In this document: in pieces, positions 1 to 64,000 of the stretch
Position numbering within the stretch: the first letter of the stretch is position 1
How the letters are laid out: each line of letters starts with the position of its first letter
From: Emiliania huxleyi CCMP1516
Lineage: Eukaryota
Length of the DNA stretch: 64,000 nucleotides
Direction of reading: 5' to 3'
NCBI RefSeq assembly: GCF_000372725.1
Contig: NW_005201213.1
Span: 1 to 64,000, forward strand
The notes under the pieces: generated by a model
Database searches by the model: none
What the model saw: the letters and a program-made list of their open reading frames with translations, nothing else
What the model was told of the DNA's origin: nothing
Made by a program: the position numbers and the translations under genes

Positions 1-163
1 TAAAGTACATAGCGCACGCCTCGCGCGATCTCACACCTTCTCTGCGGCGGCGCCCGGCGGCTCTGGCTGCCGCCCCATCTTGCACTTGAGGTGCAGGATG
101 ACGACGTAGCCGATCTTGAAGACGGAGCCGATAAGCAGGAGCACCGAGAGGTGTAAGAGTTGA

Positions 164-1371
164 ACGGGAGGCGCCGGACTCAAAAGACACCGCCACATTC
201 CTGAGACGAGCGAGGGCAGCCTCCTAAAGGCGAAAGGGTCTAGATTTGGGGCGCTCGCCGAAGAGGAGTACGACAAAATAGCGCCCGTGATTGCCTGCAC
301 GCTACCCGCACTCACGGACTCCATACCCGAAAGAAAGAGAGGGGAGCTCGCGGGAGAGGTGTCGAGTGAACTACAGGTAGTGGGGAAGGCAGCCTCGATT
401 GCCATACAGACATGGGTGCGGAACAACGACAAGACCAAGGGCAAGGCAAGGGCAGAGGAACGAGAGAAGAATATAGGGTGGATAAAGCGCCTGTTCACGG
501 CATGGAGGGTGAGCCACACCGAAGGTACCGAGCGAAGAGCCGAGCGGAAGGAGGACGGGGAAGATGACTCCGAGGAGGACGAACCAGTGGAAATTCAGTT
601 GTCAGATGTCACGATGCATCCGAAGGGGACCCCAGCGCCGGCATCATCCGTAGAGGCACGAGTGTTCGAAGAGAGAGTGGACCTGAGCAACGATATGACT
701 TGGAGGCAAATGATCGGAGTGGGAGTCAGAAATGTGGTCCTTGCGCGAGGGGAGCTCGATAGACTCGAGGGGCCAGGATACGCCGCGAGGAGGACGGAGT
801 TGCGCCGAAAGGCGAAAGAAGCCGCGAGAACAAGGGACCGGCAGGCGGCGGCGTCGCAGGACGAGGCAGAAGAGAACGACGCGACAGAGGAGGAAATGAC
901 AAGGGAGAGAACGACGAGAGTGGGACGACCGCGAGGTGGCATGAAGGCTGCAGCGAGAAGCGGCGAGAGACTGCGAAGAGAGACAGGAAGAGGCAGACTC
1001 CCTAGGGTGGGCGACGGCTAGCGCATCACACACCTCTCCTTAAAATCCCTGTGTGGTGGCGGCGTGCCGTCCTCCCATCCCTCCCTTGGGTTGTCTGTTT
1101 TCTTTCTTTCTGGCTCTCCACAGAGCGATGAGGCCGAGGCGAGCGATGAGTCAGAGGATGAAACAGCAGGAGAGAGAACGACGAGAGTGAGAAGATCGCG
1201 AGGCGGGAAGGTCGCTGCGAGAATCGGCGAGAGACTGCAAAGAGATCCTAGGTAGGAAGAGGTAGACGCCCGACCGAGGGTGGGTGACGGCTAGCACCAC
1301 ACTCCCCTCCTTAAAATCCCTGTATGGTGGCGGCGTGCCGTCCTTCCTCCCATCCCTCCCTTGGGTTGTCT
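164..1371 (+). mobile_element. Probable 3' remnant of a non-LTR retroelement (Glu/Arg-rich ORF fragment 287-1021 plus duplicated 3' region)
   Basis: Purine-rich ORF fragment with no recognisable start. A ~195-bp segment is repeated (905-1096 and 1172-1371). Its motif GGTGGCGGCGTGCCG..CTCCCATCCCTCCCTTGGGTT recurs at ~50755-50790, upstream of an A-rich tail. No RT or endonuclease motif is visible. Confidence 0.35.
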
Positions 1372-2122
1372 CCCTCGGGACATGTCCGCCTATCTCGTGG
1401 GAATGGGCGCTCTGCAAAGGGCACCTCCGTACTTCGACGCGGCTGCTCGCGTAGAGGAGGTAGAGAGGGAGAGGTTGTATTGAGTAATGCGTCCTTCTTG
1501 CGGTACGAACCGAAGAGAGACCCTCAGCCTCGCCGCCGCGGGTGCGGCGGCTAAGCCTGACATGCGTTGAGTGAGGGGAGGGAGGCGATGCACTTTGCCC
1601 CCCCCCCCCCCCCAGACGACCGACATCACACACGACAGGCAGCAGCAGACATGCACATGACAGGCGGAGGGACAGGGAGATAACCGCAAGACGCACCCGG
1701 AGCATCCTCTCGGGGGGAATCAAACATCAGTACGGAACATAGTCCCCAGGGTGTGGTGGGCGGGAGGCGACTGAAAGGTGATGGCGAGGCGTGCGAGCGA
1801 TGAAGGGCAGACACTCGATTGCGCCGACCGACGGGCGCAAGTCTGCCGATATCTCATCCAACATCTCATCCAATATCTCATTAGCTTCGACGCCTCATGG
1901 TGTGAAGTAGATGATGTGGTACAGAGGCCTACGGCCTGCACGGCGAGCGCCGCACGAAGCCAAGCACCACCCCTCAGCAGAGCTGGCGAGAATCCTGGCG
2001 GATTCGCGCTACGGAAAGCCACAAGACGACGCGTGACTCACACTCCAAACTCAGTAAGCATGCAACGGGGGTCGCCCCCACTGCACGACGAGCCGCAGCG
2101 GCGGGTGGCCTGCTAAACACAC

Positions 2123-3631
2123 ATGCCGTGCGATCTCCACCGTGCGCCGGTCTGCCTAGACTGCCTGACAGCAGCGAACTTCAGCCGAGCAGACGTGGCT
2201 GTACAGCCGAGCGGCCTCTTGCAGGTGTTCATCACCTCAGGCGTGGCTGGGTGCGCTCGGCGATCCACAGGAGGTGACGTGTGGATCGTGCGATGGGAGA
2301 CGCAGAGCGGTCATCATGGCGCCATGTGGCGCTCCCGGGCGAAAGACCTCGGCAACGGGTCGTACCTAGCGAGCTTGCCTGCAACGCTGCGTGGAATTCA
2401 CGCGCTGGCGCACGTGCAATTGTGGTGGTCCGCAAGCGTCCGCTCCGAACACTTCCTGCTGCATGACTGGGTGCAGCATGGCGGTCGAGGATTCGAGAAC
2501 GTGACAGCTGGAGGGGCGCCCCGTTGCATCGGCGAGGCGCTTCCCTCCAGCCCGTTGCATTTGCCGCCTCAGACCTCAGGCATGCGTCACCCGCAGGGCA
2601 GGCCGTGTGAGGAGCGCTCAAGCATGCGCGGCCACTGGCGATTTGCCGATGGTCGGTACGAGTGGCGGCCTGCCGGATGTGGCGTTGGTGACAATCCGTG
2701 CGACAACGCCTTCAGATGTTCGTGGCACGACAGGGTGTGTCTGCAGGCCGAGGCGGCCTCGTGCCTGGCTGGGAGGCGGCTCGTGCTATTAGGCGATTCG
2801 GTACTCGCCGGCACGTTCCTCGACCTATGCGCGCTGCTCGGCCATGGCAACGACACATGTGTCAAAATCGGCCCCAATGTGGGCTGGCAAACGCGCCCGG
2901 AGAACATCTCGATGCTGCCGCGGGTACCGCTCGCCTTCATGCCTGTGTTTTCACTCCCGGGCCGGACGGGTCTGGCGAACATGGTCGGCGACGAGACGAT
3001 GCGCGAGGCGTGGGAGCGGCTACTATCCTCCGCGTCGTCCGACACCATCGTGGTGTTGCAAAGCGGTTTGCATGACGTGGGCATGATGCCTCCCTCCAAA
3101 CATCGTGCGGCGCCGCTGCAGCGTTACGAGCACGATCTGCGCCAGCTTGCGCGGCTGGTAGGCCGCGTGCGCCGTCGAAACCCTTCTGTCGTCTTTGTTT
3201 GGCGTGCGATGATGGAGGGAGTCCTCATGGCCGACACCCCGACGGCTGCGCTTCGAGACGGCTGCTCCGTCAACGACATGCCCCAGACACACCCCGACGT
3301 TGTGGATTTCATGAACCAAGCCGCCGCGAAGGCGTTCGCTCGGACGCCAGGCGTGACCGTCTGGCCCGAAGCTGCGCCGCTCACATTCAGCGCACCAACG
3401 GCCGCATGGCGCACGTTTACCGGGCAGCGCGACGTCGTCCACCACGACAAATGTGGGAGGGGTGTCTCCGCGATGAGGGAAGGCTCGGGTCGTTGCCACG
3501 CCCCCAACGCACCCGCCGATCGCAGCCAAAGCCTGTACCCAGGTTACAAGAACTGGCTGCAAGGAGGGCTGAGCACGACGATCACGCAGACGCTGTTTGC
3601 AGTGTTGAATTGCACGTGCGCTCTACCGTAG
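2123..3631 (+). CDS. NXPE/PC-esterase-like (SGNH-related acyl esterase/transferase) protein, 502 aa, single exon
   Basis: Filamin/Ig-like N-terminal motif GGDVW...DLGNGSY; CLAGRRLVLLGDS catalytic Ser motif; VVLQSGLHD block; C-terminal DVVH (DxxH). Confidence 0.7.
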   Translation: MPCDLHRAPVCLDCLTAANFSRADVAVQPSGLLQVFITSGVAGCARRSTGGDVWIVRWETQSGHHGAMWRSRAKDLGNGSYLASLPATLRGIHALAHVQLWWSASVRSEHFLLHDWVQHGGRGFENVTAGGAPRCIGEALPSSPLHLPPQTSGMRHPQGRPCEERSSMRGHWRFADGRYEWRPAGCGVGDNPCDNAFRCSWHDRVCLQAEAASCLAGRRLVLLGDSVLAGTFLDLCALLGHGNDTCVKIGPNVGWQTRPENISMLPRVPLAFMPVFSLPGRTGLANMVGDETMREAWERLLSSASSDTIVVLQSGLHDVGMMPPSKHRAAPLQRYEHDLRQLARLVGRVRRRNPSVVFVWRAMMEGVLMADTPTAALRDGCSVNDMPQTHPDVVDFMNQAAAKAFARTPGVTVWPEAAPLTFSAPTAAWRTFTGQRDVVHHDKCGRGVSAMREGSGRCHAPNAPADRSQSLYPGYKNWLQGGLSTTITQTLFAVLNCTCALP

Positions 3632-3700
3632 TTGCCTGAGGCTTGAGAGAGCTGTCACGCCGCGGTTAAAGCCGTACGCGGGAGTCGCTTAAGGGGCTCC

Positions 3701-3740
3701 CGTGGTGTACCTGCGTTAGTGCCAGTGCGCGCCAGTCCCG
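3701..3740 (+). repeat. Dispersed ~45-bp repeat family A, copy 1 (CGTGGTGTACCTG.GTT.GTGCCAGTGCGCGCCAGTCCCG)
   Basis: Direct sequence match to five other copies in the window. Confidence 0.85.
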
Positions 3741-3869
3741 CCCAGGTGAAAATTCTGCAAAGGGGTGTGAACGGAGAGAGCAAACTCCTGGCAGCTCCCA
3801 CAGCCGAAATGTGCGCCAGCTGCCCGCTCACCTGTGTCACGCCGCCGCGCACGCACCTCGCTATGTGCT

Positions 3870-4135
3870 CGCGCGAGCTCCCGCCCGAGCCTCCAGCTCG
3901 GTGTCCCACTGCTGCGGAGCCGATCGCTTCTCCTCGGCGCTCGCGTCGAGCCGAGCTCTCGGCACTCTACGGCAGGCGTCGCTGTGCGGGGCGCCCGTTT
4001 CCTGCTGGCCCGAGCGGAAAGCTCCACGTGCCCGCGCGAGCTCCCGGCCGAGCCTCCAGCTCGGCGTCCCACTGCTGAGGAGCCGATCGTCGTCCGTCGT
4101 CCGTCGGTTCTCTCGAGGAGCCGAGCTCTTTGGCC
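3870..4135. repeat. Imperfect GC-rich tandem duplication (~165-bp period)
   Basis: cgcgagctcccg.ccgagcctccagctcgg.gtcccactgctg.ggagccgatcg at ~3872 and ~4034. Confidence 0.7.
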
Positions 4136-4740
4136 GGCGACGCTGCAGGACGGCGCGCGCGCACCCCCCCCCCTCCCTCACCCGCGCGCTCTTCCGCCGG
4201 CGGCGCACACGCACCCGGCCCCCGCTGTGGTTGATATTTAGCACGCTACTCGTNNNNNNNNNNNNNNNNNNNNNNNNNNNNNNNNNNNNNNNNNNNNNNN
4301 NNNNNNNNNNNNNNNNNNNNNNNNNNNNNNNNNNNNNNNNNNNNNNNNNNNNNNNNNNNNGGAGCGGTCGCCAATGCATAGGCGCGCGCATTGACAGTTT
4401 CAACGACTCTCGAGTCGTCGGCGAGTAGTGTGCGCGGGCGGTGGGTGCCGTGGAGATTAGGGGAGATCGCTTTGAGCTGCGGGAGATGTTTGGGAGAACG
4501 ACCAACGAGAGATACAGACACGGCGGTACGGTGTCTGGAGTAACATCTCAGAGATTGAGCAGCGCAGGGGGTGTGCACCTGCCCCCCCATCTCCGGTCCA
4601 ACGAGTAGAAACATGTTTCCAAAAAGCAGCTACGCCCGACACGACGACGAGACTCTCACTCTCCTCGCGCACTTCGCAGCAACCACAAGGTCCAAGGATC
4701 GGGCGCGGGAGTCAGAGGAATTAGCTCAGCGAGAGACACG

Positions 4741-4748
4741 CACTCACA

Positions 4749-4815
<67 letters not shown>

Positions 4816-4860
4816 CGAGCGAGCGAGCGAGAGAGCGAGCGAGCGAGAGAGAGAGCGAGA
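4741..4860. repeat. Compound microsatellite (CA)n-(GA)n/(GAGC)n
   Basis: Directly visible. Confidence 0.95.
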
Positions 4861-6395
4861 GTACAGTACAGTGATCAACAGAGACCCCCACCCACACGCC
4901 GCGCAGTGTGGGAAGCGACGACGGAGACTCACTACTCGCACTCGCAGCACGGATTCAACGGGAGGAACGAGGGGACGCCCGGGCAGCCCCCGGGGCACGC
5001 GCAGCCGTTACGGTGCGCGTCCTAGGTGCGGATCGCTGGCCAGCGTCAAGGTCGGGACGGGCGTGGCATCGTGCGAGTCGCCGTCCCGGCGCAATTGGAG
5101 GGACGGCGCGTCCTCTACACGGCGCCGCCGCCCGACACCGACGTGGGCCGAGACTGCGCAGCGGGGCGGCTGGGCATAGGCACGTACGTGACCACAGTCA
5201 TGGGGGGGCACTTCCAAGTCGTCCTAGACGTCAAGGAGACCTGCGAACTAATCCTGCAAAAGGGCACCGTGCTGTGCAGTTACTACCTGCCCGATGAGAA
5301 GGGCCACTTCGACTACGCAGTGCGGCCGCCCGAGCCACCCGAGCTGTCGGCGGAGGAGGTCGCTAGGGCCACCCACCCCATGCCCGAGGGAGCAGACGTG
5401 GACACAGAGGCGTACGAGCGGCGCATCAAGCAGCTAATGGAGACCTACACGGAGCGGAGGCGCTACGTGTTCCCCAAGGGGGACCGCATCGGGAGCTGCC
5501 TGGCGGGCGTGTTCGATGTGACCCTCCGCCCCGAATTCGACCCAGAAAAGGGCGGAACGAAGGTCATAGAGAACAAGCCCTACTTCAACCAGGGGCACGA
5601 GCAGAAGGAGGCCATACTCGAGATGCAGCGGACCTTCTTTGCGGTCGGAGCACTGGTGCCCTCGCAGGAAGCGCACGGCTGCGCCTGTGTGGTGGTACCT
5701 AAGCCCAAGGGCGGATACCGGGTGGCCTTCGACTTCCGCACGGTCAACGCTGCTACTGTGCCTGCGTTCTACCCCCTGCCCACCCTGCAAGCATGTCTCG
5801 ACAGGCTGGGCGGCGCACGCTTCATGACCGCGCTTGACATGAACAGCGCCTTCCATCAGATCCCGGCCACGCCGCGGGCATCGAAGGCCATGAGCCTCAA
5901 CATGCCCAACGGGCGCTACTCGTTCAAGTGCATGGCCATGGGGATGCAAGGGGCGAGCGCTTGCTTCCAAGCAATCATGGAGGAGGTGCTCCGGGGCCTC
6001 GACTTCGTCATTGTGTACATAGACGACGTCCTGATCTGCTCGAGGACGTGGGAGGAGCACCTCGGGCACCTGGGGCAGGTCCTCGACAGACTCGCCAGTG
6101 CCGGCTTCACTTTGCGCGCGGCCAAGTGCAAGGTTGGAGTGAGGGAGGTTGAATTCCTCGGGTACGTCGCCAATGGCGACGGTTACAAGCCCTCGGAGGC
6201 CAACACCGCCGCCATCGAGAAGCTGCCCTTCCCCGGCAACGAGGAGAAGATGCGGCACTTCATCGGGCTCGTCAACTTCTACGCCTCGCAGATCCCGGAG
6301 TGCTCCATAATCATGGAGCCGCTGCAGCAGCGGGTGCAGCACAAGGCGAAGGGCGACCCCAGCGAGCTCGAGCTCGAGGCCTTCCGGAGGCTCCG
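4861..6395 (+). mobile_element. Truncated Ty3/Gypsy LTR-retrotransposon pol fragment (reverse transcriptase)
   Basis: VVPKPKGGYRVAFDFRTVN, YPLPTL, LDMNSAFHQI, MAMG, YIDD, HLGQVLDRL, KC, FLG, FIGLVNFY. The frame is open from 4861 except an in-frame TAG at 5023-5025. Homology stops before RNase H/integrase at ~6395. No LTR pair was found. Confidence 0.9.
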
Positions 6396-6441
6396 TAACG
6401 CGAATACAAAAGAATCTTCAAGGCGCTCTCTCACAAAACAA

Positions 6442-6485
6442 GGCACGGGACTGGCGCGCACTGGCACCAACACAGGTACACCACG
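6442..6485 (-). repeat. Dispersed repeat family A, copy 2
   Basis: GGCACGGGACTGGCGCGCACTGGCACCAACACAGGTACACCACG is the reverse complement of copy 1 and lies just past the RT truncation point. Confidence 0.85.
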
Positions 6486-6763
6486 ATACTCGGGCACGCA
6501 GGACGAAAGAGCTGGAACCCCACCATCATAATCTCCATCCGGACTGCCCATGCACGTGACATGCACAACAACATGCACATGCACATGCACATGCTACATG
6601 TGACTCCCCCCCCCCCCCCCCCTCTCCAACGCAATGTGAATGCCGCGCACATACACCCCGAGCGCCGAGGATGCGGTTTCATGTGCGAGCTAGCTCTACT
6701 ATTGTCCCGTGTTTGCAGGCCATCGCCGCGCCCCACGTTTTGCGCACGACATCGCGCAACCGA

Positions 6764-9700
6764 TCAGACCTGCTGCTGCAGCGACGACGCCTCGCCTCCA
6801 GAGACGTCGCGCGCCGCAGAGCTGCGGCTGCTCATCTTGGCGAACACCCGGCTCAGGCCGCCAAAGCTGCGCTTCGCGAGGTTGGTGCTGCCCTCGGCGA
6901 CGCTGCCCGAGACGAGGAGGCCCGCCCGCGACCGAGCGGGGGTCGCGCCTAGGCTCTTTGCCAGAAGTACGAGCGACACCTGTGGGCAGGGACGCCCCTC
7001 GTCACGAAACGCTCGACGCGGGGTAGAGCTCGCTGTGGGAGAGAGGGCGCGCGCCTTGCGGTGGCGCCCCGGGAAGCACGATTTTGCCAGGTCCTTGTAG
7101 AGTCCGCCGGCGATGAGCTCCTGCAGCGTTGGGGGGAGAGGGTTGGGGGGAGGAGGGGTGGCTCGGGACGGGCGTCACGTTGAGACATTCGCTCCTGCGG
7201 CGTGACTTCGAAAAACCTCGAGAACTGGCAGCCGCGGAGCGCGGGGTCGTTCTCGTGCGCCATCACGATCTTCAGCCTGTCCTCCCGCGCCTGCTTGACC
7301 TGCTCGGCCAGCCGCTCGTCGCTGACGAAGCTGTCCTCGTTGAGGTAGAGAAGCATGTGCGTCGCGCCGGCCGGCCGATCATCGGTGGTGGAGATCGTGA
7401 GACCGGCAAAGGCGGTGGCGATCTCGTTGGCCAGCTCCAGCGACCCCGCGTTGGCAGGCGAGGCCCAGAGCGTGCACGGTTTGGAAAAGGCGAGCGACTG
7501 GCTCTCGAGCTCGCCCGACACGCAGAGCGGGAGGGAGGTCTTGTCCAGAAAGTTGGGCGAGCAGAGGAGCACCGCCTAGGGTGGTTCAAGTGGGGTCGGT
7601 CGGGAGGTAGAGAGGACTGCGGAGCGGCTGGCTGCGGCCGGCGGCGCCTCGGCGATGATCTTGAGCGAGATGAGCTGAAACTCATCGATGCGATACCAGA
7701 TCGTGAGCGGCCAGTCCTTGTCAAAGATGGCCGGCTGCAGGTCCTCGGGGCACTCGTCGCGCAGCGCCTGCAGCGTCCCGCCGCCCTTTTCAGGGTCAGC
7801 TTCTTGGACGAGGACGAGCGGCTTGTCCTTCTCGAGCGACGAGCGAACCTCTCGGAGGCAGTTCTGTGGCGCGGGAGAGGAGGAGGTAAGGCCAGGGTGC
7901 GGTAGAGGCGGGGTGGGAGGTCAGGGAGAGGCGAGCCTTGGAGCGGAAGTAGCCCTGCGAGAGGAAGAAGAGGATGGCCTGCGAGCGCTGGATGTACTCC
8001 TCGAGTGCCCCGATATCCTTAAGATCATCTACCTATGAGAGCACACCGCGGAGCGTCAGAGAGCTGGGCTCTGTGTAGCTAGCGCGGCTGAGCATGTGCG
8101 CGCGTCGAGAAAGACTTTGATGTCCGGCAGCAGCTGTTCGAGCTCACCCTTGATGACCTTGACGGCGTCTTGACCGGTAGACCTATTCGTTTGGGTGAGG
8201 GACGGGGATCACGCCGGCTGTTTTCATTCCCTCTTCTCCCTCCATGACTCACCAGATGTGGCTGTTGAAGAGGTGCCACGTGAGGCCAGTCCCGATGCTC
8301 ATCTCGGGGGGCTGCTTGGTCGAGACGAGTCGGATCGTGGGGATTTTGGCGACGCGGCGGGCGCCGACGATGGCGCCGACGAGGAAGAAGGCGAGCACGG
8401 CTGCAAGAAGGATGATCATCGAGTCGACAATCACATTGAGGCTGCGGAAGCCGAGGACTGCATTGGCATCATCGATCCCGGAGCGCTCCTGGATGCCGAG
8501 GAAGATGGTGCTCCAGTTGGTACCGAGGAAGAGGAGGAGGAGCACGAGGCTCGTGGCGACGGCGAGCACGTTGTCCTCGACCCGCTTGTACGGCCGCACG
8601 ACGGCGAGCGCGACGGCGTAGCATGAGCAGACTAGGGTCGCCACCACGAGGCGAACAAAGGCTCGCTCCTCCGGTATCAGCAGCACGAAGCCTGTGAGCA
8701 CGAGCTTGCGCGCCAGCTCGACCGCCTCCCACCAGTACCAGGTCTTCTCGTACTCCCGGTGGAGGAAGGCGGTGGCCCGCGTCAGAGCATTCGGCGTCTT
8801 GGCCTGCAGCGGCTTGTAGCAGGCGGCGAGGAGCGACGTGAAGAGGACCAGCGAGCCCGCGGGCCAGAGGACGATGAAACCGATGGCGAGGCCGGTGATG
8901 GGTCCGTGAGCGTCGGAGCCGCACTCGACGCTCGCGTCCTGCCGCATGTAGGAGACCTGCTCTAGCTCCTCGCCAGGCGGAGAGGTGGTGTAGGCCTATC
9001 AGCAGAACGTTACGAGGACTGAGGCCGGAGGGGTGGGGTTGTGAGCAGCGGCAGTCATCAGCTGTGAGAGGGCGCCTGGCACGACCAGGATTGGAAAATG
9101 GAGGCGCTGATGGAGGGCACGAAGCAGAAGATGAGCACCAGGCCCGCCGGCGTGAGGTCGAGGAGGCCGAGGGCCGCCTCCGCGTACCACGGCCTCGCGC
9201 GCGGCGCCGGGGCGACGCGCCAGCAGTGGAGCCGCAGGCTTATTCCCGCGACCATTAGCAGGGCGATGAGGGCGACGGGGGAGAGGGCGATGGCGAGGAG
9301 CCGCAGAGCGTAGCCGAGGCACTGCTCCGGCATGAAAAAGCCAGACCAGTCGATGGAGATCACGTTGGCCAGCTTATCCGTCCAGCCCGTGTACTTGTCC
9401 GGCAGCCGCGCGGAGTAGGTGGAGGACAATACAGTGCAGATCTGGTAGAAGCCAAAGAGGATCTTGAGCTTGGCCGTCATTCCGACGCCGACGTAGTACT
9501 TGACGGAGCGGTCTGCAAAGCGGAGGATAGGGCCGATGAAGCGCTCCTTCCGCCACGGCATGTTGTAGGCCCACGCCGCCAAGCCGCACGCGACGCAGAG
9601 GCCGAGGACGAGGCCCACGATGCGGCCAGCCGCCGCGTCGCGCGGAGCGCATAATTCGCACTCATCGCCGTCGACGAGGTAGTGATTCTCCGCGGCGCAG

Positions 9701-12700
9701 AGCTGGCACTCGGGGCCTTTGAAGTCAGAAGCGCAGTACGCGTCCGAGCTCGCCTCCTCCAGCCTCCGGCGGCGAGAGGCCCCTCCCGCCACCGTCTCGC
9801 TGCCGGCGCATCGCGTCTCGCCGGCATTGGCATTGCCGCCAAAGAGGCGGCAGTCTGTCAGCACGGCGGAGGAGGGGCTGGCGCGCCAGAAGCCGCGCGG
9901 GAGGACGAGGGTCTCGAGGGTGGTGTTGGTCGGGCACGTGGCGTCCGGCGGGCACGGGACGCAGTGCTTGGTTGGGGATTTGAAGACGCCATCCACATCG
10001 ACGCTCGCCTTCAGGTAGAATTCAGCCTTGCAGACGGAGCAGGTGACGCTGCCGGTGCCGCTAGCAAGAGGGTAGGGGCAGGGGATGCACTCGCCCTGAC
10101 CCACGTTGGCGGCGTAAGTGTCGGCAGCGCACTCGTCGCAGGAAGAGCTGCCGGCGCCGGAGGATGTGCCGCGAGGGCAGCTCTCACAGATGCTCTGTCC
10201 GGCGAGGGCGGTGAAGGTGCCCGGCGCGCAATCGTTGGCGTCATCGGAGCCGGTCGGGCAGAACGTGCCGGCCGGACAGGTGATGCAGTCGTCCTTGCTC
10301 GTCATGAGGTCGAGGGAGGCGTTGATGCGCGTCCCGGCGGGGCAGGGCAGCGGCGCAGAGGCGCCCTCGGCGCAGTAATGGCCCGGCACGCACGCGATGC
10401 AGTTGGTGGCGCCGCTCGCGTCCTGATATTCGCCGGCGGGGCACTTCTGGCAGATGCTCTGTCCCCTGGAAGCGGTGACAGTGCCCGGCGAGCACGGCGT
10501 CTGCTCGGTGGAGCCCGTCACCGCGAAATAGCCAGCACCGGCCGGCGTGCAGTCGTCCGGTTCGTCGTTGTCGGTCGCGCGCGAGTAGCTGCCCTTGTCG
10601 CATGGCAGCGGCGCCGCCGCGCCCTTGGCGCAGTAGCTGCCCGCCTCGCAAGCGCGACAGGATGTCGCGCCCGTGTCGTTCTGGTAGGTCCCGCCCGCGC
10701 ACTTGTTGCACGCCTCCATCCGCTCGGCCGGCGCGATCGTGCCTGCCGCGCACTGCGTCGGACGCGCAGCCCCGCCCGGACACGACGAGCCCGCCGGGCA
10801 GTCGAAGCAGTCGGGGATGCCGTCGCCGTCCGTGACGTTGGCATACGTGCCCGGCTCGCACGCCGCGGGCAGCTCGAGCGACGCACCGATAGGGCAGGAG
10901 CTGCCAAGCCCGCACCGGACGCAGCCGGCAGCGCCGATGGCGTTCTGGTAGGATCCCGCCTTGCACGGCTCGCACTCGGCGTTGCGAGAGCCGGCAGCAA
11001 ACGTGCCGGCGCGGCAAGCCAAGGGAGCCACGCTGCCAGTGCTGCAAGCGTGGCCCGACGGGCAGTCCTCGCAGCTGCCCGCCGAGTCGAGATTCGTCTT
11101 GTTCGAGTAGCTGCCAGCCTCGCACGGCAGCGCCGCCGCCGCGCCAACAGCGCAGTAGCTGCCTTGCTTGCACGGCTTGCAGTCCATCTTGCCGCCCTTG
11201 TCCTGGAACGTACCGCCGGCGCAGGGCGTGCACGCGCCCTGCCCGTACGCGTCCGTGTACGACCCCTTGGCGCACGCCGTCTGCTGCGTGGAGCCGGTGG
11301 TGGCGAAGTGGCCCGGCGAGGCGTCGGTGCACTCGCCCGCGGCGGTGAGGTTGGTGGCGGTCGAGTAGCTGCCCGCAACGCACGGCAGCGGCGCCGACGC
11401 GCCCTCGGCGCAGTAGCTGCCCTCCACGCACGGAAGGCAGCTCGTCGCGTTCGACTCGCCCTGGTACGTCCCGCCCGCACAGCTGGCGCACTCGGAGAGG
11501 CCGGCCGTGGCGGCGAAAGAGCCCGGCGAGCACTCGGACGGCGGCGCCGCCCCGCCGCCGCACGACGAGCCGGCGGGGCAGTCGAGGCACTCGGGGTCGC
11601 CGCTCCGGTCGGTCAGCCTCGCGTACGTGCCCGCCTCGCACTGCGCGTCCAGCTCGCGCGACGACCCCACCGGGCAAAACTTGCCAGCAGCGCAGCGGAC
11701 GCAGGCGGCGGCGGCGGGCCGGTCCTGGTAGTACCCCTCGGGGCACAGCTCGCACGCGTCGTTGCGGGTGCCGTTGGCGAAGCTGCCCTCGCGGCACGCC
11801 GTCTGCTCGGTGGAGCCGGTGGTGGCGAAGTGGCCCGGCGTGGCGTCGGTGCACTCGCTCGCGTCGGTGAGGTTGGTGGCGCTCGAGTAGCTGCCAGCCT
11901 CGCACGGCAGCGCCGCCGCCGCGCCAACAGCGCAGTAGCTTCCCGCCTCGCACGGCTCGCACGCCGTCTTGCCTTCCTCGTCCTGGTACGTGCCGCCGGC
12001 GCAGGGCGTGCACGCACCCTGCCCGTACGCGTCCGTGTACGACCCCTTGGCGCACGCCGTCTGCTGCGTGGAGCCGGTGGTGGCGAAGTGGCCCGGCGAG
12101 GCGTCGGTGCACTCGCCCGCGGCGGTGAGGTTGGTGGCGGTCGAGTAGCTGCCCGCAACGCACGGCAGCGGCGCCGACGCGCCCTCGGCGCAATAGCTGC
12201 CCTCCACGCACGGAAGGCAGCTCGTCGCGTTCGACTCGCCCTGGTACGTCCCGCCCGCACAGCTGGCGCACTCGGAGAGGCCGGCCGTGGCGGCGAAAGA
12301 GCCCGGCGAGCACTCGGACGGCGGCGCCGCCCCGCCGCCGCACGACGAGCCGGCGGGGCAGTCGAGGCACTCGGGGTCGCCGCTCCGGTCGGTCAGCCTC
12401 GCGTACGTGCCCGCCTCGCACTGCGCGTCCAGCTCGCGCGACGACCCCTGAGGGCAAAACTTGCCAGCAGCGCAGCGGACGCAGGCGGCGGCGGCGGGCT
12501 GGTCCTGGTAGTACCCCTCGGGGCACAGCTCGCACGCGTCGTTGCGGGTGCCGTTGGCGAAGCTGCCCTCGCGGCACGCCGTCGGCTCGGTGGAGCCGGT
12601 GGTGGCGAAGTGGCCCGGCGAGGCGTCGGTGCACTCGCCCGCGGCGGTGAGGTTGGTGGCGGTCGAGTAGCTGCCCGCAACGCACGGCAGCGGCGCCGAC

Positions 12701-15700
12701 GCGCCCTCGGCGCAGTAGCTGCCCTCCACGCACGGAAGGCAGCTCGTCGCGTTCGACTCGCCCTGGTACGTCCCGCCCGCACAGCTGGCGCACTCGGAGA
12801 GGCCGGCCGTGGCGGCGAAAGAGCCCGGCGAGCACTCGGACGGCGGTGCCGCCCCGCCGCCGCACGACGAGCCGGCGGGGCAGTCGAGGCACTCGGGGTC
12901 GCCGCTCCGGTCGGTCAGCCTCGCGTACGTGCCCGCCTCGCACTGCGCGTCCAGCTCGCGCGACGACCCCACCGGGCAAAACTTGCCAGCAGCGCAGCGG
13001 ACGCAGGCGGCGGCGGCGGGCCGGTCCTGGTAGTACCCCTCGGGGCACAGCTCGCACGCGTCGTTGCGGGTGCCGTTGGCGAAGCTGCCCTCGCGGCACG
13101 CCGTCTGCTCGGTGGAGCCGGTGGTGGCGAAGTGGCCCGGCGTGGCGTCGGTGCACTCGCTCGCGTCGGTGAGGTTGGTGGCGCTCGAGTAGCTGCCAGC
13201 CTCGCACGGCAGCGCCGCAGCCGCGCCAACAGCGCAGTAGCTTCCCGCCTCGCACGGCTCGCACGCCGTCTTGCCTTCCTCGTCCTGGTACGTGCCGCCG
13301 GCGCAGGGCGTGCACGCGCCCTGCCCGTACGCGTCCGTGTACGACCCCTTGGCGCACGCCGTCTGCTGCGTGGAGCCGGTGGTGGCGAAGTGGCCCGGCG
13401 AGGCGTCGGTGCACTCGCCCGCGGCGGTGAGGTTGGTGGCGGTCGAGTAGCTGCCCGCAACGCACGGCAGCGGCGCCGACGCGCCCTCGGCGCAGTAGCT
13501 GCCCTCCACGCACGGAAGGCAGCTCGTCGCGTTCGACTCGCCCTGGTACGTCCCGCCCGCACAGCTGGCGCACTCGGAGAGGCCGGCCGTGGCGGCGAAA
13601 GAGCCCGGCGAGCACTCGGACGGCGGTGCCGCCCCGCCGCCGCACGACGAGCCGGCGGGGCAGTCGAGGCACTCGGGGTCGCCGCTCCGGTCGGTCAGCC
13701 TCGCGTACGTGCCCGCCTCGCACTGCGCGTCCAGCTCGCGCGACGACCCCACCGGGCAAAACTTGCCAGCAGCGCAGCGGACGCAGGCGGCGGCGGCGGG
13801 CTGGTCCTGGTAGTACCCCTCGGGGCACAGCTCGCACGCGTCGTTGCGGGTGCCGTTGGCGAAGCTGCCCTCGCGGCACGCCGTCTGCTCGGTGGAGCCG
13901 GTGGTGGCGAAGTGGCCCGGCGTGGCGTCGGTGCACTCGCTCGCGTCGGTGAGGTTGGTGGCGCTCGAGTAGCTGCCAGCCTCGCACGGCAGCGCCGCCG
14001 CCGCGCCAACAGCGCAGTGGCTTCCCGCCTCGCACGGCTCGCACGCCGTCTTGCCTTCCTCGTCCTGGTACGTGCCGCCGGCGCAGGGCGTGCACGCGCC
14101 CTGCCCGTACGCGTCCGTGTACGACCCCTTGGCGCACGCCGTCTGCTGCGTGGAGCCGGTGGTGGCGAAGTGGCCCGGCGAGGCGTCGGTGCACTCGCCC
14201 GCGGCGGTGAGGTTGGTGGCGGTCGAGTAGCTGCCCGCAACGCACGGCAGCGGCGCCGACGCGCCCTCGGCGCAGTAGCTGCCCTCCACGCACGGAAGGC
14301 AGCTCGTCGCGTTCGACTCGCCCTGGTACGTCCCGCCCGCACAGCTGGCGCACTTGGAGAGGCCGGCCGTGGCGGCGAAAGAGCCCGGCGAGCACTCGGA
14401 GGGCGGCGCCGACCCGCCGCCGCACGACGAGCCGGCGGGGCAGTCGAGGCACTCGGGGTCGCCGCTCCGGTCGGTCAGCCTCGCGTACGTGCCCGCCTCG
14501 CACTGCGCGTCCAGCTCGCGCGACGACCCCACCGGGCAAAACTTGCCAGCAGCGCAGCGGACGCAGGCGGCGGCGGCGGGCTGGTCCTGGTAGTACCCCT
14601 TGGCGCACAGCTCGCACGCGTCGTTGCGGGTGCCGTTGGCGAAGCTGCCCTCGCGGCACGCCGTCTGGTCGGTGGAGCCGGTGGTGGCGAAGTGGCCCGG
14701 CGTGGCGTGGGTGCACTCGCTCGCGTCGGTGAGGTTGGTGGCGCTCGAGTAGCTGCCAGCCTCGCACGGCAGCGCCGCCGCCGCGCCAACAGCGCAGTAG
14801 CTTCCCGCCTCGCACGGCTCGCACGCCGTCTTGCCTTCCTCGTCCTGGTACGTGCCGCCGGCGCAGGGCGTGCACGCGCCCTGCCCGTACGCGTCCGTGT
14901 ACGACCCCTTGGCGCACGACGTCTGCTGCGTGGAGCCGGTGGTGGCGAAGTGGCCCGGCGAGGCGTCGGTGCACTCGCCCGCGGCGGTGAGGTTGGTGGC
15001 GGTCGAGTAGCTGCCCGCAACGCACGGCAGCGGCGCCGACGCGCCCTCGGCGCAGTAGCTGCCCTCCACGCACGGAAGGCAGCTCGTCGCGTTCGACTCG
15101 CCCTGGTACGTCCCGCCCGCACAGCTGGCGCACTCGGAGAGGCCGGCCGTGGCGGCGAAAGAGCCCGGCGAGCACTCGGACGGCGGCGCCGCCCCGCCGC
15201 CGCACGACGAGCCGGCGGGGCAGTCGAGGCACTCGGGGTCGCCGCTCCGGTCGGTCAGCCTCGCGTACGTGCCCGCCTCGCACTGCGCGTCCAGCTCGCG
15301 CGACGACCCCACCGGGCAAAACTTGCCAGCAGCGCAGCGGACGCAGGCGGCGGCGGCGGGCTGGTCCTGGTAGTACCCCTCGGGGCACAGCTCGCACGCG
15401 TCGTTGCGGGTGCCGTTGGCGAAGCTGCCCTCGCGGCACGCCGTCTGCTCGGTGGAGCCGGTGGTGGCGAAGTGGCCCGGCGTGGCGTCGGTGCACTCGC
15501 TCGCGTCGGTGAGGTTGGTGGCGCTCGAGTAGCTGCCAGCCTCGCACGGCAGCGCCGCAGCCGCGCCAACAGCGCAGTAGCTTCCCGCCTCGCACGGCTC
15601 GCACGCCGTCTTGCCTTCCTCGTCCTGGTACGTGCCGCCGGCGCAGGGCGTGCACGCACCCTGCCCGTACGCGTCCGTGTACGACCCCTTGGCGCACGCC

Positions 15701-18700
15701 GTCTGCTGCGTGGAGCCGGTGGTGGCGAAGTGGCCCGGCGAGGCGTCGGTGCACTCGCCCGCGGCGGTGAGGTTGGTGGCGGTCGAGTAGCTGCCCGCAA
15801 CGCACGGCAGCGGCGCCGACGCGCCCTCGGCGCAGTAGCTGCCCTCCACGCACGGAAGGCAGCTCGTCGCGTTCGACTCGCCCTGGTACGTCCCGCCCGC
15901 ACAGCTGGCGCACTCGGAGAGGCCGGCCGTGGCGGCGAAAGAGCCCGGCGAGCACTCGGAGGGCGGCGCCGACCCGCCGCCGCACGACGAGCCGGCGGGG
16001 CAGTCGAGGCACTCGGGGTCGCCGCTCCGGTCGGTCAGCCTCGCGTACGTGCCCGCCTCGCACTGCGCGTCCAGCTCGCGCGACGACCCCACCGGGCAAA
16101 ACTTGCCAGCAGCGCAGCGGACGCAGGCGGCGGCGGCGGGCTGGTCTTGGTAGTACCCCTCGGGGCACAGCTCGCACGCGTCGTTGCGGGTGCCGTTGGC
16201 GAAGCTGCCCTCGCGGCACGCCGTCTGCTCGGTGGAGCCGGTGGTGGCGAAGTGGCCCGGCGAGGCGTCGGTGCACTCGCTCGCGTCGGTGAGGTTGGTG
16301 GCGCTCGAGTAGCTGCCAGCCTCGCACGGCAGCGCCGCCGCCGCGCCAACAGCGCAGTAGCTTCCCGCCTCGCACGGCTCGCACGCCGTCTTGCCTTCCT
16401 CGTCCTGGTACGTGCCGCCGGCGCAGGGCGTGCACGCGCCCTGCCCGTACGCGTCCGTGTACGACCCCTTGGCGCACGCCGTCTGCTGCGTGGAGCCGGT
16501 GGTGGCGAAGTGGCCCGGCGTGGCGTCGGTGCACTCGCTCGCGTCGGTGAGGTTGGTGGCGCTCGAGTAGCTGCCAGCCTCGCACGGCAGCGCCGCCGCC
16601 GCGCCAACAGCGCAGTAGCTTCCCGCCTCGCACGGCTCGCACGCCGTCTTGCCTTCCTCGTCCTGGTACGTGCCGCCGGCGCAGGGCGTGCACGCGCCCT
16701 GCCCGTACGCGTCCGTGTACGACCCCTTGGCGCACGCCGTCTGCTGCGTGGAGCCGGTGGTGGCGAAGTGGCCCGGCGAGGCGTCGGTGCACTCGCCCGC
16801 GGCGGTGAGGTTGGTGGCGGTCGAGTAGCTGCCCGCAACGCACGGCAGCGGCGCCGACGCGCCCTCGGCGCAGTAGCTGCCATCCACGCACGGAAGGCAG
16901 CTCGTCGCGTTCGACTCGCGCTGGTACGTCCCGCCCGCACAGCTGGCGCACTCGGAGAGGCCGGCCGTGGCGGCGAAAGAGCCCGGCGAGCACTCGGAGG
17001 GCGGCGCCGCCCCGCCGCCGCACGACGAGCCGGCGGGGCAGTCGAGGCACTCGGGGTCGCCGCTCCGGTCGGTCAGCCTGGCGTACGTGCCCGCCTCGCA
17101 CTGCGCGTCCAGCTCGCGCGACGACCCCACCGGGCAAAACTTGCCAGCAGCGCAGCGGACGCAGGCGGCGGCGGCGGGCTGGTCCTGGTAGTACCCCTCG
17201 GGGCACAGCTCGCACGCGTCGTTGCGGGTGCCGTTGGCGAAGCTGCCCTCGCGGCACGCCGTCTGGTCGGTGGAGCCGGTGGTGGCGAAGTGGCCCGGCG
17301 AAGCGTCGGTGCACCCGCTCGCGTCGGTGAGGTTGGTGGCGCTCGAGTAGCTGCCAGCCTCGCACGGCAGCGCCGCCGCCGCGCCAACAGCGCAGTAGCT
17401 TCCCGCCTCGCACGGCTCGCACGCCGTCTTGCCTTCCTCGTCCTGGTACGTGCCGCCGGCGCAGGGCGTGCACGCGCCCTGCCCGTACGCGTCCGTGTAC
17501 GACCCCTTGGCGCACGCCGTCTGCTGCGTGGAGCCGGTGGTGGCGAAGTGGCCCGGCGAGGCGTCGGTGCACTCGCCCGCGGCGGTGAGGTTGGTGGCGG
17601 TCGAGTAGCTGCCCGCAACGCACGGCAGCGGCGCCGACGCGCCCTCGGCGCAGTAGCTGCCCTCCACGCACGGAAGGCAGCCCGTCGCGTTCGACTCGCC
17701 CTGGTGCGTCCCGCCCGCACAGCTGGCGCACTCGGAGAGGCCGGCCGTGGCGGCGAAAGAGCCCGGCGAGCACTCGGAGGGCGGCGCCGCCCCGCCGCCG
17801 CACGACGAGCCGGCGGGGCAGTCGAGGCACTCGGGGTCGCCGCTCCGGTCGGTCAGCCTCGCGTACGTGCCCGCCTCGCACTGCGCGTCCAGCTCGCGCG
17901 ACGAGCCCTGAGGGCAAAACTTGCCAGCAGCGCAGCGGACGCAGGCGGCGGCGGCGGGCCGGTCCTGGTAGTGCCCCTCGGGGCACAGCTCGCACGCGTC
18001 GTTGCGGGTGCCGTTGGCGAAGCTGCCCTCGCGGCACGCCGTCTGCTCGGTGGAGCCGGTGGTGGCGAAGTGGCCCGGCGTGGCGTCGGTGCACTCGCTC
18101 GCGTCGGTGAGGTTGGTGGCGCTCGAGTAGCTGCCAGCCTCGCACGGCAGCGCCGCCGCCGCACCAACAGCGCAGTGGCTTCCCGCCTCGCACGGCTCGC
18201 ACGCCGTCTTGCCTTCCTCGTCCTGGTACGTGCCGCCGGCGCAGGGCGTGCACTCGCCCTGCCCGTACGCGTCCGTGTACGACCCCTTGGCGCACGCCGT
18301 CTGCTGCGTGGAGCCGGTGGTGGCGAAGTGGCCCGGCGAGGCGTCGGTGCACTCGCCCGCGGCGGTGAGGTTGGTGGCGGTCGAGTAGCTGCCCGCAACG
18401 CACGGCAGCGGCGCCGACGCGCCCTCGGCGCAGTAGCTGCCCTCCACGCACGGAAGGCAGCTCGTCGCGTTCGACTCGCCCTGGTACGTCCCGCCCGCAC
18501 AGCTGGCGCACTCGGAGAGGCCGGCCGTGGCGGCGAAAGAGCCCGGCGAGCACTCGGACGGCGGCGCCGCCCCGCCGCCGCACGACGAGCCGGCGGGGCA
18601 GTCGAGGCACTCGGGGTCGCCGCTCCGGTCGGTCAGCCTCGCGTACGTGCCCGCCTCGCACTGCGCGTCCAGCTCGCGCGACGACCCCACCGGGCAAAAC

Positions 18701-21700
18701 TTGCCAGCAGCGCAGCGGACGCAGGCGGCGGCGGCGGGCCGGTCCTGGTAGTGCCCCTCGGGGCACAGCTCGCACGCGTCGTTGCGGGTGCCGTTGGCGA
18801 AGCTGCCCTCGCGGCACGCCGTCTGCTCGGTGGAGCCGGTGGTGGCGAAGTGGCCCGGCGTGGCGTCGGTGCACTCGCTCGCGTCGGTGAGGTTGGTGGC
18901 GCTCGAGTAGCTGCCAGCCTCGCACGGCAGCGCCGCCGCCGCGCCAACAGCGCAGTGGCTTCCCGCCTCGCACGGCTCGCACGCCGTCTTGCCTTCCTCG
19001 TCCTGGTACGTGCCGCCGGCGCAGGGCGTGCACGCGCCCTGCCCGTACGCGTCCGTGTACGACCCCTTGGCGCACGCCGTCTGCTGCGTGGAGCCGGGGG
19101 TGGCGAAGTGGCCCGGCGAGGCGTCGGTGCACTCGCCCGCGGCGGTGAGGTTGGTGGCGGTCGAGTAGCTGCCCGCAACGCAAGGCAGCGGCGCCGACGC
19201 GCCCTCGGCGCAGTAGCTGCCCTCCACGCACGGAAGGCAGCTCGTCGCGTTCGACTCGCCCTGGTACGTCCCGCCCGCACAGCTGGCGCACTCGGAGAGG
19301 CCGGCCGTGGCGGCGAAAGAGCCCGGCGAGCACTCGGAGGGCGGCGCCGCCCCGCCGCCGCACGACGAGCCGGCGGGGCAGTCGAGGCACTCGGGGTCGC
19401 CGCTCCGGTCGGTCAGCCTCGCGTACGTGCCCGCCTCGCACTGCGCGTCCAGCTCGCGCGACGAGCCCTGAGGGCAAAACTTGCCAGCAGCGCAGCGGAC
19501 GCAGGCGGCTGCGCCAATATCGCTCTGGTAGTAGCCCTGCGGGCAATTCTGGCAGGCCTGCTCACCCTTCCCAGATGCGAAGCTGCCGGCGCGGCAAGGC
19601 ACACAGGTAGCGTTTTTGCTAGCCTCGATGCCAGAGCTCGAGGTGCCGGCGGGGCAGAGAAGGCACGATTCTATTGAGGTGGATTTGGTTTCCGGGTTGT
19701 AGCTGCCGGCGGGGCACGCCTGCCGCACCATGCTCCCGTCCACCACCTCGCAGTAGCCGCCCGACTTGCAAACCTCACATTCCGAGCTCCCGGTGTTGGC
19801 CGAGTGGGTCCCTGTTGGGCAGGTTGTGCAGCTCGGCTGGCCGGGCTTCGACTGGTACTGCCCGCGGGGACAATCAAGGCAGTCTTCTGCTTTGGACGCT
19901 CCAAAGAGCGGCATGTAAGTCCCGTTGGCGCAAGGCGTCGGGTTAACGGTCCTCTCCCCGCAGTAATAACCTGGCGGGCAGATGTTGCTGCACCTGGCGG
20001 TAATCAGGTCGGCTGCAATGCCGTAGTACCGTTCGGGACAGGCGTTGCAGCCGAGCACGTCGCCCTCGAATACGCCACGAGTGGGCATCCATTCGCCGAG
20101 CGGGCAGGGGTGCCAGCTTAGTTGGGAGACGGCTGTGATCGTGACCCCGTCACTGTCAGCGACGTTGCTCTCAAAAAGCGAGTCGGCCACCGACCCCTGC
20201 ATCGAATCCGAGCCGCTGTAGTAGAAGGCGGAGGCCGAGGCTGCCCGGTTCTCGCTCACGTTCGACCGCACGAGGGTTGCACTGCCCGTGCTGCTCTCGT
20301 ACTGGATTCCTCCGCCGCTGTTCGCTGCGATGCTGTTGCTCACCCCACTGTCTGTCAGCGAAAGCGCTCCACTGTCGGCCATGGCGATGCCGCCGCCATT
20401 GGCGCCGGCGGAGCAGTCTGTAATGCTCGAGCTAGTAGTAAGCGCAAGCGCGCCGCTCTGCCGGATTGAGATGCCGCCGCCGCTGCCCGCGGCACGGCAG
20501 CCAGAGAGGCTCGACCTCTCGAGCTCGACATCGCCGCTGTTCTCCATGGCGATGCCGCCGCCGTCTCCACCGGACTCGCTATCCTCGATGCTCGAGTCTT
20601 TCAATTTGAGGGAGCCCGCACCGGAGCCTCGGATGGCGCCGCCGTCGCCATCGGTGTAGCCGTTGACGAGCGTCAGCCCCTGGAGGGTGAGGTTGCAGCC
20701 GCCAGACATAGAAAAGAGCCGCGACCGGCCCTGGCCATCGAGGGTCGCGCCAACTCCGCTGCTGCGAACAACAAGCGCGACATTGCCGCTGCACTTGGAG
20801 TCCAGCGTGGATCTCAGCATGATGTGGGCGCCGGGCGCGACGAAGATGTGCGCCTGGCCGTTGGCAATCAAGGAGCGAAGCTCGCTTTCTGTCTGTGCGG
20901 ACGCTTCGTTGGGCCGGAGCGGCGGTAGTGGTGAGGTCGGTGGGGACGAGGGCGGCGGCGGCGGCGGCGGCGAGGTCGGTGGGGACGAGGGCGGCGGCAG
21001 CGACGGCGGCGACGGCGGGACCGGCGGCGGGACCGGCGCCTTGGCCGGAGGGTACGGCGGCAGAGACGGAGGCACAGACTGCGAGAAGGAGACGTCGTCC
21101 AGCGCCATGTCCGACCTGGAGCCCGACCCCGTCAAGCCGTTGAAGCGCACCTTCGTCGTCGAGGCGGGTAGGACGACCGCCGCGCCGGACCAGGCGTCGC
21201 CCTGGTCGCCGGTCCTGCTCCAGAGTGTCGACCATCCCGTCTCGTCGTTGTTGGCCTGGACGGAGAGGGTGCCCATGTCCAAGCCGTACATGTGGTAGAA
21301 GAAGGAGAGGGTGGCGTCCTGCTGGAGCGAGAAGCGCGGGCTCTCGAGCTGGTGCAGCTTGTTGTAGGGCGAGTCATCTCCGTAGTGGTATTCATAGTCG
21401 CCTTCGGTGTAGACGTAGTAGCCCGAGCCGGTGGTGTGGTCGCTGCTCGGGCCTGTGTTTGATGATGACGTGCCGCCGCTCTTGCGGTACCAATAAGCCC
21501 CGACCGGCAAATCCCATCCGAGGTTGGTCCAGGCGCAAATGTCGACCTCGAAATCGCAGCTCAGCTGCACCATGTCGGGTAGAAGAGGCGGAGGAGAGGG
21601 CGGCGGAGGCGGAGAGGACGGTGGAGAGGGCGGCGGCGGCGGCGATGAGGGCGACGGCGGCAAGGACGGCGGCGTCGGCGGCGTAGAGGGCGGAGACGGC

Positions 21701-22787
21701 AAGGACGGCGGCGACGGCGGCGGCGACGGCGGTGCAAACTGCGAGAAGGAGACGTCGTCCAGCGCCATGTCCGACCTGTCCGACCAACTAGACCCCGTCA
21801 AGCCGTTGAAGCGCACCTTCGTCGTCGAGGCGGGCAGGAGGATCGCCGCGTCGAGCCAGCTATTGCCCTGGTTACCAGTCCTGCTCCAGAGCGTGGACCA
21901 GCCCGTCTCATTGTTGTAGGCCTCGATGGAGAGGGTGCCTATCTCATTGCTGTACCAGTACCCGTCGTACATGTGGTAGAAGAAGGAGAGGGTGGCGTCC
22001 TGCTGGAGCGAGAAGCGCGGGCTCTCGAGCTGGTGCAGCTTGTTGGAGCGCGAGGTCGCCTCGGTGAAGAGGTAGTAGCCCGAGCCGGTGGTGTGGTCGC
22101 CGCTAGGGCCTGTGTATGACGATGGCGTGCTGCCGCTCGTGCGGGTCCAAGAGAACCCGTCCGGCGCGGTGTCGATCCAGGCGCAAATGTCGACCTCGAA
22201 ATCGCAGCTCACCATGTCGGGTAGAAGAGGCGGCGGAGTGGGCGGCGGCGGCAAGGGCGGCAGCGGCGGCGGCGTAGAGGGCGGAGACGGCAAGGACGGC
22301 GGCGACGGCGGCGGCGGCGGCGGCGGCGGTGAAGGCGGTGATGGCGGTGATGGCGGTGATAGCGGCGGAGCGAGAGGCGGTGATGGCGGTGAAGGCGGCG
22401 GGGTCGCCCAACAGATCTGACGGCAGAGGGAGGAGGGCATCAGAGAGGAGAAAGAAGGGGAGCGAGAGGGACCAGGGGCGCGCCTTCCAGCCCGACCCGA
22501 CTACGCTGCCATCCGATCGCCACTCGATGACGCCGTCCTCCGCCACCGCGCCACTCGGCCCCGACGTGCCGCAGTACTTCTTGCCGTTGACGGTGAGATA
22601 GTCACAACCGCAGCTGCCGCATTGCTCCACATCAAAGGCGACCGTCTCCAGCTCGTATGGCGGCACGCCGCTGATGGTGCACTCCTCGTTCCTGCCATAG
22701 CTGTTCGGGTAGTTTGGCGACGCGGCGCACAAGCCGCCGTCGGTGAGCGAGCACGGGCCGGTGATGAAGTAGCCGCCAGGGAGGAGC

Positions 22788-22818
<31 letters not shown>

Positions 22819-25800
22819 GCGGTGCAAACTGCGAGAAGGAGACGTCGTCCAGCGCCATGTCCGACCTGACAGGTGTGTAGCCACTAGACCCCGTCAAGCC
22901 GTTGAAGCGCACCTTCGTCGTCGAGGCGGGCAGGAGGATCGCCGCGTCGAGCCAGCTATTGCCCTGGTTACCAGTCCTGCTCCAGAGCGTGGACCAGCCC
23001 GTCTCATTGTTGTAGGCCTCGATGGAGAGGGTGCCCATCTCATTGCTGAACGTGAACCCGTCGTACATGTGGTAGAAGAAGGAGAGGGTGGCGTCCTGCT
23101 GGAGCGAGAAGCGCGGGCTCTCGAGCTGGTGCAGCTTGTTGGAGCGCGAGGTCGCCTCGGTGAAGAGGTAGTAGCCCGAGCCGGTGGTGTGGTCGCCGCT
23201 AGGGCCTGTGTATGACGATGGCGTGCTGCCGCTCGTGCGGGTCCAAGAGAACCCGTCCGGCGCGGTGTCGATCCAGGCGCAAATGTCGACCTCGAAATCG
23301 CAGCTCACCATGTCGGGTAGAAGAGGCGGCGGAGTGGGCGGCGGCGGCAAGGGCGGCAGCGGCGGCGGCGTAGAGGGCGGAGACGGCAAGGACGGCGGCG
23401 ACGGCGGCGACAGCGGCGGCGGCGGTGAAGGCGGTGATGGCGGTGATGGCGGTGGTGGCGGGGAGGGAGAGGCGGAGGGAGGCGCCGCCGGCGGCTTGGG
23501 ACTGGCGCGCGCGTACACGCGGGTGATCATGCTCGAGCACGACTTGGACGACGAGCCGTAGTACAGGGTGCTGCAGCTGCTGTCGCCCGAGTTGCAGTTC
23601 GACTGGCCGTAGACGCCCGTGCCCGAGCAGACGCCGGTGGAGCCGGAGACCGTGTTCTGCTGGTCGCCGTCGATGATCACGCCGCTGCCGCCCATCCACG
23701 CGAAGTCGTCCGAGGCCAGAGCCGAGCCGGAGGCGCCGACGGAGCCGGTCCAGTACACGGTGGTCGAGGTGCCGACCCACGTGCCGCTCATGGTGACGGG
23801 GCTGCTGAGGAGCGAGCCCGAGGCGGACCATGTGACGGGGATGCCGCCCAAGTTGGCCGCGGCGAGGGTGGCGCCGATCGTGCGGTCCGTGTCGAACTTG
23901 TACTCGAGCGTCAGGTCGGGGCCAGTGCTGCCGTCGCAGTAGAACTCCTGCTCCCACGTGTCGGTCGTGTCGGTGACGCAGTCGGTGCAGACCAGCGGCG
24001 AGGTCGACGTCGCGAAATTGGACGGCTCCGGGCCGTACGGCAGGCTCTCGGCGCACCTGGAGCCGCTGGTGACGGCGAACTGGACCAGCACCTTGGGCGG
24101 CGGCGCGGGCGAAGCGAAGACGTAGAACTTGCACACCGTCAGCCCCGCCGCAGACGGCCGGTTGAGGTAGATGTAGCGCCCCAACGCGTTGATCTCCACC
24201 TCCAACATCACGTTCGACAACACGCTCACGTCCGACTTCACCAGCGCGTTGCCCGTGTACGTCTCCGCCGTCGAGCCGAGATAGATGTCGACGTCCGTCA
24301 GCCGCTCCGCGCAGCAGTCGTTGCGGTTCTGCAGCCGCACGTAGCGCACATACACCTCGCTCCCGAGGTCGACGCCCCACCATTGGCTTGTGTAGTGGCC
24401 GCACTCGGCCCACGGCCGTCCCGTCGTGCTGTCGGCGTATGACAGGTCGCTCACGGGCGCCTGCTTGTCGAACAAGCTCGAGTCCTGGTACGTGGTGGCG
24501 GCGCGGAGGTCGAGCAGCTGCACGTCAGGCGGCGGCGGCGACGGCGAGGCGGACGGCGGCGGCGCAGGGTGAGGCGGCGCAGCCCAGCACACCTACCTCG
24601 AGGTACACATGAACATGACATGACATGACATGACATGAACATGAACATGAACATGAACATGAACATGAACATGAGCGTGGGGGGGTGGGGGGGCTGGGCA
24701 CCAGGGCTGGGTGAAGCGCGAGAGCTGAGGAGGTGCATTGGGGAGCGAGAGATTTCAGTGCGCGCGGCCTGCAGGCAGAAGATGAACACAATGCCAACTC
24801 GGAGAGCACGCGTGCTGGAGAGCAAGGGTACGGAGATCGCTGCGTGGCCGCGGCCCTCCACCCTCTTCTTCTTGACCTGTCCACGCAGCAGCAGCCCAAG
24901 GCACGCCGCGAGGAGCAGCGCCAGCACGGCCGCACAAGAGTGGAGAAAGAGCAGCGAGGCCGCATCGATCTCTGAGAGGGCCGTGGCGTTCCTGAAGCTC
25001 GTCTCGAGTGAGGGGTAACCGATCTTGGTCGCGCCGGAAGTCTCGTCAAAGGGGGCGAGCTCGGCGTAGGCGCCCATGTTGAGCTTGGAGGTGGTTGGGT
25101 AGACGTTGGAGTGGGCCGTGGCGGTCATGGAGCCTGCCTCGTCCGTCGTGGAGCCCGGAGCAGGCTCGTTCTGAGGGGAGGGGGGGAGGTTGGAGCGGAG
25201 AGGCGGCGACGGCGCGCAGCGGAGGCGCCGATGTGGGGCCGACGGTGTGGGAGCGGGGAGCGAGGGCGGGGCGAAGAGGGGGCGAGAGGGGGTGGAGGGC
25301 GGCGCAGGGGAGGGCGGCGGAGCAGGGAGAGGCGGCAAGGGAGTTTGGGGGAGGNNNNNNNNNNNNNNNNNNNNNNNNNNNNNNNNNNNNNNNNNNNNNN
25401 NNNNNNNNNNNNNNNNNNNNNNNNNNNNNNNNNNNNNNNNNNNNNNNNNNNNNNGCGGCGGGGGAGCGGCGGCAAGGGAGGTGGGGAGGGCGGCGGGGGA
25501 GGCCGGCCGGCAAGGGATGGTGTTGGGGTGGGTGGAGGGGCGGGAGGTGGCGGTGGGTGAAGAGAACAGAGAGAGAACTGAGTCGCACACCTTTGTGTCC
25601 GTCTCGTCGGCCTCGATCTTGGAGTGGGCCGTGGCGGATTTGAAGTCCGTCTCGTTGCTCGTGGAGCCCGAGGCCTCGATCGGATCCTTAGAGACGCAAA
25701 GCTCGGCGAGCGGCTGCGGCGGCGCCGCGCACCACACAGGGGCGCCGCCGCCGCACGTGACACCGACGGAGTTGGCGGTGGAGTCGGCGAGCGAGACGTC

Positions 25801-26205
25801 GCCATTCTTGACCGCGCCGGCAGCCTCGCCAAAGGAGGCGAGCTCGGGGTCGGCCGCGGCGCCGATGGGCTTGAAGGTAGTCGGGCCGGCGGCGCGCGAG
25901 GCGGCGCCGCTGAACTTGGAGAGGTTGAACGGGAAGGAGAAGGAGAAGGCGTGAAAGGTGGCGACGACCGGACAGGCACCGAACAGCGCCCCCCCACCCC
26001 CGAGGACGTCTTGGTGGAGCAGGAGCTCCGCGGCCTTGTCGGGTTTGCGCGAGGCAGACGCCGCGAGGGCGGGTGCCGACGCGTCGGTCTGGAGCTTGTT
26101 GCTGAGGTCGGTGCGGTTGCGCGTGTCGATGAGTGCCCCCCCGCGCCGCGGACGGGGGCGAGAGGCGGCGATTGAGGGCGTCGAGAGAAGAGCGAGGACG
26201 AGCAT
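6764..26205 (-). CDS. Giant multi-pass receptor-like protein (~6,200 aa): F-type lectin, MAM x3, CUB, beta-helix, ephrin-receptor-like (GCC2/GCC3) Cys-rich repeats, ~9 TM, two C-terminal TIR-like domains
   Basis: Hand-built exons: 26205-24769, 24592-22484, 22416-9076, 8995-8253, 8182-8104, 8032-7937, 7863-7648, 7575-7195, 7120-7055, 6979-6764. All joins are in frame and restore motifs (GWK|ICW, SCQ|AY, HIW|STGQD, FLD|VDDL, YFRSK|NCLREV, TPQ|ELI). Signal peptide MLVLALLSTPSIA. Exon 1 spans a 100-N gap, so its frame and linkage are less certain. Confidence 0.85.
11105..19510 (-). repeat. Intragenic coding tandem array, 780-bp (260-aa) unit, ~11 copies
   Basis: The ECLDCPAGSSC marker recurs at ~11581, 12361, 12883, 13663, 14443, 15223, 16003, 17041, 17821, 18601 and 19381. 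Spacing is 780 except one of 522 and one of 1038. Copies differ by scattered single substitutions. Confidence 0.95.
21080..23410 (-). repeat. Triplicated MAM-domain module with (SPP)n linkers; copies at ~21720-22310 and ~22800-23410 are near-identical
   Basis: CDFE..C.W, GPS.DHTTGSGYY, L.FFYHMY, W...GNQG..W and DMALDD each appear three times, with long nucleotide identity between two copies. Confidence 0.9.
24608..24673. repeat. (ATGAC)n/(ATGAAC)n microsatellite in intron 1 of the giant gene
   Basis: Directly visible. Confidence 0.9.
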
Positions 26206-27235
26206 GGCGGCGTGCTGCAGATTTACACAACGAAATGAGGGGCAGAAAAAAAACTTTCCCCACATTTTTCACACACAACCCCGGGCCCGAAATTGCACAG
26301 AGTCACGCAACACGGGGTCCCAGGGAAGGCGAGCAAAAACCTTATCGCGCGCGCTAGGACATTTTTCACACAACTAGCAGGTTGGCTCGCTAGTCGCTCG
26401 CCGGGCCCGCGCAGCACGCGCGGGCCTTTTTTGTGGCTGATAAAAGGTGGCACCTTCGACATTGCACTCGGNNNNNNNNNNNNNNNNNNNNNNNNNNNNN
26501 NNNNNNNNNNNNNNNNNNNNNNNNNNNNNNNNNNNNNNNNNNNNNNNNNNNNNNNNNNNNNNNNNNNNNNNNNNNNNNNNNNNNNNNNNNNNNNNNNNNN
26601 NNNNNNNNNNNNNNNNNNNNNNNNNNNNNNNNNNNNNNNNNNNNNNNNNNNNNNNNNNNNNNNNNNNNNNNNNNNNNNNNNNNNNNNNNNNNNNNNNNNN
26701 NNNNNNNNNNNNNNNNNNNNNNNNNNNNNNNNNNNNNNNNNNNNNNNNNNNNNNNNNNNNNNNNNNNNNNNNNNNNNNNNNNNNNNNNNNNNNNNNNNNN
26801 NNNNNNNNNNNNNNNNNNNNNNNNNNNNNNNNNNNNNNNNNNNNNNNNNNNNNNNNNNNNNNNNNNNNNNNNNNNNNNNNNNNNNNNNNNNNNNNNNNNN
26901 NNNNNNNNNNNNNNNNNNNNNNNNNNNNNNNNNNNNNNNNNNNNNNNNNNNNNNNNNNNNNNNNNNNNNNNNNNNNNNNNNNNNNNNNNNNNNNNNNNNN
27001 NNNNNNNNNNNNNNNNNNNNNNNNNNNNNNNNNNNNNNNNNNNNNNNNNNNNNNNNNNNNNNNNNNNNNNNNNNNNNNNNNNNNNNNNNNNNNNNNNNNN
27101 NNNNNNNNNNNNNNNNNNNNNNNNNNNNNNNNNNNNNNNNNNNNNNNNNNNNNNNNNNNNNNNNNNNNNNNNNNNNNNNNNNNNNNNNNNNNNNNNNNNN
27201 NNNNNNNNNNNNNNNNNNNNNNNNNNNNNNNNNNN

Positions 27236-29075
27236 AGGCGGCGGGATTGACAGGGGATGGGGCGGCCACGAGCGGAGCGGCGGCGAGAGGGGGGGCGGCG
27301 GCGAGGGCGCGAGGCGCCAACGAGCGAGGAGCCCGCGCCATCAGAGGGACGCGCCGCTGCGAGATGGAGGGCGGCGGTGACGGAGGCAAGGCGCGAGGCG
27401 GCGGCGGCGGCGGCGGCGGCGGCGGAGGCGGCGGCGGCGGCGGCGGCGGCGAGAACGGCGGCACCGAGTTGTCTCGGTGAGCGGAGCGGCGGCAGGAGGA
27501 GGAGCAGCTCGCTGTTGAGCGCTTTTGAGCCTGGGATCCCATGTCACTGCGACCGGCGTGCCCGCGGCGGGCCCGATAAGGGCGTCGGGCCGCGGGGCCG
27601 GGGAAGAGCGCAGGCGCCCGACCGGCGGCCGGCGGGCCCGATGAGGGCGTCGGGCCGGGGGAGAAAGCGGGCGCGCCACCGGCGGCTGGCGAGCCCGAAG
27701 AGGGCGTCGGGCCGGCGGGTAGCGCCTTCGGCAGTGCCGCATGGAGGGAGAATGCCAAGCGACTGAACGGCGGCCGGGGGACCGCCACGCCGCGCGGTGG
27801 CGCCACCAATCGACAGATGGGAGGCGCGATGGCATTCATCGTGTGCCTCGCGACCTGCGCGACGCAGCCGACGGTGCTGCTGACAGGAGGGCTACTACCG
27901 ACGGTCGAGGTGCCACAAGGGCAGACCGGGGCGGTACGAGCCGCGGCGGAAGCGGCGGTCGAGGCGGCGCTGCCCTTTATGGTGCCAGCGTATGCGAAGC
28001 TGCCAGTGCACTACGCGGGTATGCGGGGTGAGGCACCGGCGTTCGAGCACGTCATTACCAGCTTCTCGCAGGAGCTACCCCACGATCACGGAACCTTGAC
28101 AGCGGTAGCGATCAACGCGATCATAGACCCCGGCACGAGGGCGCAAGTGATGATAGCGATTGACCTGGTCGCCGACATCTACGGCGACGGGTGGCTTGGC
28201 CGCCCGCGCGACATGGTTGACGCCATAATTGGAAGGCACGACTATGCGGGCGTGGCGGCCACGAGGAGAGCAGCCGCGGACGGGGACCGGCTGTTCAATG
28301 AGAGGCGAGAGCGGGACATCACCGACACGCTGGAGCTCCGAAGGTACCTGTCGGACGAGGCCAAACGACAAGCGGCCGGAGGCGACCTCGACATGGCGGG
28401 ATACCTGGACGAGGCGATCCCATTGGTGCGGCCGGCCCCGGCGGAAGAGGTGCCATATGGGGTGCGGACGACCACCAGACACGCGCCGGAGTGGCTCGTC
28501 TACGAGAAGTATCGGCTGTCCGCCGTCGAGCGGTCGGAGCCGTTACCGAGGCCGGTGCCGCAGAAGGCGCCGCCCGACTTCCACCCGACGTGCAAGGCTG
28601 ACCTACTGACGCCATAGGAGAGAGAGTTGCATTGTCTAAATTCTTTATGCTGTCCTCCTATTTTTTACTATTTAGGATTCCTAAGCTTAAAGGCCCGCTA
28701 AACGCGCGAGGCGGTGGCGGCGGTGGTGCGGGGGATTGGCAGGGGAGGCGGCGGGATTGACAGGGGATGGGGCGGCCACGAGCGGAGCGGCGGCGAGAGG
28801 GGGGGGCGGCGGCGAGGGCGCGAGGCGCCAACGAGCGAGGAGCCCGCGCCATCAGAGGGACGCGCCGCTGCGAGATGGAGGGCGGCGGTGACGGAGGCAA
28901 GGCGCGAGGCGGAGGCGGCGGCGGCGGCGGCGGCGGAGGCGGCGGCGGCGGCGGCGGCGGCGAGAACGGCGGCACCGAGTTGTCTCGGTGAGCGGAGCGG
29001 CGGCAGGAGGAGGAGCAGCTCGCTGTTGAGCGCTTTTGAGCCTGGGATCCCATGTCACTGCGACCGGCGTGCCCG
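27236..29075 (+). mobile_element. ~330-bp direct repeats (27236-27564, 28746-29075) bracketing a truncated 266-aa ORF (27817-28617); possible retroelement fragment
   Basis: The repeats are nearly identical, and the left copy is cut by an N gap. The ORF has protein-like composition and ends abruptly at an AT-rich junction. No catalytic motif is visible. Confidence 0.4.
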
Positions 29076-30069
29076 GGAACAGAGATCGCGCGCGCGCCGC
29101 CACTCACGACGCGCGCGCGATCTTCGCGGAGTCGGGTCCCCAGAGGGAAGCGGTCTTCTCGGCCGACGTCCAGCGGCGCGCAAGGAAGCAGGCGCAGCGG
29201 TGCACCGCGGCGCGTTGATTCGCGACCACCGTCGGCCGCGGACGGCGGCGGCGTGGCGGCCGCGGGCGCTCGCGAGACGCGCCGCTCTGCTCTGGTACGG
29301 TTCGTTCGACTCGTTGTGCCGCCACACGCCCGGCGGCCGCGGGTCCCAGAAGTGGTTGCGCGGGCCTCTTCCTTGCGGCCGCGGGACGGCGTCGGGCACG
29401 TCGTCGGTCGCAACAGATGCGCGGCGAGCCGAGGCACGTCGTTGCTGGCGCTGGTGGTTTGAGGTCGGCATCGTCCAGAGCTCGGTCGAAGAGTCGAGAG
29501 CTTCAGCTGGCCGAGGGTGCCACCTTTGTGCTCTTTGTGCACGAAATCGGAAATTTATCTCTTTGATCGGCAAAGTTCTTCTCTGGGGAAGGCGAGCGGC
29601 CAGCGCGCGGCGACAGGTGATCGGCAGGCGGGTAATGGGCCGGAGAGTGACCGCCCAGCGATCGGAGAAGACGAGCCGATCGTCGCTCGGCCGCAGCTGA
29701 CCTCGAAGGCGTGCGTGCGGGACAGTGCCTGACAGTGCCCGACAGCCCGACACGGTCCCCGACAGATCACCTGACAGCACCTGATAGCCTGACAGCCAGG
29801 GGTGCCAGGGCTCAGATATAGGTCATAGCGCCGCTATCTAGACATTTTACCGCGGGTACTCACGGGGTGAGTTGCACAACGTCGCGATGGAGGAGGAGAT
29901 CGAGGGGCCATGCCCAGGGTCAGGCATAAAAGGGGGGGGTGTTTTCCGTCCGTCCCACCGAAGTCTCTCTCTCTCTAGTATAATAACTTCTGGGCCCTCA
30001 GCGCGAGCTGGGAAGAGGACCGCCGCAAGCGTGAGTGTGTGTGAGTGTGTGTGTGTGGCGGCGGCAGGG

Positions 30070-31270
30070 ATGGTGCGATCGGACGAGGACGGAGAGGAGG
30101 GAGGAGAGAGGAAAGTAGTGGAGGCGCTGAGAAATCTATGGGGAAATATCAACGAGGAACTGCTGGTGTACGAGGAGAGGCTAGAGGAGGTCGCGCAACA
30201 GGGGGAGGAGAAGCGGCGCAGGGAGACAGGAAGTCATCGTGTACGTGCGAACGAAGATGATTTGTACCGTCGGGGACAAGGGGCTCGCTTGGTGGAAGGG
30301 GCCGTGAGGGAGATGGTGCCGAGAGGGGAGGAGGCGCGGATGGAGACGTCAGCTAAGAGGGAGAGGGCAAAGGTGCAGGAAAAGAAGACGCGATCGGTGC
30401 GGAGCGCTGAGACCTTACTTCAGATGGGGCCTTTTGGGTGGCGATGTTTTGTGGGCGGACAGAGGGTGGATGCGATTCGGGATGCGGAAGTGCAAAAGCA
30501 CATGGTGAGCGGGTTGGACGGACGCTATATGAGTGGAGAGGGGACTGGAAGAGTGGAGAAATGGCTGCGTCGGAGCGAGGAACGGGAGGAGAAGGCGATT
30601 CAGTGGTCGTTGGAGGAGAGCAATCGGCGGGTGAGAGAGGAGAGGAGGCAAGCTGAGGCGGATCAGAGCGAAGAGATGGAGATTTCGGAATCAGACTCGA
30701 GCGGATGCGATGAGGAGGTGGAGATGTGGAGGCGGGTTGGGCATAGGACAGGCAGAAAGAAGGCTAAGGTGGACAGAGAAGCGAGAATTTCAGACTCAGG
30801 GTGGGGTCAAGGCAGTCATTCAGTCAATCAGTACTTGAGTCAGTCGGTCAATCAGTCAGTCAGTGGTGAGCAGAGAGAAGAAGTTCAGATGGAAGTGGAG
30901 AGCGGAGGCGATAGCGAGGCAGCGGGGAGCAGCGGCCGGAGTGGGATCGATGGAGCGGAGTCGAGAGGCGACATGGTGGGAGGAGGGAGCTATGCTGAGG
31001 AGGACGACGAGCTTATGCTGGAGTACATGGGGAACAAGGGCGTGGGCGACGAGGAGATCGACAGGTTCATGGGGTGGACGACGCTGGAGTTGGGAGACGA
31101 GCGCTTTGGTGGGGCAAAACCACCTGTGGAGGAGAGAGTGGGTCGTGCAGCGAGAGAGGTGATCGGAGACGTCGAACTGGTGCGAGAAGGGATGCTGAGG
31201 CGGCTGGGGCGAGTCAGGATGCTGAGAGGAAATGGGCAACTACGACCGAGGATTGACTTGTACGAGAGGG
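30070..31270 (+). other. Purine-rich Glu/Arg-rich ORF of unknown function, possibly retroelement-derived
   Basis: Long open frame (within 29872-31380) with a strong GA strand bias like the fragment at 287-1021. No domain recognised. Confidence 0.25.
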
Positions 31271-34200
31271 GCGTCGGTTGCTTTGCAGCCATCCCGTCGT
31301 TGAGGCTGGCCATCGCCTGCCTCCGACACCGGTGTTTTGACACCCATCTTCTGTTCAGTCGACGCTCGTTCGTCCACTGAGAACTCAGTGGTTGTCACCA
31401 CTTTGTATTCTTTTAATATTAACCTTGCGAACTCGTCCCCCCCGGCAGGGCTATGCAACTGTGACCAGTGTGTGCTGTCTACGCCTGAACCAGGTGTCAA
31501 ATCTGCCGATGCGTGTGACCTGTGCGTGGGCTGCTCTGTGAGGGGTCCAGGCGTAGTCCGACGGGTAGGGGGTCTGTGCCCGGGCGGTGTCCGGTGCGGA
31601 GTCTCTCTCTGATCCCGCCTGGGATGTTGGGTGCGAGGTGTGGCGGCTTCGATCCCAAGGGGGGGAGCTGATCCCACTCGGTAACCAACTCTCAGGGGCA
31701 GTAGGTGGGCGAGCTTCAAGCGAGCTCATCTCGATCGTCAAGGCGTCGCTACGCGCGGTCTTCCGCGGGGGGAGCTTCGTCGACGGGTGCGGGACCGCGG
31801 CGCAGACAGTGCTGCGGCGATGCCTCCGGCTGCTGCGGCGAGTGGTGTGCTGCTCGCTGCGATGGCGAAGAAACTCGTCTCGTCACACGCCAAGGGCTTA
31901 CGCTCTGTCGAGACGTGAGGCGTATGCGCCAGGAGGGGAGGGCGCATGCGTAACGACGCTGCTAGAGATGCCTTTCGGGGCCCAGAGATCAAACTTCTGA
32001 TGCCATGCGTGACCTAGTAGTGTCCCCAGCTATGGGCGTGTCCACGTTGGAGCCAGGTGTGGTGTGGACGCGAGAATAGCTCCGCCGTTCATGGAGGCAA
32101 CCGATGCGAGTCGACTGGTGTGTGTCGTCGTGGTTTCGTATCAAGAATACTCACTCACCGCCGCAAGCGGCGTGGCGTGGAGCGGTTGAGCATCCCTCCG
32201 GAGGCCCCTCTGCGCCGGGGAGGCGTTGTTGGAGGCTAGGACGCAAGCGTCCGTCGCCCTTTTCAAACTCGGGGCCCACTCCGCTACGCTCCGACCCGAA
32301 TTTGGAGGGCCTGAAAGTTTAAGGTGTTGCTGCGCAAAAGGGGTCGGACACAGGGCGCAGCTCATGCTAAGAGCTAGAAGGGGAGATGGAGAGAACAACC
32401 ACCCTGTCCCGTTATTGCGTACACCAACACCACAAAGCTCTCTCTCTCCTGCTCCTCACACTCAGGGGGCGGTCACCGGGTCACGACTACCGAGTCCCTA
32501 GAGCCTAGCTGCCACGTTCAAAACCAGGACGGCGACAGTGATGGTGCTATCACGGGCATGGTCAGGGGAAAGTGGAGCGGGGGGGGCGAGCGTCAGCCAG
32601 CCAGGTACGGGATAGTAGAGCAGGCGCTTTGTGGGTGGCGGTGGGCGGCGGCGCTGGGTGGCCGGCCGAATCGTCAGCTGAGCTCCTCCCTCAAGCTCGA
32701 TCACGCATGACGCACGTAACCTGACAACGTCGGCGAGCTTCTGGATCAGGTTAGGTTGCTGGAGCACCTCCAACTCCTCCTCTGAGTCAGACACGCCAAC
32801 GTCGACGACTGCGCCCTCCTCATCCTCCTCCGATTCGCCGACTGCACCCTCCTCCTCCATGGGCTCGATCCGATTCCGCAGCGTGTCGTCCCCAGTTGCT
32901 CCGAAAGCACGGATTTGGCGGACGTTCTTGGCTTCAATTTTACGGATGTCTTGGCACCAGCTGAAGGCTTGCACGGCTCACATCACGCAGTTCGTGCACG
33001 GTATTCGGATTTTGCTATTTGCTCGTGTGGGGGTATAGCAGATTTTGTCAATGGTACCGCGTCTGCGACGCGGGCGCCTTGCGGGCAGAGCCCTTAGCCA
33101 CCCTTTATATCTTGCGCGGTCATTACACATAGACAACGTATGCGGGGAGCTTCTTTCTTTACTTTACTTGTTATCTCACTCTCGTGGCACACCACTATCG
33201 CATCCACACTGCCCCGTAGGTCAGCTCCGCTCTCGCGTGGCGGGGCCCGAGTACGTCGGGCATATTCAGGGTCCTCAGGCGGTGGGGGTTCAGGGAGGGG
33301 CATGGTGGGGCGGGTGGGGGGTGGGGGGTACTACTACTCTACTCTCCCGGCGGTCTCCCTGTCGGCATCCCTGTCTCCTCACCCTGTCCTGTCCTTCTCC
33401 TCTTAACTCCGGCCAGCCTGCTCTCCACGTAGCACTCCTGTCCATCCGGCCTGCGCCACTGCGGTCGCTCCGGTCCTGTCGACCCTTCCCTACGTACAGG
33501 CGATATGACGAGAGCCGGGTAACTACGCTCGTACTGTGTTCGCTGCGTTTTTCAGACCTTGCCCCCCGTGACCTCGACATCATTGCCGCCGCCCTGCCTC
33601 TGCTGCTGCTTCTTCTTCTTCAGGTACCACATCCTGTGCACGCGACGGGGACGCGGGCTGTGATGACGCAATTGGCACGAGCAGGCAGGCACGGCAGTGG
33701 GTGCGTACCCGCCGCCAAAGACGCCGAAGACCAATCCGGAGAGGCCGCCAACGATGCCGCCGATGCAGCCACCGCCGCAGCCATCTGCTTCTGCCTTGTT
33801 CTCGGAAAGCAGAGGCGGGCTTCGGGGGGCTGGGGGCGGTGTCGGAGGGCCGGGCGGGGGCGTCGGCGGTTGCGGCGACAGCTCCTGCAGGGCATTCGTA
33901 GGAGGCCGGGCTGTCCACCGAGTAGAGGATGCCGTCGCTGGAGCGCACCATGACGAGCTGGGGCGACATGCGGGAGGCAGTGATGGTCATCTGGCGCCGA
34001 TTCCCGTTAAAGGTCATGCGAGGAGTGTAGAGCTGGAAGTCAGACTCGGCGGCAATGGACTTTGCCACGGCATTCCTGCAGCATGTCGTGTTGGTAGGGC
34101 ATCCTCGTTGTCGTGGAAGGTCACCGCGCCATTCGCATCGGTAGTCACACTGAATTGGTTGTACCGAATCTGCGAGACATCGGTGATGGCGGCCTGGCGG

Positions 34201-34450
34201 CCGACGATGAGGAGGACCGCGGCAACCGTCACTTGACTTGACTTGACAACAAGTAGCCGCTCAAGACGTGTCTTGCTCGCCCACGCGGCACAGCAGTGAA
34301 ACAGAGCTGAATCGGATTCACGCGTAACCGTTTCTACTGAGACATCTGATGGACATGCTGCCGAGCGTCAAGCCATCACCGGCGCGAGGCGGAGCTCGGC
34401 GCTGCTCAGCTGTCCGGCTGTTTATATTCTTTTTGTCTTGGCACGCGCCC

Positions 34451-34511
34451 CGAGCTCACCATCTACCGCACTGAGCACTTTCGCCCCCTCGCCCCCAACC
34501 CATCCACTTCG
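34451..34511 (+). repeat. Dispersed ~60-bp repeat family C; inverted copy at ~53641-53702
   Basis: cgagct.accatctaccgcactga.cactttcgccccctcgc.cccaacccatccac matches the reverse complement of 53641-53702. Confidence 0.8.
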
Positions 34512-34673
34512 CCGAGGTGCTGCGGAATCGCGCGATCTCGTGCGATCTCGCGCCGGGTTTTTTTCTTTTTCTGCCGGTGTTCTCTCGGTTCTCGAGGGTG
34601 ATATCCTTTGGCCGCGTTGGGTAGCGAGGATTGGTGTGACGCGATCCACGCAGGCGTGTTTTCTGTAACTGAC

Positions 34674-34739
34674 GTGCGTAGACTGGAAGGGCCTTTGCAG
34701 AGCGTAAAATCGCCTGCAAAACACCTCTGTGTTCAGTAG
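34674..34739 (+). repeat. 66-bp hairpin-containing direct repeat, copy 1 (copy 2 at 35920-35985)
   Basis: Two mismatches between copies. Internal stem TTGCAG-AGCG-taaaat-CGC-CTGCAA. Confidence 0.9.
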
Positions 34740-34873
34740 GGATTATAGTCGACGTTCCCCATGCCACTCGCCGTCGCGTTCCCCATGCTCCGCGACCGCC
34801 GCTCGACCGGCTACGCAGCACGACTCTGCGCCAGCCAGCGCCGCGGGCCCAGTACTGTATAGGCGCGAACATG

Positions 34874-35453
34874 CTAGCGCATGCGTTCGTCGTGCACATC
34901 TCGCATAGCAGCAATCTGCTCCTCATAGATGGATGCGGCCGCCCAGTACAGCTCTGAATCGGCCGCAAAGGCGGTCCTGAGCTTCGCCGAGCAAGTGGCT
35001 TTGAGATGGGCTCGGAGTTTCCCTGTTCCATCTGACGAGGATGCTACCTGGTGTGCTCTGCCCCCATGCGACTTTGTCAGGTGCATATTGCTGTAGAGTC
35101 TCCACTCCTCACAGCCGGTGTACCGGTGAAGCAGCCCAAGCGTCTCGTTCCAGCGCTCAGCCAAGCCGATAAAGGAGAACGTGTTGCGCAGCGTGCGCAG
35201 CGCGCCGTCAAGTAAGCGCCGGCCCTGTGCTGTGGTGGGGTCATCGAGCCCACACAGGCGCATGAGTGCGAGGCGCTTGTGTGCATTTAGCTGGTAGCCG
35301 CCCGGCCTGTATGAGGCGCTCACATTGACGAGGCACTCGGGGACTGATGGATGAAGCGTCGCGAGCGAGCCTCGGCTGGCAAGGATAAGCGCTGGGTCAG
35401 TCGGTATCGCCGCTATTGCGGCGAGACTCTGTGAGCCCCAGATCTCTATGAAC
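34874..35453 (-). pseudogene. Orphan 3' exon of a Golgi-type sulfotransferase (Gal-3-O/HS2ST-like C-terminal half)
   Basis: LRNTFSFIGLAERWNETLGLL and DSELYWAAASIYEEQ motifs. TTTGCAG acceptor ends at 35454. No upstream exon with the 5'-PAPS motif was found. Confidence 0.6.
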
Positions 35454-35919
35454 CTGCAAAGGAGTGATCCCGCTCAGGGCTACACCGAGCTTGCATGCCG
35501 GGTCGTGGCCATGTATGGCTTTGCAGAAAGTGAATGCGCTGACATCTCCGTCTCCGGCCTGAGATCTCGAGGTGCCGATGGCGGCTCAAGATCTCTATCT
35601 TCAGTTAAAGATCTCTGAGTTTTGTGAGAGATGCTGTGTGTGGAAGATCTCTAATCGGTCGGCATCTACGATCTCCACTCAACAAATCTACTGGCTGGCT
35701 GGTGTCCCGCAGAGATCTCGATGTATGGGACTATGCCCCCCTTGGAGCACTTGGAGTGCAGTCATCAACCTCACATCCAGGGCCGGGGAGCTAAGAAGCG
35801 CACAGCGGATTTTCAAGATCGCCGAGCCACGACCGTGAATACTGAGTTTGATTGGAAAGCCCAGCAGCATTTGCCTCCTCCCCGGGAGGCGCAAGAAGGT
35901 GTCCCAGGAGTCTGCAAGA

Positions 35920-35985
35920 GTGCGTAGACTGGAAGGGCCTTTGCAGAGCGTAAAATCGCCTGCAATACACCTCCGTGTTCAGTAG
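35920..35985 (+). repeat. 66-bp hairpin-containing direct repeat, copy 2
   Basis: Matches 34674-34739 and ends 3 nt before the ATG at 35989. Confidence 0.9.
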
Positions 35986-35988
35986 AAT

Positions 35989-37519
35989 ATGCCGCGCGAC
36001 GCTTGCATCGACAGCGGCGGCGCCCTTCCGAGCCCGCCGCACGTGTTCTCGCCGCCGCACGCAGTCGACGCGCACCTGAGACGCCTCGGATCCAGCCCCA
36101 ACCTCCTCGAGCTCGAGTATGAGGAGTGGATTCGCCGTGCACACAGCCTCATCGTGCCGCCGACGCTGCACCAGTCGTGGCAGGCGTGTGGTCCACTGCT
36201 GCCAGATCACGCGCGTTGGCGCGCACGGTGTGCTCGCGTGCTTCCCGCAAATTGGACCCTCTTCCTCTGGTCCGACGACGCTAATCGGCGCCTCGTTCAA
36301 ACATTCTTTCCCTCCTTCCTCTCCACTTACGACGGGTGCGCAGGACAGAATGAGGACGCCAACGTGAGGTGTGGACTCCCATTGGGCTCCCACGCCTTCG
36401 CTTCAGGTACGACTCTCATATCAAGCGCGTTGATGCCGCCCGCTACTTTTACCTCTACCTCTTCGGCGGCGTGTACATTGACCTGGACGTGCATTGCCTC
36501 CGCCCGTTCGAGGCGCGGGCCGTACTCCCCTCGCCTCCACTGCGGGAGCGATGCCTCCCGAGCCAGCAGCATAGGCGCTGCCGCTCACCAACGGCGTGGC
36601 CGCCTTTGGCCACCTCGAGAAGAAGGACCTTCTGTTCGACCGCTGCTGCAGGCCCGCCGCATCCAGACCGCACCTTCGCCCGAGCACACAGAAGTACCCA
36701 ACCTCGGCCGCTCCAGGCGTGACATTGGCTCCTGCGCCAATGCGACATGTGTGCGACGCCGGTCGGAGGCGCTCCAAAACGCCATCATGAAGACATCTCT
36801 CGAGAGCCCTCCCTCCCCCGCCCTCCGCCCTTTCCCCAAAGCTTGCGACGCCACTTCGCTAGGCCGTCCCCAACGCGTTTATGGCGGCTCCTCCGCGCCA
36901 TCCCCTGTTTGCGGCCCTCATACTGGACCTGAGCTCGGCCAAGGACGTGACATACAAGAACAGGAGAGCGGAGAGCAGCCGTAGCCGAGAAAGCAGAGGG
37001 CTCTGTGACATAGATGTTGTCCGAGAGCGTGCCGCCGCGCGACCGCAGTCCGTTCTCCGGTAGGTCGTCTCCGCTCGCCGCCACCGGCCCCATCTACCTC
37101 GCCAATCGGCACCGCGCGTGGAGTAGACTGGCGCGCGTCACACCGGCCACACACTTGGAGATCTAGATAGGCTCTACGAGTGGGCGAGGAGGAGCAGAAA
37201 GCGCCACGTGCATATCCACGAGGCCGGCCGCATCTATGGCAGTCCATGGCTTGAGACCGGCACCCATCGCTTTCCGCGCGCGCACCCGTGCTCCTTCGAC
37301 GCCCCGCGCGCCCGGATTGCGCGGCTGGAGGCTCTCAAGTGCAATGCGAGCCAACGGTTCTACTCAGCGGCGCGGTGCGCCGAGGTGCGCTCGTGGCCAC
37401 AGGTTGTCGAGAACGACGAGCGGCTGATTGACGCGCGGCCCAAGTCACGGGAGGGGAAGGTGGCTACGAATTGCGCCGCTCAGGCCCCCGCGAGCATCTT
37501 GTCAATAGGCGCGACCTGA
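35989..37519 (+). CDS. GT32 (OCH1/SUR1-like, DXD) glycosyltransferase, multi-exon
   Basis: IVPPTLHQSW, LWSDDANR, RVDAARYFYLYLFGGVYIDLD, PNAFMAAPPRHP, ATGP. First intron 36336-36406 (GT-AG). Later exon borders are approximate. Confidence 0.8.
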
Positions 37520-37964
37520 CCTGCCCGAGAGACTGGCGTGCGCGCGGAAGCTCAATGGCTCGATCACCTCCTCCTTCTGGACGGCGAGCTGGATTCAGAA
37601 CCAAAAGTAAAAGACTAGTATGGTGTTGGTGTTCCATGCGTTCTGTCTTCTTTCGCTTCATCTGTTGTGAGAGCGAGAGAGTGTGGAGTTCGTCCATTTC
37701 GCGTTTGGTTCGGTGAGCTTTCAAGCAGCTTTGCGATTGCGTATGATCCGTATGTATTGTCCTCAAAAAAGCTCAATCGCGAATCGGATTGTGAAATTTC
37801 TCAGTCTTATGAATTGGCCGAATCCACTCTCCGCTCTCCCTCCCTAAACGCTAAAGGATTTAAGGGGGCCACGTGTTTTGTCACCGTGAATCGCGTGTAA
37901 CACCGGTCACGAACCTGGAGAAGAAGGGGGGGTCACCAAAGCAGAACGGCGCCAGCTCTGTCAC

Positions 37965-39926
37965 TCAGTGCATTCGCTGCAGGAGCAGCAGGGACGGCGC
38001 GGGGCTGCCGCTCCGCTTGGAGCGCTGGTTGATCCACTGCGACGAGAGCACGGACCAGCCTCCCTGCGGCAAGCGCGCGGCGTGCTCCAGCACCGCCTCC
38101 GCCTCCCTCGACCCCTCCTCGTGTCCCGGGTAGAGAGCGACGCTCACGCACCCGCCCGGCGCAACCGCAGCCTCTGCCGCGCTCATCGCGCGCACGGTGC
38201 CCTCGGCGGTCGTGACAATCGACTTGTCGCCGCCGGGGAGATAGCCGAGGTTGAAGACCACGAGGTCGGCGCTCCCCGCCGCCAGCCCCTCGAGCAGGGC
38301 CGCGTGGTCGCCGCACCTGTGTGTGAGGTAGGGTGAGGTAAGGTAAACGTCTCCACACACACAAAGTGGTGGGGCAAGGGGGGGCGACCCTCGCATCTCC
38401 ACACCCGGACACGGGCAGGAGCCGGCACGGCATTCAAAGTGCAAGCACCGGCCCGGTGCGTGTGTGTGCGGCACCTGTGCGTAGGTCCCCCCCCCCCCTN
38501 NNNNNNNNNNNNNNNNNNNNNNNNNNNNNNNNNNNNNNNNNNNNNNNNNNNNNNNNNNNNNNNNNNNNNNNNNNNNNNNNNNNNNNNNNNNNNNNNNNNN
38601 NNNNNNNNNNNNNNNNNNNNNNNNNNNNNNNNNNNNNNNNNNNNNNNNNNNNNNNNNNNNNNNNNNNNNNNNNNNNNNNNNNNNNNNNNNNNNNNNNNNN
38701 NNNNNNNNNNNNNNNNNNNNNNNNNNNNNNNNNNNNNNNNNNNNNNNNNNNNNNNNNNNNNNNNNNNNNNNNNNNNNNNNNNNNNNNNNNNNNNNNNNNN
38801 NNNNNNNNNNNNNNNNNNNNNNNNNNNNNNNNNNNNNNNNNNNNNNNNNNNNNNNNNNNNNNNNNNNNNNNNNNNNNNNNNNNNNNNNNNNNNNNNNNNN
38901 NNNNNNNNNNNNNNNNNNNNNNNNNNNNNNNNNNNNNNNNNNNNNNNNNNNNNNNNNNNNNNNNNNNNNNNNNNNNNNNNNNNNNNNNNNNNNNNNNNNN
39001 NNNNNNNNNNNNNNNNNNNNNNNNNNNNNNNNNNNNNNNNNNNNNNNNNNNNNNNNNNNNNNNNNNNNNNNNNNNNNNNNNNNNNNNNNNNNNNNNNNNN
39101 NNNNNNNNNNNNNNNNNNNNNNNNNNNNNNNNNNNNNNNNNNNNNNNNNNNNNNNNNNNNNNNNNNNNNNNNNNNNNNNNNNNNNNNNNNNNNNNNNNNN
39201 NNNNNNNNNNNNNNNNNNNNNNNNNNNNNNNNNNNNNNNNNNNNNNNNNNNNNNNNNGCCCAAATGGAGGGGGGTAGGGGGGTAGGGGGTCTGCACAGAT
39301 CCCGCGATGCTACCCTACCCTACCCCCTCACGTCTCGAACCCCGCTCCAGTGTGGCCCCTCTCCGCCGCCAGCGTGCAGGCGGCGTGCGTGCTCCGGCCG
39401 CTGGCGTGGCTGCCTGTGCTTGGGCTGTGCGTGGCCTCTTGATCTCTATCTGTGCCGCACCGAAAGTCGAGCTCGAGCAAACCGGAGGACGGCAGCGCCT
39501 CGAGCCGCCTAAGGTTAGGTCAGGTCAGGTCAGGTCAGGTCAGGTCAGGTCAGGTCAGGTCAGGTCAGGTCAGGTCAGGTCAGGTCAGGTCAGGTCAGGT
39601 CAGGTCAGGTCAGGTCAGGTCAGGTCAGGGCAAACTTCTCCGCACACACAGAGTGGTGGGGCAAGGGCCAAGGCAACCCTCGCATCTCCACACCCCTGAC
39701 ACGGGCAGGAGCCGGCACGGCATATCAGAGCGCAAGGCGCAGTGCACATGGGTGGGCAGCCTGCCCCTCCCTCTCTCCACAAACCAACTCCCCCGCACAC
39801 ACACACACAGGGAGGGGGAGGGGGAGGGCAAGGATGCCTTCTCCACACGCACAGGCGCCGTGCAGCGTTCAACAACGTGCAAGGCCCGGTGCGTGGGTGA
39901 GGTGTGTGTGTGTGTGCGTGTGTGTG

Positions 39927-39991
<65 letters not shown>

Positions 39992-40140
39992 GTGCGCGCG
40001 TGTGCGTGTGGGGAGGCGGTGGTGGTGTGTGTGTGTGCGTGTGCGTGCGCTGCGCCCGCCTCCGCGTCGCATCGACGGCGCGCTGCTGCAGGTCACACAG
40101 CAACAAGCAGCCCGCGGCGCCGCCACTCTGCCCGCCACCG
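37965..40140 (-). CDS. YtqB/MnmM-like SAM-dependent RNA methyltransferase, 5'-truncated or partial
   Basis: [16 protein letters not shown]...[39 protein letters not shown]. Exons ~40140-40060, 39508-39461 and 38316-37965. The N-terminal DATxGNG motif was not found. Confidence 0.75.
38325..38452 (-). mobile_element. SINE/LINE-tail-like repeat family B, copy 1 (others at ~39515-39723 and ~41668-41794)
   Basis: Shared core GGCTCCTGCCCGTGTC..GTGGAGATGCGAGGG..GCCCCACCAC..TGTGTG..GGAGA.GTTT followed by a CCTNA-type tail. Confidence 0.7.
39515..39723 (-). mobile_element. Repeat family B, copy 2, with (CCTGA)n tail of ~22 units
   Basis: Core match to copy 1. The (TCAGG)n array at ~39520-39629 forms its 3' tail on the minus strand. 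Confidence 0.7.
39902..40010. repeat. (TG)n microsatellite, intronic
   Basis: Directly visible. Confidence 0.95.
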
Positions 40141-41667
40141 GCGCCCCAATAGAAGGTGCGTGGAGCCGAGGGCCTAATAATGGACCCTCATAATGCGCAC
40201 TTAGCGATTTCGCGATTCATGCCGGATGCTTCACGGCGCGCCCCGGCCTAATAACTAGGCCTCATAGCGACATGTCGGTCAAGGATCTCGGCGCGCCCAT
40301 GCCGGCANNNNNNNNNNNNNNNNNNNNNNNNNNNNNNNNNNNNNNNNNNNNNNNNNNNNNNNNNNNNNNNNNNNNNNNNNNNNNNNNNNNNNNNNNNNNN
40401 NNNNNNNGCCGGCCTTCCCACAGCCGGCTGCCGACCGGCTCCCCCCTTGTAGAAGGCGAAAGACCCGTGTCGGTTGTATAGTCCATGGGCGGCCCCTCGG
40501 CGAGTGTGTGCCCCGAAGTCCTAAGTGTGCGGAAAACGGACGGCGTTGCGAGGGATCGCCCCCTCTCTTGAGGTTTTTAAACCCCTCCTGCCGTTTATGG
40601 GAAGCGTCTGGAAAGAGTCACCTCCCATGCCCCCCGGAGAGGCCAGCCGCCCAGAGGGGGAGACGAAGTCCGGCCGCCGCCCGAGGGTTTACGACCCCTC
40701 CAACAAGTCGCGCGGGCGGGGGGGGGGGGCTGGCGGTTGTGGGGCCGTGGGGTTGCGCGTGCGGTGGGTGCGGTGGGTGCCTGGGCCATCCACGTGGCCT
40801 CGGAGGCAGGAGGGTCGCCCTCGTCACCGTAGTAATGTCTCCACACCGCCAGTGAGAGCATGCGGATAGAGCAATACGTTGGAGGGGTTGCAATCCTCGG
40901 GCGGCCGCAGGACTCCGTGGTGGTGGGTGGCGGTTGGGGGGTCTGGGGAGGGCTGGTGGCACCCACCTCCATCACCGACGTCTCGACGCTCTGGCGAGCC
41001 TACGCGAGGAAAGAGAGGGAGCGCGTGGTGCGAAGGGTGGGGGCCGGATATGCAGCGGCGCGACTGCGTCTCGCATCGGCTCCCTCAGCATAAGGTTTCA
41101 GCAATTTCTTGGCGGGGCCAGTTTCAGGGTAATTTGGTTCAGTAGATCCTTCACCGGGAGCGGAATGTGCGTGCGGATTTGAGTCTTCCGCGCCGGCGGC
41201 GGCGAGGCCGCAGGGGTGGCGAGGCAAGCTGCGGCGGTGCGACTGGACCTGTTGTGTGCCCTCCCGCAGCAGCGAAAGGAAGAAATTTTTCTGGCGAAGG
41301 GCAGGTGGGGACCCTGTCCTTTCTCCCACCCCCTTGTTTGGTGTGTCCATTTTCCGTCGTAACTTATTTATCGCTCGTCGAATGCGAAACCAGTTCGCTC
41401 GCGACGCCGCCGCCGCCGCCGCCGCCGGAACGACCGACCGCGGCGGCCGGTCGAGCGGCCGCCCCGGCCAGCGGCCGTATCGAGCCTGCCCGTCGCGAAG
41501 GTGCCCCTTCGACCTCGCCTCGCTGCTTGGTGTTTCTGAACTAGTGGGGGTTGTGTGCGGGTTGTGTCTGGGAGGGAGGGAGTGAGTGGGGTGCAGGTTT
41601 GCTCACCCACGGCACCGGGAGCACTTGGAGCACTTGGAGTCCGGGCCGGTGCTTTTTTTTGTGTTGT

Positions 41668-41794
41668 CCGGTGCTTGCACTTTGAGTGCCGTGGGGCTCC
41701 TGCCCGTGTCCGGGCGTGGAGATGCGAGGGTCGCCCCCCCTTGCCCCACCACTTTGTGTGTGTGGAGACGTTTACGTGTACCTTACCTCACCTG
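41668..41794 (+). mobile_element. Repeat family B, copy 3
   Basis: Reverse complement of 38325-38452, ending in CCTTACCTCACCTG. Confidence 0.7.
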
Positions 41795-41998
41795 GACACG
41801 GAAACACACACACAGGATTCCGTGAACAACTGTGCGTCGGAGCGTCCGGGAACGTGGCCTGGGGCTACGCCTGGGGCTACGCGTGAGCAGGCACATCGCA
41901 GCCCCCGGCCACACCGCCTCGCTCCCCTACCGCCGCCGCACCCGCCACCGCCAGCGCGGTAGACAGCCGACCCACCAAGCGGGCATGCTCGCAGGTGA

Positions 41999-42622
41999 GA
42001 GGTGTGACTGATGATTGACTCTGTGACTGCCTCCTGCTCACACGGGCGCCCAAGCATTTTCGAGCCTCCCGTCCGACGCGCTGCCGAGGCTGCCCTTCAC
42101 GTGTGAGGGCCACACAACCTCCTACGAAGGCGAGACGGTGACGGGGTACACGAGCTCTTACGAGACGGAGAACGGCGTCACCACATGCTGCGATCAGGCA
42201 CGCGCGAACGGGGCGATTTGCGGTTTTGAAGTTGTATGGCTCGACCTGCGTCCAGTACCTCGGGACACGTTGCACCCTCGCGCCTGCCCCCCGCTGGCTC
42301 TCTGATACACTCCCCGGACTCCGCGAGCGTCAAAAACAGTGCGGCAGTCGTCGACGGGCAAGCGTATCCGATTATCCAATCGAATGGAGACTTTGACGAG
42401 GCCGCTGGCGCAGAATCGATTGCCCAATCTAATGGAGACTTTGACGAAGCCGCTGGCGCAAGCTCCTATCGTCCCTCTCCCGGCGCGATCAAGGTGTCAT
42501 TGTGTATCACAGCCCGGTGTAGTGCCTCGGTAACCGCAGAACTTCCAAAGAGCGTCATGAAAGGACAGGCACTGCAACTGGAGGCATTTTTGACGAAATC
42601 ACCGGCTGCACTTACTTCAATA
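41999..42622 (+). pseudogene. Truncated, frameshifted copy of a secreted Cys-containing protein gene (paralog at 48102-48702)
   Basis: ~620 bp of near-identity to 48102-48702, with 1-bp indels near 42026, 42232 and 42307. Internal 48-bp-period repeat QSNGDFDEAAGA x2. Confidence 0.7.
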
Positions 42623-42927
42623 GAAAGGCTGCTTAAGTAAGGGGAATCAGCCTGCAGTAAGTAAGTATTCATTCATGGAAAAAAAGCTTGCAGAGATAAG
42701 GGGGAGCAAACGTGATTAATTTTGTATGTATCTCACTCAGGGAAGAACAGTCTGTGGCGCAAACGCGAAACGCTCCTGCCATCACAGTGCTCGGTCGGTT
42801 CATCTCTTTACACTTTAGCGGTGTGCTGCTAACAGCGTATGGGCAGGCAAGACACATCGACAAATCTCGAGCGTGACAAGAGTGCTCCAGAGCGGTCCAG
42901 AGATCCGCCAACCTCATTCGAAGCACA

Positions 42928-43377
42928 ATGCTAGCTCTCCAGATGCCCTTCCCGCGCCACGACCTCTTCGACCTGGTCGACGCATTCGCGCACACCCCGC
43001 CACGCTGCCACTCCTCCGAGCTCCGCGAGACCGAGGACGCCTTCCACCTCGCGTTCGAGGCGCCCGGCGTCCTGCCGTCGGACGTCGACATCACGTTGGA
43101 CGAGGGGGTGCTCCGCGTGAGGGGTGAGTCCAAGGTCGAGCGCAGCGGCCTCAACTACTGCGGCAAGATCCACCGTGCTGTTGCTTTGCCCGCTGAGCGC
43201 ATCGACCCAGAGAAGGTGCAGGCCACGCTGGAGCACGGCTTGCTGCACGTGACGGTCCGCAAGCGGGCGAGGGCCGAGCCCATCAAGGTTCGGGTTGCGA
43301 CAAGCCAGCCCGCCGCCGAGGAGAAGGCCGATGGCACCACCGCCGCCGAGGACGACGCGATGGACGGCGTCCAGTGA
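42928..43377 (+). CDS. Small heat-shock protein (HSP20/alpha-crystallin), 149 aa
   Basis: ETEDAFHLAFEAPGV..DVDITLDEGVLRVRGE, RAVALPAERIDPEKVQATLEHGLLHVTVRK, plus an IKV (IxI-like) tail. Confidence 0.92.
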   Translation: MLALQMPFPRHDLFDLVDAFAHTPPRCHSSELRETEDAFHLAFEAPGVLPSDVDITLDEGVLRVRGESKVERSGLNYCGKIHRAVALPAERIDPEKVQATLEHGLLHVTVRKRARAEPIKVRVATSQPAAEEKADGTTAAEDDAMDGVQ

Positions 43378-44376
43378 GGCGCCCCGTGTGCGCGGCGGCC
43401 GGGGCCGCGGCGCGCGCCCCAAGCGCGCGCGCCATATAGAAGTCTTGATACTTGAAGTGTGTGGGTCTGTGCTCTCTGACTCTGTGGTAGGGGGTACTGT
43501 GCAGTGAAATAGTCGTGGTGCGCTGTGTGAGTACCAGAAAAATGCAGGGCTTAGCGCCCAGAGCTCCACGGGACCACGCTCAGTGCCAAAGGAGCCGTCG
43601 CCCACCCCCCGCCGCGACTACTCGCTGCTCCCGTCGGAGACGCCGGCGCAGGCGCCGTCTCCGGCGAGTGCCTAGGCGACTAGCGGAGGCGGAGGCGGCG
43701 ACTGCGACCAGTCGAATCAAGGTGGGGAGAAAAAGAAACAAAGTCTCCCCCGCTCAAGCCCGCCGTCGACCTCTTTGCTAACGCCGGCTCCTCGGCCGCC
43801 GGCCCCTCAGCCGCGTCCCCCCACGCCGCATAGGCACCAGCAGGGCCCCCGCACCACACCCGCACCACATCGCACTGTTCCGAACGGGGCTCGGGGGTCG
43901 AACTCTCGAACCACGGGGCGAACTCTCACGGACGGGGGGAAAGTCACTAAGTTAGAGAGTAGTAGGTAGCACGCCAAGCCGGTGCGGCTCGACCACAGTG
44001 GGGGAGGTGCCTGTGTCACCTAGTTGTGTACGGACGATGTATGTATGTAGAAAGATGAACAACAGTCAGGCTCGGACTGGACACCAACGCGGTATGGGTG
44101 GACGCGGGACAGATGATGACGACACGCACGAGCGACACACAGACACAAACAGGCTCACAAGACACACAGCCAGCGGGCTGCCACACACCCTGAGTTGGCG
44201 TACACATAACTCAGGGCCACATTCTCCCGGTCGCCCCCCCCCAGCACGAGAGCAAAAAAAGAATGATGTCCCAGCGTCCTGGTCGCGTCCCAAGCTGAGG
44301 ACCTGCTGCCGCGTCTTGCAGTCGTGTCGAGGCCGCGGACAACCGCGTCCCACGCCGACACGTGCACGCAGCCACC

Positions 44377-47300
44377 ATGATCCAGTTCGACGAGCACGGC
44401 TTTCGCCGCCGGGTGGAGGAGGCTTTGGTCACGCTGCAAAAAGTGCTGCACTCCACGCGTCGGCCGACCTTCGCACTCGACGTACCGCACTCGTACGAAG
44501 ATAAGTACCTTCTCGCCGAGTTTGTTACCAACTGTGGCCTCGCCGCGCAGTGCACCTGCCTCGAAGCGCTTGGCGTGGGCACCCAACAGCTTGCCACGCT
44601 CGTCGAGTGGAGCGCGAGCGAGACTGTCACCCTGCGCCTCGCCGGGCGGCAGCGCTGCACCTTCCTCCGCGAGGAGGAGCGCGAGGTCGAGTCCACATCC
44701 AAGGTCGTCAAGGAGAGCACTATCTTCGGCAAGTCCGAGCAAAAGGTGGTCACCCGGGTCAACGAGTGGTTCTGGAAGATCGACGTGGAGTGGGAGCTCG
44801 TTGCGTACGCCGGCACGATGGGTGGCCCGCGCCAGCTGCGGCTGCAGGGGCGCTCGGGCTCGGCCCAGCTCAAGACGACAACGTCGGCGACGCCAGAGCC
44901 CGCCGGCCAGGTCGAGTTCATCCCGACAGAGGTTCCGATAACCTGGCTGCTGCAGCAAGTCAAGCTGCCGGGGGGACTGGTGGGAGCGGCGCACGTTCTC
45001 AGCTTCAAGATTGACCGCGACGCCGAGGGCTGCCGCACGCCCCGGCGCAACCCGCAGGTCGAGGCAGCGCTGCACGCCGCTCGCGAGCTGTGCGCGTGGT
45101 CGAAGAGGGTCTGCCAATTCATGAACCAGCGCATCTTCTCCAAGGCGGAGCGCTGCGCAAAGGTGCAGGCGCACACCGGCCGCGGCTTCCTCGCCTTGAT
45201 CGCCTCCACTCACCAGCCAAGCGAGCTCTTTGTGCCAGTCCTCCCCCTCTTCGAGGCGCGGGCGGCGGAGGAAGAGGCGGACGCAGCCGGCGGCGACGGC
45301 GACGGCGGCGACGGCGACGGTACGCTCGTGAGCGTCACCGCGGCGGCGGCCGAGGCGGCGTCCACCCCGGTCCTCCGCATCGGCGACATAAACGCGATGC
45401 TGGCTGAGCAGCGGCGCGCATTGGAGGCCAAGTGGGCCACGCTCGCCGACGCCTGCCCGCCAGCGGACGACGGCTCCCTCCTCTCGCCCGTCGAGCTGAA
45501 GCTCTCCATCGCGGTCAAGCACTTGGACGACTGCTGCTCGCAGCTCTCGCAGGGCGTCGACTACATCGAGGCGATGCTCAAGAAGCAGCTGCTCGACGCC
45601 GTCGGGCGCTTGGTCACTCCCGCAGACTTCCAGCGGTACATGGACTTCCACGGCCAGCGCCTCTTCAAGCCCGAGTATGCGCCCAAGCCTTTCTGCTTCG
45701 CCGTCCGCCGCCCCGACCACTACCCCGAGGGCACGCTCACCATCGAGCACCTCTCGCCGGACCGCTCGCGCGGCGCAATCCACACCAGCGGCGCAATCCA
45801 CACCATCTGCCGCCGTGTGGCCGAGCCGGTCGCGCCGATGAGCTTCGCGCTCGACGCGGCCACGCGCGTCAGCTTTACCGGCGAGCGCTTTGTGCACGCG
45901 TACCTCGCGCACCAGTTTGGCGACCCGCCCTCCCCTCCTCCTTCACCACCGCCACCGAACTGGCGGTCTCCGCCCGCGCCGTGCACCAGTTCCGGTGCGT
46001 CGGTACTCATGCTGGGCGCACGCGCGCGGCAGTTCTCCTCCTTCATGCTGCTGCTCGGCCGCATGGGACCGGCAGGCACCTTCGAGCAGAAGCACGCCCT
46101 CATCTTGCAGAACAAGGACGCGGTCGACATCCCGCTGATGCTCGAGGCGCTGCCGTCGGCGACGGAGTTCCGCGACGCGATCTCGAGCCTGTCGCCGGAG
46201 CAGCAGCGCTTCGCCAAGGCGTACCGCGCGATGCAGCTCGAGGGGTCCGTCTTCGGCATCCTCGTCATCCAGCTCAAGCCGCAGCTCGAGGCGCTGCTCA
46301 AGCTGCCCCACGACGCGCTGACCAAGGAGATCGCGCTCACGCAGCAGCTGCTCGACCTCTTCATCCAGTACCAGATCCCGTCCGACCTGCTCACCTACGC
46401 CGGGCCCGCCTCTGCGTCGCCCGAAGAGAAGCTCGAGGCCGTGCGTGGGCACGTCGCCGCCATCTACAAGATGGTCGAGGCGGCCAAGGAGGGCGAGCTG
46501 CATGCCGCCAGGCAGCAGGCGATGATGGAGCAGCCATTTCATGAGTACGCGGAGTCGTTTGGTGACACGAGCGCCGGATTCTCCCTCTTCCAATGCGGCG
46601 ATGCATCAGCGAGGTCGGCATCACCGCCGGATTCACCGCCGCGCCGCAATGCCCGCAGCATCCAGCGCACAGCCAGCAGCGCCTCTGCCGCCCCCCCACC
46701 CCGCCATAGCGCTGCCCAGAAGCGCGTCCGGATGCCGGTCGCTGCGTGCGCAGCCGGGGCGGCACCGCCCGGCTGTGGCCCGCCCCCACCGCCCGGCGCG
46801 TCGTTTCCGGCGCCAACCGCAAAGGCTACGCCAGCGCCCATCGCCGGGCCGGCGGAGGCGAAGGCGAACGACGACGACTTCGACACGGCGGACGACGTGG
46901 CGTCCGAGCTCGACTACACCAAGATCCCCTCGACGCTCGACGCGAAGCTGCTGACGGCGGAGGGCGGCGCCGCGATCCGGCCCACGACGATTAAGGTGGG
47001 CGAGACGTGGACGAAGCGGTCGCAGAAGGCGCTGCTCGGCAAGCCGAAGGAGGAGGCGCTGCACACCGAGGAGCAGCAGCGCGAGAAGCAGGCCGCCTTT
47101 GACCTGCTCGACGCGCTCTCGTGCTCGGGCGCGCTGCCGATCGCGTGCTGCTCGCTGCACGTCGTGGTCGCCGCCACGCACGCCTTCGACCAGTCGCTGC
47201 TCGACACGGTGATCCAGCAGAACGTCAACCCGATCGAGAAGCTCGAGCGCTCGTCGCTCCTCGTCGCAACGACGATCCACGACGCGCCCGCGGGGCGGCT

Positions 47301-47406
47301 GCTGCGCGACGAGGTGCGCGAGCGCGTCGCGCGCTTCGCAGCGCCGGAGCTCCTCGGAGGCGACGCTGCCGCAGCGGGCGAAGGCGCGGTCGCTGATCTG
47401 CCGTAG
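44377..47406 (+). CDS. Hypothetical protein, 1009 aa, intronless
   Basis: GCCACCATG context, long ORF with strong GC3 codon bias, globular N- and C-terminal parts separated by Pro/Ala linkers. No function recognised. Confidence 0.8.
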   Translation: MIQFDEHGFRRRVEEALVTLQKVLHSTRRPTFALDVPHSYEDKYLLAEFVTNCGLAAQCTCLEALGVGTQQLATLVEWSASETVTLRLAGRQRCTFLREEEREVESTSKVVKESTIFGKSEQKVVTRVNEWFWKIDVEWELVAYAGTMGGPRQLRLQGRSGSAQLKTTTSATPEPAGQVEFIPTEVPITWLLQQVKLPGGLVGAAHVLSFKIDRDAEGCRTPRRNPQVEAALHAARELCAWSKRVCQFMNQRIFSKAERCAKVQAHTGRGFLALIASTHQPSELFVPVLPLFEARAAEEEADAAGGDGDGGDGDGTLVSVTAAAAEAASTPVLRIGDINAMLAEQRRALEAKWATLADACPPADDGSLLSPVELKLSIAVKHLDDCCSQLSQGVDYIEAMLKKQLLDAVGRLVTPADFQRYMDFHGQRLFKPEYAPKPFCFAVRRPDHYPEGTLTIEHLSPDRSRGAIHTSGAIHTICRRVAEPVAPMSFALDAATRVSFTGERFVHAYLAHQFGDPPSPPPSPPPPNWRSPPAPCTSSGASVLMLGARARQFSSFMLLLGRMGPAGTFEQKHALILQNKDAVDIPLMLEALPSATEFRDAISSLSPEQQRFAKAYRAMQLEGSVFGILVIQLKPQLEALLKLPHDALTKEIALTQQLLDLFIQYQIPSDLLTYAGPASASPEEKLEAVRGHVAAIYKMVEAAKEGELHAARQQAMMEQPFHEYAESFGDTSAGFSLFQCGDASARSASPPDSPPRRNARSIQRTASSASAAPPPRHSAAQKRVRMPVAACAAGAAPPGCGPPPPPGASFPAPTAKATPAPIAGPAEAKANDDDFDTADDVASELDYTKIPSTLDAKLLTAEGGAAIRPTTIKVGETWTKRSQKALLGKPKEEALHTEEQQREKQAAFDLLDALSCSGALPIACCSLHVVVAATHAFDQSLLDTVIQQNVNPIEKLERSSLLVATTIHDAPAGRLLRDEVRERVARFAAPELLGGDAAAAGEGAVADLP

Positions 47407-47879
47407 TGAGAGCGCGCCGCGGCCCACTTGCACCATAGCGGTGCTTCACATGAGCATGAGGCAGCAGGGGCCGTCTCATGGCACGGTGTGGCGCCCCCTG
47501 CTTCTGGGGCGCCGAAACTAGATATGCCTCACTCTCTTGCTCCTGCTTGGGGGCCAGGCCCAGGGTTGGGGGGAGTAGAGATGGTTGGGCATGGTGACTA
47601 CGTTTGCCTTTCGTACAATGTCATGTGTGTTTGAGTAAACTACGCCGGGAAACTTCTCTCAGTCCACACCAAGACCAACCTGAACCAAAGCCGAAACCAC
47701 CACGTCGACCTTGCCATCCTGCGCAGCTGGCGCGCCGCTGCTGCAATCTTTTTCGGCAGCGCGACGTCCTTTACGAACGACACGACGAGGGCCCGTCGAA
47801 CCCTTGGCGACGCGTTGAAAAATCCCCGTGCCTAGTAGTTTTCGGGGCCCGAGCTCGGGTGCGTCTGGTTTCTTTTTTT

Positions 47880-47927
47880 TACCTGTTTTAGTGCCAGTGC
47901 GCGCCAGTCCCGTGCCCAGTGTTGTGC
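47880..47927 (+). repeat. Dispersed repeat family A, copy 3
   Basis: TACCTGTTTTAGTGCCAGTGCGCGCCAGTCCCGTGCCCAGTGTTGTGC. Confidence 0.85.
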
Positions 47928-48113
47928 GAGCGCCATGTGTTTTCAAATTCTTTTTTTAGTGCGACACTGGTGCCAACCTCGGCTCACAAACCTTCCGACT
48001 AGTGTTTCACGATACCGCCAACGGATGTTCGCCCTTTTCGTCGCCGTCGCGCTCTCCTTTCACGCTGCGCGCCGGCCAGCGGCGCTGATCGGCGGCAAGC
48101 GGAGGTGTGACTG

Positions 48114-49495
48114 ATGATCGACTCTGTGAGCTGCCTCCTGCTCACGGGCGCCCAAGCATTTTCGAGCCTCCCGCCCGATGCGCTGCCGAGGCAGCCCTTC
48201 ACGTGTGAGGGCCACACAACCTCCTACGAAGGCGAGACGGTGACGGGGTACACGAGCTCTTACGAGACGGAGAACGGCGTCACCACATGCTGCGATCAGG
48301 CACGCGCGAACGGGGCGATTTGCGGTTTTGAAGTGTATGGCTCGACCTGCGTCCAGTACCTCGGGACACGTTGCACCCTCGCGCCTGCCCCCCGCTGGCT
48401 CTCTGATCGGACTCCCCGGACTCCGCGAGCGTCAAAAACAGTGCGGCAGTCGTCGACGGGCAAGCGTATCCGATTATCCAATCGAATGGAGACTTTGACG
48501 AGGCCGCTGGCGCAGAATCGATTGCCCAATCTAATGGAGACTTTGACGAAGCCGCTGGCGCAAGCTCCTATCGTCCCTCTCCCGGCGCGATCAAGGTGTC
48601 ATTGTGTATCACAGCCCGGTGTAGTGCCTCGGTAACCGCAGAACTTCCAAACTGCAACTGGAGGCATTTTTGACGAAATCACCGGCTGCACTTACTTCAA
48701 TACAATTCACTTACAGCGGCGACGGCCTGCGAATTCTCAAGGTCATCCGAGGGCGGTTTCAAACAAAAACTCACAGAGAATTTTCCCAGTGGCCAAAAGA
48801 CGAAAACGCTCTTTGTCAAATGCTGCTCCGGGACACCAACAGAAGGTACAATTTCGGCGGTTCAGGTAGGCGAGCCATGGTCCTATCTCAATTTCCTAGG
48901 TAAGGGATGGGTGGTTGCAACCACCCAAATGCTGGGTTCTATCTCAATCACGAACTTTGATGGTACAGCCATTACCGGCAGCACTGAGTTGGTCCAGGGG
49001 CAGGCAAAAGGCCTCAAAGTTGCCCTGAATGTACCGTCTGTGGGTGACACCACTGTCAACCTCGTGTTCAAAGAAGACAAAGCTGACTGCGCGTTTGGAG
49101 CTAGTGCAGGGGATCTTTTCCCTGCATCGGCTACTTCTCTTCAAGCCAAGATAGTCAATAACGAGCAGACGGCAAACTTCTATGTGAAGTGTTACGATAC
49201 TGCATCTACTTCTCTGGCCAGCAATTTTGTAAGCGGCGTCAACGAATACCCCACGGCGGCAGTTACTGCGGTAATGACAGTGCGAGAAAACGTCTTCCAT
49301 CCACCCTCGAACGAGGGCTCGGGCAAGGACCTAGACTCGGAGGACCTCACCCTCCTCCTCCTCACCCACACCCTCCTCCTCCTCACCCTCCTCCTCCTCC
49401 CCCTCCCCCTCCTCACCCTCCTCCGCCGCCGCCGCCGCCTCCTGCCACACCTGGGCCATCGGAAGCCGGATACAGTCAACCGGAGTCCGGCTAGT
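48114..49495 (+). pseudogene. Frameshifted gene for a secreted beta-rich protein with poly-Pro tail
   Basis: Signal-like MIDSVSCLLLTGAQA and a Cys-rich N-domain. Protein-like frames switch at ~48408, ~48650 (22-bp deletion relative to the other copy), ~48900 and ~49345. Confidence 0.55.
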
Positions 49496-49605
49496 CCGTT
49501 TCGACTTTTCTTTTATCAAAGAAAAAGAAAACTGTGCGCATCCAACAACTTTAGACGAATTTATTTATTTAGGTAGAACGGCGTTTGCTGGGCCCATCGG
49601 TGCAG

Positions 49606-50667
49606 ATGATATCACTGCACGATGTAAATGCGGCCGTGGCAGCGTTTGCGGAGCGCGAGGGAATCAGGGAGGCGAGGAGGGCGCGACGAGAGGCGGAGGA
49701 GGCGGCTGTGGCCGTGGCGGGAGCCAGAGAGTTGGCATCGTCGATGCGTGCGCTTCTGGACCGCTTCGCGGCCGCCACCGGAGGGGAGACGGAGGAATCG
49801 GCCCGGGCGTTGGATGCGGCGAGTGCGTTTATGTTGGAGGATGCGGCGCATGCCTTTGCGTTGGATGCGGCGAGCGACATCTTCCCGCTCTCGCTTCGTG
49901 CCGAGCTGACTCAAGCTTCCGACGCGCTCCAGCACGCTCAGCTGCTAGGCGCTGGGCGTGAGGCGGCAGCGCGCGAGGCGGTAGCGCGCGAGGCGGCTGA
50001 GCACACCGCAGAGCGTTCGGCACTCGATCGGGCGGCGGAGCGGGCAGCGAAGAGCGAGAAGGCCGCTGCCGCAGCGCTGCGTGCAGCAGCCGCGACGGCC
50101 GCACACCGGGCCGCCGCAGAAGCACAGGGTGGAGCTGAGCGCGAGGCGGTGCGTGCACGGGAGGCGGCGGTGGCCGCGGAGGAGGCGGCGGCGGAGGCGG
50201 CGCAGAGGGCGGCGGCGGCGGCAGAAAAGGCAGCAGCCGCGGTGAATTTGGCCACGGATTGCGAGCAAGCAGCTGAGGCCGCTGCGGCGGCGACAGCTGC
50301 TGCTGAGGCTGCACGGACTGCATGCGAGGCCGAAGCGGCAGCTGCCGCGGCCGAAGCGGCAGCGAGCTACAACGAGGCGCCTGCAAGGCTCGACCAAGGG
50401 TCGTCCTCTTCGGCTGCAGAGGCGCCGGCTGCGAAGGAGGCGGAGCCGCCGCACGACTTCGTCTGTCCGATCACGACCGAGGTGATGAGCGACCCGGTGA
50501 TGGCGGCGGACGGGCATGCCTACGAACGGTCGGCGATCGAGCGCTGGCTCGCGACCAAGTCGACGAGCCCGCTGACGGGCGAGGAGCTCGACTTCACTCG
50601 GCTCTTCCCCAACCACACGCTTCGGCGGCAGATTGGCGAGTGGCACGAGGCGCATGCGGGACGGTAG
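49606..50667 (+). CDS. U-box E3 ubiquitin ligase with Ala/Glu-rich coiled-coil, intronless
   Basis: PPHDFVCPITTEVMSDPVMAADGHAYERSAIERWL...SPLTGEEL...LFPNHTLRRQI. Confidence 0.85.
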   Translation: MISLHDVNAAVAAFAEREGIREARRARREAEEAAVAVAGARELASSMRALLDRFAAATGGETEESARALDAASAFMLEDAAHAFALDAASDIFPLSLRAELTQASDALQHAQLLGAGREAAAREAVAREAAEHTAERSALDRAAERAAKSEKAAAAALRAAAATAAHRAAAEAQGGAEREAVRAREAAVAAEEAAAEAAQRAAAAAEKAAAAVNLATDCEQAAEAAAAATAAAEAARTACEAEAAAAAAEAAASYNEAPARLDQGSSSSAAEAPAAKEAEPPHDFVCPITTEVMSDPVMAADGHAYERSAIERWLATKSTSPLTGEELDFTRLFPNHTLRRQIGEWHEAHAGR

Positions 50668-50749
50668 CAGCTAGCACGGGAAAGGGGTGGCCTCCATGTA
50701 GATCGTAGTTGTGGAGATCTTCTTACTTCTAGTTGCGTATCTAGTACTT

Positions 50750-50937
50750 CTCTGTGGTGGCGACGTGCCCTCCCATCCCTCCCTTGGGTTCGCGATTGCG
50801 AGGATTCTTTCTTTCGCTAAGTGGGAAAGTGCCTCGCCGTCCTCTCGCACAGGAGTCGCTTAGGCAGCTCCGACCCGTGGTGTACCTGTGTTAGTGCCAG
50901 TGCGCGCCAGTCCCGTGCCTAGAAAGAAAAAAGAAAA
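50750..50937 (+). mobile_element. Retroposon-like 3' end: 3'-UTR motif, repeat family A copy 4 (50876-50919) and A-rich tail
   Basis: 50755-50790 matches 1053-1092 and 1325-1367. 50852-50915 matches 3681-3740. Followed by AGAAAGAAAAAAGAAAA. Confidence 0.55.
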
Positions 50938-51019
50938 CGGGCACGCCAAACGAGCAGGATTTTAAAGAAAGAAAGAAAACAGATGTTGGTGGACTCAACG
51001 AGCCCTTCTGGACTTTCCA

Positions 51020-52240
51020 GGACTGCTACTACAGGGAGCGGAACAAGGGTCTGTACACCGCGGACCGGCTCAATCCAAACAACGAAGACCAGCTCCGGGC
51101 CATCACGACCCGAACGGTGACCGCCACGGCCTCGAGTGCCCGGAGGAGCAGGACTACTACCCTTACTGGCACCCCACCGTGTGGCGAGATATTGCTGTCA
51201 TCACCGACACGCCGGACCAATGCGACTTCTCCTGCGCTGCCTCGCAAAACGTCGAGGACTATGGCCGCTGCTGGGACAAGACCACCTACGACTCGCAGGA
51301 CGGGCGCTGCAGGCAGCTCAGGGGCAGGCCGAGAGACAACAACAACAGCCCTCGGGTGGAGGGCCCAAACAACCAAGTCGAGTGCGAGAAGGGCATCACC
51401 GACAACGACGGCACGTTCAGGCCCGGCAAGTGGATCGAGGGCGGGAGCTGGGACACCTGGCCGCCGGACTGCGAGAAGGCGCCCTTCAGCCGCGACAACC
51501 ACCTCGGCAACGCCGCCGACAGGGACGTCTGGCACGAGAGCGGCGGCACCCGCCACGTCGGGGCCAACCGCTATCGCTGGAAGGTCCCGGCGCGTACAAC
51601 CGCGAGTTCCCTCTCTGGCGCAAGTACCCGTACACGAGTCTGTTCGAGGACGAGGAGACCGTGCGCAGGTTTGCTTAACTTGAGCAGGAGTACACCTGCT
51701 ACCCAGCCGGCATGATTGCACCCACGCCGCCGCCTTCGCCGCCTTCGCCGCCGCCTTCGCCGCCGCCGCCGCCGCCCTCCCCCTCACCGCCGCCTTCGCC
51801 CCCGCCCTCGCCCTCGCCGCCGCCCTCTTCTTCGCCCTCGCCGCCGCCCTCGCCGCCGACTACTCCGAGTGGGCGCCGCCTGAGTGAGGTGGGAGCGACA
51901 CCGAGGGCATCTGAGCTCGTTTATGGGCAGCAGTGCGTCCCCAGCGGGCTATGCGACGACAACATCGACCCGAATGGAAACAATAATGGGCAGTGCCTCA
52001 ACAACAACCCCGTGGCGACCAACCAGAATGAACGCAATAACGCAAACTGTCTCAACAACTGCAAGGATTTGAACGCCGCCACGGGCTACTTCGACGGTGG
52101 CCTGGTGCCGCTCAACCCCTGGCTCTCATTGGAGACGACCACCTACAGCTACATGTCGACACGGAACAACGACTTCAGCAACCGCAGTCAAAAGGGGTCG
52201 ATCGTCGTCCACCCGTGGAAACTCCCCGTCATCCTCGGGG
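51020..52240 (+). pseudogene. DD3-3-like secreted protein fragment, frameshifted and 5'-truncated
   Basis: RERNKGLYTAD, HGLECPEEQDYYPYWHP, WRDIAV, FSRDNHLGN and YMSTRNNDFSNRSQKG lie in different frames. Confidence 0.75.
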
Positions 52241-52644
52241 GCATCGACCATCGTCTTCTTCTTCCTATCAATTTTGTCCGCGGCCTGCTCATCGCCGCCC
52301 GCTTTCTCACAGCCTACGCATGCAAAGGGTACACTGCCTCTTGCGCTCTCGCGGCGGCTTGCGTGGCTCGCGTCAAGACTTGGGTCGCCTTCGGATCTGA
52401 GTCGCACCAACGCTCCGTCAAAAGCTCCGTCTGTGATGTCCACATGGCACCCCGGGGAGAAGCTTCCCACGAGGGGGCGAGCTTTCGACGAGCAGTTTTG
52501 CCGGCTCAATCGAGGTCAGTTTGAACGACAACTCGCTTGATACAGAGGAAGACGATGCCGCCATCGCCGCTCAGCTAGCCGCCGCCGGCTTCGATGAGAT
52601 CGAGCACTCCTCTGGTGTGAGTCCGCCGCGTGCAGTGGGCCGTT

Positions 52645-53110
52645 CTGCCTGCGAGTCAATGAACTCCCACACCCCGTCGGACGCGACGATGATGAAGCGG
52701 TCGCCGTCGGCCTCTGGCGTGTTGGCAGGCGCGGCGCCGAGATCGAACCGCTTGATCTCGGGGTCGGGGATGACGCCAAAGCGCTTGCACTCGCCGTCGC
52801 CGATGGAGCGGGACATCGCCAAGCCCACGCGCCCGTCGGCCCACACTCGCGCGGGCGAGGCGCCGCTCGCGCCCGAGACGACCCCGCCCGCGCCGACGAT
52901 GCGCTCGTACTCCTCGGGCGAGTCCGGCTTGCAGTCGACCGAGTGGTCCCGCGCCCGGATCGCTCCGTCGCGCACGTAGCCGAGCACAGCTCTCGAGTCG
53001 CCAGAGCATGCCGTCCAGACGGTTGTTCCCTGCATGTAGACGATGATCGATGTGCGTCAAAGACGCACAGCAGCGCCTCGTTGCACGAGCCGTTGAACGG
53101 GTAGTGGAGA
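52645..53110 (-). pseudogene. PP2C (PPM) phosphatase fragment with internal deletion
   Basis: LLCVFD is fused out of frame directly to (C)TSIIVY, so the GHG segment is missing. GDSRAVL, DCKPD..EYERI, GLAMSRSIGD and ASDGVWEF are present. The C-terminal DDIT-like motif is absent. Confidence 0.8.
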
Positions 53111-53121
53111 GCCTTTGAGCC

Positions 53122-53196
53122 TTGGCACCAGCCAGGCAGTTGATTTGGCCCTGGCACCAGCCTTGGCAGTTGATTTGGCCTTGGCACCAGCCTTGG
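53122..53196. repeat. Short tandem repeat (~30-bp GGCACCAGCC..GGCAGTTGATTTGGCC, ~2.5 copies)
   Basis: Directly visible. Confidence 0.75.
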
Positions 53197-54179
53197 CGGG
53201 CGGGCACGCGGGACATGCACAGGCGCCAAGGGGCGCAGCGCCGACAATCACGGCGGTGATTGCGGCGCAGGTGGGGGGACGGGAAGTCCGTCGGCGTTGC
53301 CGGGGGCCCAAGGAAGCGCGAGGGAAAAATTCCGCCGCTGAGGGCGCTCGTGCGGCAATAGCCGGGTGGAGGGGGGAGCGTGCCGGACGGGGCGTCGTCG
53401 CGCCGTCCGATGGTCTGCTGCCCCGCGCAGCAACCGTCGGGCGACGACCCGGGGGCCAAAAACCCGGCGACGACGGCGCTCTGGATGGGGCGTGACCTCC
53501 TGCCTCCAACCTCCTTCCTTTTTGAGCAGGTGTGACGCCGCGCGAGCGACGCTCCGAGATCGCCCGAGATAGCGCGGCGCGGCCCCGAGATCGCCCGAGA
53601 TAGTGCGAGATCGCCCGAGATCGCGCGGCGCGGACCGGGTCGAGCGTGGATGGGTTGGGAGCGAGGGGGCGAAAGTGTTCAGTGCGGTAGATGGTAAGCT
53701 CGAGGCGCGTGAGCCGGACTTGTGAGCCGGACCACCCCCTCTTGTTCCCTGCGTTGTTGAGCCAGGACTCAACATACTCGGGCTGTCCATCCCAAACTGT
53801 CACTCCCCTTTCTCCCGGCCGGGGTGGGGCGCGCGCGGGGGCGGCGGGTGTGCGGCGGGTGTGCGGGATGTCTGTGGGCCCGAGAGCGATATGCCATGTC
53901 CGCCTTGCGTTTGTTTCATAACATCGAAGGCTAAGCTCAAAAGAAAAACCGCAGACGAAAAAACGACACGAAAAAGAGTTTAATCGGAGCTTCACGACTA
54001 CTGGCCGAAGGGAAGCAAGAGGGGAGGCACGCGGACCTGTAACGGCGTTGTAGGTCCCCTGCGCACTACATAGTCCAATCCCGCAATCGCACATGTGCAC
54101 CGAGGCCACCGACGCGACAACAAAACAAGCCTCGCCGCTCTCTCGACTACAACGGCTTTGAGAGAGAGTCACGGCCCTC

Positions 54180-55892
54180 TCAGGCAAGCAGATCGCGCAA
54201 GCGCTGTCCTTGCGCCTGCACGGCCGCCACCTGCGGGTGGGCCTGCAGCGCCGCCGCAGCCGCCTCGATCGCGCCCGCGGCTGCTGCGCGCTGCTTGCGT
54301 GCGAGCCCCGCGGCGTCGGTGCCAGAGCACACGATGGCCAGCGCCCCGCAGCCTTGCTTCTGCACTTCCGCCACCTGCGGGTAAGCCTGCAGCGCCGCCA
54401 CGATCGCCTCGATCGCGCCCGCGCCTGCTGCGCGCTGCTTGCGTGCGAGCCCCGCGGCGTCGGTGCCGGAGCACACGTTGGCCAGCGCCGCGCAGCCTTG
54501 CTTCTGCACCCCCTCCACCTGCGGGTGAGCCTGCAGCGCTGCCACTATTGCTTCGATCGCGCCCGCGTCGACTGCGCGCTGGCTGCGTGCGCCCCCTGCG
54601 ACGTCGGTGCCGTAGCACACGTTGACCAGCGCCCAGCAGCCATACTCTTGCACCTCCGCCTCCTGCGGGTGAGCCTGCAGCGCCGCCGCAGCCGCCTCGA
54701 TCGCGCCCGCGGCTGCTGCGCGCTGGCTGCGTGCGCGCCCTGCGGCGTCGGTGCCGAAGCAAACCTTAGCCAGCGCCCCGCAGCCTTGCTGTTGCACCCC
54801 CGCCTCCTGCGGGTGAGCCTGCAGCGCCGCCACTATTGCCTCGATCGCGCCCGCGGCTGCTGCGCGCTGGCTGCGTGCGCGCCCTGCGCCGTCGGTGCCG
54901 GAGCACACGTTGCGCAGCGCCAAACAGCCATAATGCTGCACCTCCGCCTCCTGCGGGTGAGCGCGCATCGCCGCCGCAACCGCCTCGATCGCGCCCGCCT
55001 CTGCTGCGCGCTGCTTGCGTGCGAGCCCCGCGGCGTCGGTGCCGCAGCACACGTTGGCCAGCGCCGCCCACCCTTGCTGTTGCACTTCCGCCTCCTGCGG
55101 ATGAGCCTGCATCGCCGCCACTATTGCCTCGACTGCGTCTGCGCCCGCCGCAAGTTGCCTGTTCTGCACCTCAATGCACAGAATAGCCAAACGCTTGCAC
55201 GCCGCAGCAGCGACGCGGCTGACCGACGCGTGCACGCGCAGCGTCGCCGCCGCCGCCGCAACGGCCATCGCCTGCACCGCCGCATCGCTCGGCGGCGCGT
55301 CATGGGGCGCGGCGCCCACGCGCTGCCGCACCCGCCGTCCTCCCTCCTCGCCGCCCTCGCCAGCCTCGAGCGCCGCCACGCGCAACCGCAGTTGTGAGTT
55401 CTCCGCGCCCTGCGCTGCCAACTGGGCTTGCAGCCGCTCGTTCTCAGCGCCTTGCGCCGCCACCTGGGCTCGCAGCGGCGCAACCTGAGCCTGCAGCGGC
55501 GCCATCATGCGCTGGCACACGGCGAAGGGGCACGTCGCCTCGTGCGCTGCCTTGTCTGCCAGCAGCCCTGACCACGCGCAGCCAGCCTCCGCCGCGGAAC
55601 ACGCTCGCGGCCGCTGCGGGCAGTCTTGCTCGTGTGCGGCGACTTCACCGCGCGTCGTCGCCAGCCCGCAGTGCGAACACGCCGCCGGCAGCGCCGCGAT
55701 CTGCTCTTCGTGGCTTCGGGATCGAATTGCCTGGCTCAGCGGTCCGAGAGCCATGCGGCACTCGGGGCAGCGGCGCGGGGCTCGCAGGTTGGAGTCGCAG
55801 GAGGCGCAGAAGACGTGGCCCTCCCGGCACTGGTGCTGCTGCCCGTCCTGCACCTCCAGGCAGACGGGGCACTCCAGGCGCTGGGCGGCCAT
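54180..55892 (-). CDS. SINA/Siah-like RING, TRAF-type Zn fingers, coiled-coil and armadillo repeats (50-aa units), 570 aa
   Basis: CPVC...QCREGHVFCASC...CPECR; H..DCPQRP..C..GC.W.G...HE..CPF; about six repeats of AGAIEAIVAALQAHPQ...QGC.AL.NVC. Confidence 0.88.
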   Translation of the reverse strand: MAAQRLECPVCLEVQDGQQHQCREGHVFCASCDSNLRAPRRCPECRMALGPLSQAIRSRSHEEQIAALPAACSHCGLATTRGEVAAHEQDCPQRPRACSAAEAGCAWSGLLADKAAHEATCPFAVCQRMMAPLQAQVAPLRAQVAAQGAENERLQAQLAAQGAENSQLRLRVAALEAGEGGEEGGRRVRQRVGAAPHDAPPSDAAVQAMAVAAAAATLRVHASVSRVAAAACKRLAILCIEVQNRQLAAGADAVEAIVAAMQAHPQEAEVQQQGWAALANVCCGTDAAGLARKQRAAEAGAIEAVAAAMRAHPQEAEVQHYGCLALRNVCSGTDGAGRARSQRAAAAGAIEAIVAALQAHPQEAGVQQQGCGALAKVCFGTDAAGRARSQRAAAAGAIEAAAAALQAHPQEAEVQEYGCWALVNVCYGTDVAGGARSQRAVDAGAIEAIVAALQAHPQVEGVQKQGCAALANVCSGTDAAGLARKQRAAGAGAIEAIVAALQAYPQVAEVQKQGCGALAIVCSGTDAAGLARKQRAAAAGAIEAAAAALQAHPQVAAVQAQGQRLRDLLA

Positions 55893-55947
55893 CTCACTCA
55901 GAAAAGAGAATTTTACAACGCCTCGGACCGCGTCGTCAGAGGGCGTT

Positions 55948-56646
55948 ATGCTGATCCCAGCCGTCGCCAAGAACAGCACGACTGGCTACAAGAACGTGGC
56001 CTACGACCGCAGCAAAATGAAGTTCCAGGCGAAGGTGAAGGCTGGCGGCCAGCATGTCCGCCTCGGCTACTTCGACACCGCCGAAGAGGCGGCCACCGCC
56101 TACGCTCAGTCAGAGTACGGCCGCGCCGACGCCGCCAAGCTGCTGCAGCCCCGCCCCGCTCCCACTCCCGCTGGCGCCGAGGCGATACGGCAGGCGGAGA
56201 GGGAGGGCCTCACCCTCACCGCCAGTAGCAGCAGCAACACCGGCTACAAAGGCGTCTGCTACCGCCCGAAGCAGAAAGGCAGCCAGAAGTACCAGCTGAA
56301 TGTGAGGGTTGGAGGCAAGATGGTCAATCTCGGCTACTTCGCCACCGCCGAGGAGGCGGCGCTCTTCTACGCCCGCAGGGAGGCGGGCATGGACACGCTC
56401 GCCCGCGATCTCTCTGCGCCGCCGCTGCCGCCGTCCTCAACCTCTGCGGAGCTGCCAGTGTACGAGCTCAGCATTCTGACGCCTGAGCAAATGGCCGCCA
56501 ACCCGACATATAGTCCATCGTCCAATTTGGACTATAGTCGAGCGCGTCGGAGAGGTGTTTGGAGACAGGCTCATGATTATGCAGCAGCCCTAGCGGCAGC
56601 GCCAACTTATGGCAGCCCTAGCGGCAGCGCCAGTGCGCGCACATAA
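55948..56646 (+). CDS. Double AP2/ERF-domain DNA-binding protein
   Basis: TGYKNV...FQAKV...RLGYFDTAEEAATAYA and TGYKGV...YQLNV...LGYFATAEEAALFYAR. The start could instead be ACG at 55918. Confidence 0.8.
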   Translation: MLIPAVAKNSTTGYKNVAYDRSKMKFQAKVKAGGQHVRLGYFDTAEEAATAYAQSEYGRADAAKLLQPRPAPTPAGAEAIRQAEREGLTLTASSSSNTGYKGVCYRPKQKGSQKYQLNVRVGGKMVNLGYFATAEEAALFYARREAGMDTLARDLSAPPLPPSSTSAELPVYELSILTPEQMAANPTYSPSSNLDYSRARRRGVWRQAHDYAAALAAAPTYGSPSGSASART

Positions 56647-56790
56647 AGGGGGGGGGTGGGGGGGTTAGGGGGTGGCTGTCGAGGGCTATGCCCGAGTCTG
56701 TTGTTACCAGCGCACATACAATCCTAGCCAGCTTATGGCAGCCCTAGCGGCACAGCGCCAATTTATGGCAGCTCCCTAGCGGCAGCGCGA
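56577..56790. repeat. Subtelomere-like ~28-bp repeat (TTATGGCAGCCCTAGCGGCAGCGCCAA), 4 imperfect copies
   Basis: Copies at ~56577, 56607, 56733 and 56763, directly before the telomeric array. Confidence 0.8.
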
Positions 56791-56792
56791 AG

Positions 56793-56962
56793 TTAGGGTT
56801 AGGGGTTAGGGTTGGGGGGGGTTAGGGGGTTAGGGGGTTAGGGGGTTAGGGGTTAGGGGTTAGGGGTTAGGGGTTAGGGGTTAGGGGTTAGGGGTTAGGG
56901 GTTAGGGGTTAGGGGTTAGGGGTTAGGGGTTAGGGGTTAGGGGTTAGGGGTTAGGGGTTAGG
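56793..56962 (+). repeat. Interstitial telomere-like array (TTAGGGG)n with TTAGGG/TTAGGGGG variants
   Basis: About 16 perfect TTAGGGG units (56846-56957) preceded by degenerate units. Confidence 0.92.
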
Positions 56963-57559
56963 TGGGGCGGATGCGTCAGACGTATGCGTAATACGTGAGG
57001 CGTAACCCTTGCTGGCCGCCACTTCTCAGTCAAATCCGTCGTGCGTGTGCGTAGTACGTGGGACGTAAGCTCCCAGGTGCCGAGCAGGCTTCCGGCCGAG
57101 GTGCCGAGAAGACTTTGTGCAGGGGCTCTGGCCCTGCCCGCCACCACAACACCCCGCAGGTGTCCATGGTGCTGGCTACCGTATCGAGCGCTAGCCGGGA
57201 AGCTGTGTGGTCGCACCGCAGCGACCGCACCAGCACTCACGACGGCCGAGTTGCCGTCGATCTCCTCGCTCCGCGATCTCGCCGGAGGAACCATGTAGTG
57301 AGCTGTGAGCTGTACACGGAGCGAGGGTCTGTACCGAGGCGTACAGGAGCGATCACACCAAGATCACCATCGTCCTGAAAGGAGACAAAGCTATCGTCCT
57401 GAAGGACCACGACGAGACGCCGTCCAGGACACATCCCTCTGGAACAAGGCATCTCGACTATCGGACAGTACTCAACAGGGACATCTCTCTATATACACGA
57501 GTGGGGTATTCACACTCCCAACAAAATTCCTACCCACACCCACACCGGCCACGACACCT

Positions 57560-57598
57560 GGCACGGGACTGGCGCGCACACTGGCACTACCACAGGTA
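57560..57598 (-). repeat. Dispersed repeat family A, copy 5
   Basis: GGCACGGGACTGGCGCGCACACTGGCACTACCACAGGTA. Confidence 0.8.
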
Positions 57599-57698
57599 GA
57601 GCTCTACACCACGGGAGGAAGGAAGGAATCACAAGCGAGCGCTGCGTGCTGGTCGAGCTGGTCGAGAGGCTGCGTGCCGCGGCGGCCACCTCCCGCCG

Positions 57699-59359
57699 AT
57701 GTGGGCCGTGCTTCCCGGCTCGAGCCTCGAGCACGAGCGCGCCAGCGAGGACGAGGCCATCGGGTGGGAGCTTGACGCTCCGCAGCCAGAGCCGGAAGCG
57801 GCGACACGCAGGCACAGCGCTGGCGCCACGCCGCGACGGCAGAGCACTGGCGGCCTCTTGGGCGAAGGCGGCCGGCGCAAGGACGTCCGCGTCCGCTTCT
57901 GCTGCTACCTCTGCGGCGACACGAGCCACACGGCGGTGGGGCCGGCGTGGCGGGCTGGCGGTGAGGACCGCAGCCCGCGCCACAGTCTTGAAGCGTCGAT
58001 AGGCGGAGTGCCCTCGCGCCATCTGCATCGCCTGCCTCGGCGTCGGCCACCAGTACGCCGACTGCCCGTCGGGTCGCAAACCGGCCCACTGCTGCAGCCT
58101 GGAGCGGCAAGACGGCGCTCCGCGGGCCCGTCCATGACGCGTCCACGGCGGCGGCGGCTCTAGGCCGTTTGCGGCTGCTGCGGCCGTCTTGGCCACGTCA
58201 AGCGCGATTGTCCGTGGCGGGCGCCGCCGGACCTGGCGCGGGTGCGCTGCCTCGTCTGCGGCGAGCTGGGGCACACCGACTGCTCTTCCGAGGTGAGACG
58301 ATTCCGAGAGACGTCCCCGCGAGACGCTCCCAGACACCCTGGCTGCGATGCGTGTGTGTGAAGTGCCGCTCTCACGTGTGAGTGCGAAGGCGTTGCGCAT
58401 CCGCCCGACCTCGCCACCGCCCCACCCCACCCGCGCCCCGACCTCGCCACCGCCCCACCCCGCCCGCGCCCTCGCCGCAGGGTCGCGGCGAGCGGCCGCA
58501 ACGCGTCTCGTGCTTCAACTGCGGCCGGTCCGGCCACGACGCAAACGGATGCCCAAAGGCACGTGCGACACTGGCCAGCCGCACTTGCCACCCGCACTTA
58601 GTCCGGACACAGACACCACCAAGGAGCTTTCGTGACATAGTTGTAGATTACATGCGGCACTTGCTGGACACCTTCTGAGCACTTGCCAGCCGCACTTGCC
58701 AGCCGCACTTAGGCCGCACTTGCTGGACACCTTCTGAGCACTTGCTGGCCGCACTTGCCCTCTGAGCACTTGCTGAGCACTTGCTGGCCGCACTTGCTGA
58801 GCACTTGCACTCTCTAGACACTTGCTCGCCACGCGCGCGGAGTGCGACCTCTCACCGACCACGCGCGAGGTGTGGGGAGATGTGGGCGCGCCGCCTTGCG
58901 GACGCGGCCGTGACGTGTCCACGACGCGTCCCGCAGGACGGCGTCGACCGCTGGACGCGCCTCTTCGCCGCGGCGGCGGCGCCCAACGCACCCGGCCCCC
59001 CGCCCTCGGCCTGGGGAGCGGCGGGTGCGGGCAGCGGCTTCCCCCCGGGGCGCGGAAAAGGCAGAGGGAGTGGGGGGGCTCGCGGCGCGTGGGGCAGCGG
59101 CCAGGGAAGCGGCGGCGGTGGCAAGGGCGGCGGTGGCAAGGGCGGCGGCGGAAAGGGCGGCGGCGGAAAGGGCGGCGGCAGCAGAGGCGGCGGCAAGGGT
59201 GTGGGCAGCAGAGGCGGCGGCAAGGGCGGTGGCGGTAAGGGTGGCGGTGGGAGAGGCTTGGTTGGGATCACGAAGCGGCGCATGGGAGATAGGGCGGAGA
59301 AGGCGCGGCGCGGCGCGAAGCAGGAGAGCGAGGCGCGGCAGCACTTGCGTTGGCGGTAG
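57699..59359 (+). CDS. Multi-CCHC zinc-knuckle protein (AIR1/ZCCHC7-like) with GGKGG-rich tail, multi-exon; start uncertain
   Basis: CYLCGDTSH..EC, CIACLGVGH..DC, CGCCGRLGH..DC, CLVCGELGH and CFNCGRSGH..GC on exons separated by short introns. Gly/Lys-rich last exon. Confidence 0.75.
58657..58830. repeat. Degenerate GCACTTGC(TG/CA)-based minisatellite in an intron
   Basis: More than ten CACTTGC cores. Confidence 0.8.
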
Positions 59360-59644
59360 CCCGCCGACGCGATGTTATCCGATCGGGCTGTCGGCCTCCC
59401 CTGCTGACTGCTCTCAGTCTCACACTGCCCCACTGTGCTCTCCTTCTGGTCCATGTCCAGCCAAGTGCGTTTTCTCGCGGCCATTTAATGCGCGCGCTCC
59501 CCAAAAAGGGCTCTTGAGTCCTGACTCTCTCTCTCTAATAAAGCCGTACTTGAGTCTCTTGTGTGCCCCATCGCCATTGGGGAGTTGCAGTGTTGGGTTC
59601 GTCGGTTCTCGCGTTCTCGCGCGGCTGCTTAATCGCAAATCGGC

Positions 59645-60564
59645 TCACGTGCGCCTCTTCTCCTCCCGCTCCCTCTTCTTCTCCTCCCGCCACGCGTCCC
59701 TCGAGGCCTTGGCGGCGGCCGCGCGCGGGCTCTCGAACTCGAGCAGGCTGGGCAGCTCGCCACGCGAGGCTGCCGTAGCGACGGCGCTGAGCAGCAGCGA
59801 GGGCACGATGTACACGAGCGCAGGCTGGCCGCTCTTCGTCAGGTAGTTTGCGGCGAAGGTGCTGAGCAAGCCGGCGGCGTACGCGCCGAGTCCGACCTGG
59901 AAGTAGCTCGCCTCCCTCGCCTCCTCCTCGCTGCCGCCGCCCGCGCGCCCCTAGTTGCGAGGAGTTGGCAGTGCTCGTCTGCGGCAGTGTTCGCGTCGTG
60001 TGTCTACACCGACACAGCGCCGCCGGAAGGGGGGAGGAGTCACGCTTGCCGCCCGCGCCTGCTCCTTGTCGAGCTCGCGGAGCAGGCCGACGAACGCGCC
60101 TGGCACCAGCGATGAATGTGAGGAGGGGGGAGGTTGGCGAGCCATTCTCTCTGCTGACGAGATGGCGACGGCAGCGCAGGAGGGGGCAGAGATGCAGGGG
60201 GTAGGCATGGCGGTGGGGTGGGTGGGGTGGAGGCTGCCTGGCACCACCACGTCGCCCAAGCCCAACACCGAGAAGGGGTAGCGGCCTCCAGCGTCGGCGC
60301 CTAAAGCGCATGGACCCGAGGGGTATAGCCTCCTGTGCCATACCTGCTGGTGACATCGCCTCTGTCAGGAGTCGCGCCGCCTGCGCCGACGGCCGCCCAA
60401 AGGAACTTGGCCGGAGCCTCGATCTGCGTCGCCACGGTCAACATGACGTCAGACTTGAAGACGAAGAAGGCGTCGTAGCAGAAGAGGCCTGCGGTGCGCG
60501 ATTCGCGGGGAGTGGGACGCATTCGGCCGCCGCCTGGCGCGCGCCAAGAGAGGGGAGGGCGAGG

Positions 60565-60662
<98 letters not shown>

Positions 60663-61784
60663 GCGCCTACCGGCCACGAGCGGTGCGCGGTCCGCCCCTT
60701 GTCTCACGCCCCTTCGAGCTCGGCCGGCGAGCAAGGCCGAGCAGCAACGCCGCCGCCGCTGCGAACGACTCGAGCGCAATCACACCGAGCGAGGTCATGA
60801 CGATGCCGAAGCCGAGGCTGTCGTTGAGCGCCGCGAAGGCGGGGAGAGACAGCGGCCCGCCCGTTGAGAGCGGCCCCTGCAGGTAGGCCGCCACGACGGC
60901 GAGCGAGACGGCAAACGCGGGCGCGGCACCTGGGGACACATGTACATGTCCAACTCTTCCGTGTCGCGGCGAGCGAGGCGGTCGACGCGGGCGCGGCACC
61001 CGCATTCATCACCGCCGCCTCGCGCTCCTCGCCCAGCTCGTCGTCAGCCGGGCGGAAGAGCTCGCCTGGGAGAGACGCAGTCCGGCAGCGCCTCGGACAA
61101 GGGCAGACGCTGCCGAGACGCTGCCGAGACGCTTCCGCGATGCTGCCGAGATGCCGCCGAGACGCTGCCGAGACACTGCGGAGGGGAGGCACTGATTGTC
61201 TGGTGTTCGTGTGTCTGCGTGTCGCTCCAGCGAGCCGTCATCATCTATCTTCCACCCGCGACGGCGAGGCCGAGGAGCGGCTGCAGCAGGTCGGACGTGG
61301 CGAGCAGGGCAAAGAGGCACGCCGCGAGGCGGTAGACGGCACCCGGGTCGAGCTCGGTGAACTTGAGGATCGCGTACAGCCCTCCGAGGACGGCGCTCGC
61401 AAAGAGAGGCGCCAGCGCGGCGGAGCGAGACGAGATGGGCGACGACTCACCGAGGTCTTGCCGTTTGACGCCGAGGTACACCGAGCCGAGCGCGACGGCA
61501 GAGAAGTAGAGCAGTCGCGCTACATTGGAGGTTTCGGGGCCCAGTCCAGCCCAGTCGACCGCTGGGACAAGAGCGACGATTGAGGTGAGGCCGACGTAGG
61601 CTCCTAAGTCGCGTCGAACAACCTGGGTCGCAGGCGTTGTCGCTGGCGCATCGCCCTCATCAGCTGCCCTCATCAGCTGAGGTCGCGCGCGCAGCTGCAG
61701 CCTGCCCACCTGCGCAGCCGTGATCTGCGCAGCCGTGGGATAATTCCACGCAAGCGTGGGCAGGTGCAAGCAGCACGCCAACAT
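59645..61784 (-). CDS. Signal peptide peptidase-like intramembrane aspartyl protease (A22B), multi-exon
   Basis: GLFCYDAFFVF (YD), FSVLGLGDVVVPG (GxGD), GQPALVYIVP (PAL). N-terminal targeting-like extension. Confidence 0.88.
60567..60658. repeat. (GA)n microsatellite, intronic
   Basis: Directly visible. Confidence 0.95.
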
Positions 61785-62182
61785 TTGGACCGAGGGTTCG
61801 GGCTCCTAGCCGTGAGGGTGTCTTTTGACGTATAGTACGCAGGGTTTGTCGTTTGAGGTGCTCATATGGGGGGTTGAGGACACGTTTCTGTGGTTGTGCG
61901 TCGTCTCGCTATCGTTTGCGTATTGTGTGTGCCCTTCCTTACTCTCCGCTCCTGCCTGGAGCGACGCGTATACCATAGAGACGTATTTCACCACGGAGGG
62001 CGTGGTCGTCGACGTGGACGACGGCCGCCTCTGGGTGTCCGCCAACCTCAGCTTCCGCCCCGGCCGCACGGTCGAGGGGGAGGCTGCGGCGTTGGGGGCT
62101 TTCGTTTCAGCCAGACTGAGCTGTCCGCGGTGCGTGTGCTTTCTTTTTAAAACTCCGCTTCTGGGTGTCTATGTTCTTTTTT

Positions 62183-62229
62183 GCACAACACTGGGCACGG
62201 GACTGGCTCGCACTGGCACTACACAGGTA
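62183..62229 (-). repeat. Dispersed repeat family A, copy 6
   Basis: GCACAACACTGGGCACGGGACTGGCTCGCACTGGCACTACACAGGTA is the near-perfect inverse of copy 3. Confidence 0.85.
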
Positions 62230-62698
62230 GACCATTATTTTTTGCCTGTGCTCCAACCGTCCGTGAGAGAGTTGTTTTCGTCGAATTCTTTTTGCGGTAC
62301 GATCTGATAAGCAAACGACTAAACAGTAAACTAAACTAGATTGTTGCAGATGGGGGACGCGCTCGCGGAGACGAGGCGCAGCGCGCCATATCGGAGAGGT
62401 CGGTCGTCGGTGTGGCCGGTGTGCGACGTCAGGGCACAGCCACACAGGGGTTACAGGGGAGGGCGGAGGGGGGGCGGGGGGGGGGGAGGTCTCGAGGCAA
62501 CGAGGGGGGGGTGCTAGTGGGTGGGATGAGGGGGGCGGGAGAATAAACAGCTTTTCACAGGAGGGGTACGCGTTACGCATGGTGATACCTCACTCGCCTC
62601 AGTGCCCCGGCATTTCCGCATCCGGCCCTTCGACCTTCTCATACACATCGCTCTACTGCGTACTCTGACTACCCTGGTATACTCGTCTCGACATAGGC

Positions 62699-63945
62699 TC
62701 ACGTGCTCTCGAGCGCCGGGTCCTCACCCGCGCCCCGGCTCAGCAGGGCCGACGTCACCCGCGGGGCCAGGCGCGGTGCATCGCCCTCGCCCTCGCCCTC
62801 GCGCGCAGCGGCTGAGGCCTGCCCGTGCGCTGCGGCCTCCCGCCGCTGCTCCGCAAACGCCCAGAGCGTGATCCCGGAGACGGTCAACGGAAGGCCCCAC
62901 AGGAGCGACGGGTGAAAGGTGCTGGCGAGATGGCCCATCAGGGCGGGCGCGGACAGCGCCGCCGCCACGAGCGGAAGCTGCAACGCGGCGAGGAGAAAGT
63001 ACACCGCCGCGCCCGCCTGCTGCACGGTTGCAAACTCGAAGGCGGCGAAGAGGGTCCCTGCGCCGCGCGCCGGGCGGCGTGGCGCGAGAGGGACAGGCAC
63101 GGACGGGGGAGGGAGGCGGCATTCGGGCTTGGTGGCGGCGGGGCGCCTGGGACAGCAAAGGCGAGCACCGCCGCCGCTGCGCCGCTGCAGCCAGTCTCGC
63201 GCAGCAGGCACAGCGCACCGGCGGAGTAGTCGTCACGCACGGCGTGCAGCGGCGGCAGGCCGCGCAGCGCCGACACAGCCAGATTCGAGGGCAGGTTGAG
63301 CGGGAGCGCGAAGAGGCCCGTCCAGAATGTAGCTCGCAGCACCGACCGCAGCTGAGGCCAGGCGCGTGGGGTAGGTCCCGGTGGCGCCAGGACGGCCTCC
63401 GAAAGCACGTTGGCGGCCGCTGCCGGCACTCTCGACACCAGCAGCGCCCACGCCCATCCCCACTGCAAGCTGGTGGTGATCGGCCCGCCAAATCTCTGCG
63501 AGGCGACGACGCCAGCGGTCACCGCGGCGGCGGCAATCCAGTGCAGCCTGCCGTAGCTCTTTCCGAGCAGCGATGCCGAGATGAGGAGCGTGATGGGGAT
63601 GACCGCCTGCTGAATCACGGTGGTCAGGCTGCCATTGTCAGGGCCGAGGCCGTCGATGGCGCTGATCTCGAGGGTGTTTTGCAGCACAAAGAGAGCGGCC
63701 AGCCCCAGCCACACCCTCATCCGGACCGGGGCTTGCCTCCGCCGCGGGGCGAGGCCGCTCAGGTCGAGGCAGACGAGGCCAGCGCCGCTGATGGTGCACT
63801 GGATAGCGGCGTTGATCTGCATTGTGAACTGCGGCGCGGCGGCCAAGATGAAGAGTTCGCGATAGTAGAGCACCGTGCTCACAGTCGCGACGGTGACGTT
63901 GCTCACGCACACGAGGACGACGACTCGCGCCCGGCTCACGCGCAT
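62699..63945 (-). CDS. CRT-like (chloroquine-resistance-transporter-like, DMT superfamily) transporter, 2 exons
   Basis: About 10 hydrophobic segments. GSLTTVIQQAVIPITL..S..LLGKSY, VPAAAANVLSE and GALCLLRETGC. One intron at ~63058-63145. Confidence 0.75.
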
Positions 63946-64000
63946 CGGCGCGTCGTGCCGAAGGCACGTTCGCCGCACAAGGCGCGCAGCAAACTGGTTC

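What the first reader, a model, noticed from the sequence alone, without database searches (positions are those of the whole stretch)
6764..26205. Hidden giant TIR-domain receptor: lectin/MAM/CUB ectodomain on a Cys-rich stalk, ~9-TM core and tandem TIR tail
Seen: splicing the small minus-strand exons below 9 kb yields WHLFNSHIWSTGQD...VFLDVDDL...FFLSQGYFRSKNCLREV...PLVLV. This TIR_2-like signature is absent from the ORF track. It is joined in frame to a multi-pass TM region and a >5,000-aa ectodomain. Established: TIR domains signal in innate immunity, often as NADases, and F-type lectin, MAM and CUB are recognition or adhesion modules. Inference: a Toll-like, non-LRR, multi-pass pattern-recognition receptor in a unicellular alga, possibly sensing virus, bacteria, grazers or mates.
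Basis: partly seen in the sequence, partly recalled or inferred. Interest (0 to 1): 0.9.

Follow-up and report, generated by a model that had tools for sequence, protein, structure and literature searches.

The report
Giant algal twin-TIR membrane receptor
This gene, likely from the bloom-forming alga Emiliania (Gephyrocapsa), encodes a predicted 6,087-residue protein with lectin-like and adhesion domains on a long cysteine-rich stalk, a predicted nine-helix membrane core and two immune-type TIR domains; it likely acts as a surface sensor that makes an NAD-derived signal, and it belongs to a large, little-described algal receptor family.

Summary
Eleven minus-strand exons give one unbroken 6,087-aa frame. 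All seven 3' introns are confirmed in relatives: among 46 of 62 homologous loci, 173 of 214 scored sites have an intron at the same place and 28 lack it exactly. The three 5' joins have no RNA test. A paralog's TIR1 (90% identical) folds like SARM1 TIR (Z 16.3, 2.0 A), and its catalytic Glu is kept in 141 of 145 representatives. TIR2 is a TIR duplicate (98%) with Gln at that site, likely a pseudo-enzyme. The predicted 9-helix core has no solved match, resembles fungal FLC/Pkd2 (PF06011, below cut-off) and puts the TIRs inside the cell. The family is large (682 clusters at E<=1e-30), haptophyte where named, and swaps ectodomains. It is partly in print: Shaler 2025 lists virus-induced multi-TM TIR genes of G. 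huxleyi. One of their two core resistance TIR genes, called cytoplasmic, is a 5'-truncated transcript of this family. Ligand, enzyme activity and this copy's expression are untested. It is not a Toll-like receptor by membership.

The parts
25591..26205 (-). Exon 1 (aa 1-205): start codon, likely signal peptide, low-complexity leader
   Evidence: Frame; 70% identical over 205 columns to E. huxleyi TM-TIR paralog model P0004; no Pfam hit; GT donor; following intron has a 100-N gap
24769..25170 (-). Exon 2 (aa 206-339): predicted membrane helix (273-305), basic loop, second signal-like hydrophobic stretch (326-346)
   Evidence: Hydropathy; loop has 6 K/R against 1 D/E; 48% identical over 61 columns to paralog P0064
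22484..24592 (-). Exon 3 (aa 340-1042): F5/8-type (F-type-lectin-like) domain 24239-24424, an unassigned ~230-aa region, MAM1 22832-23302, CUB-like 22550-22723, Pro/Ser-rich linkers
   Evidence: Pfam PF22633 E 2.9e-10, PF00754 E 2.4e-8, PF00629 E 1.4e-27, PF00431 E 0.0034 below cut-off; coordinates
21082..22206 (-). MAM2 and MAM3 (exon 4)
   Evidence: PF00629 E 3.2e-56; 94% and 68% identical to MAM1; 700-bp DNA duplicate at 96%
20143..20646 (-). Right-handed beta-helix, shared with close paralogs
   Evidence: PF13229 E 1.3e-7; 31-41% identical to P0004, P0008, P0011, P0063, P0064
9645..20115 (-). Cys-rich stalk, about 3,500 aa at about 10% Cys. It includes 32 copies of three ~86-aa modules, 88-100% identical, in the order (ABC)x3, ABBC, (ABC)x4, AC, ABC, AB
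   Evidence: PF07699, TNFR and NCD3G hits; Cys density and module map; 258-bp tandem period
8350..9642 (-). Predicted nine-helix membrane core (aa 5301-5705), split by intron 4 (8996-9075); N-terminus outside, C-terminus inside
   Evidence: AlphaFold2 model of paralog P0067, pLDDT 93, nine long helices; alternating K/R loop bias; weak PF06011
7567..8284 (-). TIR1 (aa 5727-5870), spread over exons 5-9; putative catalytic Glu5800 at 7849-7851
   Evidence: Paralog model matches SARM1 TIR, Z 16.3, rmsd 2.0 A over 128 residues; the Glu aligns with the plant and Cat1 TIR catalytic Glu (weak hits); Glu in 141 of 145 representatives and 38 of 39 loci
6938..7500 (-). TIR2 (aa 5893-6030), exons 9-11; Gln5959 at 7300-7302 in place of the catalytic Glu
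   Evidence: hhalign to TIR1 98%, E 1.8e-13; TIR1-only profile 11.7 bits against at most 3.4 for 500 shuffles; atlas neighbours are TIR_2 clusters; Gln in 35 of 37 loci, 77% aa identity
6764..6937 (-). Short Ser-rich C-terminal tail and stop codon (6764-6766)
   Evidence: the same tail ends P0001, P0002, P0004, P0012, P0023

Best explanation
The gene encodes a predicted 6,087-residue membrane protein with lectin-like, MAM, CUB-like and beta-helix domains on a 3,500-residue Cys-rich stalk, a predicted nine-helix core and two TIR domains; it likely works as a surface receptor whose first TIR would cleave NAD+ into a nucleotide signal when ligand binding clusters the receptor. Shown: the spliced 3' structure, the domain order, the TIR fold (on a 90%-identical paralog), Glu in TIR1 and Gln in TIR2, and ectodomain swapping across the family. 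Inferred: (1) the stalk holds the binding domains far from the membrane; (2) they bind surface glycans or proteins of a virus, microbe or another cell; (3) clustering lets TIR1 domains assemble and make ADPR or a cADPR isomer; (4) TIR2 is a conserved pseudo-enzyme that holds TIR1 off or templates its assembly; (5) the output is a defence programme. Near-identical stalk repeats and duplicated MAM units suggest that recombination keeps retuning reach and specificity on a fixed signalling base.
For: The gene structure is confirmed in relatives. TIR fold: the best match is SARM1 TIR, an NADase. Glu is kept in 141 of 145 representatives, and the other 4 are alignment gaps. Loop charges put the C-terminus inside: K/R fraction 0.17, 0.15, 0.18, 0.20, 0.12 after odd helices against 0.07, 0.08, 0.12, 0.07 after even ones. 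The tandem models as one rigid unit (pTM 0.90), and TIR2 is as conserved as TIR1 (77% against 78%). An E-to-Q change abolished activity of a green-algal TIR (10.64898/2026.04.20.719644, section 9). Among 27 long relatives, 23 hit TIR_2 and carry varied ectodomains: Venus-flytrap, GPS, Kelch, LamG, GH19, MAM, F5/8, beta-helix, Ig-like. That is the pattern of a recognition repertoire. In G. huxleyi, two family members rise during EhV infection (log2FC up to 6.2 and 2.9) and one is a core marker of resistant cells (log2FC 8.7) (PMC12489294 Tables S2, S7, S9).
Against: No ligand, activity or localisation has been measured. Only 4 of 29 Glu-bearing protist TIRs gave a detectable cADPR isomer in E. 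coli, and some Glu-bearing TIRs are inactive (same preprint, passages). The virus-responsive members are distant: P0058 is 54% identical in TIR1 and lies outside this gene's clade. None of the paper's 15 TIR genes is from this subclade. A fourth member (cogent9830_i1) shows no significant rise and falls in recovered cells. RNA support comes from paralogs, not this copy. The same membrane core carries giant ectodomains without TIR in green algae and an oomycete (0 of 7 with a TIR hit), so the chassis is not immune-specific. No close viral counterpart was found.
Confidence: 0.5

Rival explanations
1. It is a polycystin-like contact or force sensor. The long stalk tethers the cell to a surface, coccolith, mate or neighbour, the FLC/Pkd2-type core passes or gates Ca2+, and the TIR tail is a signalling add-on (for example cADPR for Ca2+ release) with no defence role.
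For: The core matches PF06011-bearing proteins, and HHsuite in PMC12489294 Table S2 labels family member cogent2584_i1 'TRP'. Fission-yeast Pkd2 has nine predicted helices over about 405 aa with the same N-out, C-in layout (10.1101/2022.08.11.503631, passages) and passes Ca2+ on stretch (PMC9727806, abstract). Three of 27 relatives carry a GPS site. MAM and CUB are adhesion modules (established knowledge).
Against: The PF06011 match is below the cut-off (12 bits against 28.5 for exon 5) and covers only the C-terminal third of the family model. No ML-like lid domain was seen. Pore residues were not tested. Family members respond to virus.
Confidence: 0.22
2. It is a recognition receptor whose TIRs act only as scaffolds, recruiting cytosolic TIR adaptors or E3 ligases as animal Toll-like receptors do, with little or no NAD+ cleavage.
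For: Several Glu-bearing TIRs are inactive, and most protist TIRs tested gave no product. TIR2 is conserved without Glu. Relatives carry C-terminal PDZ or RING domains. IL-1RAcP, MyD88 and MAL TIRs score Z 14-15, close behind SARM1.
Against: The Glu is invariant in TIR1 across 50%-identity clusters but free to vary in TIR2 (141 of 145 against 82 of 137). That contrast is expected if TIR1 is catalytic.
Confidence: 0.16
3. The family is real, but this 6,087-aa product is not made as modelled. Exons 1-2 (or 1-3) may belong to a separate or mis-joined unit across the N gap, the stalk copy number may be an assembly error, or the copy may be silent.
For: There is a 100-N gap in intron 1, and the 5' joins have no RNA test. 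No held protein or locus matches the lectin or CUB part (0 of 237 proteins; 0 of 62 loci). The stalk units are up to 100% identical. Intron retention is common in this species (PMC4028052). No run held more than 36% of the sampled words.
Against: There is one open frame over 18.3 kb with a GN..AG site at every join. MAM1 (exon 3) is 94% identical to MAM2 (exon 4). Exons 1 and 2 match TM-TIR paralog models. Exons 1-3 have coding-type third-position GC. MAM2 through helix 4 is a single exon.
Confidence: 0.12

Closest known systems
G. huxleyi virus-responsive TIR genes of Shaler et al. 2025 (PMC12489294): cogent9830_i1, cogent2584_i1, 373cFLNC_128518286, cogent2074_i1 (= EMIHUDRAFT_201153 = P0058)
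   Same: Same TIR1 clade and, for these four of the 15 listed genes, the same multi-pass core (by eye from Table S9; P0058 by BLAST). A receptor-like role was already proposed.
   Different: Those entries are 2.0-4.4 kb transcripts with one TIR noted. The passages and tables read do not define the family, the second TIR, the FLC/Pkd2-like core or the ectodomain swapping, and they call cogent2074_i1 cytoplasmic although its transcript starts at residue 391 of a protein with the membrane core upstream. This gene has a 5,300-aa ectodomain and lies in a younger subclade.
SARM1 and plant NLR TIR NADases
   Same: TIR fold (Z 16.3 to SARM1; Z 13-14 to RUN1, RPV1, RPP1) and the catalytic Glu position.
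   Different: No ARM/SAM or NB-ARC/LRR. The TIR hangs from a multi-pass membrane core and is followed by a Gln-bearing second TIR.
Animal Toll-like and IL-1 receptors
   Same: Extracellular binding part, membrane anchor and cytosolic TIR.
   Different: No LRR or Ig ectodomain; nine core helices rather than one; two TIRs.
Fungal FLC/Pkd2 'TRP-like' proteins (PF06011) and the giant-ectodomain PF06011/DUF7630 proteins of green algae, oomycetes and ciliates
   Same: About 400-aa nine-helix core, N-out and C-in; giant mosaic Cys-rich ectodomains in the protist members.
   Different: None of the 7 long relatives found had a TIR hit. Fungal members have a small ML-like lid. Channel activity is untested here.

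Membership tests
TIR domain (TIR1) | TIR flavodoxin-like fold | tested here: met
   Model of the 90%-identical paralog P0023: SARM1 TIR Z 16.3, rmsd 2.0 A, 128 residues; all top 50 rows are TIR proteins
TIR domain (TIR1) | Pfam TIR_2 gathering score (28 bits) | tested here: inconclusive
   The spliced window protein itself was not scanned. P0023 scores 25.4 bits, E 2.2e-5; 12 of 27 long relatives exceed 28
Catalytic TIR NADase (TIR1) | Glu on helix alphaC | tested here: met
   Glu5800; 141 of 145 representatives; aligns with L7, RPS4 and Cat1 Glu in weak hits (E 0.1-0.9)
Catalytic TIR NADase (TIR1) | NAD+ cleavage on assembly | not testable with these tools
   Needs an assay
TIR domain (TIR2) | Homology to TIR | tested here: met
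   hhalign 98%, E 1.8e-13 to TIR1; five-strand alpha/beta order in the model; atlas neighbours. The fold searches covered only TIR1
Catalytic TIR NADase (TIR2) | Glu on helix alphaC | tested here: not met
   Gln5959 here and in 35 of 37 loci; Glu in 82 of 137 distant representatives
Toll-like receptor | LRR ectodomain | tested here: not met
   No LRR hit in the Pfam scans of exons 1-3 and the non-repetitive ends of exon 4; the unscanned middle of exon 4 is the Cys-module repeat
Toll-like receptor | Single membrane helix | tested here: not met
   Nine helices in the core model plus two hydrophobic stretches in the leader
Toll-like receptor | Cytosolic TIR | tested here: met
   By prediction only: loop charge pattern and odd helix count
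FLC/Pkd2 TRP-like (PF06011) | Nine-helix core, N-out and C-in | tested here: met
   compared with the published Pkd2 prediction. No direct structural superposition was possible
FLC/Pkd2 TRP-like (PF06011) | PF06011 gathering score (28.5) | tested here: inconclusive
   Exon 5 scores 12 bits; paralogs up to 21. The family profile hits the PF06011 stretch of P0239 (38 bits for PF06011) at E 5e-9
FLC/Pkd2 TRP-like (PF06011) | ML-like lid domain before the core | tested here: not met
   Cys-rich repeats run up to helix 1; no such Pfam hit
FLC/Pkd2 TRP-like (PF06011) | Ca2+ permeation | not testable with these tools
   Needs reconstitution
Adhesion GPCR / polycystin-1 | GAIN/GPS before the membrane part | tested here: not met
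   No GPS hit in this gene; present far upstream in 3 of 27 relatives
Adhesion GPCR / polycystin-1 | 7TM GPCR or polycystin core fold | tested here: inconclusive
   No Foldseek match at E<=0.001; best VIA Z 8.0 over 113 residues
F-type lectin | F5/8-type fold | tested here: met
   PF00754 34.6 bits against cut-off 28.2
F-type lectin | Fucose binding | not testable with these tools
   A His and an Arg-x-Asp...Arg pattern like the recalled fucolectin motif are visible in the translation; binding is untested

The most novel reading that the evidence does not exclude
Haptophytes independently built a Toll-like immune repertoire of hundreds of receptors by grafting an enzyme/pseudo-enzyme TIR pair onto a Pkd2/FLC-type channel-like core and shuffling ectodomains onto it. 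Ligand binding would trigger both an NAD-derived second messenger and Ca2+ entry from one polypeptide. This gene is an extreme, still-recombining member, and the published core marker of EhV resistance (cogent2074_i1) is a membrane receptor of the same class rather than a cytosolic NADase.
Probability: 0.3. Interest if true: 0.88.

Novelty: new variant of a known kind. Interest (0 to 1): 0.66.

Why it matters
How bloom-forming haptophytes sense giant viruses and become resistant is an open question, and no receptor for it turned up in the papers read. This work names a candidate receptor class with a testable catalytic residue, a built-in natural Glu-to-Gln control in TIR2, and a variable binding end. 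It also suggests that one of two published core resistance TIR genes has been misread as cytosolic because its transcript was cut short. GC/GA splice donors corrupt the TIR in existing E. huxleyi gene models (retained intron, missing residues), so the family is likely under-counted. The nine-helix core has no solved relative in these searches.

Tried and rejected
No whole genome is held for this window, so paralogs could not be counted in its own assembly. Single tail exons give no Pfam hit. A sequence search of the TIR profile against PDB gave only weak TIR hits (E 0.1-0.9). The membrane core has no clear structural match: no Foldseek hit at E<=0.001 and a best VIA Z of 8.0 on four-helix pieces, which shows neither a GPCR fold nor a new fold. 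No relative was found in viral contigs (0 confirmed of 1 candidate). The viral fold library gave a Chrysochromulina ericina virus TIR at only 18% identity, so a viral decoy of this clade is not supported. Depth and the small-share runs X13-X15 were not used as evidence of copy number, expression or habitat. Complex prediction for TIR self-association was not available, so assembly is untested. Two look-ups of earlier scan findings returned nothing. Literature searches found no paper that defines this family, within an open-access library only. Rejected: a single-exon gene ending at the 9058 stop, and an end at the 8249 stop; both stops lie in introns that relatives keep or lose exactly.
Full report
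Gene model. The window is about 65% GC with N gaps, and no whole genome is held. Reading the minus strand gives eleven exons that translate as one frame of 6,087 aa with a single terminal stop. Seven donors are GC, two GT and one GA, all acceptors are AG, and eight of ten introns are 67-80 nt. PMC4028052 (passages) reports 56% GC, 40% GT and 4% GA donors in curated E. huxleyi genes and says automated models mis-call them. The nearest named proteins are E. huxleyi CCMP1516 models at up to 99% identity for exon 8 and up to 92% for exon 5, so the source is likely Emiliania/Gephyrocapsa.

Are the 3' junctions real? Three lines of evidence say yes. First, the intron-free paralog P0023 aligns to the spliced tail at 77% with no gap at the six tail junctions; P0032 and P0056 show the same continuous TIR. 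Second, a metagenome scan gave 62 homologous loci, of which 46 passed the alignment filter. Of 214 intron sites scored, 173 hold an intron at the same place with GC/GT/GA..AG ends, 28 lack it exactly and 13 are short or odd alignments. Six of the seven introns are exactly absent in at least one locus; intron 10 is present in 31 of 31. Half of the single-base codon changes are synonymous against 25% expected, though the loci are related. Third, RNA contigs from two metatranscriptome studies cross or end at all seven junctions with the next exon's letters. They carry many fixed differences, so they show family splicing, not expression of this copy. The three 5' joins have no RNA test, and intron 1 holds a 100-N gap. 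They rest on frame, splice signals, third-position GC, 94% identity of MAM1 to MAM2, and matches of exon 1 (70%) and exon 2 (48%) to TM-TIR paralog models P0004 and P0064.

Ectodomain. Pfam (which scanned all exons but only the ends of the repeat in exon 4) finds an F5/8-type domain, three MAMs, a CUB below cut-off, a beta-helix and Ephrin_rec_like/TNFR-type repeats. The stalk runs about 3,500 aa at about 10% Cys. It includes 32 copies of three ~86-aa modules, 88-100% identical, with one extra and one missing B module, which suggests recent unequal exchange (inference). Upstream of the lectin is a leader with a likely signal peptide, a membrane helix, a basic loop and a second signal-like helix. 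Similar paired hydrophobic stretches are visible by eye in several paralogs; their role is unexplained.

Membrane core. An AlphaFold2 model of paralog P0067's core (65% identical; 60-row alignment) has pLDDT 93 and nine long helices. K/R content alternates high after odd helices and low after even ones, so the C-terminus is predicted inside. There is no clear solved match. Sequence evidence points to PF06011, the fungal FLC/Pkd2 family. The hits are below cut-off. The ESM atlas gives ciliate, oomycete and chlorophyte clusters, one with PF06011 on 25% of members. The family profile finds 7 proteins of about 3,000-4,900 aa. Six of them match in the core and 4 of the 6 scanned show PF06011 there; none of the 7 has a TIR hit. 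Fission-yeast Pkd2 is predicted to have nine helices over 405 aa (10.1101/2022.08.11.503631, passages) and passes Ca2+ under stretch (PMC9727806, abstract only).

TIR tail. The spliced window protein was not scanned against Pfam or folded; P0023 (90% identical in TIR1, 70% in TIR2) stood in. It hits TIR_2 at E 2.2e-5, below cut-off. Its model (pLDDT 93.5, pTM 0.90) shows two alpha/beta domains, and the first matches SARM1 TIR at Z 16.3 and 2.0 A. Glu5800 sits at the catalytic position and is kept in 141 of 145 representatives that have TIR1 (n = 149; the other 4 are gaps). The equivalent TIR2 site is Glu in 82 of 137 and Gln here. TIR2 is a duplicate of TIR1 and is as conserved as TIR1 within the subfamily, with Gln in 35 of 37 loci. 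In a 2026 preprint (10.64898/2026.04.20.719644; passages and section 9 read, supplements closed) an E-to-Q change abolished a green-algal TIR's product. In the same work only 4 of 29 protist TIRs gave a detectable product; its Table S4, which I could not see, may say whether a haptophyte TIR of this clade was tested.

Family. P0023 finds 682 clusters at E<=1e-30 and 2,742 at E<=1e-10 among 1.84 billion 50%-identity representatives. These counts include part matches, and only the best 150 were listed. Of 149 examined, 145 have TIR1, 137 TIR2, 104 a core hit and 71 at least 300 of 408 core columns. Of 20 looked up, 3 clusters name an organism, all Prymnesium parvum; atlas clusters are mostly Haptophyta where a phylum is recorded. 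Of 27 long representatives scanned, 23 hit TIR_2. Their ectodomains include Venus-flytrap, GPS, Kelch, LamG, cadherin-like, GH19, MAM, F5/8, filamin, Ig-like and beta-helix domains, and three have a C-terminal PDZ. A TIR1 tree of 60 rows (the window, 14 chosen relatives, 45 of 125 representatives drawn at random) places this gene in a shallow clade with six E. huxleyi models and P0023 (support 99/95), apart from P0058. No held protein matches this gene's lectin or CUB part, although those gene models are unreliable.

What is in print. PMC12489294 (abstract, passages, section 20, all of Table S9 with long cells cut, and selected rows of S2 and S5-S8 read; the PDF and text supplements not read) reports 15 differentially expressed TIR genes in G. 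huxleyi during EhV infection. Some have an extracellular region or several membrane helices, and a receptor-like role is proposed. [quoted passage not shown] The last is annotated EMIHUDRAFT_201153, which is P0058: core, TIR1, TIR2 with Glu, then RING. Its transcript aligns from residue 391, just after the core, which likely explains the paper's 'cytoplasmic' label. None of the 15 is from this gene's subclade. Six searches found no description of the tandem TIR, the PF06011-like core or the ectodomain shuffling.

Verdict. It works like a TIR-signalling surface receptor but is not a Toll-like receptor by membership. The most likely mechanism (0.5) is ligand-driven clustering that switches on a catalytic TIR1, restrained or templated by a pseudo-catalytic TIR2. 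Rivals are a polycystin-like contact/Ca2+ sensor (0.22), a scaffold-only TIR receptor (0.16) and a mis-joined or silent copy (0.12). Membrane TIR genes in this alga are already reported, so this is a new variant of a known kind. The family view, the enzyme/pseudo-enzyme pair and the re-reading of a resistance marker make it worth testing.

Noticed in passing
P0058 (EMIHUDRAFT_201153) and PMC12489294 Table S9: The core resistance gene cogent2074_i1, labelled cytoplasmic, aligns from residue 391 of a protein that has the multi-pass core upstream, two Glu-bearing TIRs and a C-terminal RING; it is likely a 5'-truncated membrane receptor.
   Followed up: partly
window 24769-26205 (-): The leader has a likely signal peptide, a membrane helix, a basic loop and a second signal-like helix ahead of the ectodomain; a similar pair is seen by eye in several paralogs. 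Role unexplained.
   Followed up: partly
L005, L008, L009, L018-L021, L023, L025, L040-L043, L046, L047, L052, L054: Single introns are exactly absent in some genomic relatives while neighbouring introns are kept, so intron loss or gain is frequent in this family.
   Followed up: partly
P0001, P0002, P0004, P0012: Existing E. huxleyi models skip four TIR residues and retain or drop sequence at intron 7, which removes the Pfam TIR hit in P0001 and P0004.
   Followed up: partly
P0070: A 2,498-aa relative carries the core-TIR1-TIR2 module twice in one protein.
   Followed up: no
window 5026-6528 (+): Reverse-transcriptase ORF (PF00078, E 5e-27) ending about 240 bp from the gene's stop codon on the opposite strand; likely a retrotransposon.
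   Followed up: no
window 27236-27564 and 28746-29075: 330-bp near-exact duplicate (99.4%) next to the N gap just upstream of the gene; may be an assembly artefact or a mobile element end.
   Followed up: no
window 54183-55985 (-): RING finger plus 48-aa ARM repeats (LRRK2/ZER1-like), and a U-box ORF at 49573-50664 (+): two E3-ligase-type genes in the same window.
   Followed up: no
window 56792-56962 and 39512-39629: Telomere-like 7-bp tandem array inside the window, and a 5-bp array beside an N gap.
   Followed up: no
window 41999-42549 and 48102-48651: 553-bp direct repeat at 98% identity, about 6 kb apart, around a 1,035-codon plus-strand frame with no Pfam hit; may be an LTR-like element.
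   Followed up: no
window 2117-3628 (+) and 62941-63999 (-): GDSL-like hydrolase (below cut-off) and CRT-like transporter frames.
   Followed up: no
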